DNA of 64,000 nucleotides from Longimicrobiales bacterium. GTDB lineage: Bacteria > Gemmatimonadota > Gemmatimonadetes > Longimicrobiales > Gaopeijiaceae. A program made the translations under genes and the position numbers. Location of the stretch: positions 320,001-384,000 of the forward strand of contig OZ241869.1 in NCBI GenBank assembly GCA_965202805.1. Reading direction: 5' to 3'. Below are positions 1 through 64,000 of the stretch, piece by piece; position 1 is the first letter of the stretch; every line of letters starts with the position of its first letter. A model generated the notes under the pieces. That model had not been told where the DNA came from. It ran no database searches and saw only the letters and a program-made list of their open reading frames with translations.

Positions 1-1039
1 CGGGGGACCACTCGGGCCGGAGCGCCGCGCCCACCTCCGGGTCCGCCAGCACCTTCGGCTCGCCGCCGTCGGCCGACACCACCCGCAGCGAGTGGACGCC
101 GTCCCGGTTCTCGGTGTAGCTGATCCAGCGGCCGTCCGGGGACCAGCGCGCGTCGCTCTGGTCGTGGTCGGATGCCGCGATGGGACGCGGCTCGCCGCCG
201 GCGCGGGGCACGAGCCAGAAGTTCAACCAGCCGCTCCGCTGGGAGCGGAAGAGGATGGTCTCGCCGTCCGGTGAGACCTGTGCGGCGCCGAAGGCCCGTC
301 CGGCGCGGTAGTCGAAAAAGCCGGTGTCCCGCACGACGGTGCGCGGGTTGCTCCCGTCGGGACCGATCTCGATGACGTCGTGGTCGACCCAGCGGTCGTC
401 CATGCGCACGTAGAGCAGCCGGTCGCCGTCGGGGGTCCAGCTGGGATAGCCCTCGTAGAGGGGATCGCCGGTCAGGCGGCGCACCTTCCCGTCCGGCACC
501 GAGACCGTCCAGATGTCCATGCTGCCGAAGCGGTCGCCCGAGAAGGCGATCCACCGGCTGTCCGGCGACCACGCTAGGCCGTTGGCGCGCGCGGCCAGCC
601 CGGTGAGCCGCACGTCGGCGGCGACCCGCATGCCGTTCCCTTCCTCGGCGGACCAGAGCCAGATTTCCGGCGCACCGCTCTTGTCGGAGGTGTAGGCGAT
701 CCAGCGGCCGTCGGGTGACCACACCGGCTGTGGCGCGCCGAGCGAACCCACCCCGCTCAGGCTCAGGTCGTCGGTGAGCGTCCGGAAGGCGCCGTCCCCG
801 GTGTCGACGGCCCCCAGCCCACCCCCCGACACGAAGGTGATCATCGACCCGTCGGGAGCCCACTGGGGCGAGCGGCTGCCCCCGACCGCCGCCCGCAGGT
901 CGACCAGCGCCTCCGCGCTGACGGGGCCCTCGTCCATCGAACCCGCCGCGCCGCCCTCCGCCGCGGGCGCCTCCCGGGTGCAGCCCCACCCCGTCCAAAC
1001 CGTCAGGATCGCCGCCGAAACCACCGTCAACCGTCTCAT
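1..1039 (-). CDS. TolB/PD40 beta-propeller lipoprotein, probably the N-terminal part of an S9 family peptidase (runs off the window edge)
   Basis: Not in ORF track; translated by hand: MRRLTVVSAAILTVWTGWGC (lipobox-like) followed by repeated WSPDGRWIAY / WSPDSRWIAF / WTPDGDRLLY / WSPDGRWISY blades. Confidence 0.8.
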   Translation of the reverse strand, partial: MRRLTVVSAAILTVWTGWGCTREAPAAEGGAAGSMDEGPVSAEALVDLRAAVGGSRSPQWAPDGSMITFVSGGGLGAVDTGDGAFRTLTDDLSLSGVGSLGAPQPVWSPDGRWIAYTSDKSGAPEIWLWSAEEGNGMRVAADVRLTGLAARANGLAWSPDSRWIAFSGDRFGSMDIWTVSVPDGKVRRLTGDPLYEGYPSWTPDGDRLLYVRMDDRWVDHDVIEIGPDGSNPRTVVRDTGFFDYRAGRAFGAAQVSPDGETILFRSQRSGWLNFWLVPRAGGEPRPIAASDHDQSDARWSPDGRWISYTENRDGVHSLRVVSADGGEPKVLADPEVGAALRPEWSP

Positions 1040-1110
1040 CTCTGCATCCTCATGTCCAAGTGCGACGCGGCAGCGAGCGCAGCCCGACCGGCTCCTGGCC
1101 CGCCCCGCCC

Positions 1111-1935
1111 CTAGTCCGCCCCGCCCGCGGCCGCGCCGACAGGCGACAGCGCCCGTCCCCGCAGCAGCGCTTCCGTTTCCGTGATCCGCGGCTCGCCTCC
1201 CCCCGTGACCTCGATCACCGAGTGGGGCGGCACGGCTTCCCATTTCCCACTCTCGTCCAGCCGCTCCGAGGCGATCAGCGTGCCCCCGGGAGCGAGCGGA
1301 TGCCGGCGGGCGACGTACAGCGAGTTGGTCTCGTCGAAGTTCGAGGTGCGGATCACGGCGAGATTCCGTCCGTCGGCCAGGATCATGTTGAGCTTGCAGC
1401 GCACGTCCAGCGAGCACGCGCGCTCCGCGGCCCGCGCCAGCGCCGTTCCGGGCGATGCCCCTTTCCAGACCTCCGCGACCGCGAGCAGGAAGAGGGTCTC
1501 GGTGTCGGATGTCCCCCGGATCTGCGTGTAGAGTTCGTCCGGCAATGTCGAGCGCAACGGGCGCATCGCGTGCGTGTGGAACTTGCGCACGTAGCCGTTC
1601 AGACCGAAGGACCACCGCTCGAACACGAACGGGGCCACCTCTCCCCGGTCCAGGGGAATGCCCGGGCTCGCGCTCCGCACGAGGGCCAGCGAGCACGTCG
1701 AACGCACGGAGGAGAGCACGTCCTCAAGGTCCGGGTCGTGCCAGATGGGACGAGCTTCCCGAATCCGCACCGGGCGCCCCTGGTGATACCAGCCTACGCC
1801 ATACCCGTCGGCGTTGTGGACCCCGTGGCCCATCTCCCTGGCGTCGTAGCTCTGCCGGACGAGGGTGTGGCTTCCCCCGAACACGATCGGGCGGACGGGC
1901 GTCTCTTCGCCGGAATAGCATACGAATCGGCACAA
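1111..1935 (-). CDS. Class II glutamine amidotransferase, EgtC-like Ntn hydrolase
   Basis: TTG start gives MCRFVCY (Cys2 nucleophile); NADGYGVGWY, GTSDTE and IASERLD motifs. Confidence 0.8.
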   Translation of the reverse strand: MCRFVCYSGEETPVRPIVFGGSHTLVRQSYDAREMGHGVHNADGYGVGWYHQGRPVRIREARPIWHDPDLEDVLSSVRSTCSLALVRSASPGIPLDRGEVAPFVFERWSFGLNGYVRKFHTHAMRPLRSTLPDELYTQIRGTSDTETLFLLAVAEVWKGASPGTALARAAERACSLDVRCKLNMILADGRNLAVIRTSNFDETNSLYVARRHPLAPGGTLIASERLDESGKWEAVPPHSVIEVTGGGEPRITETEALLRGRALSPVGAAAGGAD

Positions 1936-2015
1936 GGTCCTTTTCTCTCCCTGGGAGGATGATCGGCTGGCGTCTTCGGAGATGAAGTTTTTGCCGGGGA
2001 TGTGGCGCGTGCAAC

Positions 2016-3041
2016 TCAGCGGGGGGGCGCGGCGCCCCGCGCGCGCTCCGGGTCGAGGATCTCGGCCAACAGACTCGCGTCTACATTCCCGCCGGAGACG
2101 ATGACCCCGGCAGGGCCTCCGCCCAGGTCGGGAATGCGTCCGCACAGGAGCGCGGCCACCCCCGCCGCCCCCGCGGGCTCCACCACCATTTTGGTGGTCT
2201 CGGCCAACGCGCGCACGGCGGCGGTGATCCGGGCGTCGCTCACCCGCACGACATCGTCCACCAGGGCGCGCACATGCCGGTATGTGATTTCGCCCGCCAT
2301 GGGTGGGGCGAGTCCGTCCGCGACGGAGCCGACGCGCTCCAGACGGGCCGCCCTCCCGATGCGCAGGCTCTCGGACATGGCGGCGGCGCCGCGCGGCTCC
2401 ACGCCGTAGATGCGCACTTCCGGCCGCAGGCGCTTCACCGCCGCCGCCACCCCCGCGATCAGGCCGCCCCCACCCACCGGCACCACCAGCACCTCCAGGT
2501 CCGCAGCCTGCTCGGCAAGCTCGAGCCCGGTGGTGCCGTGGCCGGCGATGACGGCGGTGTCGTCGAACGGGTGGGTGAAGAGCATCCCCCGGTCGCGCGC
2601 CAGCGACTCCGCCAGCGCGAAGGCCTGATGCACGTCGTCGGCGGTCACCACCTCCGCGCCGTAGCCGGCGCTCGCCCGCGCCTTGGTCTCGGAGGCGCCC
2701 GCGGGCATGACCACCGCGCACGGCACATCCACGCATCCCGCCGCCCACGCCAGCGCCTGCGCGTGGTTCCCGGCCGACACCGTGACCACCCCGCGACGGG
2801 CCGCCTCACCGGCGACCAGCACCTTGTTGAGCGCCCCGCGCACCTTGAAGGAGCCGGTCTTCTGCAGGCTCTCCATCTTGAGCCGAAGCGGGACGCGCGC
2901 CTGGTGGCTCAAGCGCCGGGAGGACAGCACCGGAGTCCGGTGCAGCCGGGCGCCGATGCGGGCACGGGCTTCCTGGACGGCGTCCAGCGTTACGAGCGGT
3001 TCGATTCCGGAGTTCCGGGGAGCAGAGGGCACGGGTGACAA
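2016..3041 (-). CDS. PLP-dependent threonine/serine ammonia-lyase (short form without ACT domain)
   Basis: KMESLQKTGSFKVRGA, SAGNHAQ, VPVGGGGL, VVEPAGAAG, SGGNVD. Confidence 0.9.
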   Translation of the reverse strand: MSPVPSAPRNSGIEPLVTLDAVQEARARIGARLHRTPVLSSRRLSHQARVPLRLKMESLQKTGSFKVRGALNKVLVAGEAARRGVVTVSAGNHAQALAWAAGCVDVPCAVVMPAGASETKARASAGYGAEVVTADDVHQAFALAESLARDRGMLFTHPFDDTAVIAGHGTTGLELAEQAADLEVLVVPVGGGGLIAGVAAAVKRLRPEVRIYGVEPRGAAAMSESLRIGRAARLERVGSVADGLAPPMAGEITYRHVRALVDDVVRVSDARITAAVRALAETTKMVVEPAGAAGVAALLCGRIPDLGGGPAGVIVSGGNVDASLLAEILDPERARGAAPPR

Positions 3042-3042
3042 G

Positions 3043-3076
3043 TTACTGACAATATGGTGTCATTTACTGACAATAT
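3043..3076. repeat. 13-bp direct repeat TTACTGACAATAT x2 with 21-bp period; candidate operator
   Basis: Copies at 3043-3055 and 3064-3076; embedded TGACA-N6-TGTCA palindrome at 3047-3062; AT-rich patch between divergent genes. Confidence 0.65.
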
Positions 3077-3353
3077 CCTTCCCGGGCAAAACCCGAGCCG
3101 CGGACGGGGAAGGCCGACGCGCCGGCCGGGGACAGGCGCGATGATCGGGGATGATGCGGCACGTCCGGGGCGCGCGCCAGTAAGCGAAAGACCACCTGTC
3201 CGAGCCTCGGTGGGAACAACCGTCGCCTGGCGGGATACTTGCGGCGCACGCCTCGACGCGGCCGGGCGCCACGCCGGGATCGCGGGCCGCGATTCCGCGC
3301 GCTCCTCCAAACTGGCTTCCTCGGAGCGAGATCCGCACCACGGAGCCCCAGTC

Positions 3354-5636
3354 ATGCCGACCCCCTCGCAGCACCCGCCGATCCCGCGACGTCCGGCGGT
3401 GCCACGACCCCCGCTGCCGCGACGACTCCCGCTCGTCCTTGCGCTGACGTGGCTCGCGCTCGACCCGACGGCGCAGGCGGCCGAGGCCCAGGGTCTGTAT
3501 GTGAACCCCGGATCACCCCTCGAGGCCGGGCTGGTGCAGCGCGTGTTCATCGGGCCGCACTTCACGGACGCGTTCGCGGGCAGTCTCCTGCCGACCGGCC
3601 GGGACCACGACCCGTGGACCCCGTTCGCCTTCCCCTATGGCCTCGAGCCTCCCTCGCGTGGCGATTCGACGGGTACCGAAGCGACGCTCTTCGGGGGTGG
3701 ACGGGCGCTCGCGGGCGGACGGTTCCGGCATGCCGGCCGGGTTGAGGGCGGTGCGCTCTTCGAGGCGGCCGGCCACTACCTGCGCGGGACCGACTGGCCG
3801 TCCGTGGACCCGGTCGACGAGCGGCTGCGCGCGGGCAGTGCGTTTCTCCCGGCGCGCGACGACCAGCTGGAGCGATGGGGCACCGGGGTCCGCTACGACC
3901 CGCGTCCGGACGACCCCGACGGCTGGGTCTTCGAGGGTGGCCTGGACCGCCTGCGCGGCAACCAGCTCACCGAACTCGGCGCCGCACATGCACGCGGCTG
4001 GACCCGCTGGCACGGGCAGGCGCGCTACCGTCGGAGCCGCCTTTCGGCCGACGCCCTGGTGCGCGGGCGCGGGGCGGGTGAGGCCGTGTTCTACCGCACC
4101 GCCCGGGCCATCGAGGACCGGTCGCTGTTCTTCGCCGGCCGGATCGGCCATTCGGCCCGCCTCGCCGGCCGGCACAACCTGCGGTACGGCCTGGATGTCC
4201 GCGGCGTGCGCCCCTCCACGGGCGGCACGGTGACGGGGGTCCATGAGGACGCGGACGACATCCTGGTTGCCGGAAGCTACCTGGACTCCTCCACCCGCAT
4301 CTTCGATCGACTGTACCTCGCCACGGGCCTGCAACTCGAACGACACTCCCGCGTCGACGGCCCAGGCCTCTCCTCGGTCGCAAGCCTGATCTTCCAGCCT
4401 GCGGACGGACAAGGCGTTTTCTTCAACGCCGCGCGCACCGCAATCATGCCTTCCACGGACCACCTCCTCCTGGATGTCCGCGCGGGGAGAATGACGGCCG
4501 GCGTGCTCATCTACGACATCGTGGCGCGCGGCGTCCCCCGGGGCGGCTTCACCTTCAACGACCGCTGCCCCGGAGGCTACCGGGATCTCTGCATGCGCTC
4601 ACCGCTGGCTCCGGGCGAGAAGCTGCCGGCGGATCCGGCGGTGCTCTGGAATACGCTGGTCGAGATCGCGGCGGCCAGCGATCCTCTCGCGCTCGGGCCC
4701 CTGCGGCCGTTCTTCAGAAACCCGGAGCCGGGTGAACTCCAGCCCCAACTTCTCCTGTTCAACCAGAAGGAGTGGGCAGCCGGACGGCCTCCGTTCCTGG
4801 GGGAGAGCGTACTGGGTCGTCCTGTAGGCGCCGATCCGATCGATCCGCTGCAGTCCACCATCATCAGCTCGCTCTCTCTCCAGTATCGGATCGAGGCCGA
4901 AGGCCGGGGGCGCATCTCGGCGCAGATCGGACACTCCTCCGTCGACAACTTCATCGGCCCGCTCCGGGTCGAGACTCCGACCGTCTTCTTCGACCGCGCA
5001 TCCGCCCGCGCGTTCATCGAGAAGCGCGTGGAGCCGATGGTCAGATCGGGCATCGTCTTCCCCGAGTTGCGGGACCTGCTGATTCACGACCTCACCAACC
5101 TCGTCTCGCAGCTCCCGGTCGGCACGATCATGCCGGACCAGGTCACGACCCCGGGGCTGCTGCTCACCTATCGCAACTACGGCAGGGTGGACTTCCTGAC
5201 CGCCGCTCTCTCAGCGAAGGTGTGGCTGACGCCCGCGCTCTCTCTCGAAGGCGCGTACGTGCATGTCAGCGAGCAGTGCTTCGACTTCACGGAGGGTGCC
5301 GCGACGGACTGCTCGGATCTGGAGGACATCTCTCTCAACCTGCCGAAGACGCGAAGCCGCTTCTCGGTCCGCTACCAGGCCCCGGACTCCGGCTTTTCCG
5401 CCGAAGCGCGCATGAGGCGCCAGCGCGGTTTCTACGCCAACGCCGGAGTCCATGCCGGAGAGGTGGAAGGGTACACGGTGCTCGATGCCCAGGTGCGATT
5501 CCCGCTGCCGGCTCTTCCCCGCGCCAGCGCCGCGCTTGCCGCCAGCAACTTCCTCGACGACCGCCACCAGGAGTTCATCGGCGCGCCCGAAATCGGTCGG
5601 CTGGTCGTGGCCAGCCTCACCTATGCCTTCCGTTGA
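3354..5636 (+). CDS. TonB-dependent-receptor-like outer-membrane beta-barrel with short or degenerate plug
   Basis: Signal-like LPLVLALTWLALDPTAQA; amphipathic strands; TBDR-type C-terminus NFLDDRHQEFIGAPEIGRLVVASLTYAFR; start codon uncertain. Confidence 0.7.
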   Translation: MPTPSQHPPIPRRPAVPRPPLPRRLPLVLALTWLALDPTAQAAEAQGLYVNPGSPLEAGLVQRVFIGPHFTDAFAGSLLPTGRDHDPWTPFAFPYGLEPPSRGDSTGTEATLFGGGRALAGGRFRHAGRVEGGALFEAAGHYLRGTDWPSVDPVDERLRAGSAFLPARDDQLERWGTGVRYDPRPDDPDGWVFEGGLDRLRGNQLTELGAAHARGWTRWHGQARYRRSRLSADALVRGRGAGEAVFYRTARAIEDRSLFFAGRIGHSARLAGRHNLRYGLDVRGVRPSTGGTVTGVHEDADDILVAGSYLDSSTRIFDRLYLATGLQLERHSRVDGPGLSSVASLIFQPADGQGVFFNAARTAIMPSTDHLLLDVRAGRMTAGVLIYDIVARGVPRGGFTFNDRCPGGYRDLCMRSPLAPGEKLPADPAVLWNTLVEIAAASDPLALGPLRPFFRNPEPGELQPQLLLFNQKEWAAGRPPFLGESVLGRPVGADPIDPLQSTIISSLSLQYRIEAEGRGRISAQIGHSSVDNFIGPLRVETPTVFFDRASARAFIEKRVEPMVRSGIVFPELRDLLIHDLTNLVSQLPVGTIMPDQVTTPGLLLTYRNYGRVDFLTAALSAKVWLTPALSLEGAYVHVSEQCFDFTEGAATDCSDLEDISLNLPKTRSRFSVRYQAPDSGFSAEARMRRQRGFYANAGVHAGEVEGYTVLDAQVRFPLPALPRASAALAASNFLDDRHQEFIGAPEIGRLVVASLTYAFR

Positions 5637-5717
5637 GTGTGCGCCCGTGGTAACGTTGGCGCGCAGGTGGAAGCGGGATCCGACCTGCTGTGAGCCACAC
5701 CCCGGGGAGATCCGGCC

Positions 5718-6173
5718 TTGAGCGATTTCACCACGTTGAGATGCGCGTTCTGCCGCTCTCTGAACCGCTTCAGTCTCGCGGAGGCGCGTACCGGACCCAG
5801 GTGCGAGAGCTGCTCGCGGCCGATTCTCATCGATCGGCCCGTCAAGGTCGAGGCCGAGGACTTCGAGGCCACCGTGCTCGGGGCCGGCGTGCCTGTGCTC
5901 GTGGACTTCTACGCGGACTGGTGCGGCCCCTGCAAGCTGGTCGTTCCCCTTCTGGACGAGATCGCGGCGGCGGAGCGGGGGAGGCTCCTGGTGGTGAAGA
6001 TCGACAGCGACCGCTCGGTCGAGCAGTGTCAGCGCTACGCCATCCGCAGCGTGCCGACGATTCTGCTGTTCCGGGACGGCGAGGAGGTCGGCCGCAGCCT
6101 CGGCTTCGAGCCGGAGGTCATTCGCGGGTTCGTCGCCGACGCAGTGGGCGCCGAGGCCGGCGCGCAGGACTAA
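5718..6173 (+). CDS. trxC: Thioredoxin 2 (zinc-finger thioredoxin)
   Basis: N-terminal CAFC...CESC Zn motifs and VDFYADWCGPC active site. Confidence 0.88.
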   Translation: MSDFTTLRCAFCRSLNRFSLAEARTGPRCESCSRPILIDRPVKVEAEDFEATVLGAGVPVLVDFYADWCGPCKLVVPLLDEIAAAERGRLLVVKIDSDRSVEQCQRYAIRSVPTILLFRDGEEVGRSLGFEPEVIRGFVADAVGAEAGAQD

Positions 6174-6201
6174 TCCACGGACTGCAAGCAAGAGACACAC
6201 C

Positions 6202-7412
<1,211 letters not shown>

Positions 7413-7416
<4 letters not shown>

Positions 7417-8828
7417 CCGACCCCGGAGAAGCAGGAACCGGCACTTCGGGTCACGGGCTCTGGGGGGGACGGTTCTCCGAGGAGATGGCGCCCGAGATGG
7501 CGTCCCTCAACCGCTCGCTGGACGTGGATTTCCGCTTCTGGCCCCAGGACGTGCGCGCCAGTCGGACCTGGGCGCGGGCGCTTCTGCGGGCGGGAGTTCT
7601 CACCCACGCGGAATGGCAGGACATCGATGGCGGCCTGAAGTCGGTGGCCTCCCGCCTCGAGGGGATGGATCCCGCCACGGTGGAGGACGAAGACATCCAC
7701 TCCCTGGTGGAGCGGCTGCTCGTCGAGGAGGTGGGCGAGGCGGGCGCGAAGCTGCACACGGGCCGTTCGCGCAACGATCAGGCGGCCACCGACGTGCGTT
7801 TGTGGGGCATGGACGCGGTGGCTTCTCTCGACGGCCGGGTAGTCCGGCTGGGCAGTGCCCTGGTCGAGCTCGCCGCCGGGTCGCGGGAGCTGGTGATGCC
7901 GGGGTACACCCACCTGCAGCGGGCGCAGCCGGTGCGCGCCGCCCACTGGGCGCTCTCGCACGTCTGGCCGCTGGTGCGCGACCGGGCCCGCCTGCGCTCG
8001 GCCGCCGAGGAGGCCGCCGTGCTGCCGCTGGGCGCGGGGGCCATCGGCGGGTGTCCGTTCGCTGTCGACCGCGCGGCGATGGCCCGCGAGCTGGGCTTCC
8101 ATGCCGTGACGCCCAACAGCATGGACGCGGTGGGCGACCGCGACTGGATCGCCTCCGTCCTCTTCGCGGGGGCGATGATCGGGGTGCACCTCTCGCGGCT
8201 GTGCGAGGATCTCGTGCTCTTCGCCTCCGAGGAGTTCGGGTTCCTGAGGCTCTCCGACGGCTACTGCACAGGCTCGAGCCTGATGCCGCAGAAGAAGAAC
8301 CCCGACGTGGCCGAACTCGCCCGCGGCAAGAGCGGACGCCTGGTGGGCAACCTGGTTTCCATGATGATCCAGCTGAAGGGCCTGCCGACCGGCTATAACC
8401 GCGATCTCCAGGACGACAAGGCCGCCCTCTACGACACGGTCGACACCCTGGAACTCACCCTGCCGGCGGTGGCGGGGGCGATCGGCGGGGCGGCCTTTCG
8501 GCCCGCGCGCATGCAGGCCGCGCTGGACCCCGGCCTCCTGGCGACCGACCTGGCCGACTACCTGGTCAGGAAGGGCGTGCCCTTCCGCACCAGCCACGAG
8601 GTGGTGGGGCGGGTGGTGCGCCGCGCCGAGGCGCTGGGCTGCTCGATCGCGGAGCTGTCCACCGACGTGCTCGCGGAGGAACACCCGGCTTTCGGTCCCG
8701 AAGTGACGGAAGTCTTCGACCCGGTCCGATCCGCGGATGCGCGCGTGGTAAGCGGAAGTACGGGGCGCGAGGCCGTGGCCGCGCAGCTGGAGCAGGCGCG
8801 GGAGGCGCTCCAGGCGGGGTTCTGGTAG
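7413..8828 (+). CDS. argH: Argininosuccinate lyase
   Basis: TTG overlapping argG stop; LWGGRF, HTGRSRNDQ, MPGYTHLQRAQP, GSSLMPQKKNPD. Confidence 0.95.
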
Positions 8829-8832
8829 AGGC

Positions 8833-9855
8833 CTAAAGCCGAGCCAGCGTCCGCCCCGCGGCCTCCGCAAACGGGACCAGCTGCCCCATCATCCGCTCGA
8901 ACTCGCCGAAGTCGAGCGACTGGTCGCCGTCCGACCACGCGGATTCGGGATCGGGGTGTACTTCCACCAGGAGACCGTCCGCGCCGGCCGCGATGGCCGC
9001 GAAGGCCAGCGCCGCCACCAGGTCGCGCCGCCCGCCCGCGTGGCTGGGGTCGGCGATCACCGGCAGGTGGGTCTCCTTCTTCAGGACCGGTATGGCGGCC
9101 AGGTCGAAGGTGTTGCGGGTGATCGTCTCGAAGGTGCGGATGCCGCGCTCGCAGAGGATGACCTGGCTGTTCCCCTGCTGCATGATGTACTCCGCCGACA
9201 TCAGCAGATCCTTGATCGTGGCGGACATGCCCCTCTTGAGCAGGACCGGCCTCTGCACCCGGCCGACCTCGGTCAGGAGGTTGAAGTTCTGCATGTTGCG
9301 GGTGCCGATCTGGAGGACGTCGGCGTACCCCGCCACCATCTCCACCTGCCGGGTGTCCATGACCTCGGTCACGACCGGCAGTCCGTGGGTCTCGCGCACG
9401 TTCACCAGCAACTCCAGCCCGGGCTCGCCCATCCCCTGGAAGGAATAGGGTGAGGAGCGGGGCTTGAAGGCGCCGCCGCGGATCCCGTGCGCGCCTGCGG
9501 ACCGGACCCTCGCGGCGGTCTCGTGCAGCATGCCGCCGCCCTCCACCGAACAGGGCCCGGCGACGACCACCACACCGCGTCCCCCGACCTCCACCCCGCC
9601 CAGGGGAATCGTCGTCGGATCCGCCGCGAATTCCCGCGAGGCCAGCTTGTAGGGCTTCATGACCGGGTGCGCGGCCACCACCCCCGGGATCGAGAGCAGG
9701 GGCACGTGCTGGAGCCGCCCCTCGTCGCCGATGCACCCCACGACGGTCAGCGTCTCGCCCCGCGACACGTGCGTGCGCAACCCGAGCGATTCCACGCGTT
9801 CGCGGATGTGGTCGAGTTCCTCCTCGGTGATGCCCTTGCGGGTAACGAGAATCAT
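8833..9855 (-). CDS. aroF: DAHP synthase type I-beta with N-terminal ferredoxin-like regulatory domain
   Basis: [37 protein letters not shown]. Confidence 0.93.
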
Positions 9856-10033
9856 CTGCTTCTCCGATCTGAAGCCTGAGCGCGTGTCTGGGTGCCCGAG
9901 TGCCCCCGAACGAGGTTTCCGGGCGTCTGAATGCCTTTCCGCCTGTGTGCCGTCCGAATAGATTCCGGGCGCGTTCGGCGGCCCCCAATATAGCCAACCC
10001 GCCCGTCACGACAGCCCCTTTCACAACGATTCC

Positions 10034-10933
10034 ATGACGACGACCCGACCCTCGCTCGACGACCTCGACATCGACCTCGGCAAGCGCGCCCGCCTCCACC
10101 GGATCCTCTACCGCCACGGCCTCGGGAACGGCACCATGCTCGCCCTGCCCATCGACCAGGGGCTCGAGCACGGACCGGTCGACTTCTTTCCCAACCCGCC
10201 ATCGCAGGACCCCGGATTTCAGTGGCGGCTGGCGGTGGAGGGCGGCTTCAACGCCATCGCGTGCCACTACGGGCTCGCCCGAAAGTACATGCCGAAGTAT
10301 GCCGGCCAGGTGCCGCTCATCCTGAAGCTGAACGGCAAGACCAACATCCCGCCGGCGGACAGGGCGCTTTCGCCGCTGACCTCCACCGTCGAGGACGCGG
10401 TGCGCATCGGGGCCGACGCGGTCGGCTACACGCTCTACGTGGGCACGCCGCGGCAGGACGACGACTTCGCCCAGTTGCGCCGGGTGCGCCAGGACTCCGA
10501 GCGCTTCGGCATGCCGCTGGTTGTGTGGTCGTATCCGCGCGGCGAGGCCATCGACGCGAAGGGAGGCGCGAGCTCGCTCTACGCGGTCGACTACGCGGCG
10601 CGCACGGCCCTCGAGCTGGGCGCCGACATCGCCAAGCTGGTGATCCCGCCCGCGATCGGCCCCAACCCCGAGCAGCCGGGCGAGTATGCCGAGATCGTCC
10701 ACACCTACGCGGAGGGGGCGCGGCGGGTCTTCCGCTCGGCGGGCCGCACCATGGTGCTGGTGAGCGGCGGCAGCAAGCTCTCCGACGACGACATGCTGGA
10801 CAAGGTGAGGATCTCGATGGAGTCCGGGGCCACCGGGCTCATCTTCGGGCGCAACATGTGGCAGCGCCCCTTCGAGGAGGCGCTCGACATCGTGCGCCAG
10901 GTGAAGGAGATCCTGAGCCGGTTCCCGTCCTGA
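10034..10933 (+). CDS. Class I (DhnA-type) fructose-bisphosphate aldolase family protein
   Basis: LPIDQGLEHGP, ILKLNGKT, WSYPRG, ELGADIAK, IFGRNMWQRP. Confidence 0.88.
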   Translation: MTTTRPSLDDLDIDLGKRARLHRILYRHGLGNGTMLALPIDQGLEHGPVDFFPNPPSQDPGFQWRLAVEGGFNAIACHYGLARKYMPKYAGQVPLILKLNGKTNIPPADRALSPLTSTVEDAVRIGADAVGYTLYVGTPRQDDDFAQLRRVRQDSERFGMPLVVWSYPRGEAIDAKGGASSLYAVDYAARTALELGADIAKLVIPPAIGPNPEQPGEYAEIVHTYAEGARRVFRSAGRTMVLVSGGSKLSDDDMLDKVRISMESGATGLIFGRNMWQRPFEEALDIVRQVKEILSRFPS

Positions 10934-10957
10934 CGCACCAGGTCAGGCATCCGGAAC

Positions 10958-11665
10958 ATGCCCGCCGAGATCGACGCCCTGAAGCGGGCCGCCGCCGCCC
11001 GGGCGCTCGAGAGCGTCCGCGACGGGATGGTGCTGGGGCTTGGAACGGGCAGCACCATCCGCTTCTTCCTCGACCTTCTCGGGGAGCGCGTGCGCGCGGG
11101 AGAGGTGAAGGGCGTCGTGGGAGTGCCGACTTCCCGGCGTACGGCGGAGATCGCGCGCGGGCTGGGGATCCGGGTCTCGCGTCTGCGTTCGCAGCCGCGC
11201 CTGGACCTGACCGTCGACGGCGCGGACGAGGTCGATCCGCGGGGCGACCTGATCAAGGGGCTGGGGGGCGCGCTGCTGCGTGAGAAGATCGTGGCGCAGG
11301 CGTCCGACCGGTTCATCGTGATCGTGGATGAGAGCAAGGTCGTCGAGCGCCTGGGCACGCGCAGCCCGCTGCCGGTGGAAGTGACGCGCTTCGGCTCGTC
11401 GCGGCACCAGGCCTTCGTGGCGGCGCTCGGGGCGGAGGTCACGCTGCGCCGCACCGCCGACGGGAGCCGTTACGTTACGTCCAACGGCAACTACATTCTC
11501 GACGCTCGCTTTCCGGAGGGCATCGCTGATCCGGTGGCGCTGGACGGGGCCCTGCGCGCGCGGGCTGGCATCGTCGAGCACGGAATGTTCCTGGGGATGA
11601 CCACCGGGGCCCTGGTCGCGGCGTCCGGCGGCGTGCGCGCGATCGAGCCGGGCGGGACTGCCTGA
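10958..11665 (+). CDS. rpiA: Ribose-5-phosphate isomerase A
   Basis: [29 protein letters not shown]. Confidence 0.95.
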
Positions 11666-11688
11666 TACACGCGGAGGAGGTAGCCGGC

Positions 11689-12363
11689 ATGGAGGTTCGC
11701 ATCGCCCCGTCCATTCTCGCGTCCGACTTCGGGCGGCTGGCCGATCAGGTGGCGGAGGCGGAGGAGGCCGGAGTCGACTGGATCCACGTCGATGTGATGG
11801 ACGGCCATTTCGTCCCCAACATCACCATCGGCCCGGCGATCACGGAGGCGGTGCGGCGGGCGACGCGGCTGCCGGTGGACGTGCACCTGATGATCGAGGC
11901 GCCCGACCGCTACATCCAGGCCTTCGCCGACGCCGGGGCGGACTATCTCACGGTGCACCAGGAGACCTGTCCGCATCTGCACCGGACGATCCAGCGCATC
12001 CGGGCCGCGGGGGTGCGTCCCGGGGTCGCCGTCAATCCCGCCACCCCGGTGGAGTCGGTCGCGGCCATCCTTCCCGACATCGACCTGCTGCTGGTGATGT
12101 CCGTGAACCCCGGGTTCGGGGGACAGGCCTTCATCCCGTCGGCGCTCGGCAGGCTGGCCCGGGCGCGCGAGCTGCTGGACGCCTCCGGGGGCGAGGACAC
12201 GGCGCTCGAAGTGGACGGCGGAATCGACGCGACCACGGCCCCGGGGGTCGCCGGCGCCGGGGCGGACGTGCTGGTCGCCGGCTCGGCCATCTACGGGCAT
12301 CCCCGGGGGGTGGCCGCCGGGGTCTCCGCGATCCGCGACGCGGTGGAAACCGGGGGCGGCTGA
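11689..12363 (+). CDS. rpe: Ribulose-phosphate 3-epimerase
   Basis: IAPSIL, HVDVMDGHFVPN, MSVNPGFGGQ, EVDGGI. Confidence 0.96.
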   Translation: MEVRIAPSILASDFGRLADQVAEAEEAGVDWIHVDVMDGHFVPNITIGPAITEAVRRATRLPVDVHLMIEAPDRYIQAFADAGADYLTVHQETCPHLHRTIQRIRAAGVRPGVAVNPATPVESVAAILPDIDLLLVMSVNPGFGGQAFIPSALGRLARARELLDASGGEDTALEVDGGIDATTAPGVAGAGADVLVAGSAIYGHPRGVAAGVSAIRDAVETGGG

Positions 12364-12379
12364 TGCCGTAGCCACAGTC

Positions 12380-13759
12380 ATGGCCATCTTCCGGCGTACG
12401 CACAGTTTTCCGTATCCGCCCGCGGAGGTGTTCGCGTGGCACATGCGCCCGGGTGCCCTGGAGCGGCTGCTTCCTCCGTGGGAGAACGTGCGCGTGGCGG
12501 CGCGCGAGGGCGGTATCGCCGATGGCGGAACGGTTACGGTGCGGGCGGGACCCGGGCCGCTGAAGGTCGCATGGACGGTCCGCCATACGGCCTGCGAGGA
12601 GGGCGTTCTCTTCCGGGACGAGCAGGTGCGCGGCCCCTTCGAGCACTGGGTGCACACGCATCGCTTCTCATCGGACGGAGAGGGCGGTTGCCTGCTGGAG
12701 GACGAGATCGACTGGGGCCCGCCGCTGGGCGTGGACGCGGCGCCCTTCGTGCGCAGGATCGAGCACATCCTCGATCGCGGCTTTGCCTTCCGGCACCAAC
12801 GGCTGGCCAACGACTTCGCCCTGCACCAGCGCTATCGGCAGCAGCGGCCGCTCACGGTGGCCATCAGCGGAAGCTCGGGCTTTCTGGGGCGCAACCTGCG
12901 GCACTTCCTCACCACCGGCGGGCATCGCGTGCTGCGCCTTGTGCGCTCCCGGAAGAAGGCGGGCGAAGGCGCCGTCTACTGGAATCCCGCGCAAGGGCAG
13001 GTGGATCACGACGGACTCCGGGGCGTGGACGCGATCGTGCACCTGGCGGGCGAGCCCCTGGTCGGCGTGCGCTGGACCGCGGCGAAGAAGCAGGAGATCC
13101 TTCGGTCGCGCACGAGCGGAACCGACTGGATCGCCCATACCGCGGCCCGTCTTTCGCCGCCTCCGCGAGTGCTCGTGTGCGCATCCGCGGTAGGATACTA
13201 CGGCAATCGCGGCGACGAGAAGCTGACCGAGGAAAGCCGGCCGGGCCGGGGCTTTCTGGCCGAAGTGTGCAAGGAGTGGGAGCTGGCCGCGGCGCCCGCG
13301 CGCCGGGCGGGAATCCGGGTCGTGCATCTGCGTCAGGGGGTGGCGCTGTCGCCGGACGGCGGCGCGCTCCAGCTGATGCTGCCCGCCTTTCGGGCCGGGG
13401 CGGGAGGACGGTTGGGCAGCGGGCGGCAGTACCTACCGTGGATCGGCCTGGACGACACGCTGGGGCTCATCCTGCACGCGATCGCCACCCCGCAGGTCAG
13501 CGGACCGATCAACGTCACGGCTCCATTGCCCGTCACCAACGCCACCTTCGCCAGCGCGCTGGGCCGGGTGTTGCGGCGGCCGACGCTCCTGCCGGTGCCG
13601 TCGCTGGCGGTGTACGCGCTGATGGGCGAGATGGGGCGGACCGTGCTCCTGAGCGGGCAGCGCGCCCTGCCGGCGGAGGCAGAGCGCACGGGATACGAGT
13701 TCCTGCACCCGTCCATCGAGGAGGCGCTGCGGTTCGGTCTGGGGCTGACGCGGAGGTAG
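12380..13759 (+). CDS. TIGR01777 family NAD-dependent epimerase/oxidoreductase with N-terminal SRPBCC domain
   Basis: N-terminal FAWHMRPGALERLLPPW...GPFEHWVHTHRF; ISGSSGFLG, HLAGEP, ASAVGYYG. Confidence 0.88.
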   Translation: MAIFRRTHSFPYPPAEVFAWHMRPGALERLLPPWENVRVAAREGGIADGGTVTVRAGPGPLKVAWTVRHTACEEGVLFRDEQVRGPFEHWVHTHRFSSDGEGGCLLEDEIDWGPPLGVDAAPFVRRIEHILDRGFAFRHQRLANDFALHQRYRQQRPLTVAISGSSGFLGRNLRHFLTTGGHRVLRLVRSRKKAGEGAVYWNPAQGQVDHDGLRGVDAIVHLAGEPLVGVRWTAAKKQEILRSRTSGTDWIAHTAARLSPPPRVLVCASAVGYYGNRGDEKLTEESRPGRGFLAEVCKEWELAAAPARRAGIRVVHLRQGVALSPDGGALQLMLPAFRAGAGGRLGSGRQYLPWIGLDDTLGLILHAIATPQVSGPINVTAPLPVTNATFASALGRVLRRPTLLPVPSLAVYALMGEMGRTVLLSGQRALPAEAERTGYEFLHPSIEEALRFGLGLTRR

Positions 13760-13863
13760 ATCGCGCTGGTCGGGGCGCAATGCGCCAGGCGGCGTCAGTT
13801 CTGGCGGTCGCGGCGATTCGTTGGTTATCGTCCTTCTGCGGATTCCTCGAGCTGGAGCGTGCC

Positions 13864-15918
13864 ATGCAGCGGCTGACCGTCCTCGCGTCTCTGACCCTCC
13901 TGTCGATCTCCGTGGTCGCGCCCGGCCGCGCGCATGCACAGGCCGCTGCCGGGAGCGTCGTCCGGCTCGAGGCGGTACCCCCGTCCGTCGTCGTGATGAC
14001 GGGCGAGGAAGTCCCGTTCGAAGTGCGCGCGCTCGACGCCCGGGGGCGCGTGGTGGCGGACGCCCAGGTGCGGACGGCGGCTCCGCGGGCGGCGGCGACC
14101 GTGCGGGGAGGCACGGTCCGCGGGCGGACTGCGGGCGAGTACGAGATCGTGGTGACGCTGCTGGCCCCGCCCGGATACGAGGGAACGCCGCCCGGCCTGC
14201 GCGTGCCGCTCACGGTGCTGGCCCCCGAGGTCGCGACGGTGGAGGTCACGGCCGAAACCGGTCGCCTCTACCAGGGAACCACCCTCCGCCACACCGCCAC
14301 CGCGCACCACGCGGACGGATCGGTGCGGCCGGGCCCGGTGGTGTCGTGGTCGAGCTCCGATCCGTCCGTTGCCACCGTCGACCGCTTCGGCTACGTGACC
14401 GCCACCGGCACGGGTGCGGTCACCATCCGGGCCGACGTTGAGGGGGTGGTCGGGGCGGCCGCCTACGACGTGGCCGCGTTCCCGGCGGCCTCGCTGGAGA
14501 TCACCGGGCTGGCCGACGAGGTGCGCACCGGTGACGTGCAGCACCTCAGCGCGGTGGCGCGCGACGCGTCCGGCGAGGTGGTCGCCGACGTTCCGGTGAC
14601 CTGGACCCACACGGCCGTCCCCGACGCGGACATGATCGCGCCCAGCGCGCCCGGGCAGATCGCGCGCGGGCGCTTCGTCGCGGACGTGCCCGGCGTGTAC
14701 ACGATCGTCGCCAACGCAGGCCCGCTGGCGGCGCGCGCGACCCTCCAGGCCCTTCCCCGCGACGTCGTGCGCGAGATGACCATGGTGGGGAAGGGGAGCA
14801 CGGCCACGGTGCGCACGACCGACTTCTGGGTGTTCGAGGGGCTGGACGGCCGCGACTACGCCCTCACGGGCGCCAAGATGTCGGACGGGTACGCCTACGC
14901 CTGGGACATCACCAACCCGGCCGCCATCTTCAAGACCGACTCGCTGCAGGTGGACGCACGCGCGGTGAACGACGTGAAGGTCTCTCCGGACGCCCGCTAC
15001 GCCACCCTCACCCGCGAGGGCGCCTCCAACCGCCGCAACGGGGTCGTCATCCTCGACCTGGCGGACCCGGCCCATCCGGTGATCGCCTCCGAGGTGGTCG
15101 AAGGGCTCACCGGCGGCGTCCACAACGCCTTCCCGGACGAGGACTACGCCTATGTGCTCTCCGCCGGCGACAAGTACGTCATCATCGACATGGCCGACAT
15201 CTACAACCCGCGCGTTGTGGGCGAGTACAATCATCCCGACAGCCGCCTGCACGACGTCTGGGTCCACGACGGCATCGCCTACTCGGCCGAGTGGGAGAAG
15301 GGCATGGTGGCGGTGGACGTCGGCAACGGCCGCTGGGGCGGCACTCCGGAGAATCCGGTACTGATCGCCGAGCTCGCGGTGCCGACCGGCACCACGCACG
15401 CCATCTTCCCCTACCGGTCGCAGTCCACGGACCGGTTCTACGTCTTCCTGGGCGACGAGAACATGCAGAGGAGGGGGCTGGCCAACGAGGGACCGCGCGC
15501 GGGCGGCACGTACCAGCTTCCGTACGACCCGGAGACCGGGATGAACGGGGTGCCGCTGGCGACCCAGGGCTACATCCAGGTGGTCGATTTCACCGATCCC
15601 GACAACCCCGAGATGGTCGCCCGCTACGAGGTCACCGAGTACGGCACCCACAACATCTGGGTCGAGGACGACATCCTCTATCAGGCGTATTATGAGGGCG
15701 GGCTGCGCATCGTCGATGTTTCCGGCGAGCTGATGGGCAACCTGTACACGCAGGGCCGCGAGATCTCCGTCCACAAGTCCACCGACGTGAACGGATGGGT
15801 GCCCAACTCGACCATGGTGTGGAGCGCGATGCCCTTCAAGGGACACGTCTTCTTCTCCGACACCAACTCCGGGCTCTGGTCGGTGAAGGTGGAGCCGCCC
15901 CAGCGGCCGGTGTCGTAG
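13864..15918 (+). CDS. Secreted protein with Ig-like (Big_2-type) domains and LVIVD-repeat beta-propeller
   Basis: Signal MQRLTVLASLTLLSISVVAPGRAHA; WSSSDPSVATVD Ig motif; VVILDLADPAHP, YVIIDMADIYNP, IQVVDFTDPDNP, LRIVDVS repeats. Confidence 0.8.
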   Translation: MQRLTVLASLTLLSISVVAPGRAHAQAAAGSVVRLEAVPPSVVVMTGEEVPFEVRALDARGRVVADAQVRTAAPRAAATVRGGTVRGRTAGEYEIVVTLLAPPGYEGTPPGLRVPLTVLAPEVATVEVTAETGRLYQGTTLRHTATAHHADGSVRPGPVVSWSSSDPSVATVDRFGYVTATGTGAVTIRADVEGVVGAAAYDVAAFPAASLEITGLADEVRTGDVQHLSAVARDASGEVVADVPVTWTHTAVPDADMIAPSAPGQIARGRFVADVPGVYTIVANAGPLAARATLQALPRDVVREMTMVGKGSTATVRTTDFWVFEGLDGRDYALTGAKMSDGYAYAWDITNPAAIFKTDSLQVDARAVNDVKVSPDARYATLTREGASNRRNGVVILDLADPAHPVIASEVVEGLTGGVHNAFPDEDYAYVLSAGDKYVIIDMADIYNPRVVGEYNHPDSRLHDVWVHDGIAYSAEWEKGMVAVDVGNGRWGGTPENPVLIAELAVPTGTTHAIFPYRSQSTDRFYVFLGDENMQRRGLANEGPRAGGTYQLPYDPETGMNGVPLATQGYIQVVDFTDPDNPEMVARYEVTEYGTHNIWVEDDILYQAYYEGGLRIVDVSGELMGNLYTQGREISVHKSTDVNGWVPNSTMVWSAMPFKGHVFFSDTNSGLWSVKVEPPQRPVS

Positions 15919-15926
15919 GAGACGAC

Positions 15927-17489
15927 ATCCTCGACGCCGTCATCATCGGCGGGGGGCCCGCCGGTTCGGCGGCAGCCCGCCTGCTCGCGCTCCGGGGGCA
16001 CTCCGCCGTTCTTCTGACGCGTCCCCCGACCGGCCATCCCGCGCTCGCCGAGTCCGTCCCGCCCAGCACGCGCAAGCTCTTCACCCTGCTGGGGGTGGCG
16101 CCCGGGATCGACGACGCGGGCTTCTTCCCGGCGCGGGGCAATCTGGTCCGGTGGGGCGACGGCCCGCTCCGGCGCGCCGACTTCCCGCCCGGGGCCGCCG
16201 GTCATCACGTGGTCCGCGACGTCTTCGACGCGCTGCTTCTGGATTTCGCCGAAGAGGCCGGAGCCGACGTGCGGCGCAATGCCACTGTGCGGCGCGTAAT
16301 CCTCGAGGGAGCGGATTCTGATCGGGAGGGGGAGCAGCTTCAGCGCGTCGAATACGAGAACGACCGCGGAATCGCGAGCGCCCTTCACGCCCGCCTGGTG
16401 CTCGACTGCTCCGGCCGCTCGGGCGTGATCGCCAACCCTGATCTGCGCGTCCACGACCAGACCAACGCCACCGTCGCACTGGCGGGGGTGTGGCGAGCGA
16501 ACGCCGGCGAATCCCCCGCCGAGCCGTACACCCTGGTGGAGAGCTACCGCGACGGCTGGGCCTGGTCGATGCCGGTATCGGACACCCGCCGCTACCTGAC
16601 CATGATGATCGACCCCCGCAGGACCGGGCTGCTGAAGGGGCGGGGCCGGCGCAGTCTCTACCTGGCCGAAGTGGAGAAGACCCGGGAGGCGCGCCGCCTG
16701 GTGGCTGCCGCCCGCCTGGTGAGTGACATCAGCGGCCACACCGCCTCGCAGTATGCCGCCACCCGGTTCGCCGGCGACGGATTTCTGCTGGTCGGAGACG
16801 CGGCCAGCTTCGTCGATCCACTTGCCTCCGTGGGGGTCAAGAAGGCGCTCGCCTCCGCCTGGCTTGCGTCGGTGGTGGTCCACACCTGCATCTCAACGCC
16901 CGACATGCGGGATGTGGCGCTCGAGTTCTTCGAGAGCCGCGAGCGGGCAACCTGGCTCGCCCATCGGCGCCATACCGCGCAGTTCTACCAGGAGGCGGCC
17001 AGCGCCCACGGCCACGGCTTCTGGAGCGCCCGCGCGATGGCCGCGGATGACACTTCCGGGGCTGCCGCAACACCCGCCCTGGACCCTGCCGCCGAAGTGC
17101 ACATCCCGGTCCCGACCGAGCCCGACATCGCCGCCCTCCGTCAGGATCCGGATGTCCTGCGGGCCTTCAGCGATCTTCGAGCGGCCCCCTCGATCCGGCT
17201 CCGTCCCGCGCCCGGCCTGCGCCGCCTGCAGCTGCCCGCGGTGCGCGGCCGCCGAATCGTCCTGGACGAACACCTCGCCTCGCCCGCGCTTCCCGAGGGC
17301 GTGCGCTTCCTGCGCGATGTCGATCTCCCTCCCCTCCTCGAAATGGCAGGGGAGCACCACCAGGTCCCCGATCTCTACGAGGCCTATCTGGATCGCGTTG
17401 CCGCCGTGTCGCTGCCCGACTTCCTGGGTGCACTCTCCGTCCTCCTCGGCAAGGGGATGCTGAAGAACGATGATGATTCCAGCGCGTAA
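15927..17489 (+). CDS. qhpG: FAD-dependent monooxygenase (halogenase-like fold), QhpG-type Trp hydroxylase for CTQ biogenesis
   Basis: DAVIIGGGPAG Rossmann motif, LDCSGR, GWAWSMP, LVGDAASFVDPLASVGVKKAL; adjacent to qhpADCBFE; start placed at ATC after AGGAG (alternative ATG at 15795). Confidence 0.78.
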   Translation: MLDAVIIGGGPAGSAAARLLALRGHSAVLLTRPPTGHPALAESVPPSTRKLFTLLGVAPGIDDAGFFPARGNLVRWGDGPLRRADFPPGAAGHHVVRDVFDALLLDFAEEAGADVRRNATVRRVILEGADSDREGEQLQRVEYENDRGIASALHARLVLDCSGRSGVIANPDLRVHDQTNATVALAGVWRANAGESPAEPYTLVESYRDGWAWSMPVSDTRRYLTMMIDPRRTGLLKGRGRRSLYLAEVEKTREARRLVAAARLVSDISGHTASQYAATRFAGDGFLLVGDAASFVDPLASVGVKKALASAWLASVVVHTCISTPDMRDVALEFFESRERATWLAHRRHTAQFYQEAASAHGHGFWSARAMAADDTSGAAATPALDPAAEVHIPVPTEPDIAALRQDPDVLRAFSDLRAAPSIRLRPAPGLRRLQLPAVRGRRIVLDEHLASPALPEGVRFLRDVDLPPLLEMAGEHHQVPDLYEAYLDRVAAVSLPDFLGALSVLLGKGMLKNDDDSSA

Positions 17490-18378
17490 CGGCCTGGCGA
17501 CCGCTGCGGGAGCGCTGGGGGCTCTGCTGCTCCTCGCCTGCGTGCGTCAGGTGAATGCCCAACAGCGGGAGCCGGGTACGGTGTTCCGGGACTGCGAAGC
17601 CTGTCCCGAGATGGTCGTGGTGCCGCCGGGGAGCTTCATGATGGGATCGCCCCGGACGCCGCGGGGCATGTACCTCGACGAGGGCCCACGCCACGAGGCG
17701 ACGATCGGGTATCCTCTTGCCGTCGGTGTCTTCGAGGTGACCTTCGCCGAATGGGATGCCTGCGTGCGCGGGGGCGGCTGCTTGGGCTACCGGCCCGACG
17801 ACCAGGGCCTGGGCCGCGGAAGGCGACCCGTCATCAACGTCTCCTGGGAGGACGCGACAAGCTATGTCGCGTGGCTGTCGGAGCAGACCGGCGAGGACTA
17901 CCGGTTGCCGAGCGAGGCGGAATGGGAGTTCGCGGCGCGTGCCGGGACGGAGACGGCGTGGTACTGGGGAGAGGATCCGACGGAACAGTGCCGTTACGCC
18001 AACGGATTTGACCGCGACCTTGCCGAAGAACTCAGGGCGGAGGAGGTCAGGATCGGGGTTGTGCCCGCGTCCTGTGCCGACGGATACGACGGGGTGGCCC
18101 CCGTGGGTTCGTTCGAGCCGAACGGGTTCGGACTCCATGACGTGGCGGGCAACGTGTGGGAGTGGACGAACGACTGCTGGAACGAGAGCTATGCGGGGGC
18201 CCCGGCCGACGGAAGTGCCTGGACGAACGGCTACTGTGTCCCTCGGGTGGTGCGCGGCGGCTCCTGGAACTCCCCTGCCGGGCTCCTGCGATCGGCCTTC
18301 CGCGACGGAATACCGCGTCGGGATCGAGGGTTCAACGTCGGCTTCCGTGTCGCGCGGACCATGGGCTCAGCTCCCTGA
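17470..18378 (+). CDS. Exported FGE-sulfatase (SUMF1)-fold protein, non-catalytic type
   Basis: FRDCEACPEMVVVPPGSFMMG, YRLPSEAEWEFAARAG, GLHDVAGNVWEW, RGGSW...GFRVAR; lacks the FGE catalytic Cys pair. Confidence 0.85.
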   Translation: MMIPARNGLATAAGALGALLLLACVRQVNAQQREPGTVFRDCEACPEMVVVPPGSFMMGSPRTPRGMYLDEGPRHEATIGYPLAVGVFEVTFAEWDACVRGGGCLGYRPDDQGLGRGRRPVINVSWEDATSYVAWLSEQTGEDYRLPSEAEWEFAARAGTETAWYWGEDPTEQCRYANGFDRDLAEELRAEEVRIGVVPASCADGYDGVAPVGSFEPNGFGLHDVAGNVWEWTNDCWNESYAGAPADGSAWTNGYCVPRVVRGGSWNSPAGLLRSAFRDGIPRRDRGFNVGFRVARTMGSAP

Positions 18379-18424
18379 AGTCCACGGGTCGCGCCCGCGG
18401 CAGCGGCCCCGCCCCCGCCGGCCG

Positions 18425-19066
18425 TCAAGCCGGATCGGCCGGTTCCCCCGTGTAGAACGCGATGGTGCGCCGTGCCGCGGCCTGGGCTGCAGCGGGATTC
18501 GCCTCGGCTTCGATTGCCGCCCGCGCCCACCCTTCGCCGCTGCCCCGGATGAACGCCCTGCCGTCCCGCGACGCCGCAAAGGCCAACTCATCCGGCTTCG
18601 GCGCGTCGGGTTGCTCGAGGTGGAACGCGAGTCCCAGAAGGCCCAACTCCCAGCCGACGCCGGTCGCCCCCGGCCCGTACCGGCTCCAGTGTTCCGACAA
18701 CCGCTGTGTGTGCGTCAACCTGAGCCGCGCGCGGCCCGCTCCACCCTGCGAGAAGCCTGCCTCCACCCAGCTCACGTCCCCGCCGAACTCCCATGTGAGC
18801 GCGAAGTGCCACGGCCGTCCGCAGGCCGTGATCACGCCACCCGCGTTGCCTTCCAGCTGATATCGGCCGCCGGGCTTGAGGTCGCCGCTGACCGGCAGGA
18901 ACCATCGTGGGAGCCGCTCGCTGCCGGTTACGGCGTCCCACAGATCCTCCAGGGATGTCGCGTAGGTGCGAGACAGGAGGACCGCGCGAGCGGGCTGCCC
19001 ATCACGCTCCAGCACCGACACCGAGCGCTCCGTGGCGCCCAGGTGTTCCGCGACGTCGAAGTTCAT
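18425..19066 (-). CDS. SRPBCC/AHSA1-like domain protein
   Basis: SRTYATSLEDLWDAVT..ERLPRWFLPVSGDLKPGGRYQLEGNAGG; GPGATGVGWE. Confidence 0.85.
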   Translation of the reverse strand: MNFDVAEHLGATERSVSVLERDGQPARAVLLSRTYATSLEDLWDAVTGSERLPRWFLPVSGDLKPGGRYQLEGNAGGVITACGRPWHFALTWEFGGDVSWVEAGFSQGGAGRARLRLTHTQRLSEHWSRYGPGATGVGWELGLLGLAFHLEQPDAPKPDELAFAASRDGRAFIRGSGEGWARAAIEAEANPAAAQAAARRTIAFYTGEPADPA

Positions 19067-19087
19067 GGCTTCTTCCTCCTGCTCCGG

Positions 19088-19333
19088 TCAGCCATCGTTT
19101 GCGGCCCGGTGAAGTCTGGTTTCGCGCACCGCGATGGCCAGCGCTTCTTCATCCCCCAAACCGGCACTGGAACGCGCCCGGGCGACGATTTCGCGCGCGG
19201 AGTTGGAGGGGAGTATACCCCCGAATTCGAGGCTTTCTTCGATGATCGTGCTCATGGAGCGTCCCTGCCGAGCCGCGGCGTCCTTCAAGGCTTGATGCGC
19301 CCGGTCCGTCAGGTTGATCGTGAGGCGTGGCAT
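19088..19333 (-). CDS. Ribbon-helix-helix (CopG-like) DNA-binding protein
   Basis: MPRLTINL beta strand followed by HQALKDAAARQGRSMSTIIEESL helices. Confidence 0.75.
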   Translation of the reverse strand: MPRLTINLTDRAHQALKDAAARQGRSMSTIIEESLEFGGILPSNSAREIVARARSSAGLGDEEALAIAVRETRLHRAANDG

Positions 19334-19434
19334 GGCAGGTGTCTCCGAGTTTGTCTCCCGTCGGCCCGGACGATATCATCCCGTATGCCGCATACACCGG
19401 TAAACAAGAGTTTCTCCAACCCACGGGTCCCCGC

Positions 19435-21225
19435 ATGGTTCACCGCCCTCGCCTGACCCGCGCAGGCCTGTTCGCGGGGATGTTCCTCGCCGCGGGCGCA
19501 TTCGTCGCCTCCGGGGCCGCTGCCCAAAGCGACGAAGGCTTCCCCATCGAGCACGAGACCATCCGTGCCCGGTGCGCGGCGTGCCACCTCCCGGATTCAG
19601 AGGGCCGCATGTCGCGCATCTCCTGGGAGCGCAAGACGCCCGAGGGATGGCAGACTTCCCTCCAGCGCATGATCGCGCTCAACGGCGTCACGCTGGCGCC
19701 CGAGGAAGCGCGCGAGATCGTCAAGTACCTCTCGGACACTCAGGGGCTGGCGCCCGAGGAGCTGCGTCCGGGCCTCTTCGAGGTCGAGAAGCGGATGATC
19801 GACCACCGCTACCTGGCGGACACCGAAGTGGAGTTCACCTGCATACAATGCCATTCGATGGGGCGGGTGATCACCCAGCGGCGCACGCGCGAGGAGTGGG
19901 ATCTGCTCATGGCGACCCACCGCGGCTACTATCCGCTGACGGACTTCCAGGCGTTCCTGCGGATGGGGCCCGCGCCCGCCGAGGCCGGTCCGGATGGCGA
20001 GCCGCCCGACACGCGCCAGCCCATGGAGCGCGCCGTCGACCACCTCTCCGAGGCCTTCCCCCTTCACACCGCCGAGTGGGCGGCATGGTCGGCCACCATG
20101 CGCTCGCCCCGCCTGGAGGGCACCTGGGTTCTCTCCGGCCACCAGCCCGGCCGTGGCGCGGCTTTCGGCACGGTAACCATGGGGTCGGCCGGGACGGATG
20201 AGTTCGTCACCCGGGCCAGCTACGCCTTCCCGGCGACCGGAGAGAGCGTCACCCGCCGGGGCCGCGGGCTGGTGTATACCGGCTACCAGTGGCGTGGGCG
20301 CTCCTTCGAGTCCGACGAGGCCGACGGCGCGGTGCGCGAGGTGATGCTCGTCGAGCGTGGAGTGAACGAGATCACCGGGCGCTGGTTCCGGGGCGACTAC
20401 GACGAGATCGGGATGGATGTGCGCCTGACCCGCGCGGCCGGCTCCGCGGTGGTCGCGGGGGTGCATCCCCGGGCCATTCAGCTCGGCGGCGGCGAGCGCG
20501 AGGTGCGCGTCTTCGGAGCGGGCTTCAACGGTAGTTTCGGGCCCGGGGATATCGACCTCGGCCCCGGGCTTACGGTCAACCGGGTGGTCAGCGCCTCCTC
20601 GGAAGAGATCGCCCTCAACGTGACCGTGGCCCCCGACGCGGTCCCCGGCGGCCGCGACGTCTTCGTGCGCGATGCGAGCCTGGCACAGGCGGTGGTGGTC
20701 CACGACGGCATCGACCGCATCCAGGTGCTGCCGCGCACCGGCATGGCCCGCGTGGGCGGAATCGTCTTCCCGAAGGGGTACCAGCAGTTCGAGGCGGTCG
20801 CCTTCGACGACGGGCCCGACGGGCGGCCGAGTACCGACGACGACCTGGAGCTCGGGCCGGTCGCGGTCGACTGGAGCCTCGAGGAATACGCGGCCACCTT
20901 CGACGACAACGACATCCAGTTCGTCGGACACATCGACCGGACCGGGCTGTTCGTGCCGGCGGTCGACGGCCCCAACCCCGACCGGGACCGCAACCGGAAC
21001 AACGTCGGCGACGTATGGGTGGTGGCGACGCTGGCGCAGGACGACAACGGTGACCGTCCGCTGCGAGCCCGCGCCCACCTGGTCGTGACCGTCCCGCTCT
21101 ACCTCCGTTTCGACGCGGGGGCAAGTGTAAGCACGGGAGCCAGCCCGGAACCGGCGGCAAGCCCGAGCGGGCGTGGAAACCGAACCCCGGGACCGGGTCC
21201 CGGAATGGGAGGCAGCCCGAAATGA
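19435..21225 (+). CDS. qhpA: Quinohemoprotein amine dehydrogenase alpha subunit (diheme c)
   Basis: Signal peptide; heme motifs CAACH and CIQCH; SRISWERKTPEGW; YTGYQWRG; C-terminal LVVTVP. Confidence 0.93.
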   Translation: MVHRPRLTRAGLFAGMFLAAGAFVASGAAAQSDEGFPIEHETIRARCAACHLPDSEGRMSRISWERKTPEGWQTSLQRMIALNGVTLAPEEAREIVKYLSDTQGLAPEELRPGLFEVEKRMIDHRYLADTEVEFTCIQCHSMGRVITQRRTREEWDLLMATHRGYYPLTDFQAFLRMGPAPAEAGPDGEPPDTRQPMERAVDHLSEAFPLHTAEWAAWSATMRSPRLEGTWVLSGHQPGRGAAFGTVTMGSAGTDEFVTRASYAFPATGESVTRRGRGLVYTGYQWRGRSFESDEADGAVREVMLVERGVNEITGRWFRGDYDEIGMDVRLTRAAGSAVVAGVHPRAIQLGGGEREVRVFGAGFNGSFGPGDIDLGPGLTVNRVVSASSEEIALNVTVAPDAVPGGRDVFVRDASLAQAVVVHDGIDRIQVLPRTGMARVGGIVFPKGYQQFEAVAFDDGPDGRPSTDDDLELGPVAVDWSLEEYAATFDDNDIQFVGHIDRTGLFVPAVDGPNPDRDRNRNNVGDVWVVATLAQDDNGDRPLRARAHLVVTVPLYLRFDAGASVSTGASPEPAASPSGRGNRTPGPGPGMGGSPK

Positions 21226-22664
21226 GCACAGTGGCCACCGCCCCGGACATCCTCACCCTCGGGGAGTTCCACTCCTTCCAGGCGGAGGGCTCGACCTTCC
21301 TCTACCTGGTCCCGAGCGCGGCCATCTTCCGCCTCGACGCGGCCTCGCTGGCGATGCTGGAGGCGCTCGAGAAGGCAAACCACACGCGCGCGGAGCTGGT
21401 GCAGCGGCTGGAGAGCCGTTTTCCGGCGGAGGAGGTTGCCAACCGCATCGACGAACTGCTCGGCGTGCGCGCCGTCGGCCTTCTCGGCAAGCCGGCCCCG
21501 GCCCCTCCCGACATGCTGCCGCCCAAGGGCTTCCCGCTGACCACGATGGTCCTGAACGTCACCAGCAAGTGCAACCTGGCCTGCACCTACTGCTACGAGT
21601 ACGGCGACGACCGCATCGTCGAGGCCGACTCCAAGCCCCGCTACATGGACCTCGAGACCGCCCGCGAGAGCGTCGACTTCATGTTCGAGCAGGGCGGCTC
21701 CAACCGCCTGGTGCACCTCACCTTCTTCGGCGGCGAGACCCTCCTCAACTTCAAGCTGCTCAAGAAAACCGCGGCATACGCCCGTCAGCGCGCCCGCGAA
21801 GTGGGGAAGGAGGTCGACTTCAGCCTCACCACCAACGCGACCCTGCTCAAACCGGAGATCGTGGACTGGCTGGCCGAAAACCGGGTGGGCGTGACCGTTT
21901 CCATCGACGGGCCGCGCGAGGTGCAGGACGGGCTGCGCGTCTTCTCCAACGGCATGGGCAGCTACGACATCATCCTGCCGAAGATCAAGGATCTGCTCGC
22001 CCGCCACCGCACCCGCCCCATCGGCGCGCGCGTGACCCTCACCAGCAAGAACCTGGACGTGAAGCAGATCTTCACGCACCTGACCGAGGAGATCGGCTTC
22101 TGGGAGGTGGGCTTCGCCCCGGTGACCAGCTCGTCGTGCCGTGACTTCTCCATCTCCGACGCCGGCTACGACCACATGCTGGGCCAGTTCGAGGAGCTCG
22201 CCTGGGATTTCTTCGAGGCCGCCTGCGCGGAGCAGCACCACGGTTTCTCCAACGTGAAGGACACCCTGGAGGAGATCCACAAGGGCGTGAGCAAGGCGTA
22301 CCCGTGCGGCGCCGGCCTGGGGCTCATGGGCGTGGCGACCGACGGCGACGTGGCGCTCTGCCATCGCTTTGCGGGATCCGACGAGCACAAGATCGGGTCG
22401 GTGTCGGAAGGCGTCGACGTCGACGTGCAGTACGACTACCTGAAGAAGCACCACATCAACAGCAAGACCGACTGCCACACCTGCTGGGCCCGCCCCATCT
22501 GCGCCGGCGGGTGCTATCACGAGGCCCACACCCGCTACGGCACCACGTCAACCCCGAACCTGCACTTCTGCGAGTGGGTTCGCAGCTGGACCGATACCTG
22601 TCTTCGAGTTTACGGAGCCATCTCGGAGCGCAACCCGGCATTCCTGGCGCGGTTCGACGCCTGA
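21222..22664 (+). CDS. qhpD: QHNDH maturation radical SAM/SPASM thioether-crosslinking enzyme
   Basis: CNLACTYCY, FFGGETLLN, SPASM cysteines PCGAG...LCHRF...CHTCWARPICAGGCYHE...FC; ATGA overlap with qhpA. Confidence 0.94.
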   Translation: MSTVATAPDILTLGEFHSFQAEGSTFLYLVPSAAIFRLDAASLAMLEALEKANHTRAELVQRLESRFPAEEVANRIDELLGVRAVGLLGKPAPAPPDMLPPKGFPLTTMVLNVTSKCNLACTYCYEYGDDRIVEADSKPRYMDLETARESVDFMFEQGGSNRLVHLTFFGGETLLNFKLLKKTAAYARQRAREVGKEVDFSLTTNATLLKPEIVDWLAENRVGVTVSIDGPREVQDGLRVFSNGMGSYDIILPKIKDLLARHRTRPIGARVTLTSKNLDVKQIFTHLTEEIGFWEVGFAPVTSSSCRDFSISDAGYDHMLGQFEELAWDFFEAACAEQHHGFSNVKDTLEEIHKGVSKAYPCGAGLGLMGVATDGDVALCHRFAGSDEHKIGSVSEGVDVDVQYDYLKKHHINSKTDCHTCWARPICAGGCYHEAHTRYGTTSTPNLHFCEWVRSWTDTCLRVYGAISERNPAFLARFDA

Positions 22665-22707
22665 GCCGGATCATCCATCGCGACCGAGTCAACGAGGAGA
22701 GAGACCC

Positions 22708-23124
22708 TTGGCACTGAAACCGATCAACCGCAAAGCCGACCGGATGGTGACCTGGCTGGAGCACCAGGGCGCCGTGCCTCCGGTCGAGCAGATGGCCGGG
22801 CCCGTGGATCCCGCGGGCGCGAACGCGGGCGCCGATGAGAGCGCGGAGGACGTGGTGGCGCTCGGGGGGCGTCTCCCCGAAATCCCCGAGATCCCGCACA
22901 TCCCGCTGGGGTGCTCGCTGGTCTTCGCCCCGGGCTGGGAGGTCGACGAGGCGGGCGGCACCGCGGGGCTCTGCCAGCCGGTGGAGCGCGACCTCTTCGA
23001 CTGCCACCTGGCGTGCTTCTGGCCCGCCCACGTCCCGGACCAGCTGAACCACAGCCCGGACTGGACCGGCAAGTGCGCGGCGGCGCAGAACGACTGGCGC
23101 AAGCTGGAGATGATCTTCCCGTAG
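22708..23124 (+). CDS. qhpC: QHNDH gamma subunit (CTQ precursor peptide)
   Basis: Leader LKPINRKA...EDVVAL; core GCSLVFAPGWEVD...CQPVERDLFDCHLACFWPAHVPD...DWRKL with all canonical Cys/Asp/Glu/Trp spacings; SD GAGGAG upstream of TTG. Confidence 0.93.
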   Translation: MALKPINRKADRMVTWLEHQGAVPPVEQMAGPVDPAGANAGADESAEDVVALGGRLPEIPEIPHIPLGCSLVFAPGWEVDEAGGTAGLCQPVERDLFDCHLACFWPAHVPDQLNHSPDWTGKCAAAQNDWRKLEMIFP

Positions 23125-23213
23125 GCCGGACGCGCGCCCCGGGCCCCGCGGGCCTGCGCCGGCGTCATGCGTTGCCACGGGACCCGGGTACACACCCTTC
23201 CATCATCGAAAAC

Positions 23214-23251
23214 CTGACAAAATGGCAGACATGTCTGACAAAATGGCAGAC
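23214..23251. repeat. 17-bp perfect direct repeat CTGACAAAATGGCAGAC x2 with 21-bp period
   Basis: Copies at 23214-23230 and 23235-23251, overlapping the candidate qhpB starts. Confidence 0.75.
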
Positions 23252-24418
23252 TTGACCGGCAAAAGGCCTCGCCGGCCGGCAATCGCCACGCTCGTCGTAT
23301 TGCCGCTCGCAATTGCCCTGATCGCCGGAGCCGCCTCATCCGCGGTCGCGCAGGAGGTCCGCTCCGGGGGCAACGGCACCATCTACATGGGGGCGTACAA
23401 CAACTCCGTCTACGTGATCGACGAAGCAACGCTGGAGGTGACGCGGCGCATTACGACCACCACCGGCATCCCGAACCGCTTCGACCTCGCCCCGGACAAC
23501 GAAACCCTCTACGTGCGCGACGCGGCGATGGAGCACGTCGAGGTGGTCGACCTCGTGGAAGGGCGCTCGGTCGACTCCTTCACGCTGAGCGAGGGCAACA
23601 CCAGGGTGCGCATCCGCACGATGGCGGTGGATCCCGGCGAGGAGTACATCCTGCTCGCGGTGCGCAGCTACACCAAGCTGCTCGACCGCTTCGAGATCAG
23701 CGACTTCGAGCTGGTGCGCGTCGACCTGGACTCGCACGAGGTGACCGACACCGTCCCGCTGCCCTTCGACGAGCAGCGGCAGGGCGTCAACCTCATGTTC
23801 TCCCCGGATGGCGAACTCCTCTACTTCTTCGGCCGCGACATCATCGCCGTGGAGACGGAGAACTTCACCGAGGTCGATCGCTGGGAGCTGTCGCGTCCCC
23901 TCGAGGAGGGACTCGGGCGCATCAACCTGAACTTCCAGCGCAGTCCCTTCGACGAGGAAGGCATCTTCACCGACCTGTTCCGCATGACGGACCCGGTGCA
24001 GGGCCGGCGCATGATGGGCATCGCACGGGTGGACCTGGCGGCGCAGGATGTGGACTTCTACACCCTCGGCCCGAGCGAGCCGGTCAGCTTCCAACTGGCC
24101 CCGGGCGGGCGCAAGGGGTACGGCCTCCGCTCGGAGATCGGGTTCTACGAGTTCTGGACCTTCGATCTGGAGGGGCGCCGGGTCGAGAGCCGGGTGGAGT
24201 TCCCCGGACGCCCGCGGATGGCGCTCCAGCCGAGCTCAAACGGCGAACTGCTCTACATCTACAACGCGGGCAACACCATCGACGTCTACGACGCCGAGAC
24301 GCACGAGCTGCTGCGCACGGTGTGGCTGGACGCCGACATGACGCGCTTCATCCTGGTGCCGGGGATGGCGGCCGCGGACGACTCCGGCGCGTCCGGGAAC
24401 GGCGCCGGCGGGTCGTAG
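23243..24418 (+). CDS. qhpB: QHNDH beta subunit (YVTN-like beta-propeller)
   Basis: Signal peptide ending AVA-Q; propeller motifs NNSVYVIDEATLEV, FSPDGELLY, LYIYNAGNTIDVYDAET; position after qhpC; start may be 23222-23252. Confidence 0.82.
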   Translation: MADLTGKRPRRPAIATLVVLPLAIALIAGAASSAVAQEVRSGGNGTIYMGAYNNSVYVIDEATLEVTRRITTTTGIPNRFDLAPDNETLYVRDAAMEHVEVVDLVEGRSVDSFTLSEGNTRVRIRTMAVDPGEEYILLAVRSYTKLLDRFEISDFELVRVDLDSHEVTDTVPLPFDEQRQGVNLMFSPDGELLYFFGRDIIAVETENFTEVDRWELSRPLEEGLGRINLNFQRSPFDEEGIFTDLFRMTDPVQGRRMMGIARVDLAAQDVDFYTLGPSEPVSFQLAPGGRKGYGLRSEIGFYEFWTFDLEGRRVESRVEFPGRPRMALQPSSNGELLYIYNAGNTIDVYDAETHELLRTVWLDADMTRFILVPGMAAADDSGASGNGAGGS

Positions 24419-24425
24419 GGAGCCT

Positions 24426-26246
24426 CTGTCGGCACCCCGCAAACGTCGGTCGGGACGTCTCACGTTCGGGTCTGCACCCGACGAGGCCCGGTCCGCGCCC
24501 GCTGAGGTCCGGTCCGGACGCTTCCTCGACCGCGAAATCCGCTGGGCGCTGGGGTTCGTCCGTCCCTACGCGAAGTGGCTGGTCCTGGTGCTGGGCCTGA
24601 GCCTGGCCGGCACCGCGCTCTCGCTCTACATCCCCTATCTCACCAGGGACCTGGTCGACACCGCCCTCCTCGGGCAGGACTCCGCCGCCCTCACCCGCAT
24701 CGTGGCGCTCTTCGCGGGCATCACTGCGGTGTCGTTCGGGTTCAACGTCGTCGCGGGGCTCCGCTACACGCGCACCTCGGCGGACATCCTCTTCGACATG
24801 CGGCTGGCGCTCTACCGGCACCTGCAGCGGCTCTCGCCCCGGTTCTACGCGCGCACGCCCGTGGGCGACATCATGTCGCGCATCAACAACGACATCGGCG
24901 AGATCCAGCGCATCGTCTCCGAGAGCCTGCTCGCGTGGCTGGGCAACATCGCGTACCTGCTCGGGACGGTGGGGATCCTGATCTGGCTGGACGCGCGGCT
25001 GTTCGCGGTGAGCCTGATCATGCTGCCGCCCTGTCTCTGGGCCCTGGTGCGCTACCGCCGGCGCCTGGAGAGCATCACCGCGGAGCTGCGCGAGCGGAGC
25101 GCGGAGATCGGCAGCTTCCTGATCGAGACCGTCCTCGGGCTCAAGCTGACGGTGGCCTCGAACGCGCAGCGGCGGGAGCAGAGGCGCTTTCGCGCGAAAA
25201 ACGACGCCTTCATCGAGAAGCTGATGTCGATGCGGCTGCTGACCTATCTCGCCGGGGGGCTGCCCGGGCTCATCCTCGCGGGTGGGGTGGCGATCATCTT
25301 CCTGTACGGAGGTCAGAGGGTGATCTCGGAGGCGATCACGATGGGGACGTTCGTCGCCTTCATGGCCTATCAGATGCGGCTCCTCGGGCCGATCCAGGGG
25401 CTGATGGGACTGTACGCGAGCCTAGCGACGGCGCGGGTCTCGCTGGGGCGCGTGCATGTGATTCTGGACACGCCGATCCAGGTGCGGGACCCGGAGCGGC
25501 CGGAGAGCGCGCAGGGGCTGGGCGGCGAGCTGCGGCTGGAGGGGGTGAGCTTCTCGTTCGGGCGAGGGGAGCCGGTGTTGGACGGGGTCGACCTGGTCGT
25601 GGGGGAGGGGGAGGTGGTGGCGGTCGTGGGCGCGAGCGGGAGCGGCAAGTCCACCATCGTGGACCTCTTGTCGCGGCAGCTCGACCCGGATGCCGGCCGG
25701 ATCCTCCTGGGCGGCCGCGACCTGCGTGCGCTCCGGCTGCGGGACGTGCGCGCGCGGGTGGTCGCGGTCGAGCAGGAGCCTTTCCTGTTCAACACCACCA
25801 TCGCGGAGAACATCCGCTACGGCCGGCCGGACGCGTCGGACGCGGAGGTGGAGGCTGCCGCGCGCGCGGTGGGGCTGGACGCCTTTCTCGCAACCTTGCC
25901 GGACGAGCTCGCCACCCGGGTCGGCGAGCAGGGGCGGGAGCTCTCGGCCGGGCAGCGCCAGCGGGTCGCGGTCGCGCGCGCCTTCCTGGCCGACCCGGCG
26001 GTACTGGTGCTCGACGAACCCACCTCGTCGCTCGACCCGGCCTCGGAGCGCGCGCTGATGGAGGGCTACCAGGTCGTGATGCGGGGCCGCACGACCATCC
26101 TGGTGTCCCATCGGCTCGCGCTCGCCCGGCGGGCCGACCGGGTGGTGGTGCTGGCGCGCGGCCGCATCGTGGAGGAGGGCACGGCCGCGGTACTGCTGGG
26201 CCGGGGCGGGACCTTCGCCCGGTTGTTCGGGAGGGAGGGGGGTTAG
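24426..26246 (+). CDS. qhpF: ABC exporter (TMD+NBD), QhpF-type
   Basis: TMD plus GASGSGKST, LSAGQRQR, LDEPTSSLD; frame open from 24342 with elbow-helix-like WALGFVRPY before the first canonical start (GTG 24588); true start uncertain. Confidence 0.8.
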   Translation: MSAPRKRRSGRLTFGSAPDEARSAPAEVRSGRFLDREIRWALGFVRPYAKWLVLVLGLSLAGTALSLYIPYLTRDLVDTALLGQDSAALTRIVALFAGITAVSFGFNVVAGLRYTRTSADILFDMRLALYRHLQRLSPRFYARTPVGDIMSRINNDIGEIQRIVSESLLAWLGNIAYLLGTVGILIWLDARLFAVSLIMLPPCLWALVRYRRRLESITAELRERSAEIGSFLIETVLGLKLTVASNAQRREQRRFRAKNDAFIEKLMSMRLLTYLAGGLPGLILAGGVAIIFLYGGQRVISEAITMGTFVAFMAYQMRLLGPIQGLMGLYASLATARVSLGRVHVILDTPIQVRDPERPESAQGLGGELRLEGVSFSFGRGEPVLDGVDLVVGEGEVVAVVGASGSGKSTIVDLLSRQLDPDAGRILLGGRDLRALRLRDVRARVVAVEQEPFLFNTTIAENIRYGRPDASDAEVEAAARAVGLDAFLATLPDELATRVGEQGRELSAGQRQRVAVARAFLADPAVLVLDEPTSSLDPASERALMEGYQVVMRGRTTILVSHRLALARRADRVVVLARGRIVEEGTAAVLLGRGGTFARLFGREGG

Positions 26247-26280
26247 TCCGCGGGAGCTTCTACGCCATATCATCGATCTC

Positions 26281-27045
26281 ATGACCCCAATGGAAGAATG
26301 GGAACACCGGGAGTTGCGACTGGACGCTCCCCCGCTGGACGAACGTCGAGGCGAGGGAGTGCGGGTCGCGGTGGTGGACAGCGGCGTTCACGCGATGCAT
26401 CCCCACGTCGGTGGGGTCGCGGGTGGCGTGGCCATTGGGTCGGACGGGTCGGAAGCCGACGACTACGTCGACCGGCTCGGCCACGGGACGGCGGTGACCG
26501 CAGCCATCAGGGAGAAGGCGCCCGCAGCCGAGTTGTTCGCCGTGAAGGTATTTGGCGAGCGGCTGGCCACCAGTTGTGGCGCCCTGGTGCGCGCCGTCGA
26601 ATGGGCGGTGGAGCATGAGGCGCGGCTCGTGAACCTCAGCCTCGGCACGTCGAATCCGGCGCACGAATCCAGGCTGGCCGCAGCCGTGAACCAGGCAGCG
26701 GAGCGCGGCGCGCTCGTGGTGTCGGCTCGGCAAGGCGATGGCGTGCGCTGGCTTCCGGGATCGGTCCCGGGCGCCATCGGCGTGTTGCTGGACTGGAGCT
26801 GTCCCCGCCATGCGGTGCGGGTGGGAACCGACCACCAGGGGACCCCGGCGTTCCTCGCCTCGGGTTTCCCGCGACCGATCCCCGGCGTTTCTCCCGCGCG
26901 CAACCTGGGCGGCATCAGCTTCGCGGTAGCCAACGTGACGGGCGTGCTTGCCCGGCTGTTGGCGGCGGAGCCGGAGGCGGGCAGCGCGGGTCAGGTCTTC
27001 GAGCTGGCCCGTCGTCACGCCGTCCTGCGGCCAGCCAGCCAGTAG
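26281..27045 (+). CDS. qhpE: Subtilisin-like (S8) leader-peptide protease
   Basis: Triad motifs VAVVDSG, GHGTAV, GISFAVANVTG; oxyanion Asn region altered (VSAR); last gene of qhp run. Confidence 0.85.
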   Translation: MTPMEEWEHRELRLDAPPLDERRGEGVRVAVVDSGVHAMHPHVGGVAGGVAIGSDGSEADDYVDRLGHGTAVTAAIREKAPAAELFAVKVFGERLATSCGALVRAVEWAVEHEARLVNLSLGTSNPAHESRLAAAVNQAAERGALVVSARQGDGVRWLPGSVPGAIGVLLDWSCPRHAVRVGTDHQGTPAFLASGFPRPIPGVSPARNLGGISFAVANVTGVLARLLAAEPEAGSAGQVFELARRHAVLRPASQ

Positions 27046-28466
27046 AAGACCAGGCCGGCCGCGATCAGCGCCAGGCCCATCCATCCCTGGGACGGGCGGT
27101 CGAGCAGGATGTACAGCAGCGTCCACGAGGTCAGCGCCAGGTACACGATGGGCGTGACCGGATATCCCCAGGCGCGGAAGGGGCGTTCGAGTTCCGGCTC
27201 GCGCATCCGCAGCACGAAGATTCCCGCCACCGCGAGCAGGCTGTTGAGCCCCAGCGTGAATCCCGAGAACACCAGAATCGCCTCGAAGGACGCGCTGAGG
27301 ATGAAGAGGAGGGACAGCGCGGCCTGCGTCAGAATCGCGACCCTGGGGATGCCTGCCGGGGTCCTCTTCGCGAGGAAGCCAAAGGCGGGATGGTCCTCGC
27401 CGATGACGTGCAGGACCCGTGGGCCCGCCAGCACCATGGCGCTCACCGTGGAGACCAGCAGTACGGCCAGGGCGACGCCCATGATGTCGGCTCCGAGGGG
27501 GCCGAAGATGTGCATGGCGGCCACGTGGCCCACCTCGAGCCTTCCTTCCAGCTCGGACATCGGCGCGGCCCTCAGGAAGGTGTAGTTGAGGGCCAGATAG
27601 AGCACCATCACCAGCAGGGTGCCGCCCGCGAGCACGCCCGGCAGCGTGCGGCCCGGGTTCTCGAGCTCGCCGGTCAGGTAGGTGGCGGCGTTCCACCCCG
27701 TGTACGCGTACGAGACGTAGATGAGCGACACGGCGAAGGCGCCGCCGAAGACGAGCTGCGCGTCCCCCGCGGCAGGGAGGAGCGCGACGGGCTCGGGGGC
27801 CTCGACCAGGGCGAAGGCGGCGGCGCAGAAGACGGCGATCAGGATCACCTTGACCGTGGTGAAGCTGCGCTGGAAGAAGGACGAGGCGCCGTAAGTGGCC
27901 GAGTGCACCCACGCCGCCGCGGCCACCAGGCCCGCCGCCAGCCAGGTGGGCGACAGGGAAGGGAAGACCGACGCCAGGTAGGCGCCGAAGGTGATCGCGG
28001 CCAGGGCCGTGGGGGCGGCGAACCCGACCGTGGCCGAGATCCACCCCGACACGAACCCCGCCGCCGGGTGGTAGATGCGTCCCAGAAAGGTGTACTCCCC
28101 GCCCGAACGCCGCAGCGCCGCGCCCAGCTCCGCGTAGGTGATCGCGCCGCAGAAGGCCGCCACGCCGCCGACCACCCAGAGCATCAGGAGCGGGAAGGTG
28201 GAGCGGATGGTCTCCAGCTGGAAGCCCAGGCTGGTGAACACGCCGGTGCCGATCATGTTGGCCACCACGACCGCGGCCGCCGCGTGGAAGCCGTATCCGC
28301 GCACGGATGTCGCCCGGCTGTCCGCGGGCTCCCGAGGCGCAGCGCCGCGACCGCCCGGCACACTGTCGTCGCGCCCGGCGCCGCCGGGCCCGGATGCCGT
28401 CTCGCCTGCGGAAGTGGCGTGCATGGAGGGCCTGGGCGTGGATTCGTTCTCGATGCGACCATCCAT
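27015..28466 (-). CDS. APC-family amino acid/polyamine permease
   Basis: ANMIGTGVF, YAELGAALRRSGGEY, YAYTGWN, RPFRAWGYP; about 12 hydrophobic segments. Confidence 0.9.
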   Translation of the reverse strand: MDGRIENESTPRPSMHATSAGETASGPGGAGRDDSVPGGRGAAPREPADSRATSVRGYGFHAAAAVVVANMIGTGVFTSLGFQLETIRSTFPLLMLWVVGGVAAFCGAITYAELGAALRRSGGEYTFLGRIYHPAAGFVSGWISATVGFAAPTALAAITFGAYLASVFPSLSPTWLAAGLVAAAAWVHSATYGASSFFQRSFTTVKVILIAVFCAAAFALVEAPEPVALLPAAGDAQLVFGGAFAVSLIYVSYAYTGWNAATYLTGELENPGRTLPGVLAGGTLLVMVLYLALNYTFLRAAPMSELEGRLEVGHVAAMHIFGPLGADIMGVALAVLLVSTVSAMVLAGPRVLHVIGEDHPAFGFLAKRTPAGIPRVAILTQAALSLLFILSASFEAILVFSGFTLGLNSLLAVAGIFVLRMREPELERPFRAWGYPVTPIVYLALTSWTLLYILLDRPSQGWMGLALIAAGLVFYWLAGRRTA

Positions 28467-28636
28467 AATACGCCTTTGGGTTGGACCGGCGACCCGCTCG
28501 GCAGTAGAATCGGCCTGTCGAGGATCGGCTTCGCCGAAGACAGCGGGGAGGAGTCGACAACGGGCACACCATCCAGGTCAACATGGCCGGTTCTGATGAA
28601 GTAGCGCGTGCACCAGGGGCCGTGTAGCGTGCCTGC

Positions 28637-29281
28637 TTGAGCGTCGCGTCGGTGTCGCACCGCGTGCCCGGCCGCATCCCCGTGGTCGGCGTCATGGGCT
28701 CCGGCTCCGCCCGGCACGCCGATCTCGCAGGGCCCCTGGGTCGTGCCTTGGCCGGGATGGGCGTGCACCTGCTGACGGGGGGCGGGGCCGGAGTCATGGA
28801 GTCCGTCTCGCAGGCCTTCATCACGGTGCCGGGTCGAGCGGGACTGGTCATCGGGATCCTCCCGGCCGGGGATGCACGCCCCGACGGAGTCGATGCAGAT
28901 CCGAGTCGGGGTGACTCATGCATGAGTCGGATTGAGGCGCATCCGGGTCACATCGATGCCGACCCTGGAACGCCCCCCGGCTATCCCAACCCCTGGGTTG
29001 AACTCGCCATCCGCACCCATCTCGACGCCCGGGGCGACGACGGCTCCGGAATCCGCTCCCGCAACCACATCAACATCCTCTCGGCGGACGTCGTCATCGC
29101 GCTCCCGGGGTCGTCGGGGACGGCCTCGGAAGTCGAGCTGGCGATCCGCTACGGCCGGCCCATCATCCTTCTGGGAGACACCGCTCGGGCGGAACGCCTG
29201 TCAGTCCCCGTGCCGTCGACGGAGAGTGTGGACGAAGCCGTGGAGTTCGTGCGCCGCACCCTGCAGTTGGTCTCCGGATGA
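28637..29281 (+). CDS. LOG/SLOG-family (molybdenum cofactor carrier / TIGR00725-like) protein
   Basis: GVMGSG, LTGGGAGVMESVS, SRNHINILSADVVIALPGSSGTASEV. Confidence 0.78.
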   Translation: MSVASVSHRVPGRIPVVGVMGSGSARHADLAGPLGRALAGMGVHLLTGGGAGVMESVSQAFITVPGRAGLVIGILPAGDARPDGVDADPSRGDSCMSRIEAHPGHIDADPGTPPGYPNPWVELAIRTHLDARGDDGSGIRSRNHINILSADVVIALPGSSGTASEVELAIRYGRPIILLGDTARAERLSVPVPSTESVDEAVEFVRRTLQLVSG

Positions 29282-29413
29282 GACGAAACCGACGCGGATC
29301 CGGCCCGCCGGAGCGCGAGAGGGCGCGCGTGCGTTCTCCCGGTGACGTGGGTGATCGACCCGCCGGGCGGTTAGCTTTGCCTGCCAACCCTTCCACCATC
29401 CAAGGAGCAGGAG

Positions 29414-29827
29414 ATGCGTAATCCATTTCGCGGCGTGCTCGCCCTGCTGGCGCTGACCAGCGTCGCATGTGCGGGCGATGAAACCGGAGTGATCACTACC
29501 GCCAGCGGTCTTCAGTACGAGGTGCTGCGACAGGGTGACGGCCCGGCGCCGACCATGGACGACCAGGTCGTCGTCCACTATCGCGGCACCCTCACCGACG
29601 GGACCCAGTTCGATGCCTCCTATGACAGGGGCGAGCCCAACACCTTCCAGGTGAACGGCCTGATCGAGGGGTTCAGCGAAGCGCTCCAGCTCATGTCGGT
29701 CGGCAGCCACATCCGCGTCACGATCCCATCGGAGCTGGCGTACGGCGAGGCCGGCAGGGGCGCGCTGATCGGCCCCGACGAGACCCTGATCTTCGAGATC
29801 GAGCTGCTGGAAATCGTGGGGAGATAG
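29414..29827 (+). CDS. FKBP-type peptidyl-prolyl isomerase (lipoprotein)
   Basis: Lipobox SVAC; SGLQYEVL, VHYRGTLTDGTQFDAS, IPSELAYG, LIFEIELL. Confidence 0.93.
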   Translation: MRNPFRGVLALLALTSVACAGDETGVITTASGLQYEVLRQGDGPAPTMDDQVVVHYRGTLTDGTQFDASYDRGEPNTFQVNGLIEGFSEALQLMSVGSHIRVTIPSELAYGEAGRGALIGPDETLIFEIELLEIVGR

Positions 29828-29834
29828 CTCGGCC

Positions 29835-30326
29835 CTACAGATTCCCCGTCACCAGCCTCACCACGAACGCGACCATGAGCATGATCGTGGGGATGACGAA
29901 GGCGACACCCACCCCCAAGGTCAGCCCCGCGCGGAAGAGCGCCGGCCCGACCGGGCGCAGGCTGCCTCCCCAGACCTTGTGCAGGACACCCTCGACCATC
30001 CATCCGAGCGTGTAGCAGAGATTCGCCATGACCGCGAAGGGCAGGATCGCCGGGAGCGCCTGCACCACCTGCGAGAGCGGGTTCAGGGTGAGCAGCGCCA
30101 TGAAGATGGTGCCCATCCCGCATCCCGCGAGTACCGCGTTGTAGGCCAGGCGCCGCTTTTCCCACCACTTGACGATCCCGCCGACCGTGCGCTTGGCCGG
30201 GGCGGGATAGAGGAAGCGGACGAGCGCCGACTCCGCCGGGGCATCGCCCGCCACATGGTCCTCCAGGCTCAATGGATCGGGTGGGGTCACGGGGCTCCTC
30301 GGTGGACGGTGGTACCCGTTGGACAC
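29835..30326 (-). CDS. Conserved hypothetical membrane protein
   Basis: WWEKRRLAYN and ANLCYTLGW motifs with 3-4 TM segments; native codon usage. Confidence 0.7.
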   Translation of the reverse strand: MSNGYHRPPRSPVTPPDPLSLEDHVAGDAPAESALVRFLYPAPAKRTVGGIVKWWEKRRLAYNAVLAGCGMGTIFMALLTLNPLSQVVQALPAILPFAVMANLCYTLGWMVEGVLHKVWGGSLRPVGPALFRAGLTLGVGVAFVIPTIMLMVAFVVRLVTGNL

Positions 30327-30360
30327 TCGCGCATATCCCCGGGTTGCCTCGGAGCCCGCC

Positions 30361-32625
30361 TCAGAAGCGTGAGGTCACGGTGACCCGGAAGCTCCGGGTC
30401 GCTCCCGGATTGCGCTCCTGCACGTCTACGTACTCCGCCTGCAGAAGGTTCTCCACCTTCGCCCGCACGTCCATGTCCATGACTTCGAGTGCGAGCCGCA
30501 GATCCAGCAGCGTGATCGCACCCCGCTCGTCCAGAGGATAGGCGAGAACGGTCTCCGCCTCGCTCCGGTGACGCACGTCCAGAGCCACCAGATCGGCCCA
30601 GCCGGAGAGGGTCGTGGTGATGTTGTGGCGTGACCGGTACGCGAGCGGCCGGCCGGTGTCGAGGTCCTGCGAGTCGATGAAGAGGTAGTTCGCGTGCAGG
30701 TTGAGCTTGCGGGGCACGACGCCGACGCGCATGCCGGCGTCGAGTCCGCGCACCCGGGCCTCGGCCACGTTGCGGAACTGGAAGGTGAGCGGCTGGTTCG
30801 GGGCGCCCGTCACCTCGATCAGGCCGGAGTACTCGCTCCAGAAGAGTCCCGCGTCGAACCAGAGCCGTTCGTTCGGGACCACGGTGGTGCCCACTTCCCC
30901 GGCCCACGCCGATTCGCCCCGCAACTCGAGATTGGGCACGACGCGAAAGCCGAAGGTGGTGGTCCTGGTGAACTGCTCGGAGACGCTGGGCGACCGGTAT
31001 CCCCGGCTCAGGGATGTCCTCAGGCTCATGTCCGGAGTGGCTTCGAAGACGATCCCGACCTTGGGATTCAGCGTCAGATCGCCTTCCACCACCGAGGCCT
31101 TGTGCGAGTCCAGCCGGACGCCTGCCGAGCCGCGCAGCCGATCCGAGAAACCGATTTCGTCCTGAACGAACAGCGCCAGATCGGTGACGTCCGGCGTCGG
31201 ACTGAGGAAGTTGGACGTCACATCGGTGCGCGAGGCTTCTCCTCCCACCGTAAGCGCGTGCCGCCCCACGGAGAAGAACGAGAGCTGCAGGTCGGTGCCG
31301 TAGCGGGTGGAACGGTGGAAGTCCTCGTTGTCGTGGAAGTAGTTCTGGTTGCGGACGTGCTGCACCTGGGGCCTCAGCTGCAGCTTGAGCGTCGAGGTCA
31401 CGACCGGAGTGGCCGTCATCCCGAAGACGAGATCGGAATTGCGCTTCCAGTCGCCCAGATCCGCGGGATCCACCTCGAGACGGCGCTCGGGCGAGAGCCA
31501 GGTGAAGAACTCCTCCAGATCCTCGCGCTTCCCGCTGGCGAACACCTCCAGGGGCTTCGACGACTCGGCCCCGAAGACGGCCTTGGCCCGCCACTGCCAG
31601 CGCTCCTGGCCTCCGTTCTGGCGAAAACCGTCGGATCCCTCGCGTCCGGCGAACACCGTGACGCCCGCGCCGCCGATCTGCCGCGAATGCTGGATCTGGA
31701 GGCCGCGCATGCTCAGGCGCTCGTCGGTGAAGTCCAGGTTGCCCGGTGTGTCGAACACGCCGTAGTAGCCGCGCACGGCGGTGCGCGGGGGCCCCAGGGG
31801 CGGGCGGGTGATCACGTTGACCACGCCGGCCATGGCGTTCGTGCCCCACAGGGTGGAGTTGGGGCCCTTCACGATCTCGACGCGGTCGACGTCCAGGAGC
31901 GGCAGGATGCTGTAGTCGATCCCCGATTCCACGCCCGTAAGCGCCCGGTGGCCGTCCAGCAACATGAGGACCCGGCTGCCGACGCCGCGGGCGATGCCGC
32001 TGGAGCCGCGGATGTCCAGGTGGCCCGCGTTGAAGGTCACGCCCTGGGCGAACGGGAGGGCTTCCTTGAGATTGGTGACGTCGCGCCGCTGGAGCTCGTC
32101 CCCGCTCAGGATCGCAACGCTTACGGGTGCGTCTCCGGGGCGCAGCGTGGTCCGGCTCGCGGTGACGGTCAGGCCGGGGACGTCGAAGAGCAGCGGCGCG
32201 AGCGAGATGCGGAGCGGCTCGGATGCGGTGCTGGCGGGGTCGGCGGTGACCTCCGCGCTGCCGTAGCCTTCGGCGATGACGAAGAGCGTCCAGATGCCGC
32301 CCTCCGGCACGGACAGCTCGAAGCTGCCGTCCTCGCCCGTCAGCGCACGCAGCGGCGTCGACTGCACCAGCACCTCCGCGCCCATGACCGGGGCGCCTTC
32401 GTCGTCGTCCACGACCACGCCCCGGATGGTGGGCCCGGCCTGGGCGGCCAGCGGAGCGGGGGCGAGAAGAATGAAGGGCGCGACGAGCGCGATCGCGGCC
32501 ACCGGTCCACGGGCGGCCAGCAGCCGTGGCGGGCGGATGCGCGCCGTACGGCGGCCGACCGGAGCGGGGCGCCTGCTGCGCCTTCCCGACCTCTCGGCCC
32601 CCGCCGAACGGACCGCACCCGCCAC
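30361..32625 (-). CDS. TonB-dependent receptor
   Basis: Carboxypeptidase-regulatory-like N domain, plug (LDIRGSSG...DRVEIVKGPNSTLWGTNAMAGVVNVITR), C-terminal Phe. Confidence 0.92.
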   Translation of the reverse strand: MAGAVRSAGAERSGRRSRRPAPVGRRTARIRPPRLLAARGPVAAIALVAPFILLAPAPLAAQAGPTIRGVVVDDDEGAPVMGAEVLVQSTPLRALTGEDGSFELSVPEGGIWTLFVIAEGYGSAEVTADPASTASEPLRISLAPLLFDVPGLTVTASRTTLRPGDAPVSVAILSGDELQRRDVTNLKEALPFAQGVTFNAGHLDIRGSSGIARGVGSRVLMLLDGHRALTGVESGIDYSILPLLDVDRVEIVKGPNSTLWGTNAMAGVVNVITRPPLGPPRTAVRGYYGVFDTPGNLDFTDERLSMRGLQIQHSRQIGGAGVTVFAGREGSDGFRQNGGQERWQWRAKAVFGAESSKPLEVFASGKREDLEEFFTWLSPERRLEVDPADLGDWKRNSDLVFGMTATPVVTSTLKLQLRPQVQHVRNQNYFHDNEDFHRSTRYGTDLQLSFFSVGRHALTVGGEASRTDVTSNFLSPTPDVTDLALFVQDEIGFSDRLRGSAGVRLDSHKASVVEGDLTLNPKVGIVFEATPDMSLRTSLSRGYRSPSVSEQFTRTTTFGFRVVPNLELRGESAWAGEVGTTVVPNERLWFDAGLFWSEYSGLIEVTGAPNQPLTFQFRNVAEARVRGLDAGMRVGVVPRKLNLHANYLFIDSQDLDTGRPLAYRSRHNITTTLSGWADLVALDVRHRSEAETVLAYPLDERGAITLLDLRLALEVMDMDVRAKVENLLQAEYVDVQERNPGATRSFRVTVTSRF

Positions 32626-32627
32626 CG

Positions 32628-33083
32628 TCAGTTCTTCCGCCAGACCGTGGTGGAGACGTTGAGCGCGGGTTCGGTGACTTCAACGGTCAGGAGCGGGCCC
32701 TGAAGCGTGTAGGTCCCGAGGCCCTGCACCTGCGTGCCGGCCTGCTCCCACGTCCAGTCGAGACGATTGACGTAGGTGCCTTGATCCTCGATCGTGGCGG
32801 TCCCGCCCAGACCGTCCGGAAGCATGATGCTGAGCGTCGTCGTGCCCGAGGCCTCCAGACCCGTGACCGAGGTCTGCTGCACCGAAAAGGAACCCGAAAC
32901 ATCTGGCGGCGTGAGGGTTAGCCCGCCGGTAACGATGGCGGACAGCGACTCGAGCGCGTAGGTGCCCGTAAGGTCGGGCGGTCGTTCCGGCTCGGGCTCA
33001 ATCGGATCTTCTCCCCCGCAAGCGGTGAGCGTCAGGAAGACGGCGAGGAGGGGGAAAAGCGGGGTTGACCTGGAGGGGAGCAT
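32628..33083 (-). CDS. Lipoprotein (lipocalin-like beta fold possible)
   Basis: Lipobox LTAC; LTGTYAL motif; directly upstream of the TBDR. Confidence 0.65.
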   Translation of the reverse strand: MLPSRSTPLFPLLAVFLTLTACGGEDPIEPEPERPPDLTGTYALESLSAIVTGGLTLTPPDVSGSFSVQQTSVTGLEASGTTTLSIMLPDGLGGTATIEDQGTYVNRLDWTWEQAGTQVQGLGTYTLQGPLLTVEVTEPALNVSTTVWRKN

Positions 33084-33268
33084 TGTCTTCTCGCTGTTGA
33101 CGGGACCGACACCAACGATCCGACGTGTCCTCGCGACGCGTGCTCAGCGCGCCCGGGACGCGCCCGGAACCAACGCACCACCCATGATAACCTATTGTCG
33201 ATCCGGGGTTCTCACCAGACGGGGGCGCTCACCAGCCGAGCGGCCCGGACGGCCCGAGGGACCGACGT

Positions 33269-33308
33269 GCCGTTTTGTCGCAACTGCCGGCCGCTTTGTC
33301 GCTACCGC
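33269..33308. repeat. Imperfect 19-bp direct repeat with 21-bp period
   Basis: GCCGTTTTGTCGCAACTGC (33269-33287) and GCCGCTTTGTCGCTACCGC (33290-33308) in a divergent intergenic region. Confidence 0.6.
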
Positions 33309-33375
33309 GTCTTGAAACTAGATTGTCCGCGCCTTCGGGCGTACAGCCCTTTTCGCTCCGACACAGGACCAGCGC

Positions 33376-34485
33376 GTGACGACTCCGGCAGAGCCCCACG
33401 TCGAGTTCGAGGACATCGCCAAGAGCTACGATGGCCGGGTGTTGGCGGTCCAGGGATTGAACCTCAGCGTGCGCCGGGGTGAGTTCCTGAGCCTGCTCGG
33501 GCCGTCCGGATCGGGGAAGACGACGTGCCTGATGATGCTCGCCGGGTTTGAAACCCCGACTGCGGGAGCCATCCGCATCGCCGGCCGTTCCGTGCACGCC
33601 CTGCCGCCCCGCAAGCGGGGCATCGGCATGGTGTTTCAGGACTATGCGCTCTTCCCCCACATGACCGTCGAGGACAACCTGGCCTTTCCGCTGGACGTGC
33701 GCGGCATCGGGGGCGACCGACGGCGCGAACTGGTCGACCGGGCGTTGCGGCTGGTCCGGCTGGAGGGTTTCGAGAAGCGCCGGCCGGGGCAGCTCTCGGG
33801 CGGGCAGCAACAGCGGGTGGCGATCGCGCGCGCGCTGGTCTTCGAGCCCGAACTCGTGCTGATGGACGAACCCCTGGGCGCCCTCGACCGCCACCTGCGC
33901 GAAGAGCTGCAGTACGAGATCCGGCGCATCCACCGGACGCTCGGCGTGACCGTCGTCTATGTGACCCACGATCAGCAGGAGGCCATGGTCATGTCGGACC
34001 GGATCGCCGTGCTGCGCGACGGCATGGTCGAGCAGGTGGCCCCCCCCGAAGCCCTGTACGAGGAACCGGTGCGCTCCTTCGTCGCGCGCTTCATCGGCGA
34101 GAACAACCGGCTGCACGGGCGCGTCGTCACGGTTGACGGGGATGTGTGCGACGTCAACGTGGACGGCCAGGTGGTGCGCGGTTATCGGGTCGTGGACTGC
34201 CGGCCGGGGGACCCGGTGACGCTCTCGATCCGGCCGGAGCGCATCACGCTGCATCCGGCGCCGGGGCTGTTCTCCAACCAGTTCGACGCGGTCATCGAGC
34301 ACATCACCTTTGTGGGGGACCACCTGCGCATCCACATGCAGACCTGCGGGCGAGAGGACTTCGTGGCGAAGATCTCGAACGTGGTGGGACAGGGCGGGGT
34401 GCTCGAGGGCGACGAAATCCGCGTGGGATGGACGGCGGCGGACTGCCGGGTCCTGGACTACGGCGGTGTGGAGGGGGCGGTGTGA
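33376..34485 (+). CDS. potA: Polyamine-type ABC transporter ATP-binding protein (PotA family)
   Basis: GPSGSGKTT, VFQDYALFPHM, LSGGQQQR, TOBE-like C-terminus. Confidence 0.85.
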   Translation: MTTPAEPHVEFEDIAKSYDGRVLAVQGLNLSVRRGEFLSLLGPSGSGKTTCLMMLAGFETPTAGAIRIAGRSVHALPPRKRGIGMVFQDYALFPHMTVEDNLAFPLDVRGIGGDRRRELVDRALRLVRLEGFEKRRPGQLSGGQQQRVAIARALVFEPELVLMDEPLGALDRHLREELQYEIRRIHRTLGVTVVYVTHDQQEAMVMSDRIAVLRDGMVEQVAPPEALYEEPVRSFVARFIGENNRLHGRVVTVDGDVCDVNVDGQVVRGYRVVDCRPGDPVTLSIRPERITLHPAPGLFSNQFDAVIEHITFVGDHLRIHMQTCGREDFVAKISNVVGQGGVLEGDEIRVGWTAADCRVLDYGGVEGAV

Positions 34486-34546
34486 ACCGCCGGCGGGCGG
34501 TGGGCCGTCTGGACGTTTCGGACTGCGCGGATGTGAGGAGCACGGC

Positions 34547-35626
34547 ATGAGGGTGGGATTCGCGTGGCCGGCGGCTGTGGCGCTGGCCATGGGCTGTGGC
34601 GGTGACGCCGGCGACTCTCTGACCGTGGGCGCGTGGGGCGGGGCCTACACGCGCGCCTGCAAGATCGCCTACTACGAGCCGTTCATCGCCGAGACCGGCA
34701 TGGTCATCCGCGACGCCCAATACAACGGTGGCCTGGCCGAGGTGCGGGCCCAGGTCGATGTCGGACGGATTCACTGGGATGTGGTGCCCATGGAGATCGC
34801 CGACGCGGTGCGCGGCTGCGACGAGGGGCTGCTCGAGCCGCTCGATCCCGCGATGTGGGCCCCCGGCGCGGACGGCATTCCGCCGCAGGAGGACTTCTTT
34901 CCCGGCACCCTGACCGAGTGCGGCGTCGGCGCGGAGTTCTACGCGACCGTCATCGCCTACAACCGGGAGAACATACCCGGTCCCACGCCGGCGACCATGC
35001 AGGACTTCTTCGACCTGGAGACCTTTCCGGGACGCCGCGGAATGCGCCGCAAGCCCATGGGCAACATGGAGTTCGCGCTCATGGCCGATGGCGTGCCGCC
35101 GGCGCAGGTGTACCAGGTGCTGGACACCCCCGAGGGGATCGAGCGGGCGTTCCGCAAGCTGGACACGATCAAGGACGAGATCGTGTGGTGGGAAGCGGGC
35201 GCCCAGCCGCCGCAGCTCCTCGCCGACGGCGAGGTGACGATGACCACGGCGTACAACGGCCGCATCTTCAACGCCCAGGTGCTGGAAAACCAGCCCTTCG
35301 AGATCATCTGGGACGGCCAGCTGCTCGATTTCGGCCAGTTGGTGATCGTGGCCGGGACGCCGAACCTGGAGGCCGCGCTCGAGTTCCTGGCCTTCGCGAC
35401 CACGCCGCAGTCCATGGCCCGGATCAGCGCCAACATCTCCTACAGCCCGACGCGCTACTCCGGACTGCCGCTCGTGGGGACCCACGCGGAGGCGGGGATC
35501 GACATGCTGCCGCACATGCCGACGTATCCGGAGAACCTGGAACGGGCGCTGCGCAACGACTGGGAGTGGTGGGTGAACCACACGGACGAGATGAACGAGC
35601 GCTTCAGCTCATGGCTGGCGCGATGA
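34547..35626 (+). CDS. Polyamine-type ABC transporter substrate-binding lipoprotein (PotD/SBP_bac_8-like)
   Basis: Lipobox AMGC; WGGAY, FFDLETFPGRRG, QLLADGEV, AYNGRI. Confidence 0.85.
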   Translation: MRVGFAWPAAVALAMGCGGDAGDSLTVGAWGGAYTRACKIAYYEPFIAETGMVIRDAQYNGGLAEVRAQVDVGRIHWDVVPMEIADAVRGCDEGLLEPLDPAMWAPGADGIPPQEDFFPGTLTECGVGAEFYATVIAYNRENIPGPTPATMQDFFDLETFPGRRGMRRKPMGNMEFALMADGVPPAQVYQVLDTPEGIERAFRKLDTIKDEIVWWEAGAQPPQLLADGEVTMTTAYNGRIFNAQVLENQPFEIIWDGQLLDFGQLVIVAGTPNLEAALEFLAFATTPQSMARISANISYSPTRYSGLPLVGTHAEAGIDMLPHMPTYPENLERALRNDWEWWVNHTDEMNERFSSWLAR

Positions 35627-35657
35627 CGGGAGGCTCGATGGCGGGCGGTCCGCGACG

Positions 35658-36872
35658 GTGAGCTCCGAATCGATGCGGCAGGGGCGCGACTGGCGGCCCC
35701 GTCTGCGCGCGGCGGGGCTGGCGCTGCCGCTTGTTGCCTTCGTCGGCGTGACCTTCGTGGCGCCTCTCGCCACGATGTTCAGCCGCAGCGTCTACGACGC
35801 CGTGGTGGCGGACGCGCTCCCGGAGACCCTGGCCCTGCTGGAGGGGTGGGACGGGGAGAGCGTGCCGGGCGAGGATGTCTTCGCCGCGGCCGCGGGCGAA
35901 CTGGCGCGCGCCCAGGAGGAGCGGGTGATCGGCCGGGTGGCCGGCCGGGTCAACCGGGTGCAGGGGGGGATGCGCAGCATTGTCGCGGTAACCGGTCGCC
36001 GACTTCCGGCGGCTCCCGAGGGATCGTGGCGCGAGACCCTGGTCGGCATCGATGCGGCCTGGGGCGAGGTGAGCACCTGGCACGCGGTGCGTACCGCCGG
36101 CGAGCGTTACACCAGCCGTCACTACCTGGCCGCGGTCGATCTGCGGCGCCTCCCCGACGGATCGATTGCGCGCCAGGACGAGGACCGCCGCATCTACCTG
36201 CGCCTCTTCGGGCGCACCTTCCTGGTCAGCCTGTCCATTACCGGGCTCTGCCTCCTGTTCGGCTACCCCCTCGCGCATTTCATCGCGCATGCCCCGCCGC
36301 GCCGCGCCGGCCTGCTCCTGGCGCTGGTGCTGGTTCCGTTCTGGACGTCGCTGCTCGTGCGCACCACCTCGTGGATCGTGCTGCTGCAGGGCCAGGGGGT
36401 GATCAACGACATTCTGGTCGCGCTGGGGCTCGTTTCCGACGACGGACGGCTCGCGCTCATCTACAACATGACCGGCACCTTCGTCGCGATGACGCACGTG
36501 CTGCTGCCCTTCATGGTGCTGCCGCTCTACTCCGTCATGCGCGGGATTCCCCGCTCCCACATGGACGCGGCGGCCTCTCTCGGCGCCGGCCCGGCGCAGG
36601 GATTCCTGCGCGTCTACTGGCCACAGACGCTGCCCGGGGTGGGGGCGGGGAGCCTGCTCGTGTTCATCCTGGCCATCGGGTACTACATCACCCCGGCGCT
36701 GGTGGGGGGGAGCACCGGCCAGCTGATTTCCAACATGGTCGCGTATCACATGCAGACCTCCCTCAACTGGGGGCTGGCGTCCGCGCTGGGAGCGATCATC
36801 CTGGCGTGCGTGATCGGCCTCTACCTGCTGTACGAGCGGGTGGCGGGCACCGAAGGCGTGAGGGTCGCCTGA
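35658..36872 (+). CDS. Polyamine-type ABC transporter permease (PotB family)
   Basis: LVPFWTSLLVR, LPFMVLPLY, AAASLGA (EAA loop). Confidence 0.88.
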   Translation: MSSESMRQGRDWRPRLRAAGLALPLVAFVGVTFVAPLATMFSRSVYDAVVADALPETLALLEGWDGESVPGEDVFAAAAGELARAQEERVIGRVAGRVNRVQGGMRSIVAVTGRRLPAAPEGSWRETLVGIDAAWGEVSTWHAVRTAGERYTSRHYLAAVDLRRLPDGSIARQDEDRRIYLRLFGRTFLVSLSITGLCLLFGYPLAHFIAHAPPRRAGLLLALVLVPFWTSLLVRTTSWIVLLQGQGVINDILVALGLVSDDGRLALIYNMTGTFVAMTHVLLPFMVLPLYSVMRGIPRSHMDAAASLGAGPAQGFLRVYWPQTLPGVGAGSLLVFILAIGYYITPALVGGSTGQLISNMVAYHMQTSLNWGLASALGAIILACVIGLYLLYERVAGTEGVRVA

Positions 36873-36873
36873 C

Positions 36874-37701
36874 GTGCGCGCGCTCAGCAGGGCGGAGCGG
36901 GCGGGAAGGACGATGCACGTCGCGTTCTGCGCGGCGGTGCTGTTTTTTCTGATGGCGCCCATCCTCGTGATCGTGCCGCTCAGCTTCAATGCAGAGCCCT
37001 ATTTCACCTTCACGGAGGGCATGCTGCGACTGGACCCGGAAGCCTGGTCGCTGCGCTGGTACCGGGAGATCGCGACCAGTGACGTCTGGCGGAGCGCTCT
37101 GGTCAACAGCCTGGTGATCGGCACCGCCGCGACGGCGCTGGCCACCTTCCTGGGCACGCTGGCCGCCCTCGGGCTCTCCAGCCCGCACATGCCCGCCCGC
37201 CGCCTCCTGATGGGCTTCCTGGTCTCGCCGCTGGTGACCCCCGTGATCATCTCGGCCGCGGGGATGTTCTTCTTCTACTCCCGGCTGGGGCTGGGCCAGA
37301 CCCACCTGGGGCTGATCCTGGCGCACGCCGCGCTGGGGACGCCGTTCGTGGTGATCACGGTGACCGCCACCCTGACCGCCTACAACACCACCCTGAACCG
37401 TGCAGCCGCGTCGCTGGGCGCGGGACCGCTCCGGACCTTCACCCGCGTGCAGCTGCCGCTGATCGCCCCGGGGGTGGTGTCGGGCGCGCTCTTCGCCTTC
37501 GCCACCTCGTTCGACGAGGTCGTGGTCGTGCTCTTCCTGGGCGGGGTGGAGCAGAACACCATCCCGCGGCAGATGTGGGCGGGCATCCGCGAGGAGATCA
37601 GCCCCGCCATCCTGGCCGTGGCGACCTTCCTGATCGTGTTCGCGGCGGCGCTGCTGCTTACGGTGGGCTGGCTGCGGAGGAGGGCGGCGGGGACGGCCTG
37701 A
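36874..37701 (+). CDS. Polyamine-type ABC transporter permease (PotC family)
   Basis: WSLRWY, AAASLGA, FATSFDEVV. Confidence 0.88.
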   Translation: MRALSRAERAGRTMHVAFCAAVLFFLMAPILVIVPLSFNAEPYFTFTEGMLRLDPEAWSLRWYREIATSDVWRSALVNSLVIGTAATALATFLGTLAALGLSSPHMPARRLLMGFLVSPLVTPVIISAAGMFFFYSRLGLGQTHLGLILAHAALGTPFVVITVTATLTAYNTTLNRAAASLGAGPLRTFTRVQLPLIAPGVVSGALFAFATSFDEVVVVLFLGGVEQNTIPRQMWAGIREEISPAILAVATFLIVFAAALLLTVGWLRRRAAGTA

Positions 37702-37777
37702 CGGGCCCTGCGGGCGGGAGACAGCTCCTTCCCGGGCTCGCAGGGAACCCGGGAAGGGACGCTGGATCGGAAGCCGA

Positions 37778-37860
37778 TTACGGCTTGGGGGTCGAGCCTG
37801 CGGCTCGGAGGGTCTCGGCTTACGGCTCGGGGGTTGCGCCTACGGCTCCGGCGTCGCGGC
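37778..37860 (-). repeat. Four degenerate 20-22 bp tandem copies of the 3' end of the peroxiredoxin gene
   Basis: Plus strand: TTACGGCTTGGGGGTCGAGC / CTGCGGCTCGGAGGGTCTCGGC / TTACGGCTCGGGGGTTGCGC / CTACGGCTCCGGCGTCGCGGC. Confidence 0.6.
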
Positions 37861-38406
37861 GTCGACCATCGCCGCCAGTTCCTCGTAGGCGGTCGGGTCC
37901 ACCTGGGCGAACTGCGGGATCACCCCCGCGATGCGTCCGTCCGGGCCCACCACGATGACCGAGCGGCTGTCGGCCATGTCGTTGTCGCGCTTGCCGCCGC
38001 CGAACGCCTCGTAGGTGGCGCCGTTGGTGCCGGCATCGCTGACGAACAGGAAGGGGAAGTCCTCGTCCTTGAGCCAGGATCCCAGCTCCTCCGGGCTGTC
38101 GTTGGAGACCCCGACGACGACGACGTTCTGGCCTTCATTGAACAAGCTTGCGTACTGATCACGGTACGCTCTCATCTGCACCGTTCAGCCACGTGTTCGA
38201 ACGCGGAAGAAGAAGGCGAGGACAACGGTCTCGCCCCGGTAGTCGCTGAGTCGAACCGGGTCCTGCAGCACGCCGAAGCGGGTGGCGCCCGGCAGCTCGA
38301 AGTCGGGAGCCATCTCTCCCACCTCGAGGAGCTGGGCATCCGCCTCCGCGGGGGCCCCGAGCCCGAGTACCCCGGCCAGCAGGAATAGGGCGGCGAACCT
38401 GCGCAT
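37840..38406 (-). CDS. Exported selenocysteine-containing peroxiredoxin (AhpC/TSA, BCP/PrxQ-like), 188 aa with UGA read as Sec
   Basis: ORFs 38185-38478 and 37840-38181 are in the same frame; TGA at 38187-38185 occupies the peroxidatic position (RTRG-U-TVQM); SD AAGGAGG; signal peptide; SECIS-like hairpin follows. Confidence 0.88.
38139..38187 (-). promoter_or_regulatory. Bacterial SECIS-like element
   Basis: mRNA: UGA +15 nt, then GCGUAC-CGUGAUCA-GUACGC stem-loop with G at loop position 2; lower pairing UGAAC/GUUCA. Confidence 0.75.
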
Positions 38407-38533
38407 GTCTGATCCTCCTTGAAGTCGGTGGGCGATTCGAACGTGCCGCGAGATCGGGCTCGCGACCGTAGCGGACAAAGTGTGCTGTCGATGCCCGTAG
38501 CGACAGGGGTAGACGGCGTTCAGGAGACGGCGT

Positions 38534-39985
38534 TCAGGGCAGTCGCGTCGCGCCCGTCAGCCAGCGGTCGATCTCGCGCGCCGCCTCGCGTCCCTCGCGA
38601 ATGGCCCACACCACCAGCGACTGGCCGCGCCTGCAGTCCCCGGCCGCGAATACGCCCTCCACGTTGGTGGCGTAGGAACCGAATTCCGCGGCGTAGTTGG
38701 AGTACTCGTCGTACTCGATGCCGAGCGGATCGGAACTCGCGTGCTCGGGGCCCAGAAACCCCATCGACAGGAGCACGAGATCCGCGGTCCACTCCCGCTG
38801 GCTTCCCGGAATCTTGCGCAGGCGGCCGCCATGGAAGGTGACGTCGAGGGTGCGCACGCCCGCGACCTTGCCGTCCGGGCCGGCGAAGAAGCTCTCTGCC
38901 GAGATCGCGTATACGCGCGGATCGTGTCCCAGATGCGCGACGGATTCCTCGTGCCCGTACTCCACCCGGAAGATGAGCGGCCAAGTGGGCCAGGGGTTGT
39001 CGGGAGCCCGCTCCCGGGGCGGCCGCGGCAGGAGTTCGAAGTTGATCAGGCGGCGGCACGACTGGCGCAGGGAGGTGCCGATGCAGTCTGTGCCGGTGTC
39101 GCCCCCGCCGATGACGACGACATCAAGACCGGTTGCGGGGATTCGGGGCGGATGATCGCCCAGCACCGCCTGGATGCTGTCGGTGAGATAGTCCATGGCG
39201 AAGTGGATGCCGGGCAGTTCCCGTCCGCCCACCGGAAGGTCGCGCGGCCGGGTCGCTCCCGTGGCCAGGAGCAGGGCGTCGAAGTCCGCGCGCAGCTCAC
39301 GCACGTCCAGCGACCCGTCGCTGCCGTCGGCGACCGCCGCGCTGGTCACGAACTCGACCCCCTCCTCGCGCAGGAGCGAGACCCGGCGCTCCACGATGCG
39401 CTTGTCCAGCTTCATGTTGGGGATCCCGTACATGAGCAGGCCGCCGATGCGGTCGTCGCGCTCGTAGACCGTGACCCGGTGGCCGGCGGAGTTGAGCTGT
39501 GCGGCAGCGGCGAGTCCCGCGGGGCCCGAGCCCACCACCGCCACGGTCCTGCCGGTGCGCGCGGACGGAGGACTCGCTCCCACCCATCCCTCCTCGAAGC
39601 CGCGGTCGGCGATCGCCATCTCGATGTTCTTGATGGTCACGGGCGGGTCGGCGATCCCGAGGACGCACGACCCCTCGCACGGTGCCGGACACACCCGGCC
39701 GGTGACCTCGGGGAAATTGTTGGTCTTGTGCAGGCGGTCGAGCGCCTCGCGCCAGCGCCCCCGGTAGACGAGGTCGTTCCACTCCGGGATCAGGTTGTAG
39801 ACCGGGCAGCCGTCGTCCGACTGGCAGAACGGCACGCCGCAGTCCATGCAGCGCGCGCCCTGGGTCTTGAGCCGATCCTCCGCGTGCGGCGTATAGATCT
39901 CGTCGAAATCCAGGATCCGGGTCGCCGGATCGCGGTACGGGGCCGCCTCGCGGGCGAATTCCTTGAAGCCGGTGACCTTGCCCAT
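38534..39985 (-). CDS. gltD: Glutamate synthase small subunit
   Basis: MGKVTGF, RCMDCGVPFC, GRVCPAPCEGSC, GGGDTGTDC, GDCRRGQSLVVWAI. Confidence 0.96.
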   Translation of the reverse strand: MGKVTGFKEFAREAAPYRDPATRILDFDEIYTPHAEDRLKTQGARCMDCGVPFCQSDDGCPVYNLIPEWNDLVYRGRWREALDRLHKTNNFPEVTGRVCPAPCEGSCVLGIADPPVTIKNIEMAIADRGFEEGWVGASPPSARTGRTVAVVGSGPAGLAAAAQLNSAGHRVTVYERDDRIGGLLMYGIPNMKLDKRIVERRVSLLREEGVEFVTSAAVADGSDGSLDVRELRADFDALLLATGATRPRDLPVGGRELPGIHFAMDYLTDSIQAVLGDHPPRIPATGLDVVVIGGGDTGTDCIGTSLRQSCRRLINFELLPRPPRERAPDNPWPTWPLIFRVEYGHEESVAHLGHDPRVYAISAESFFAGPDGKVAGVRTLDVTFHGGRLRKIPGSQREWTADLVLLSMGFLGPEHASSDPLGIEYDEYSNYAAEFGSYATNVEGVFAAGDCRRGQSLVVWAIREGREAAREIDRWLTGATRLP

Positions 39986-39996
39986 GGCGCTCGGAA

Positions 39997-42900
39997 TCAG
40001 CCGCGCGCCGCGACGGGCAGGGCAGGGGAACGGTCGGCCGCGGCTCGCTCCGTCAGCGCCCGCTTGTAGTCGATCGGCACCACCTTGACGAATTCGGGAT
40101 GGCGGGCCTCCCAGTCGCCGAGGATGCCGTCCGCCACCGTGGAGCCCGTGTACTCGCGGTGCCGTTCGATCAGGCGGCGTATCTCCTCCCGCTCGTCCGC
40201 ATCGGACAGGCGCTCGAGCACCACCAGATCCATGTTGCAGCGGCGCTCGAAGGCGTCTTCAGGGTCCCACACGTAGGCGATCCCCCCCGACATTCCGGCC
40301 CCGAAGTTGATCCCGGTCTGGCCCAGCACCACCACGCGCCCGCCCGTCATGTACTCGCAGCCGTGGTCGCCGATGCCCTCCACCACGGCGGTGGCGCCGC
40401 TGTTGCGCACGCAGAAGCGCTCGGCCGCGATGCCCCGGAAGAAGCCCTCGCCGCTGATGGCGCCGTAGAACACCACATTGCCGGCCAGGATGTTCTCTTC
40501 GGCCCTGAACCGGGACGCCTTCGGCGGATAGAGGATGATCCTGCCGCCGGACAGCCCCTTGCCCACATAGTCGTTGGCGTCGCCTTCCACTTCCAGCGTA
40601 ACCCCGCGCGCCAGCCAGGCGCCGAAGCTCTGTCCCGCGCTCCCGCGGAAGCGGAAGTGAATGGAATCGTCGGGAAGCATGCCCGGCCCCGCGCTGCGGA
40701 TGATGTGGTTGGACAGCATGCCGCCCACCACCCGGTTTCCGTTGGAGATGGCCATGTCGTGGCGCACCGGCCGGCCTTCCTCGATGGCCGGGCGGGCCAG
40801 GCGAATGAGGGTGTGGTCGAGGGCGCCCTCAAGCCCGTGATCCTGTTCGTGCCGGCAGTACACACCCAGGCAGTCCTCCGGCTCCAGCGCCGGCATCAGG
40901 AGCGCGTCCACGTTCACGCTTCTCGCCTTCCAGTGCCCGGGCCGGGGCGCGGCCTGCAGCGCGTCCACCCGCCCGATCATCTCGTTCACGGTGCGGAAGC
41001 CGAGACGCGCCATGATCTCACGCAGCTCGTGCGCGACCATGAACAGGTAGTTGATGATGTACTCCGGCTTCCCGGAGAACTTCCTGCGCAGCTCCGGGTC
41101 CTGGGTCGCCACGCCCACCGGACAGGTGTTCAGGTGGCACTTGCGCATCATGACGCAGCCCAGCGTGATCAGCGGGGCGGTGGAGAATCCGAACTCCTCC
41201 GCGCCCAGCAGCGCGGCGACGGCCACGTCGCGGCCCGTCTTGAGTTGCCCGTCGGTCTGCACGATGACCCGCGAGCGCAGGTTGTTCATCACCAGGGTCT
41301 GGTGGACCTCGGCGATCCCCAGCTCCCACGGCAGCCCCGCGTGCTTGATGGAGGTGAGCGGGGAGGCGCCCGTGCCTCCGCTGTCGCCCGAGATCACCAG
41401 GTGGTCGGCGCGCGCCTTGACCACGCCCGCGGCCACCGTGCCCACGCCGATCTCGGCGCACAGCTTCACGCTGATGCGCGCCTGCGGATTGGCGTTCTTG
41501 AGGTCGTGGATGAGCTGGGCGATATCCTCGATGGAGTAGATGTCGTGGTGCGGGGGCGGACTGATCAGCCCCACTCCCGGCGTGGAATGCCGGATTGACG
41601 CGATGTAGTCGTCCACCTTGCGGCCCGGGAGCTCGCCCCCCTCCCCGGGCTTGGCTCCCTGCACGATCTTGATCTGCAGCTCCTCGGCTGCGGTGAGGTA
41701 CTCGATCGTCACGCCGAAGCGCCCGCTGGCCACCTGCTTGATCGCCGATCGGCGCAATCCCCCGTCCGCATCCGGGACGTTGCGCGCCGGATCCTCGCCG
41801 CCCTCGCCTGAATTCGACTTGGCGCCGATGCGGTTCATGGCCAGGGCGAGCGACTCGTGGGCCTCCTTCGAGATGGAGCCGAAGCTCATCGCGCCGGTGG
41901 CGAAGCGCTTCACGATCTCGGCCTCGGGCTCGACCTGGTCCAGGTCCACCGGCGGACCGGTGGGATGGAACCGAAGGAGGCCCCTCAGCGTCGCCTTGCG
42001 CGTGTTTTCCTCGTTGGCGTGACGGGCGAAGCGCCAGTAGGCCTCCGGGGAGTTGGTGCGCGCAGCGACCCGGAGGCCGCGCACCGAAACGGGATCCCAC
42101 ATGTGGCGCGCGCCCCCCTTGCGCCAGTGGAAGTCGCCGGGGTTGGGCAACGCCCGTCCATTGTTCCGCGACGCGCCGGCGAAGCCCAGTTCGTGGCGAC
42201 GCTCGATCTCCTCCGCCAGCACCCCGAAGCCGATCCCGCCCACGCGGCTTTCGGTATCGGTGAAGCACCGGTTCACCACCTCCACCCCGAGCCCGACCGC
42301 CTCGAAGATCTGCGCCCCCTTGTAGGACTGCAGCGTCGAGATGCCCATCTTGGCCATCACCTTGAGGATGCCCTTGCCGACCCCCTTGCGGTACGCGGCG
42401 ACCACGTCGTCGTCGGAACCGATGTGCCCGTAGTCGTCCATCCGCCTGGCGCGCCGGGCGCGCCAGAGCGACTCGTAGGCCAGGTAGGGGTTGATGGCGT
42501 CCGCCCCGTAGCCCAGCAGCAGGCAGTGGTGATGCACCTCGCGCGCCTCGCCGGTCTCGACGATCAGGGCGATGCGGGTGCGCTGGTGCGTGCGCACCAG
42601 GTGGTGATGCACGCAGCCGACGGCGAGCAGGGAGCTGATGGCCAGGCGATCCGGGCCGATCGCGCGGTCGGAGAGCACGAGCAGGCGGATCCCGTCTCTG
42701 ACCGCGAGGTCGGCATCCCGCTCCAGGCGGGAGAGCGCCGCAAGCAGGCCCTTCTTCCCCGAGCCCCGACGGAAGGTGGCGTCGAGTGTCCGGGACCGCC
42801 ATCCGCGGTGCTTCAGCTCCGAAAGCGCGGCGAACTGCCCGTTGGAGAGGATCGGGTGGGGTAGCCGCAGCCGGTGCGCGTGTTCCTCCGTGACCTCGAG

Positions 42901-44589
42901 CAGATTCCCCTCGGGGCCGATGTAGCACTCGAGCGACATGACCACTTCCTCGCGGATCGAATCGATGGCCGGGTTGGTCACCTGCGCGAAGCGCTGCTTG
43001 AAGTAGTCGTAGAGCATGCGCGGTCGGTCCGAGAGCGCCGCCAGCTCCGCGTCGTTGCCCATGGAGCCGAGCGGATCGCGCCGGTCGCGCACCAGGCTGA
43101 GGAGCATGAACTGCAGGGTCTCGCTCGTATAGCCGAATGCCTGCATGCGGGGGAGCACGGTCGCCTCGTCGTAGCCGTGCGGGTCCCCGGCCTCGCCGAG
43201 TTCCAGGCGCTGCCGTGCCAGCCACTTCCCGTACGGCCGCCGCTTCGCCCACTCCGACTTGAGCTCGTGGTCCGGCACCAGGCGCCCGGCATCGAAGTCG
43301 ATCAGGAAAAGCCGCCCCGGGTGAAGCCGCCCCTTCTTCACCACCCGCTCCGGCGCCACCGGCAGCACGCCCACCTCGGAGGCCATGACGCAGCGGCCGT
43401 CGTCGGTCACGTAGTAGCGGCTCGGGCGCAGCCCGTTGCGGTCGAGCACGGCGCCGATGCAGTGGCCGTCGGTGAAGGGGATGAGGGCCGGGCCGTCCCA
43501 TGGCTCCATCAGGCACGACTGGAACTCGTAGAAGGCGCGCTTGTCGGCCGGCATGTCGGGCCGCTGCTGCCACGCCTCCGGGATCATGGTCATGATCGAC
43601 TCCGGCAGGCTGCGCCCGGTCATGAGCAGGAACTCGAGCACGTTGTCGAAGTTCCCCGAGTCCGAACAGTTGGGCTCGATGATCGGGAAGAGCTTCTCCA
43701 GCTCGTCCCCGAACAGCTCCGAGCGCAGTACGCCCTCGCGCGCGTTCATCCAGTTGCAGTTGCCCAGCAGCGTGTTGATCTCGCCGTTGTGGCACATGGC
43801 GCGGTTGGGCTGGGCGCGGTCCCATGAGGGGAACGTGTTGGTGGAGAAGCGCGAGTGCACCATCGCCATGTGGGACTCGTAGTCGCCGGCCCGGAGATCG
43901 TCGAAGAACTCGAAGAGCTGATGGGGCGTGAGCATCCCCTTGTAGATGACGGTGTTGGACGAGAGAGAGCAGAAGTAGGGGAGCTCCCGGCCCGAGAGGC
44001 GCGGATCGCCCCGCAGACGGTGGCTCGCGTATTTGCGGATGATGTAGAGCTGGCGCTCGAAGGCACGGTCGGCGAAGCCTTCGCCGGCCCCGACGAAGAG
44101 CTGCTCGAGGTGCGGCATGGAGCCAAGCGCGGTCGGCGTCAGCCCCGCGCGTTCCGGGCTGTGCGGGAGCCTGCGCCACCCCAGAAGACGCTGCCCCTGT
44201 CCGGCGATGATGGCCTCGGTGCGCTCCTTGCAGATGCGCCTTTCCCGGCGGTCGCGCGGGAGGAAGGCGATGCCGACCCCGTATTGGCCGGGAGGGGGAA
44301 GGGAGATGCCCAGTTGTTCCCGGGCGACGCGGTCGAGAAGCCGGTGGGGGAGCCCCGTGAGAAGCCCGGCCCCGTCGCCCGTTCCCGGTTCGCAGCCGAT
44401 CCCGCCGCGGTGCCCCATGCGGCAGTTGATGCTGTTGGCGTCGTCGAGGATGGCCCGGCTGGCGCGTCCGCTGATGTCGCACACGAAGCCGACCCCGCAG
44501 CTGTCGTGCTCGTAGCGGGGACTGTACAGGCCGCGCGCCGCCGGCGGACCGGAGCGGCGTACGGATCCTGCGTTCGTCGCCCGTCGCAC
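39997..44589 (-). CDS. gltB: Glutamate synthase large subunit
   Basis: [63 protein letters not shown] start after GGAGG. Confidence 0.96.
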
Positions 44590-44773
44590 GGCGGCCTCCC
44601 CGGCTTGGTACCCACAAAATGTCCCGCCATTCCTGCGCGCAGGTTCGACTGTCACGGGGAATGGGCGGGATGGATCTCGAATATTGGGGCGGGACGTGGC
44701 CGTCCGCAAGCGCTCGAACGCGTGGCACAGGCCACGTCAGGGCCCGAGGTTGGGTCGGGGTGGAGGTGGGATG

Positions 44774-45805
44774 TCAGACGTTCCTCCCGGGGTGGGTTGC
44801 GCTGTCCGCCCGGCTCAGATTGTAGCGCATGATGCGCCCGTGCGGGCCTTTCCGGTCACGCTCGACTCCGAACACTTCTCCCCGGACGGTGTTCGGCACC
44901 GCCGCTTCGAGCCGCTCCAGGTCCGACGGCGTGAGGTGGACGCGGCGGCCGTCCACCGCCAGACCCCTGCGGCTCAACCCGACGATCGCGGCCCCGACGG
45001 CGGGTTGGCTGAGCGCGTAGGCCACCGCCGCGTCCGCCATGGTGGCCCCGTGCCGCGCGGCCAGCTGCGCGAGCACTCGGCGCGCCCGCCCGAGCGCCGC
45101 CCGTCCACCCGCCTCCTCGACGATCAGGCGGTACTTGGTCAGCGACCGGGATTCCAGCGGCACACCGCCGGCATCGGACAGGAGCCCGCCCGCCAGGGCG
45201 CCGTAGGCGAGCACGGTGACCCCCCGTTCCCGGCAGAGCTCCGTCAGGCCCTTCAGGGGACGGCGGTCGAGCAGGGAGAGCTGAACCTGGCTGGACACCA
45301 CCGGGATCCCCGCATCCAGGAGGGTGCGGAGCGAAGCCCGGTCGAAGTTGGTGACGCCGAGATGGCGGATGATACCCTCCTGCCGAAGCTCCGCGAGCCA
45401 CTCGGCCGCACGCACCCACTTAGGTTGCGAGAGGTCCCACCACGCGAACTGCACCAGCTCCAGTGCGTCCATCCCGAGGCGTTCGCATGACCGCTGCACG
45501 ACGCGGCGGACGTAGTCGCGGTCGATGCCGGACAGGGCGTCGAAGTCGGGCACGAACTTCGTGTGGACGACGACGTCGGCGGCGATGTCCGGCCGTCGCG
45601 ACAGCCAGTCCCCGATGAGGCGTTCGACGCCCGTGTAGATGTCCGCGCAGTCCAGCACGAGGGGGTTTGCGGCCGCGGCCGCGGCGTCCAGGGCCGCGAA
45701 CGCGCGCTCCCTGCTCCAACCATCGCCGTGGCCGTCGGAGAGCTGCCAGCAGCCGCGGATCACGCCGGAAGAGGGTAGCCGCAGAGCTGGTCGCGCGGGG
45801 TTCAC
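44774..45805 (-). CDS. Aldo/keto reductase
   Basis: GCWQLS, DCADIYTGVE, HTKFVPD, GVTNFD, QLSLLDRRP. Confidence 0.88.
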   Translation of the reverse strand: MNPARPALRLPSSGVIRGCWQLSDGHGDGWSRERAFAALDAAAAAANPLVLDCADIYTGVERLIGDWLSRRPDIAADVVVHTKFVPDFDALSGIDRDYVRRVVQRSCERLGMDALELVQFAWWDLSQPKWVRAAEWLAELRQEGIIRHLGVTNFDRASLRTLLDAGIPVVSSQVQLSLLDRRPLKGLTELCRERGVTVLAYGALAGGLLSDAGGVPLESRSLTKYRLIVEEAGGRAALGRARRVLAQLAARHGATMADAAVAYALSQPAVGAAIVGLSRRGLAVDGRRVHLTPSDLERLEAAVPNTVRGEVFGVERDRKGPHGRIMRYNLSRADSATHPGRNV

Positions 45806-46233
45806 CGCTGGGCGTCCGCCGAGGCGTCGCCGGTCGAGGGCGGCGGGCCGTCCGCCGATGCATCGCCGGTTGCCTGCCGCGGGTCGTCGGCGAGCTGCCG
45901 GTCCAGCGGAACGCGCGTGACTTCGCTGTGGCGGAAGGTCGATTTGCCGGTGCGGGTGATGCGGAAGCGGGCGCCGCAGCAGGGGTCGGGGCAGGCGAGC
46001 TCCGTGTCCGTGGTCATCCAGTCGTGCGGGTGGGTCTCGCGCTGTTTGGCGGGGAGGAGGGGCAGGAGGGCGGCCAGGGGGTAGATCGGAAACGTCTGGC
46101 CGGCCGGGAGGGACAGGTTCTCGCCGCTGAGCTCGAAGTAGTCACCCGCCTTGTGGTTGCACACCATGTCCCGCTCGCCGGCGACCACCTCGACCCGCAG
46201 ATCGTAGAGTTCGAAGACGTCGTCGGCACTCAT
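45802..46233 (-). CDS. TIGR04076 family protein
   Basis: FELYDLRVEV, CNH.GDYFEL, LLPAKQR...DWM...ACPDP; overlaps AKR start. Confidence 0.78.
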   Translation of the reverse strand: MSADDVFELYDLRVEVVAGERDMVCNHKAGDYFELSGENLSLPAGQTFPIYPLAALLPLLPAKQRETHPHDWMTTDTELACPDPCCGARFRITRTGKSTFRHSEVTRVPLDRQLADDPRQATGDASADGPPPSTGDASADAQR

Positions 46234-46251
46234 ACGCGTACGTCTTCCTGG

Positions 46252-46767
46252 TTACACCTCATCGTCATCCGACTCAGGAGGAGCTTCGTCCGGAGACCGC
46301 TTCCAGCTGTGCCACCAGTCGGGAAGCCTGGAGAAGACATAGATGCCCGCCAGGAGATAGAGGGCTTGAATGCTCACGCCGGCGTTGCCGCGCCACGCGC
46401 CGACAACGATCACCAGGGTGGAGATCCCAAGCGAAAACCATTGCCCCCTTTCTCTGACCTTCTTGATGTGCGCCGAGGTCTCCTCTGCCATGGCCATGAT
46501 CCGGTCGGCGAGTCCCGGTAGGACCTCTTCGTATCCGGCCATCATCTGCGGGGGCGGCAGAGGGCCTTGGTATGTCTGGGACCGCCGCGTGACGAATGTC
46601 CGTTGCTCCGCTACTACTTCCCCTGCATCAGCATCAGGTGCGGATTGCGGTTGGTCCTCTGACGAATCAGGAACTGGGAGGGGGGATGGCTCGTCTGTTT
46701 TCGTGACCTGCCTGGACCTTTCTCGACGGCGCTTTCCTCTGGCCACGCTCGACCTCCGTGATGGCAT
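46252..46767 (-). CDS. DUF2335-domain membrane protein
   Basis: YQGPLPPPQMMAGYEEVLPGLADRIMAMAE motif plus two TM segments. Confidence 0.8.
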   Translation of the reverse strand: MPSRRSSVARGKRRRERSRQVTKTDEPSPLPVPDSSEDQPQSAPDADAGEVVAEQRTFVTRRSQTYQGPLPPPQMMAGYEEVLPGLADRIMAMAEETSAHIKKVRERGQWFSLGISTLVIVVGAWRGNAGVSIQALYLLAGIYVFSRLPDWWHSWKRSPDEAPPESDDDEV

Positions 46768-46915
46768 CCTTGAGCATGTCTCCGGTAGACTGCCATGCTT
46801 CGGCGATCAGCGCTTCACTGGAGGGCGTCCGTGGCCAAATCTCCACCATCGAGCCCAAGTTCCACGCCAAGTGATGGCTAGCGCCTCTGGTCCTTCGCTT
46901 AGCCGTCGAGGCCAA
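46667..46915 (-). CDS. Small hypothetical protein upstream of the DUF2335 gene
   Basis: EALIAEAWQSTGDML resembles small partners seen with DUF2335 genes; overlaps the DUF2335 ORF. Confidence 0.4.
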   Translation of the reverse strand: MASTAKRRTRGASHHLAWNLGSMVEIWPRTPSSEALIAEAWQSTGDMLKDAITEVERGQRKAPSRKVQAGHENRRAIPPPSS

Positions 46916-47141
46916 TTCTCATGCTCCTTTGCGTTCTGTGGCCGTGTGCCGCGGCTCCACCCCCATACGCAGGCCGCATGGAGTCGTTCCAAGAGCAAAG
47001 TATACGCGCGCTGCGCATTTGGCGGCAACGGGCTTGGAGGCGACGGACGTGGAGGCGTAACCAACTACGGCGGCGCACTACCTCTCCCCATGCCTTGCCA
47101 ACTCCCCACGGCCCAACCCCAACAGGAGATATGCTTCCACG

Positions 47142-47489
47142 ATGCGTGATGAGACCAAGATCAGGTTGATACTGAGCTTCTACGTCCTGAACCAGTACGC
47201 GACCTACACCAAGGAGACGATCATCTTCGAGGGCGACTTCCCCTGCGACTTGGAACTGCCGCTATGCGCCTACGAAGACCCGCGCGGAGGGTTCGAGATT
47301 ACGACGGAAGAAGTGCCCGAGCCACCCGAACTCGAGGGTGATCCGGAGCCCGTGCGTGTTTCCGCCTCGGAGACATTTCAGGTCACTGCGAGGCCTCTGT
47401 TTATCACGCCACGCCTACCTGAGAATCCGACGGCACAGGAGCGGTGGCGGTATCTCCTGGCGGTTCTGAAAGATCAGGGCCGAGTCTAG
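47142..47489 (+). CDS. Hypothetical protein
   Basis: 115-aa ORF with protein-like composition; AGGAG upstream. Confidence 0.5.
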   Translation: MRDETKIRLILSFYVLNQYATYTKETIIFEGDFPCDLELPLCAYEDPRGGFEITTEEVPEPPELEGDPEPVRVSASETFQVTARPLFITPRLPENPTAQERWRYLLAVLKDQGRV

Positions 47490-47632
47490 CAGACCAGCGC
47501 CACGGCGCGTGTGGGAGCCGGGTCGTCGGAGTCAAGTAGCTGGCCTGTCCCGGGGGCGTGATGGCGGACGGACATGCCGTCACGCCGCCGCCGGAAACTG
47601 GCCCATCCGGGGCCGATCCTCGATGATAGGGC

Positions 47633-49108
47633 GTGTCCCGTAACCTGGAAAACCCGCCCGGCACCGTGAACTCCGCACCTGATCGGCCACCATCCTCGGG
47701 CTCGGGCGCGCAGCCGGCGGCGCCCCTTCGCTTCCACCTGGGCCTCGCCGGCGCCGCCACCCCCATCCTGGTTTTCGCCGCCGGCGCGGCGTGGCTGGGC
47801 TTCTCGGGCGCCCCCGACGAGCGCGGGCTCTGGCCCATCCTCCTGGGAGCCCTCGCGGTCGGCCTGCTGCTCGCCAGGAGCGCCTCCGCCTACAGCGCGG
47901 CCGCCCTCAGGGGCATGTCCCGCCCGATCGTGATGCTGATGGTCGCCGCGTGGCTGCTGGCGGGCGTCTTCTCGGTCGTGCTGCGCGAGTCCGGGCTCGT
48001 GCACGCACTCGTGTGGGCCGGGGGCGAGCTGGGCGTGCGCGGTGGCGGCTTCGTCCTAATGGCGTTCCTCATCGCGGTCCTGTTCTCCACGGCCACGGGG
48101 ACGAGCCTCGGCACGATCCTGATCTGCGCCCCGCTCCTCTACCCCGCGGCGGGCGTCCTCGAGGCCGGCCCGGTCGCCCTCATCGGCGCCATCCTGGCCG
48201 GTGCCACCTTCGGAGACAACGTCTCGCCCGTGTCCGACACCACGATCGCGTCGGCGAGCAGCCAGGGGGCGCCCATGGGAGGCGTGGTGCGCAGCCGGCT
48301 GCGGTACGCGCTTCCGGCTGCGGCGATCGCGGCCCTCGTGCTCACTCTGCTGGGAGGCGCGGAAGCACCGGTCGCGCAGGCGTCCCGGCCGGCTGCCATG
48401 CTCGAGGGCAATCCGGCCGCGCTCCCCATGCTGCTGGCTCCCCTGGCCGCCTTCGTGATGCTGTGGCGGGGCCGTGGCCTGGTGGAAAGCCTCTTCGCCG
48501 GCGTGGCCGCGGCCGTGGTTCTGGCCCTGGCGCTGGGGCTCGTTGCGCCGGCCGATCTCGTCTACATCGACCGGGAGGCCTTCCAGGCCCGCGGGCTCAT
48601 CCTCGACGGGATGGAGGGCGCCGTGGGGATCGTCGTGTTCACCATCCTGCTGATGGGCATCGTGGGGGCCGCGCAGGAGGCGGGGATCCTGGACCGCCTC
48701 GCGCGGGGTCCCCGGCGGACGGCGGAAGCCGCGCGCGCGGCGGAGCTGCGCATCTTCGGCGTGACCAGCGTGGCGGTCCTGCTGACGACGCATTCGGTCA
48801 TGGCAATCCTCGCCGTCGGCGACTTGGTCCGGGACTCGGGTCGGCGCGCCGGCATCGGGCGTTTCAGGCGCGCCAACCTTCTCGACATGACCGTGTGCAC
48901 CTACCCGTTTCTCCTCCCCTTCTTCATTCCCACCATCCTGGCGGCCTCGGCCACGGCTTCGGGCGAGCCGTTCGGGATCCCCCGGGTGTCGGCCCTCGAA
49001 GCCGGTCTGGCCAACATCTACTCGTGGGCGCTCCTCGGCGTGATGCTGGCGGCGATCTGGACGGGGCTGGGGAGGTCCGGAACCCCATCTCACAAGCCCG
49101 ATTCCTGA
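47633..49108 (+). CDS. NhaC-family Na+/H+ antiporter-like transporter
   Basis: STATGTSLGT, AGATFGDNVSPVSDTTIASA; many TM segments. Confidence 0.85.
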   Translation: MSRNLENPPGTVNSAPDRPPSSGSGAQPAAPLRFHLGLAGAATPILVFAAGAAWLGFSGAPDERGLWPILLGALAVGLLLARSASAYSAAALRGMSRPIVMLMVAAWLLAGVFSVVLRESGLVHALVWAGGELGVRGGGFVLMAFLIAVLFSTATGTSLGTILICAPLLYPAAGVLEAGPVALIGAILAGATFGDNVSPVSDTTIASASSQGAPMGGVVRSRLRYALPAAAIAALVLTLLGGAEAPVAQASRPAAMLEGNPAALPMLLAPLAAFVMLWRGRGLVESLFAGVAAAVVLALALGLVAPADLVYIDREAFQARGLILDGMEGAVGIVVFTILLMGIVGAAQEAGILDRLARGPRRTAEAARAAELRIFGVTSVAVLLTTHSVMAILAVGDLVRDSGRRAGIGRFRRANLLDMTVCTYPFLLPFFIPTILAASATASGEPFGIPRVSALEAGLANIYSWALLGVMLAAIWTGLGRSGTPSHKPDS

Positions 49109-49137
49109 GCTCCACCACCCGCACGAGGCCACCCCGG

Positions 49138-50580
49138 ATGTCGCCGCACACCTCTCGGATCAGGCTCTTGTCGCCGCTGCCGAGGACATGCTCGATCCAC
49201 TCGATCTCCCGGGCGGGTCTGGCCGCCGTACTGGCCGGAGTTTCCCTCCTCGCCGTGCCGTCGCTCCACGCCCAGTCGGGCGCAGAACAGTCCGCGACTT
49301 CCCCTGCGGGCGAGACAGACTCGGCGGCTCTTTTGACTCTCGCGGTGTGGGCGGATCAGGTGTGGCTGTCCTTGCTCGACCGCGACGGTGCCTACTACGG
49401 CCGCCTGGCAGAGGAGGGCATCTTCCAGCGGCTCAACCCCAGAATGGACCACGAGTACGAGCTGGATGTCCGCTCGACCCTTTTCGATCCCGGTGAAGAC
49501 GCACGCTGGGCCGAGGTGCGCAACGGCTTGCGGATTGCCGGGGCCTCGCTCAGCCATCCGCACATCCTCAACGTCGTGGACTGGCGCCAGGAGATCCACG
49601 TCTCCGGCCCCGTGGACCTGATGGCACGCTACCGCCGCGAGCGATCGTTCACGGCACGGCGCGACTACCCGTGGGTCGGCGTGCGCTGGCGCGACGCGCT
49701 CGGGACGCCGTGGACCGTGCAAGTGGGGCTCGGCGTCCACTTCTTCAAGCCGTCCGCAGACGTGGAGGTCGCGCTGGCACGCTCCTGGAGAGACACGGAA
49801 GACCGGAGCTGGACGCTGGAGGTGCGCCTCGCAGCGCTCGACGCCTTCAGCGAAGCGATCTTCCAGGGCCTGGGAGTGAAGGCGGACGAGGTGGACGCCC
49901 ACTACGACTACGCGGGAGCCCCCCTCGCCGCTCGCACGACCCTGAGGGCCGCGGCGTCACGCTGGCGAGCGGAGCTGCACGCTGGATCGAGCCGAAGAAG
50001 CGAGGTACAGGTGACCTTTCCGGCAACCGGTCGGGCTCCGTTCACCCAGCTCGAACGGGTCGCGTTCCTGGGAGCGCTCCTCCAGGTCACACCGCTCGAG
50101 CGCGTGACGTTGGCGCTGTACGGCACCTGGGCGAGGGCGGACACCGAGCGGCGGGCGCCCGCGAGCGGACTCGGCTTCACTCTGCGCGAGCAGACGGTGA
50201 CCGTGGGCGCCCGCGCACGGACCCGCCTGAACCCGTCGTGGGCGGTCGAGACGGCGCTGGCGCGGGTGCGGCGACCCGAAAGGCGCTCGACGGGAGGGCG
50301 CGCGCCCCGCGAGCACCGTGATCGCGAGGTCTTCGGCTGGGCGGCCCTCGTCCGATACCCGGAGGCGGGATGGACGGGCCGGCTGGCCTACGCCCTTCTG
50401 GACCGCGATGCGGGCTTCTTGGCGCCCTGGCTCACCGCGCAGAATCACCGACTGATCACGGAAGCGGGCTATCGGTTCCGGTCGGGCTTCGAGGTGACGG
50501 CCGGGCTCCGCTGGGACTTGGACGCCCCCCTGCCGGAGCCGTTCGGCGGCGGCCATCTGCGGCTGTCGGCCGCCTGGTGA
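49138..50580 (+). CDS. Hypothetical outer-membrane beta-barrel protein
   Basis: Signal-like N-terminus ending LHA-Q, alternating amphipathic strands, C-terminal Trp (LRLSAAW). Confidence 0.6.
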   Translation: MSPHTSRIRLLSPLPRTCSIHSISRAGLAAVLAGVSLLAVPSLHAQSGAEQSATSPAGETDSAALLTLAVWADQVWLSLLDRDGAYYGRLAEEGIFQRLNPRMDHEYELDVRSTLFDPGEDARWAEVRNGLRIAGASLSHPHILNVVDWRQEIHVSGPVDLMARYRRERSFTARRDYPWVGVRWRDALGTPWTVQVGLGVHFFKPSADVEVALARSWRDTEDRSWTLEVRLAALDAFSEAIFQGLGVKADEVDAHYDYAGAPLAARTTLRAAASRWRAELHAGSSRRSEVQVTFPATGRAPFTQLERVAFLGALLQVTPLERVTLALYGTWARADTERRAPASGLGFTLREQTVTVGARARTRLNPSWAVETALARVRRPERRSTGGRAPREHRDREVFGWAALVRYPEAGWTGRLAYALLDRDAGFLAPWLTAQNHRLITEAGYRFRSGFEVTAGLRWDLDAPLPEPFGGGHLRLSAAW

Positions 50581-50726
50581 CGGGCCGCCTCCTTCCGCGC
50601 CAGGGGAGCGGGAACGTCACGCCTGCCTCGGGCGCCCAGTCAGCCAGTCGGCACCTGGACGCTGGAATCCGGCCAACCAAACTCGTAAGTTCGATGCCCA
50701 CTGAAAGCTGCCGATTTACGACTCCT

Positions 50727-50809
50727 GCCGGGATGGCGGAACGGTAGACGCAGGGGACTTAAAATCCCCCGGGCTCAGGCCCGTGTGGGTTCAAATCCCA
50801 CTCCCGGCA
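50727..50809 (+). tRNA. tRNA-Leu(TAA)
   Basis: GCCGGGA acceptor, D-loop GGCGGAACGGTAGACGC, anticodon arm GGGGA-CTTAAAA-TCCCC, long variable arm, GGTTCAAATCC T-arm; CCA not encoded. Confidence 0.95.
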
Positions 50810-50978
50810 TTCGGTTTCCGGTGGGGCTCATGTGGGTGCCCGATCGAGGCGCCTGATCGAGTGAACGCGCGCTCGCGTGAAAAACCGCGCGCGAGGCGTT
50901 ACTATGCCCGTCGAACATCCGACAACAACTCGGAAACGAGGAAAACGTTTCCCCGGGACACAACGGCGAGGAGGCCCC

Positions 50979-52325
50979 ATGTCGAAGCATCAGTTCAGCC
51001 GCAGAACCTTCTTGAGAGGCGCGGGAGCCACGGCGGTTCTCGGCGCGGTGGGGGCCCGGCCGGGCGGACTCGGGGGGCCGGCCGAACTGCTGGCGTCGAC
51101 TTCGCGGGCCGACTTCGACTTCGACGAGATCTACGACCGCCGCGGCACCGACTGTACCAAGTGGGACCGCGCGATCGAGATGTTCGGGGAAGGCCTCGAG
51201 GTGGGCATGGGCATCGCCGACATGGACTTCCGCGCCGCCCCCTGCATTACCGAGGCCCTCGCGAAGCGCTGCGAGCACGAGAACTGGGGATACCTGGTGC
51301 GACCCGCCTCCTACACCCAGGCCATCGCCGATTGGAACCATCGGCGCTACGGCCTCGAGGTCGACCCCTCCACCATCGAGCTCACCACGGGCGTGCACCC
51401 CGGGCTGATCGCGGCGCTCCACGCCTTCTCGCCGCCGGGGTCGCGGGTGCTCATGAACACCCCCACCTACAACGGCTTCTACAGCGACCTGCGCTTCACC
51501 CGCACGATCGCCGAGGACAGCGAGATGTACGTCGAGAACGGCCGCTACATGGTCGACTGGGACGACTTCGAGCGGCGCGCCACCCGCGTCAACAGCTTCC
51601 TCCTGTGCAATCCCCAGAACCCCACGGGCAACTGCTGGTCCGAGGAAGATCTGCTGCGCATGGGCGAGATCTGCCTCAGGAACCGGGTCATCGTGCTCGC
51701 CGACGAGATCCACTGCGACTTCGTGACCGCCGACAACAAGTACACGCCCTTCGCGAGCCTGCCCGACAAGGAGATCGTCGACAACAGCCTCACCTTCAAG
51801 GCCGCGAGCAAGACGTTCAGCCTCGCCGCCATGAAGGCCGCCTGGTACTTCTCCACCAACGCCAATCTGATGGCGCGCGCCCGCTCCTACACCCGGGCCG
51901 ACCTGAGCACGCTGGGCATGGAGGCCAACCGGGCCGCCCTCACCGACGGCGACGAGTGGCTCGACCAGCTTCTGCTCTACCTCGACGGCAACCACGACCT
52001 CGCCGAGTCCTACCTGAAGAACGTCCCGGGAGTGAACTACACCAAGGCCCAGGGCACCTATCTGGCCTGGCTGGACGTGAACGGGCTGATGGACAAGGTG
52101 GGCGCCCGGGAGAAGGCGGCAGAAGAGAACAAGACTTCAGAGTCCGTGGTCACGCCCGAGCAGATCATGCAGCGCTGGTTCGCCGAAAACGCCAGGATCT
52201 ATCTGAATCCCGGGCACTCCTACGGCACCGGCGGCAGCGGCCGCATGCGCATGAACCTGGCCACCTCGCGCGTCCTGGTGGAGAAGGCGCTCGACAACCT
52301 TGGTGAGGCGGTGGCGGCGGTTTAG
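50979..52325 (+). CDS. MalY/PatB-family PLP-dependent C-S lyase/aminotransferase with Tat signal
   Basis: SRRTFLR Tat motif; IADMDF, LCNPQNPTG, DEIHCDF, SKTFSLA, GTYLAWLD; SD GAGGAGG. Confidence 0.9.
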   Translation: MSKHQFSRRTFLRGAGATAVLGAVGARPGGLGGPAELLASTSRADFDFDEIYDRRGTDCTKWDRAIEMFGEGLEVGMGIADMDFRAAPCITEALAKRCEHENWGYLVRPASYTQAIADWNHRRYGLEVDPSTIELTTGVHPGLIAALHAFSPPGSRVLMNTPTYNGFYSDLRFTRTIAEDSEMYVENGRYMVDWDDFERRATRVNSFLLCNPQNPTGNCWSEEDLLRMGEICLRNRVIVLADEIHCDFVTADNKYTPFASLPDKEIVDNSLTFKAASKTFSLAAMKAAWYFSTNANLMARARSYTRADLSTLGMEANRAALTDGDEWLDQLLLYLDGNHDLAESYLKNVPGVNYTKAQGTYLAWLDVNGLMDKVGAREKAAEENKTSESVVTPEQIMQRWFAENARIYLNPGHSYGTGGSGRMRMNLATSRVLVEKALDNLGEAVAAV

Positions 52326-52365
52326 AGCGGGAGCGCGGGACGGCCGGGTTTGCCGGTCGAATAAG

Positions 52366-52407
52366 AAGACGGCGGCGGGTCGCACTTATCGGACCCGCCG
52401 CCGTCTT
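52366..52407. terminator. Rho-independent terminator-like hairpin
   Basis: 16-bp stem AAGACGGCGGCGGGTC / GACCCGCCGCCGTCTT downstream of the MalY gene. Confidence 0.75.
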
Positions 52408-52637
52408 GTTCGGAGTTCGCGAACTGATGATTACTGTCGGATACTGTCTTTTACTGGTAATATCGAGGTACTGGTTGAGTGCCCCGGGATCGACGCCGTC
52501 GATCTGGACGTTTGCGAGCCCCGGGTGAGACGGAGAGGCTGCTTGAGAGTATACTGGGGAGCGGCGGCGTCCGCCGGGATGAGATGCAAGAGACCGGGAG
52601 CCATCGGAATGCGTGAGATCATCTGGAGTTCGACGGT

Positions 52638-52921
52638 TTGAGTCCCCAGCGCCCCTACTGGAGCCCCGAAGCCCTTCGGCAGCAGATCGAGCTGGGCGAA
52701 GACAGCCAGTTCGAGCTCAAGGAGGCGTTCTTCGAGAAGGGGCGCGTCACCGAGCCGCGGAAGGAGCGGGTCGCGAACGAGTTGGCGGCAACAGGGGTTG
52801 GTACGCAGCGTGGATCGTAGCCGTCAAGAAGGAGTACGGTATGTCGGTCGACCCCGCCGAACGCGACTCGCTGGCCGCGATGCTAGCAGCGGACTCAAGC
52901 CGCAGCGTCACCTGCCCTTGA
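52638..52921 (+). pseudogene. Chimeric relic: AlbA_2/Schlafen-like N-terminal fragment abutting a DUF1524/HNH-like C-terminal fragment
   Basis: LRQQIELGEDSQFELKE...VANELAA ends abruptly; another frame gives WYAAWIVAVKKEYGMSVDPAERDSLAAML. Confidence 0.5.
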
Positions 52922-53020
52922 AAAGCACAGGAGCAGCGGCTATCCACTGACACGGGCTGTTCCTGATCCCTCACGCACGGGCCGTTTTGCTGCCCGTAAA
53001 CCCATTTTGCGCCCTCGGGG

Positions 53021-53049
53021 TTGAAAACTCTGTCTGGAGGGCCTATCCT
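53021..53049 (+). promoter_or_regulatory. Sigma70-type promoter candidate
   Basis: TTGAAA - 17 nt - TATCCT. Confidence 0.5.
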
Positions 53050-53130
53050 TGTGGTGCAGGAGCGCAAAACGCGACGCGGGCCAACTCCCGGTAGAGCGAG
53101 ACCCGCGCCGCGCGAGCGCAAAAACACGGA

Positions 53131-53237
53131 GGAGGGACCAATGAGTCGGCGGTTCCACTTGGACGACATCCAAGCGACAGGGGGGTTCAAATCCCCCGGT
53201 AGCGGCTGCGCTAGCAACGCAGCCGCTACCCCCTCCA
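53131..53237 (+). ncRNA. Structured leader / tRNA-like element
   Basis: Closing stem GGAGGG/CCCTCC, hairpin CTTGGA/TCCAAG, T-arm-like GGGGG-TTCAAAT-CCCCC, 13-bp hairpin GGTAGCGGCTGCG/CGCAGCCGCTACC. Confidence 0.4.
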
Positions 53238-53301
53238 TCCTGTTTACGCTATAGCAACTAATACAAGGTATGCGGAGAGGAACGCAACCGAGGGAAGAAA
53301 C

Positions 53302-53775
53302 ATGAACGAGTCTTTTGGAGCCCGCGTGGCGCGATTCGAGCGACATGTGACGGAAGCGCAGGAGTATTTGGCAAACCTCGCTAGCGCAGAGCGGGCGCAC
53401 CTAAAATCCGCCGAGCGGCTTGAAGCAGCCAAGATTGCGCTCGAAGAACATATGGCTAGATGGCTTGTACCCGAGGAATCCGAGACTCGACAACAGAGCA
53501 GAGAGGTGGCAGTGTTGGACATCTTGGCCAAGAGACAAGGTGAAATCATCGCGAACTCGCAGATCATCGAGGCATTGATAGCGCGACGAGACGACGCGTC
53601 GCCCAAGACGCTCAACTCGGCCGTGTCACGTATTCTGTCCAAGTTGGCGGAGCGGGGTGAGATCCGGCGCATTGGGCAGGGTAAATGGCAGTACGACGTA
53701 CGGTTGCCCGCGCGGGAAGTTTTCGGTGCCGTGGCCGAAGTGAAAGCCCCAGTTTCTCGTTCTGTTCATGGATAA
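53302..53775 (+). CDS. Hypothetical protein: N-terminal coiled coil plus C-terminal winged-HTH-like domain
   Basis: AVSRILSKLAERGEIRRIGQGKWQY wing motif; GAGGG SD. Confidence 0.6.
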   Translation: MNESFGARVARFERHVTEAQEYLANLASAERAHLKSAERLEAAKIALEEHMARWLVPEESETRQQSREVAVLDILAKRQGEIIANSQIIEALIARRDDASPKTLNSAVSRILSKLAERGEIRRIGQGKWQYDVRLPAREVFGAVAEVKAPVSRSVHG

Positions 53776-53820
53776 CTCCAACCAAAACCGTGACGAACGG
53801 AGGTTGCTGCGAGCGATGAT

Positions 53821-54213
53821 TTGGCCGATCTTGGACCCCCTCCCGAGGAGGGGTTGATGGAGTGGTGGCAGGTGATGATCTGCCTGGTGGTGGCGATCCT
53901 AACATTCAGGGTAACCGCCACGATCAACGTCACCGAGTTGATGAAACTCCGAGATGAGAGAAGGATAAGACATCTCCGAAGCCTGTGCCCTCACACAGAG
54001 CTTGAGGTCAAGGGTGACGAAATCAGGGTCCAGTCAACGGTTATCAGTCCGATGATGACCCCGGATTGGATCTGCAAGAATTGCGGGATGCGCTTCCGTG
54101 GAGGACGGGAACAAGCCGCAGATGTCGCTCACTACTGGGGTCAGAACCCCAAACTGTGGATACGTCAGATCAAGAAGTACCAGAAGTACTTCCGCAAGCA
54201 CTTCCGCACCTAA
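53821..54213 (+). CDS. Hypothetical protein with N-terminal TM helix and putative Zn ribbon
   Basis: WWQVMICLVVAILTF; CPH...CKNCG; real start may be at MEWWQ after GAGGAGG. Confidence 0.55.
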   Translation: MADLGPPPEEGLMEWWQVMICLVVAILTFRVTATINVTELMKLRDERRIRHLRSLCPHTELEVKGDEIRVQSTVISPMMTPDWICKNCGMRFRGGREQAADVAHYWGQNPKLWIRQIKKYQKYFRKHFRT

Positions 54214-54354
54214 AAATAGCACCCCTCCCCGCGTCCTGATTCCGGGCCGTTTCGAGCCCGAAAACACCCACGGAAAGCACCGATTCATGGTCTATTTATG
54301 CCGTAAGGTATACCATCCGGTATAGGCCCCTTCTCATTCCACTCCGAACTACCG

Positions 54355-54707
54355 ATGACCGTGTTCTGCGCCGCGCCGGGCCATCGAGCCGGGGTGACGC
54401 GCGACTGGCGCGCGACTTCCGAACTGTCGGTGGAGCTGGAGCCCCTGAGGGAGGGCGGCTCGATGGTGTTCACCGAGGGCACCCAGCACCTTCCGGCCTT
54501 GCAGGGGCGTCTCAACCCGATCCTGGACGACCTGGACCGCATGTACGTCTACGTTACCAACGTGGGCATCGACGGCGGCAAGCGGCATCCGGTCCACTTC
54601 AAGCTGGGTCAGACGCTGCGCATGACGGACGTGCACGGTTTCCGCCTGATGGTGCGATTCGTGGATATGGGGGGAGATCGGCGCTGGTGGAGTACTGGCC
54701 GGGGTGA
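54355..54707 (+). pseudogene. Probable gene fragment with a frameshift at a G6 run
   Basis: Good codon usage up to VRFVDM; shifting frame at G6 (54669-54674) gives GRSALVEYWPG-stop. Confidence 0.3.
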
Positions 54708-54994
54708 GGGATGGCAGCGGGGATTGTGCCGTTGCGTTTCGGTGGTCCCGTCGCGTCTCACGGCGGGTGCTTAGCCGGACCGCCAGCGTGACCGGGGTGT
54801 TGTCGGTTCGCTTGTGTGCCGAACCTTGACGGGGCGTTTACCGACGACCCCGTTCTAACCTCTCGTACACGGCATCCAAAACGTGGTGGATCACAGCGTT
54901 CGTCACCGCCAGCGCTTCTAGGGTAGGGTCGATCTGCCCCCCTGATCTCGACGCGCGGCTGGAACATCGCGAGCTTTCCTTAAGGAGTCCGCGG

Positions 54995-56311
54995 TTGCGG
55001 CGCGGCCGAGCGATAACATTAGGGAGACCCAGAATCGTGATGCTCGAGGAGGAGCCACTCGACCGATTCCGGCAGCGTGCCCTCGCCCTAGCGTGCCGGA
55101 TGCGGTTCGATCCGTTCTTGGTGAACGAAGCGATCGCCACGCTGACCTGTAGCCTCGGGACGGAGTGGGTTGCCAATGAGGCTAACACCCAACAGCGCGG
55201 GACGCCGTGGCCGTTCCGGGACCATCCCGTCGGGCAGATGATTCACGTAGCGGGAGAGCGATCCGTTGCAGAGGCCCTTGAACTCGCTCACTACCTTAAG
55301 ACAGCGGCTAGTTCCCAGGCATTTCCGACCTTGGTAGCCGGGATCAAGGCGAGAGACAACGCGCAGTACCGGCATACACTGCTCCAGTTGGCCTTTCACG
55401 ATCGGTTCGCCCTGTTGGCGGATGATCCTCCGATACTTGAGCCGCCTACCGACGGAGGGCGCGTCGCTGATATCCAGTTTCGTCGATTGGACCGCCTCTA
55501 TCTGGTAGAGTGCTACGCGCGGAGGGAGGGGACTAGGGCGGCCGACGAGACGGACTGGCTCATGGAGAAAACGCTGAACGCGATCAACGACTTGGAGGGA
55601 GTCTTCTCGATCGCGATTCAGCTTCATTCGATGCCGAACGCTGCGGAGCGGAAGGAATTGCGCGGGCAGATCGTCGCGGCAGCAAAGCGACTCGACGCGA
55701 TGTGCCGAAGTGGCGCGCGGGCTCCCTCGGAACTGATCGAGTCGGATGCTGCTCGCACCTCCGTATGGAAGAGGCGTCCCAGTCGGCTGGGACGGCGTTC
55801 CCCCCTTTATGTGCATCCCTCTTTCCCAGACTTAGGGGATCCTGATCGACTCATCGTGGGAGAGGAGGTCTCCGAGAGGGCCATAAGGGGACTCAATCCG
55901 ACTACAATGCGGGGCACGCTCGTAGGCCATGTAGCTGTCTGGTTGCCCGCCGGTCAGGTGGGCGTACCGGAAACCGTTGACGAGCAAGTACTTCAGCTCG
56001 TAGGGAAGATGAGGACCAAGCTGGCCCAGACGCGTTCGAGGGACGCTCACCGAGTGCTGATCGTGGATACATGGACGGCACACTCGCAATTCAGGCTTTC
56101 AGAGGAAGCTGAAGCGAAGGTGAAACGAGCTATCTTTGGCGGGCATTCGAATGTGGCCGGTGTGCTCTTGGTGACAAGGCACTTCGACGAGCATGTGAAG
56201 CGCCACAGGTATGAGATGAAGCCTCTCGCGAACGTCGTGTTGGGCGGTTCCGCGATTGTAGATCTTGTTGCGCTAGAGTCTGAGTTGACAGTTCCGGAGA
56301 TCCTGTCCTGA
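54995..56311 (+). CDS. Hypothetical protein, possible PD-(D/E)xK-like fold
   Basis: 438-aa ORF; ILEPP..GRVADIQF...YLVECY motif and a later RTKLAQ...VLIVD segment typical of restriction-endonuclease-like proteins; start uncertain. Confidence 0.55.
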   Translation: MRRGRAITLGRPRIVMLEEEPLDRFRQRALALACRMRFDPFLVNEAIATLTCSLGTEWVANEANTQQRGTPWPFRDHPVGQMIHVAGERSVAEALELAHYLKTAASSQAFPTLVAGIKARDNAQYRHTLLQLAFHDRFALLADDPPILEPPTDGGRVADIQFRRLDRLYLVECYARREGTRAADETDWLMEKTLNAINDLEGVFSIAIQLHSMPNAAERKELRGQIVAAAKRLDAMCRSGARAPSELIESDAARTSVWKRRPSRLGRRSPLYVHPSFPDLGDPDRLIVGEEVSERAIRGLNPTTMRGTLVGHVAVWLPAGQVGVPETVDEQVLQLVGKMRTKLAQTRSRDAHRVLIVDTWTAHSQFRLSEEAEAKVKRAIFGGHSNVAGVLLVTRHFDEHVKRHRYEMKPLANVVLGGSAIVDLVALESELTVPEILS

Positions 56312-57394
56312 CCAGTGGCTCTCGCCGATGTTCCTTCCGCCGTGACCTAGCTCGACACGCCGGGGTGGAGACGGGGGTTGCGAATCGGTTCGGTCCCGGG
56401 TCCTCTCGTGGCACCATGGGACTTCAGTCACTCCAGGTCAAACACGGGCGACCGACCTGCCCTTGACGGAGCGCGCCGGGACGAAGAGAGTTCGTCGTCC
56501 ATCCGAAGGCTGGCACGACTAGTGGAAGGCCACCATCCGAAGGCGCATCGGTGAGAGCCCACAGCCGTTTCCTCTAACTGTGCCACACCACCTACTCATG
56601 TATCGAGTCGGCTAGGGCGATCTGCGTTTCCGCAGCCATCGGGTGAGGACCGTTTGGGTGAGCCGTCTGGCGGTTGATGTCGCGCTCAGCCGGGCATAGG
56701 GCTGCCGGCAGGGTGACAGGTGCAGGACCAACGGGCGACGGCCGAGTATCCGTGGGTGTGGCCGGGGTTACCATCGCAACGCTCGGCGGACAGCTGCGAT
56801 GGTGGTCAGGAACCAGCCCAGTGGTCGGCGACCTGTGTATCCCGATGGGCCTCCAGTACCTCCGTTGGACGAACCACCAGCACGAACACACGTTGGCGAT
56901 CTGCTGCGATGCGCCTCACCATGTCCTGACTCGTCTGGAGACCGAACGGCGTGGGGCACCCCTCGTCCTTCGGATGGACCTGGCAGGCTCGTGGGCATTG
57001 GAAGGAAGCATCCAGCCAATCTACCGACCCTTGGCGGTTCGAAGTGCGTCGGTGAGGCTCTCCAAGCCCAGCGCCACGCCCATGCCGAGTGGCGGACCGG
57101 ACGGGCCGAACCTTGGCGTGTCGATTGGTCGGAGTCGAGGGCTGAGCTTGGACGGCGTCGCAAGTTGCATCCCGACGCTGCCGAGTGGTTGCACTATTCT
57201 GAGGTGGACGAGGTCCTGGACGTGTTTGGGGAAGCGCCTGCTAGGAAACTCGCTTTCCGTTTGCTATCCGATCCTGAAAAGCCCGGAATGCGGTATCGAA
57301 TGGCGGGAATCGGGGAGGGTGGCCTTGCCGCCGGGTCGAGGTAGTCGGGTAACCCATCAGGCCGTTTTCGTACAGCCGGTTCCGTGTCCTCCGC

Positions 57395-57904
57395 TCACCT
57401 GAACTGAGCTGCACGTAACCTCGTCCATGCCCGCCTCCACGGCGGAAGCCGTGCGCGGTCATAACGCTCGCCCGTTCGCTTGACGCGGTGCCTCATCACA
57501 TCGCGGAGGGGCATCTTCAGCCTGCGCGTGGCAAACCGCAGGGCGTGCTCCGGGTCATGCTCCTCCAGCCACATCCAATAGCCGCGATCCGCTTCCTCTG
57601 AAAACTGTCTGACCTCTGGAGCGAGCTTCCTGTAGGACTCGTACATGGCTTCCGCGTAGTCGGCGTTCCGAGCCCGTCGAATCCTCTTGGCGATCTTACG
57701 GCCATCATGGCTGACCGGGAGCGGCAATAACCGCTTGGGACCGGTAAACCACAGAAGCCAAGCGGCCAGAGAGCCGATCCCGGCGATTACAAGCCAACGC
57801 CAGTCGCCGAGCGGAAAGATGGGCTCCATGAAAAAGGATGCAGCCGCTGCCGCGACTACGCTGACTCCAGAGATGACCGCGTACCGCATGCCTACACCTC
57901 CCAC
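57395..57904 (-). CDS. Hypothetical membrane protein
   Basis: Two N-terminal TM segments and a basic soluble tail. Confidence 0.5.
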   Translation of the reverse strand: MGGVGMRYAVISGVSVVAAAAASFFMEPIFPLGDWRWLVIAGIGSLAAWLLWFTGPKRLLPLPVSHDGRKIAKRIRRARNADYAEAMYESYRKLAPEVRQFSEEADRGYWMWLEEHDPEHALRFATRRLKMPLRDVMRHRVKRTGERYDRARLPPWRRAWTRLRAAQFR

Positions 57905-57916
57905 TCGGCGACGCTC

Positions 57917-58537
57917 TTAGAAGAGACCTCGGATAAGCTCGCAAAGGAGCTCGAAGGCAGCCTGTTTAGCGATAAACTTGACGGTTTTCTCGACCAGTCC
58001 TCGTTGTACCCATCGTCTCTTGTCAGCATGAGTAGCTATCTCTTCGTGAACATATTGTGCGGCGGATTCCTCGGGCTCCCCTTGATCCATCCGCTTCATG
58101 GCTTCGTTGGCGATCCCCCGCGCTCGTCGCTCGATCACGAGGTTGAATGTCGGAGCGTCTCGCGTTAGCTGCTCCATCACACGGTTGAACACCACAGCGT
58201 TCCGCGCTAGCTGGTCCATCGCCCGGTTGAATGCCGGAGCGTCCCGCGCTAGCTGCTCCATCACACGGTTGAAGGCCTCAGCCGCCCGCGCTGTTTGCAC
58301 TATCGCCCCACGATTTGCCATCGCTTGCGTGGATGCTTCAGCCACCCGCGCTGCCTGCTCCATCGCTGGCGCAGCTGCCTCAGCCGCCCGCGCTACCTGA
58401 TCGATCACCCCGCGATTTGCCATCGCTTGCGTGGATGCTTCAGCCGCCCGCGCTGCCTGCTCCATCGCTGGCGCAGCTGTCTCAGCTGCCCGCGCTACCT
58501 GATCGATAATGCGCCTTAGTTCGCTATTGTCCATCAC
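57917..58537 (-). CDS. Hypothetical alanine-rich tandem-repeat helical protein
   Basis: Two near-identical 34-aa (102-bp) repeats followed by 14-aa FNRxMEQLxRDA repeats. Confidence 0.6.
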   Translation of the reverse strand: MMDNSELRRIIDQVARAAETAAPAMEQAARAAEASTQAMANRGVIDQVARAAEAAAPAMEQAARVAEASTQAMANRGAIVQTARAAEAFNRVMEQLARDAPAFNRAMDQLARNAVVFNRVMEQLTRDAPTFNLVIERRARGIANEAMKRMDQGEPEESAAQYVHEEIATHADKRRWVQRGLVEKTVKFIAKQAAFELLCELIRGLF

Positions 58538-58649
58538 CTGTCATTCCCCCCAAAGCCGGTTTTCCGCAAGAAACCGGATGGAACCCGAAAGGTGACCCCC
58601 ACCGGAACCCCGCATCGCTGCCAGCCCGTGTTCACCCTTTCAGACCCGG

Positions 58650-61226
58650 TTACACTCTCCCCCGAAACAGCATCCCATTCAACCTTGCCTGCCACTCGTC
58701 CTCGTCCACGACCTCGAAGCGCATCACCTTGCTCCGCATCGCGGGCGCGAACTCGGCCCAATCGGCCTTGCGGGCATGTTCGCTGCAGATGTCGAAGACG
58801 GAGCGCTTGTACTCGGTGTCCTCCGCTTCCTTCAGGTGAACGCCCTTGGTTTCGACCACGAACACCTGGTGGAAGCCATCGTCCGCCCCGGCTTCGTCGT
58901 CCCTCAGCGCCACGACGAAATCCGCGTAGATCCGGCGCGGCTTCCAGCCCTGCACGAAATAGTCCTTGCGGGCGCGGTTGCGGTACCAGAAGAAGAGGCG
59001 CGCCTGCTGGTCCAGATAGGTCGCGACCTTGTTCTCGAACTGGTTGAGATCGTCCTCCGTGGTGACGTCGAAGAGGTTGCGCTGGTACGGACTGCCATCC
59101 TCCCGGTTGGCCCGCTTTGTCTTCGGAACCTCGATCTTCGCGGGAAGGCGATTGGATTGGAGATCCTCCGTAACGACCAGAAAACGCATCCGCCCCGACT
59201 CCAGGAGATTGCGGAAGACCTCGCGGGACAGGCGATCCCGTTCGCTCTCGAGGTGTCGGCGGAGTTCTTCTAGCACGAAGACGTGGTTGGCGGTGACGCG
59301 CTCGGCGGAGTAACGCTCAAGCAGGGCCTCGAAGGCGCGCCGGGCCAGATCGCGACCGCGCCACGGGTTGGGAACCAGGTCCAGGAGGTGGCTGGCGGCG
59401 AAGAAGTAGTCCACCGGTGGCCCGCCGTTGCCCGACTCGACATCGTCGGAGGCTTCGACGTTTCCGGTATCGCTGCCAATGCCCTCCGGCTCCAAGACCG
59501 GCCCCGCCTCGATCAGGTTCGTCCGTAGCAGCACATCTCCACCCCGCCTCTTGTCCAGCGTCAGATCGTCCAGCGCCGAGAGGTCGATGTCGTCCCAGGG
59601 CAGCCGCGAGAGAATGTCCGCCTCGTAGTGGACGAGACGCCAGCCGTCCACGTCCCGGATCATGAAGGCGGGAAGGACGAGATCGCGAACCGCCGCTTGA
59701 TACCGCTTCCGCTGCCGGGTGGCCAGCTTCTCCGTTGGGCGGGCCGGGCCGCCGTCGGAAACCACCCTGCCTTCGAGGCCCTGCAACCCCTCCAGCCCGA
59801 ACCCCTTCCTGACCTCCTTCAGCAGCTCGTTTCCCCGGCGGCTGAAGCAGAAGACGTAGCTCTCGTCAAGCAGGGGCACACCCGTCTTGCATGCGTAGGG
59901 CTGCCGCAGGATCCGGCCCACCAGCTGGGTGATACCGGTCTTCGACATCGGGTTGGTGAGGATGGTGAGAATGTAGGCGAACGGGCAGTCCCAGCCTTCC
60001 TGAAGCGCTTGCTTGGTGATGATGAATCGGATCGGGCAGTCGCGGGACATGAGACCGCCAACGTCGTCCACCTCCTTCAACTCGTCCTTCGCGCTCGTCT
60101 TGACCGCAACATGCTCCCGGCTGATTCCCGGGTGCTGGAGCAGGTATTCGCGCACGTCGTCGGTGTGGATGTACCCGGGCTTCCGCTGCTGCCTGCCGGT
60201 TCTCTCCACCTGGATTACACAGATGGGCCGGATGTACGTCCCGGACTCGGCTTCATGATGCCGCGCCGCGGCCTCCAGATGCTCCCGGTGTTCAACAGAC
60301 TCCAGCAGTGTGCCCCGCCAGTCACTGCTCGCCTTGTTCCGGATGTGCAGATCGAGCTTGATCATCTCCTCGTCGTTGAGTTCCCGGCCCAGGATCTCGA
60401 CCAGCACGTTGGCGCCCCTGGCCGGAGTGGCCGAAAGCTCGACGATCATGCACGGGTTGAACCCTTCGAGCGTCTTCTTCGCGTTGACGCTGTACGCCTT
60501 GTGTCCCTCGTCGAGGATGATCAGCGGCCGCAGCCACCGTACCGTATTCCCGAGGGAAGTCTTGATGTACCGGCCCCAGAAGCCTGCGGATTGCTCGAAA
60601 GTGTCCAGATTGGGGTTGTCCTCCAGCATTCCGGCATGCGCCGTGGGATCGTCGTCCGGAGGAAAGAACCGGTCGAAACCCCCGCTGTCGCGGAACATCC
60701 GGAGGGTGTCCTTCGTTTTCCGGTTCGCTGACGGGAGCATCAGCACAAGAACGCAGAGGTTCTCGGCGACATCGCGCGGGCCGAACGCCGCGGTCTTCTC
60801 GAAGATGCGCGTGCGCTGACCCGAAGACAGATCGAGTTGCTGGCGGTAGGGATGGTCGCGGTCCTTGAGCGCCCTGAGCGTCTGGTTGTAGATCTGCGTC
60901 GTGGGCACGATCCACAGCACCAGGCCGCGCCGACTCTGCCGGAAGTGCGCGTTGACGAGATCGATTACCCGCGTGGCGAGCAGCGTCTTGCCGCCACCGG
61001 TCGGGATCTTGAGGCAGAAGGCGGGAAAACGCTCGCCGAGTCCATTGCGACGGGAGTGGAACGGCCGCCCACGGACGGTCCTCCTCCACGCCTTTCCCAC
61101 CCAGTCCGTACCCCAGTTCGGATTGTGCCGTCGCGCCTCTTGGTCTTCAGCCCGCGACTTCGCCAACTCCGCGACGAAGCGGCGGACCGTAGCCAACGTC
61201 CGTTTCTGATATTCCTTAAGGATCAT
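58650..61226 (-). CDS. res: Type III restriction enzyme Res subunit (SF2 helicase plus C-terminal nuclease)
   Basis: MILKEYQ start overlapping mod stop (ATGA); IPTGGGKT, ILDEGH, ELSATP, ALQEGWDCP, QLVGRILRQP; ADF...VETKG nuclease motif. Confidence 0.9.
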   Translation of the reverse strand: MILKEYQKRTLATVRRFVAELAKSRAEDQEARRHNPNWGTDWVGKAWRRTVRGRPFHSRRNGLGERFPAFCLKIPTGGGKTLLATRVIDLVNAHFRQSRRGLVLWIVPTTQIYNQTLRALKDRDHPYRQQLDLSSGQRTRIFEKTAAFGPRDVAENLCVLVLMLPSANRKTKDTLRMFRDSGGFDRFFPPDDDPTAHAGMLEDNPNLDTFEQSAGFWGRYIKTSLGNTVRWLRPLIILDEGHKAYSVNAKKTLEGFNPCMIVELSATPARGANVLVEILGRELNDEEMIKLDLHIRNKASSDWRGTLLESVEHREHLEAAARHHEAESGTYIRPICVIQVERTGRQQRKPGYIHTDDVREYLLQHPGISREHVAVKTSAKDELKEVDDVGGLMSRDCPIRFIITKQALQEGWDCPFAYILTILTNPMSKTGITQLVGRILRQPYACKTGVPLLDESYVFCFSRRGNELLKEVRKGFGLEGLQGLEGRVVSDGGPARPTEKLATRQRKRYQAAVRDLVLPAFMIRDVDGWRLVHYEADILSRLPWDDIDLSALDDLTLDKRRGGDVLLRTNLIEAGPVLEPEGIGSDTGNVEASDDVESGNGGPPVDYFFAASHLLDLVPNPWRGRDLARRAFEALLERYSAERVTANHVFVLEELRRHLESERDRLSREVFRNLLESGRMRFLVVTEDLQSNRLPAKIEVPKTKRANREDGSPYQRNLFDVTTEDDLNQFENKVATYLDQQARLFFWYRNRARKDYFVQGWKPRRIYADFVVALRDDEAGADDGFHQVFVVETKGVHLKEAEDTEYKRSVFDICSEHARKADWAEFAPAMRSKVMRFEVVDEDEWQARLNGMLFRGRV

Positions 61227-62929
61227 CCTTCCAGCCTGTCGATCGCTTTGTAGATCTGGAACGGCAACTGCTGGAAGTCGATCCGGTACCGGTGAAGGAA
61301 ATCGCGGTCCAGGTACTTGGTCGGCGCGAAGACGAGCTTTCGCCTCGATCCGGCGGGAAGGGCGCGGGCCTCGGCCAGCGACAGCGCGAGACTCTTGAGC
61401 TTGTCGACATCCGGCTCGTAGAAGAGGAAGACATCGTGGGACGCCGTGCGCCCGATGAACCCGGTTCTCCGGTCGGTCTCGGACGGGTCGAACTCCTGCC
61501 CGGTCGCGGTGAAGAAGATGTAGGACGCGAGCTTCTCCCACGACGGCAGGTGGGAGCCGTCGAGGAGCGACTCCTGACGCATGGGACGCCCGAGCTCGAA
61601 GTAGCTGAAGGTGCCGCCGAGGCCGGTCTTGAGGGCGTCGTCCCTGGCGGTCGGAACCCCCTTGATGACGCGGCGGACGCGCTCGGCGGTGATGTTGTCC
61701 GCGTAGTCTTCACACTCGACGAGGATGAAGCGCCGGTTGCCACCGTCTTCCCGGTTCTGGGCGAGGACGGCGTGCGCCGTGGTGCCGGAACCGGCGAAGG
61801 AGTCGAGGACGATGGAGTCTCTATCGGTTGCGAAGGAAAGCAGGTCACCGATGAGTGTGGACGGCTTGGGGTTCTTGAAGATGCGACGGTTCTCTGGGAA
61901 GATCTCTCCGATTTCGTTTGCCCCGCGACGGGAGTCGATCCCTTGGATGATGCTACCCAGCTTCGCTTTATAGTCGTCGACGTATACCTTGAGCTCGATG
62001 ATCTTCGTCTCGTCCTTTCCAAACAGGACTCGCTCTTCTGACAGCAGTCGCTCCATCGTGGATGGCGGGAAGCGATAGCCCATCAGTGGCTGCCTGCATG
62101 GCTTGCCGGTCACCGGATGGAGCACGTCATAGCGGTAGCCCTCCCGGCCCGGGTTGTGGACGCTCTGGCTACCCGTGAAGACTCCCGCATCGTCGATGAA
62201 TTTGTAGCGATCCAACGGCTTGAGCTGCGCTCGATGTTCCTTTAGCCAGCGGGAGTACTCTCGCTGGCGCTTGGCCGGATCTGGATGCGAGTCGACAAGC
62301 TCGGCGCCAATGCGCTGAAGCGCCCCCTTCGGCCCGAAGGCCGCCGACTTCCACTGCTCCTCAAGCTCGTCCTTGTTGACGGCATAGCAGACGATGTACT
62401 CGTGCTCCGTGGCGATATTCGTCGGGTTGTTGTCGGTAGAGCCGTGCCAGATGATTTGCCCGACACGGTTCCGCTCTCCGAACACCTCGTCCATCAGACA
62501 GCGCAGGTGGTGCAGCTCGTTGTCGTCGATGGACACGAAGATCACGCCATCCTCTCGAAGCAGCTCGCGCAGCAGCTTCAGGCGCGGCATCAGCATGCAG
62601 GACCACTTGTCGTGGCGGGTCAGATCATCTCGGTCCACGACACGTCCCAGCCAAGCCCGCATGAGGGGCGAATTCACCTTGTCGTTGTACGCCCACCCCT
62701 CCTTGCCCGTGTTGTAGGGCGGGTCGATGTAGATGCACTTGACCTTGCCGTGATAGGTCGGCAGCAGCGACTTAAGGGCGGCCAGGTTGTCGCCGTGAAC
62801 GATCAGGTTGTCGCGCAGGCTGGCCTTCTCGCTCAGCCCCTTCTCGCGCACCGGCAGCAGTTCGTGGAAGGGTACGGCCAAGTGATGGTTCTCGACGAAG
62901 ACCTTCCCCTTGAATTGGAGCCGTGGCAA
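61223..62929 (-). CDS. mod: Type III restriction-modification Mod subunit (N6-adenine methyltransferase, beta class)
   Basis: GDNL, YIDPPYNTG (motif IV) before LDSFAGSGTT (motif I), with a central TRD. Confidence 0.92.
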   Translation of the reverse strand: MPRLQFKGKVFVENHHLAVPFHELLPVREKGLSEKASLRDNLIVHGDNLAALKSLLPTYHGKVKCIYIDPPYNTGKEGWAYNDKVNSPLMRAWLGRVVDRDDLTRHDKWSCMLMPRLKLLRELLREDGVIFVSIDDNELHHLRCLMDEVFGERNRVGQIIWHGSTDNNPTNIATEHEYIVCYAVNKDELEEQWKSAAFGPKGALQRIGAELVDSHPDPAKRQREYSRWLKEHRAQLKPLDRYKFIDDAGVFTGSQSVHNPGREGYRYDVLHPVTGKPCRQPLMGYRFPPSTMERLLSEERVLFGKDETKIIELKVYVDDYKAKLGSIIQGIDSRRGANEIGEIFPENRRIFKNPKPSTLIGDLLSFATDRDSIVLDSFAGSGTTAHAVLAQNREDGGNRRFILVECEDYADNITAERVRRVIKGVPTARDDALKTGLGGTFSYFELGRPMRQESLLDGSHLPSWEKLASYIFFTATGQEFDPSETDRRTGFIGRTASHDVFLFYEPDVDKLKSLALSLAEARALPAGSRRKLVFAPTKYLDRDFLHRYRIDFQQLPFQIYKAIDRLEG

Positions 62930-63469
62930 GGAGCTTCTCCTCTGGAAACGTTCAGGGTATCTTACGCGCCCCGCCCGCTGGTACCGGACGGATCTACTCC
63001 CTCCAAACTAACTCCCACGCCACGGTCGAGCAGGCCATCAGGCCATCGTGCGCGGCTAACGCCCCTACACGGAAGAGGCCGGCGCGATGGCTTGCCCCAA
63101 CCAGGCACGGTACCTGAAGACGCTCAGTGGCATGCAGCGGCGGGCGGTTTCGCCTGCTCAGGCGGGAGAGCCAGCCCACGAGGCGGTGCCGTCTTCTTCA
63201 GGGGTTGATGGACTGGTAAATACTGGTGTCTACCAGCGTTTACTGTCGATATGCTATCGCAACTCTGTCCTCCGTCGGCGCCTCTCGCCGGGTGCAGGGC
63301 AACGCCGCTCCTACAGGACTTGGCAGGCGAGCTTCGAGACTAAGCAGGCGGTCGCAGCCGGGGCGCTGGTACACCGGTCCTGGAAGCCGAGGATGCGTCG
63401 GGCGACTTCGTCCCATGCTCGTTCCCAGGAGTCAAAGCGAGCCGCAGAACAGCGGTCTCACAGACCGTT

Positions 63470-64000
63470 TCAAGAGGACAACTCATGCCTTGGGGCTCCC
63501 AGAGCCATGTTAACCGCGTCCCGGCCAGGCTGTTCGGTCTCCGCAAGACGTTTCAGAATCCCCTTGCGGCAAGCGCGCTGCGCGGCGGCGAGAGTGTCGC
63601 GGTTGGCCGGCGTATCCTTGACGTCTCCGGTGTGCACGGCTGCCGACCCGAAATCGTAAGCCTTCCCGAGCAGCTTGTAGTACCGGCGCCGCTCCTCGAA
63701 GTCGGCACCCAGGTGCCATGCACCCAAGAGCGCGAGGCGGAACCGTAATTCGCCTCTGCCCGGGGGCAGAAATAGTACCTCCAACGCGATCCGGAGATCG
63801 ATGTAGCGGTCAGCCAAGGTGGCGCCGGGACGCTTGGAGCTGATCCAACGCTTGATAGCCATGTCCACAGCCTTCGATGACTGCGCACGGGCATGACGCT
63901 GAACATCGATGTCACGGGCGGTTTCCAGATGTTCCTGCCGAAGAAGAACTGTATCGTCCCACGACGATTCATCGGTCGAGGCCCTATGGCTAGAGCCGTC
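63470..64000 (-). CDS. HEPN (ApeA-like) domain protein, 5'-truncated by the window edge
   Basis: Frame open to 64000; IDLRIALEVLF...ELRFRLAL.GAWHLG...YDFGSAAVH. Confidence 0.65.
   Translation of the reverse strand, partial: DGSSHRASTDESSWDDTVLLRQEHLETARDIDVQRHARAQSSKAVDMAIKRWISSKRPGATLADRYIDLRIALEVLFLPPGRGELRFRLALLGAWHLGADFEERRRYYKLLGKAYDFGSAAVHTGDVKDTPANRDTLAAAQRACRKGILKRLAETEQPGRDAVNMALGAPRHELSS

Follow-up and report, generated by a model that had tools for sequence, protein, structure and literature searches.

The open reading frame at 22708-23124 (+) of the window, by which we mean the whole 64,000-nucleotide stretch analyzed here, is by homology QhpC, the precursor of the gamma subunit of quinohemoprotein amine dehydrogenase (QHNDH), and it carries a fifth cysteine, Cys61, six residues before Asp67. 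It is likely, although well short of assured, that the neighboring radical SAM/SPASM enzyme QhpD installs a fourth Cys-to-acid thioether in this subunit, joining Cys61 to the C-beta of Asp67, as an earlier sequence-only reading of this DNA had proposed. Our comparative data partly support this proposal, because neither Cys61 nor Asp67 varies among the deep lineages that carry the pair, Cys61 has no partner Cys, and QhpD is the sole conserved Cys-modifying enzyme in the cluster.

The 138-residue precursor starts at a TTG codon 8 nt after GAGGAG, and belongs to the QhpC family by both NF037958 (115 bits, cut-off 50) and PF08992 (113 bits, cut-off 25). Its residues 67-138 align without a gap to chain residues 5-76 of PDB 1JJU_C and 1JMX_G, the only two solved gamma-subunit sequences and both lacking Cys61, and ORF residue 69 is therefore Cys7. 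The canonical core (22912-23040, +) is in register with both chains, with the pairs Cys7/Glu16, Cys27/Asp33 and Cys41/Asp49 and the CTQ pair Cys37/Trp43 at exactly the spacing that the sequence-only reading had given them. The two additional codons are also where it had placed them, TGC for Cys61, the predicted thioether donor, at 23074-23076 (+) and GAC for Asp67, the predicted acceptor, at 23092-23094 (+), and their C-x5-D spacing is that of the Cys27-Asp33 bridge. Its statement that position 61 is not Cys in Paracoccus and Pseudomonas was correct (Gly in 1JJU, Ala in 1JMX); position 67 is Asp in both. The window protein contains exactly five Cys and its source genome a single qhpC copy. The nearest qhpC loci lie mostly in Gemmatimonadota (Longimicrobiales), with some in Acidobacteriota, and a PF08992 match occurs in 54 of 301 sampled genomes of the window's phylum, including 9 of the 9 others of the genus.

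The qhpG-A-D-C-B-F-E cluster around this gene is, as judged from its reading frames, complete and intact, and QhpA, QhpD, QhpE and QhpG each score above a curated cut-off. The predicted FAD monooxygenase for Trp43 hydroxylation, qhpG (15795-17489, +), reaches 241.5 bits on NF049967 (cut-off 240), and its true start probably lies further downstream than 15795. Three unrelated small genes separate it from qhpA (19327-21225, +; TIGR03908, 481 bits), the alpha subunit, which has two CxxCH motifs and is otherwise Cys-free. The radical SAM/SPASM thioether synthase gene qhpD (21222-22664, +; TIGR03906, 559 bits, cut-off 453; PF04055) retains an intact CxxxCxxC motif and C-terminal Cys, with a weak PqqD/RRE match (PF05402) at its N-terminus, and the predicted Cys61-Asp67 link thus has an intact thioether synthase beside its substrate. 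Downstream of qhpC lies qhpB (23222-24418, +), a divergent, Cys-free, probable beta-propeller subunit for which TIGR03907 is the best family, though its 50 bits fall under the cut-off of 223; it matches 1JJU_B weakly (E 1e-5), is 23% identical to Paracoccus QhpB, and has a homologue adjoining qhpC in 79 of 80 related loci. A qhpF-type ABC exporter (24588-26246, +; PF00664 and PF00005; 30% to the Paracoccus qhp exporter) and the subtilisin-like leader peptidase gene qhpE (26281-27045, +; NF049966, 166 bits, cut-off 165) complete the cluster. A comparable gene order recurs in the nearest loci, as far as their contigs reach.

Several features of the surrounding DNA deserve mention in their own right. 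The genes between qhpG and qhpA (17470-19333) are sulfatase-modifying-factor-like (+), AHSA1-like (-) and ribbon-helix-helix (-), the last two being confined to the 12-15 closest loci, and two tandem 21-nt copies (90% identical) at 23214-23255 lie across the qhpB start, duplicating its first codons. An amino-acid permease gene (27015-28466, -) is found only in 14 close loci, and a PotA/PotD-like ABC importer (33376-36872), about 6 kb downstream, lacks an orthologue in the flanking DNA fetched for related loci. We rejected the neighboring genes as clues to the substrate, the permease, AHSA1-like, ribbon-helix-helix and LVIVD-repeat genes being present only in the 12-15 closest loci; apparent PotA matches proved to be the ATPase domain of QhpF.

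When compared with the enzymes of Paracoccus denitrificans (1JJU/1PBY chain C) and Pseudomonas putida (1JMX/1JMZ chain G), the window QhpC has the same ungapped core, with the three Cys/acid pairs, Cys37/Trp43 and Asp67-Trp68 in common, as well as the motifs at the leader start and at the cleavage-type site; the genes qhpA, D, E, F and G are also shared, along with a probable qhpB. It differs in its fifth Cys, in having Ala12, Asp36 and Phe42 in place of Asp, Gly and Trp, and in a 51-residue leader followed by 17 residues before Cys7, as opposed to 28 and 6 in Paracoccus. The window's beta subunit is only about 23% identical to that of Paracoccus, its gene order is G-A-D-C-B-F-E, and no AraC-type qhpR was seen among the ORFs scanned. 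The window QhpD also resembles the ranthipeptide synthases (QhpD, PapB/freyrasin) in its radical SAM/SPASM architecture, its RRE-type N-terminus and an adjoining substrate gene that encodes a Cys upstream of an Asp; against the PapB model it reaches 288 bits (cut-off 340). QhpC, however, is an enzyme subunit, whereas ranthipeptides are released peptides.

Cys61 is not a sporadic substitution. It stands together with Asp67 in 121 of 121 proteins (the window's own and the best 120 of 2416 homologue matches) and in all 81 related loci examined, and this conservation is not due to chance. It is absent from the best 120 of 750 matches to Paracoccus pantotrophus QhpC. A search of 50%-identity representatives (136 matches, many of them fragments or frameshifted) and a further search, using a profile built from 15 deep sequences (best 120 of 610 matches), extended the range, with Cys61-x5-Asp67-Trp68 retained at 30-45% identity. 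The carriers include Gemmatimonadota, Acidobacteriota, Bacillota, Novosphingobium (sp. RL4) and candidate phyla, and the clusters with Cys61 have members named Bacillus badius, Aneurinibacillus, Sporosarcina, Lindowbacteria, Poribacteria and Sulfopaludibacter. One cluster (P0474; 11 members, 6 read) combines a Paracoccus-like core with Cys61, two deep sequences have C-x6-D spacing, and one member of the window's clade (P0255) has Tyr at position 61, possibly through a sequencing error.

The joint occurrence of Cys61 and Asp67, the comparison that the sequence-only reading had recommended, is complete but carries little weight when taken alone. Of 559 sequences, 437 passed a pattern parse that discarded 122 as fragments or frameshifts, and these yielded 325 unique cores; all 154 with Cys61 have Asp67 (153 at x5 and 1 at x6), while the 171 without Cys61 have Asp in 166, Glu in 4 and Gly in 1. 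Because this parse restricts position 67, the count was repeated on an unrestricted HMM alignment (317 unique cores from 513 proteins), where Asp67 is present in 146 of 146 full-length Cys61 cores. The donor and acceptor are thus conserved together at a spacing that QhpD uses, yet 165 of the 171 cores that lack Cys61 have Asp67 too (Glu in 5, Gly in 1), which leaves co-occurrence with little force of its own. The C-x5-D spacing on its own is weak evidence as well: of random shuffles of the core, 9% placed Asp at +6 from the Cys, and 38% placed an acid at +6, +8 or +9. Asp67 is 96% conserved where Cys61 is absent, and so has a role of its own; the consulted parts of PMC7876137 include gamma residues 66/67 in a set of surface acids for which docking on QhpG is proposed.

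Parsimony on two trees, one of 161 Cys61 rows (length 17.2) and one of 171 rows lacking it (length 17.9), with four probable chimeric or error-laden rows and P0255 left out, gives a finer view. Only C7, E16, C27, D33, C41, W43, P48, D49, C61, D67 and W68 show no change in the Cys61 cores, while other acids change (Asp12 20 times, Asp18 4, Glu31 7, Asp56 21 and position 72 15) and the five residues inside the Cys61-Asp67 ring 11-26 times each. In the cores without Cys61 Asp67 changes three times, and Asp12, Asp18 and Glu31 never do. This reversal is no more than suggestive, because several of the invariants are partly fixed by the pattern parse and the excess of Asp67 changes comprises three independent events (p about 0.13 on tree length; the p of 0.024 from a Fisher test of the same contrast ignores kinship).

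On the model of the characterized system, QhpD would bind the QhpC leader and close the Cys7-Glu16, Cys27-Asp33 and Cys41-Asp49 rings in sequence; QhpG would hydroxylate Trp43, QhpE would cleave after Ala51, and QhpF would export the chain, with CTQ forming in the periplasmic trimer. To this we add that QhpD, having closed the three known rings, may then close a seven-residue ring between Cys61 and Asp67, a ranthionine (S-C-beta Cys-Asp) crosslink, which would staple the C-terminal segment as a structural, non-catalytic link. In this model, the Paracoccus/Pseudomonas lineage probably lost Cys61 and kept Asp67 for its carboxylate. Such behavior would be in keeping with the sequential formation of Cys-Asp and Cys-Glu links by QhpD (consulted parts of PMC7876137) and with the diverse ring sizes accepted by its relative PapB (consulted parts of PMC11002830). 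Several observations sit less comfortably with it, among them the C-x6-D spacing of two deep sequences and the Tyr61 of P0255. The Cys61-Asp67 ring is Pro-free in the window's clade, unlike the three known rings, and deep homologues at two loci (L117 and L118) keep Cys41 although Asp49 is lost and extra Cys are present, which shows that a Cys can be conserved in this family with no acid to pair with. An AlphaFold2 model of the mature core from a 48-row alignment was unusable (pLDDT 43, pTM 0.17), and Foldseek returned no match in the PDB.

Cys61 might instead remain unmodified, its thiol buried and serving only to pack the fold, in which case Asp67 would be kept separately for surface charge or a subunit contact and the C-x5-D spacing would be coincidental. 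The persistence of Asp67 in 165 of 171 cores without Cys61, the similarly small Ala at position 61 in 136 of those 171, and the 38% chance of an acid at a QhpD-type distance all fit this explanation, which we nevertheless regard as unlikely. A Cys held for steric reasons should exchange with Ala, Ser or Val, and none of these is seen in the window's clade (121 of 121 proteins; all 81 loci); moreover, the neighbors of Cys61 vary freely across the family. An invariant free thiol is also unusual in an exported protein. The predicted periplasmic location of the enzyme would suit an intermolecular disulfide, either in a gamma-gamma dimer of two trimers or with another periplasmic protein, or metal binding together with Asp67, and deep homologues with extra Cys near both ends could pair them. 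Such a role is very unlikely: every Cys of the window's alpha subunit belongs to a heme motif and the beta subunit has none, leaving no disulfide partner within either. Cys counts in the related loci also speak against a disulfide to alpha or beta: over the matched parts, 66 of 69 alpha subunits have exactly four Cys and 71 of 80 beta subunits are Cys-free, with the three Bacillota loci looking similar. In addition, noisy clustering of recurrent families around 80 loci revealed no conserved partner gene, and Cys61 persists in loci whose alpha-like gene has no heme domain.

The same clustering disclosed no second modifying enzyme among the recurrent families. That Cys61 is modified through a different partner, a thioether joining it to Trp68, to Trp57 or to the position-72 acid, has the Cys-Trp link of CTQ as a precedent, and Trp68 is as invariant as Asp67. 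It is nonetheless a highly improbable arrangement, as each of these residues fails somewhere. Trp68 is Phe in an intact deep homologue that retains Cys61 and Asp67, and it is no less invariant among the forms that lack Cys61; Phe or Tyr replaces Trp57 in 15 of 164 sequences; and position 72, an acid (Asp or Glu) in all 121 near homologues counted (the window's protein plus the best 120 of 2416) and so a good acceptor candidate there, fails in deep ones, being Asp in only 101 of 146 Cys61 cores with Lys, Asn, Thr or Gln elsewhere. The Cys61-Asp67 thioether remains the reading that we prefer.

The sequence-only reading regarded the five-Cys subunit as a variant, whereas the form is in fact widespread and is probably the ancestral one. 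Once the cores had been dereplicated at 85%, mean identity was 53% (minimum 30%) among 45 with Cys61 and 71% among 80 without it. A quick QhpC tree of 71 columns, built without an outgroup, is mostly unresolved, with 74 of the 80 non-Cys61 rows in one group. The QhpD tree (27 rows, also without an outgroup, no SPASM sequence for rooting having been found in the window's genome) groups the three proteobacterial enzymes from non-Cys61 loci on a single long branch (100/100) adjoining a Gemmatimonadota/Acidobacteriota/Novosphingobium clade, with Bacillota and deep Cys61 loci across a 96/89 split from the proteobacterial and Gemmatimonadota/Acidobacteriota side. Unless the root lies on the long non-Cys61 branch, this topology points to an ancestral Cys61, and it suggests that the four-Cys Paracoccus/Pseudomonas form arose by a single loss.

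Neither of the traits that had been linked with Cys61 turned out to travel with it. Position 42 is indeed Phe in the window protein (Trp in 1JJU and 1JMX), as had been noted, but Phe42 is not tied to Cys61, since Trp42 is present in 59 of 164 Cys61 cores, those of Bacillota and other Cys61 forms among them. Rather, the lineage-specific residues Ala12, Asp36 and Phe42 (22927-23019, +) belong to three positions that covary across 337 unique cores. The combination Asp12-Gly36-Trp42 of the characterized enzymes, of which we take Asp12 and Trp42 to line the substrate pocket, is found in 42 Cys61 cores and 167 non-Cys61 cores, and the alternative [Ala/Ser/Phe/Thr]12-Asp36-[Phe/Tyr]42 in 101 and 1, respectively. 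The consulted parts of PMC7876137 describe Asp12 as a surface acid, dock Trp42 in a pocket of QhpG and suggest a catalytic role for Asp33. A different amine preference in the window's clade, as the sequence-only reading had envisaged, is plausible on these patterns; any change of specificity tracks the swap of Asp12/Gly36/Trp42 to Ala/Asp/Phe, and is not a consequence of Cys61. Given the exchange of an acid near the cofactor and the divergent beta subunit, the clade may oxidize amines other than the known QHNDH alkylamines.

The long leader likewise proved independent of Cys61, as Bacillota and other Cys61 forms have short ones. The leader had been put at about 52 residues; it is extended, but its predicted length is 51 (22708-22860, +), set by the site equivalent to that of the 28-residue leader characterized in Paracoccus (consulted parts of PMC7876137) on alignment of the two. 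It comprises a Paracoccus-type N-terminal motif, a low-complexity linker and a QhpE-type site ending at Ala51. The predicted mature chain then opens with a Pro-rich extension of 17 residues before Cys7 (22861-22911, +), which is 10-23 residues long in 119 of the 120 near homologues (best 120 of 2416) and ends in a conserved P-H-x-P-x-G. Leaders of near homologues span 24-58 residues with no conserved middle, and the core of close relatives is almost identical. Residues before Cys7 number 42-75 in the best 120 near homologues of 2416, 29-64 (median 38) in a further 81 forms with Cys61, and about 34 in forms that lack it. We take the extension to be, most plausibly, a tolerant linker of variable length.

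The survey of relatives also brought to light several unusual qhp loci. Clusters in five of them carry a gene of the U32 family (UbiU/TrhP-like) together with a conserved partner (L124:12626-14574, L126:12540-14544, L127:12506-14477, L115:2749-4804 and L117:450-2317), with 37-44% identity between L124 and L115; L124, L126 and L127 are Bacillota-like by QhpC similarity. We found no qhpG in the fetched DNA of these clusters, and the genomes G006, G009, G012 and G015 gave no QhpG-like match (60 bits at best, where a positive control scored 227), making the clusters candidates for O2-independent CTQ maturation. Deep qhp-like loci (L115:90-1586, L116:7835-9334, L118:6716-8123 and L117:7326-7640) have one to three QhpC-like genes with extra Cys, in tandem in L115, L116 and L118, together with one or two beta-propellers and an alpha-like gene that lacks the heme domain and matches domain IV weakly; in L115 and L116 this gene has a FlgD/T9SS-like tail. 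Thr replaces the CTQ residue Cys37 in the QhpC homologues P0304, P0394, P0346 and P0460, the first two of which retain Cys61 and Asp67; these are possibly subunits with an uncrosslinked tryptophylquinone, or inactive ones. A further protein (P0351, 557 aa) fuses a QhpC-like N-terminus to about 450 further residues. Finally, plasmid NZ_CP141945.1 of the cultured strain Novosphingobium sp. RL4 (L082) holds a qhpA-D-C-B-F-E cluster that is unannotated and of the Cys61/Asp36/Phe42 type; the 18 kb fetched there gave no match to qhpG.

In the parts of the literature that we consulted (PMC7876137, PMC8172795, PMC13692751, PMC11951088, PMC11002830, PMC5023235 and bioRxiv 10.1101/2021.04.09.439258), those sources that describe the crosslinks give three Cys-Asp/Glu links, and we found there no description of a fourth QhpD ring in a natural QhpC. 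Nor did our literature searches find mention of a fifth QhpC Cys; an earlier mention may stand in the alignments of Nakai 2012/2014/2015, Datta 2001 and Hudson 2019. The proposed link would draw on Cys-acid thioether chemistry that is already known, and its role is probably structural, so that it would be only moderately surprising. A more inclusive picture is possible, although we hold it to be rather doubtful as a whole: the widest and ancestral form of the QHNDH gamma subunit would contain five thioethers (four radical-SAM rings and CTQ), the three-ring subunit would be a derived loss, and a large Gemmatimonadota/Acidobacteriota/sphingomonad clade, in which the acid near the cofactor was also swapped (Asp12 lost, Asp36 gained, Trp42 to Phe) and the beta subunit is divergent, may oxidize amines other than alkylamines.

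Our understanding of QHNDH chemistry rests wholly on two proteobacterial enzymes. If Cys61 and Asp67 are crosslinked, the three-ring picture drawn from them would describe a derived subgroup, and QhpD would naturally close four rings per chain. A four-ring QhpD would be useful both for studies of processive thioether formation and for the making of multicyclic peptides, and cultured carriers of Cys61 exist in Novosphingobium sp. RL4, Bacillus badius and Aneurinibacillus.
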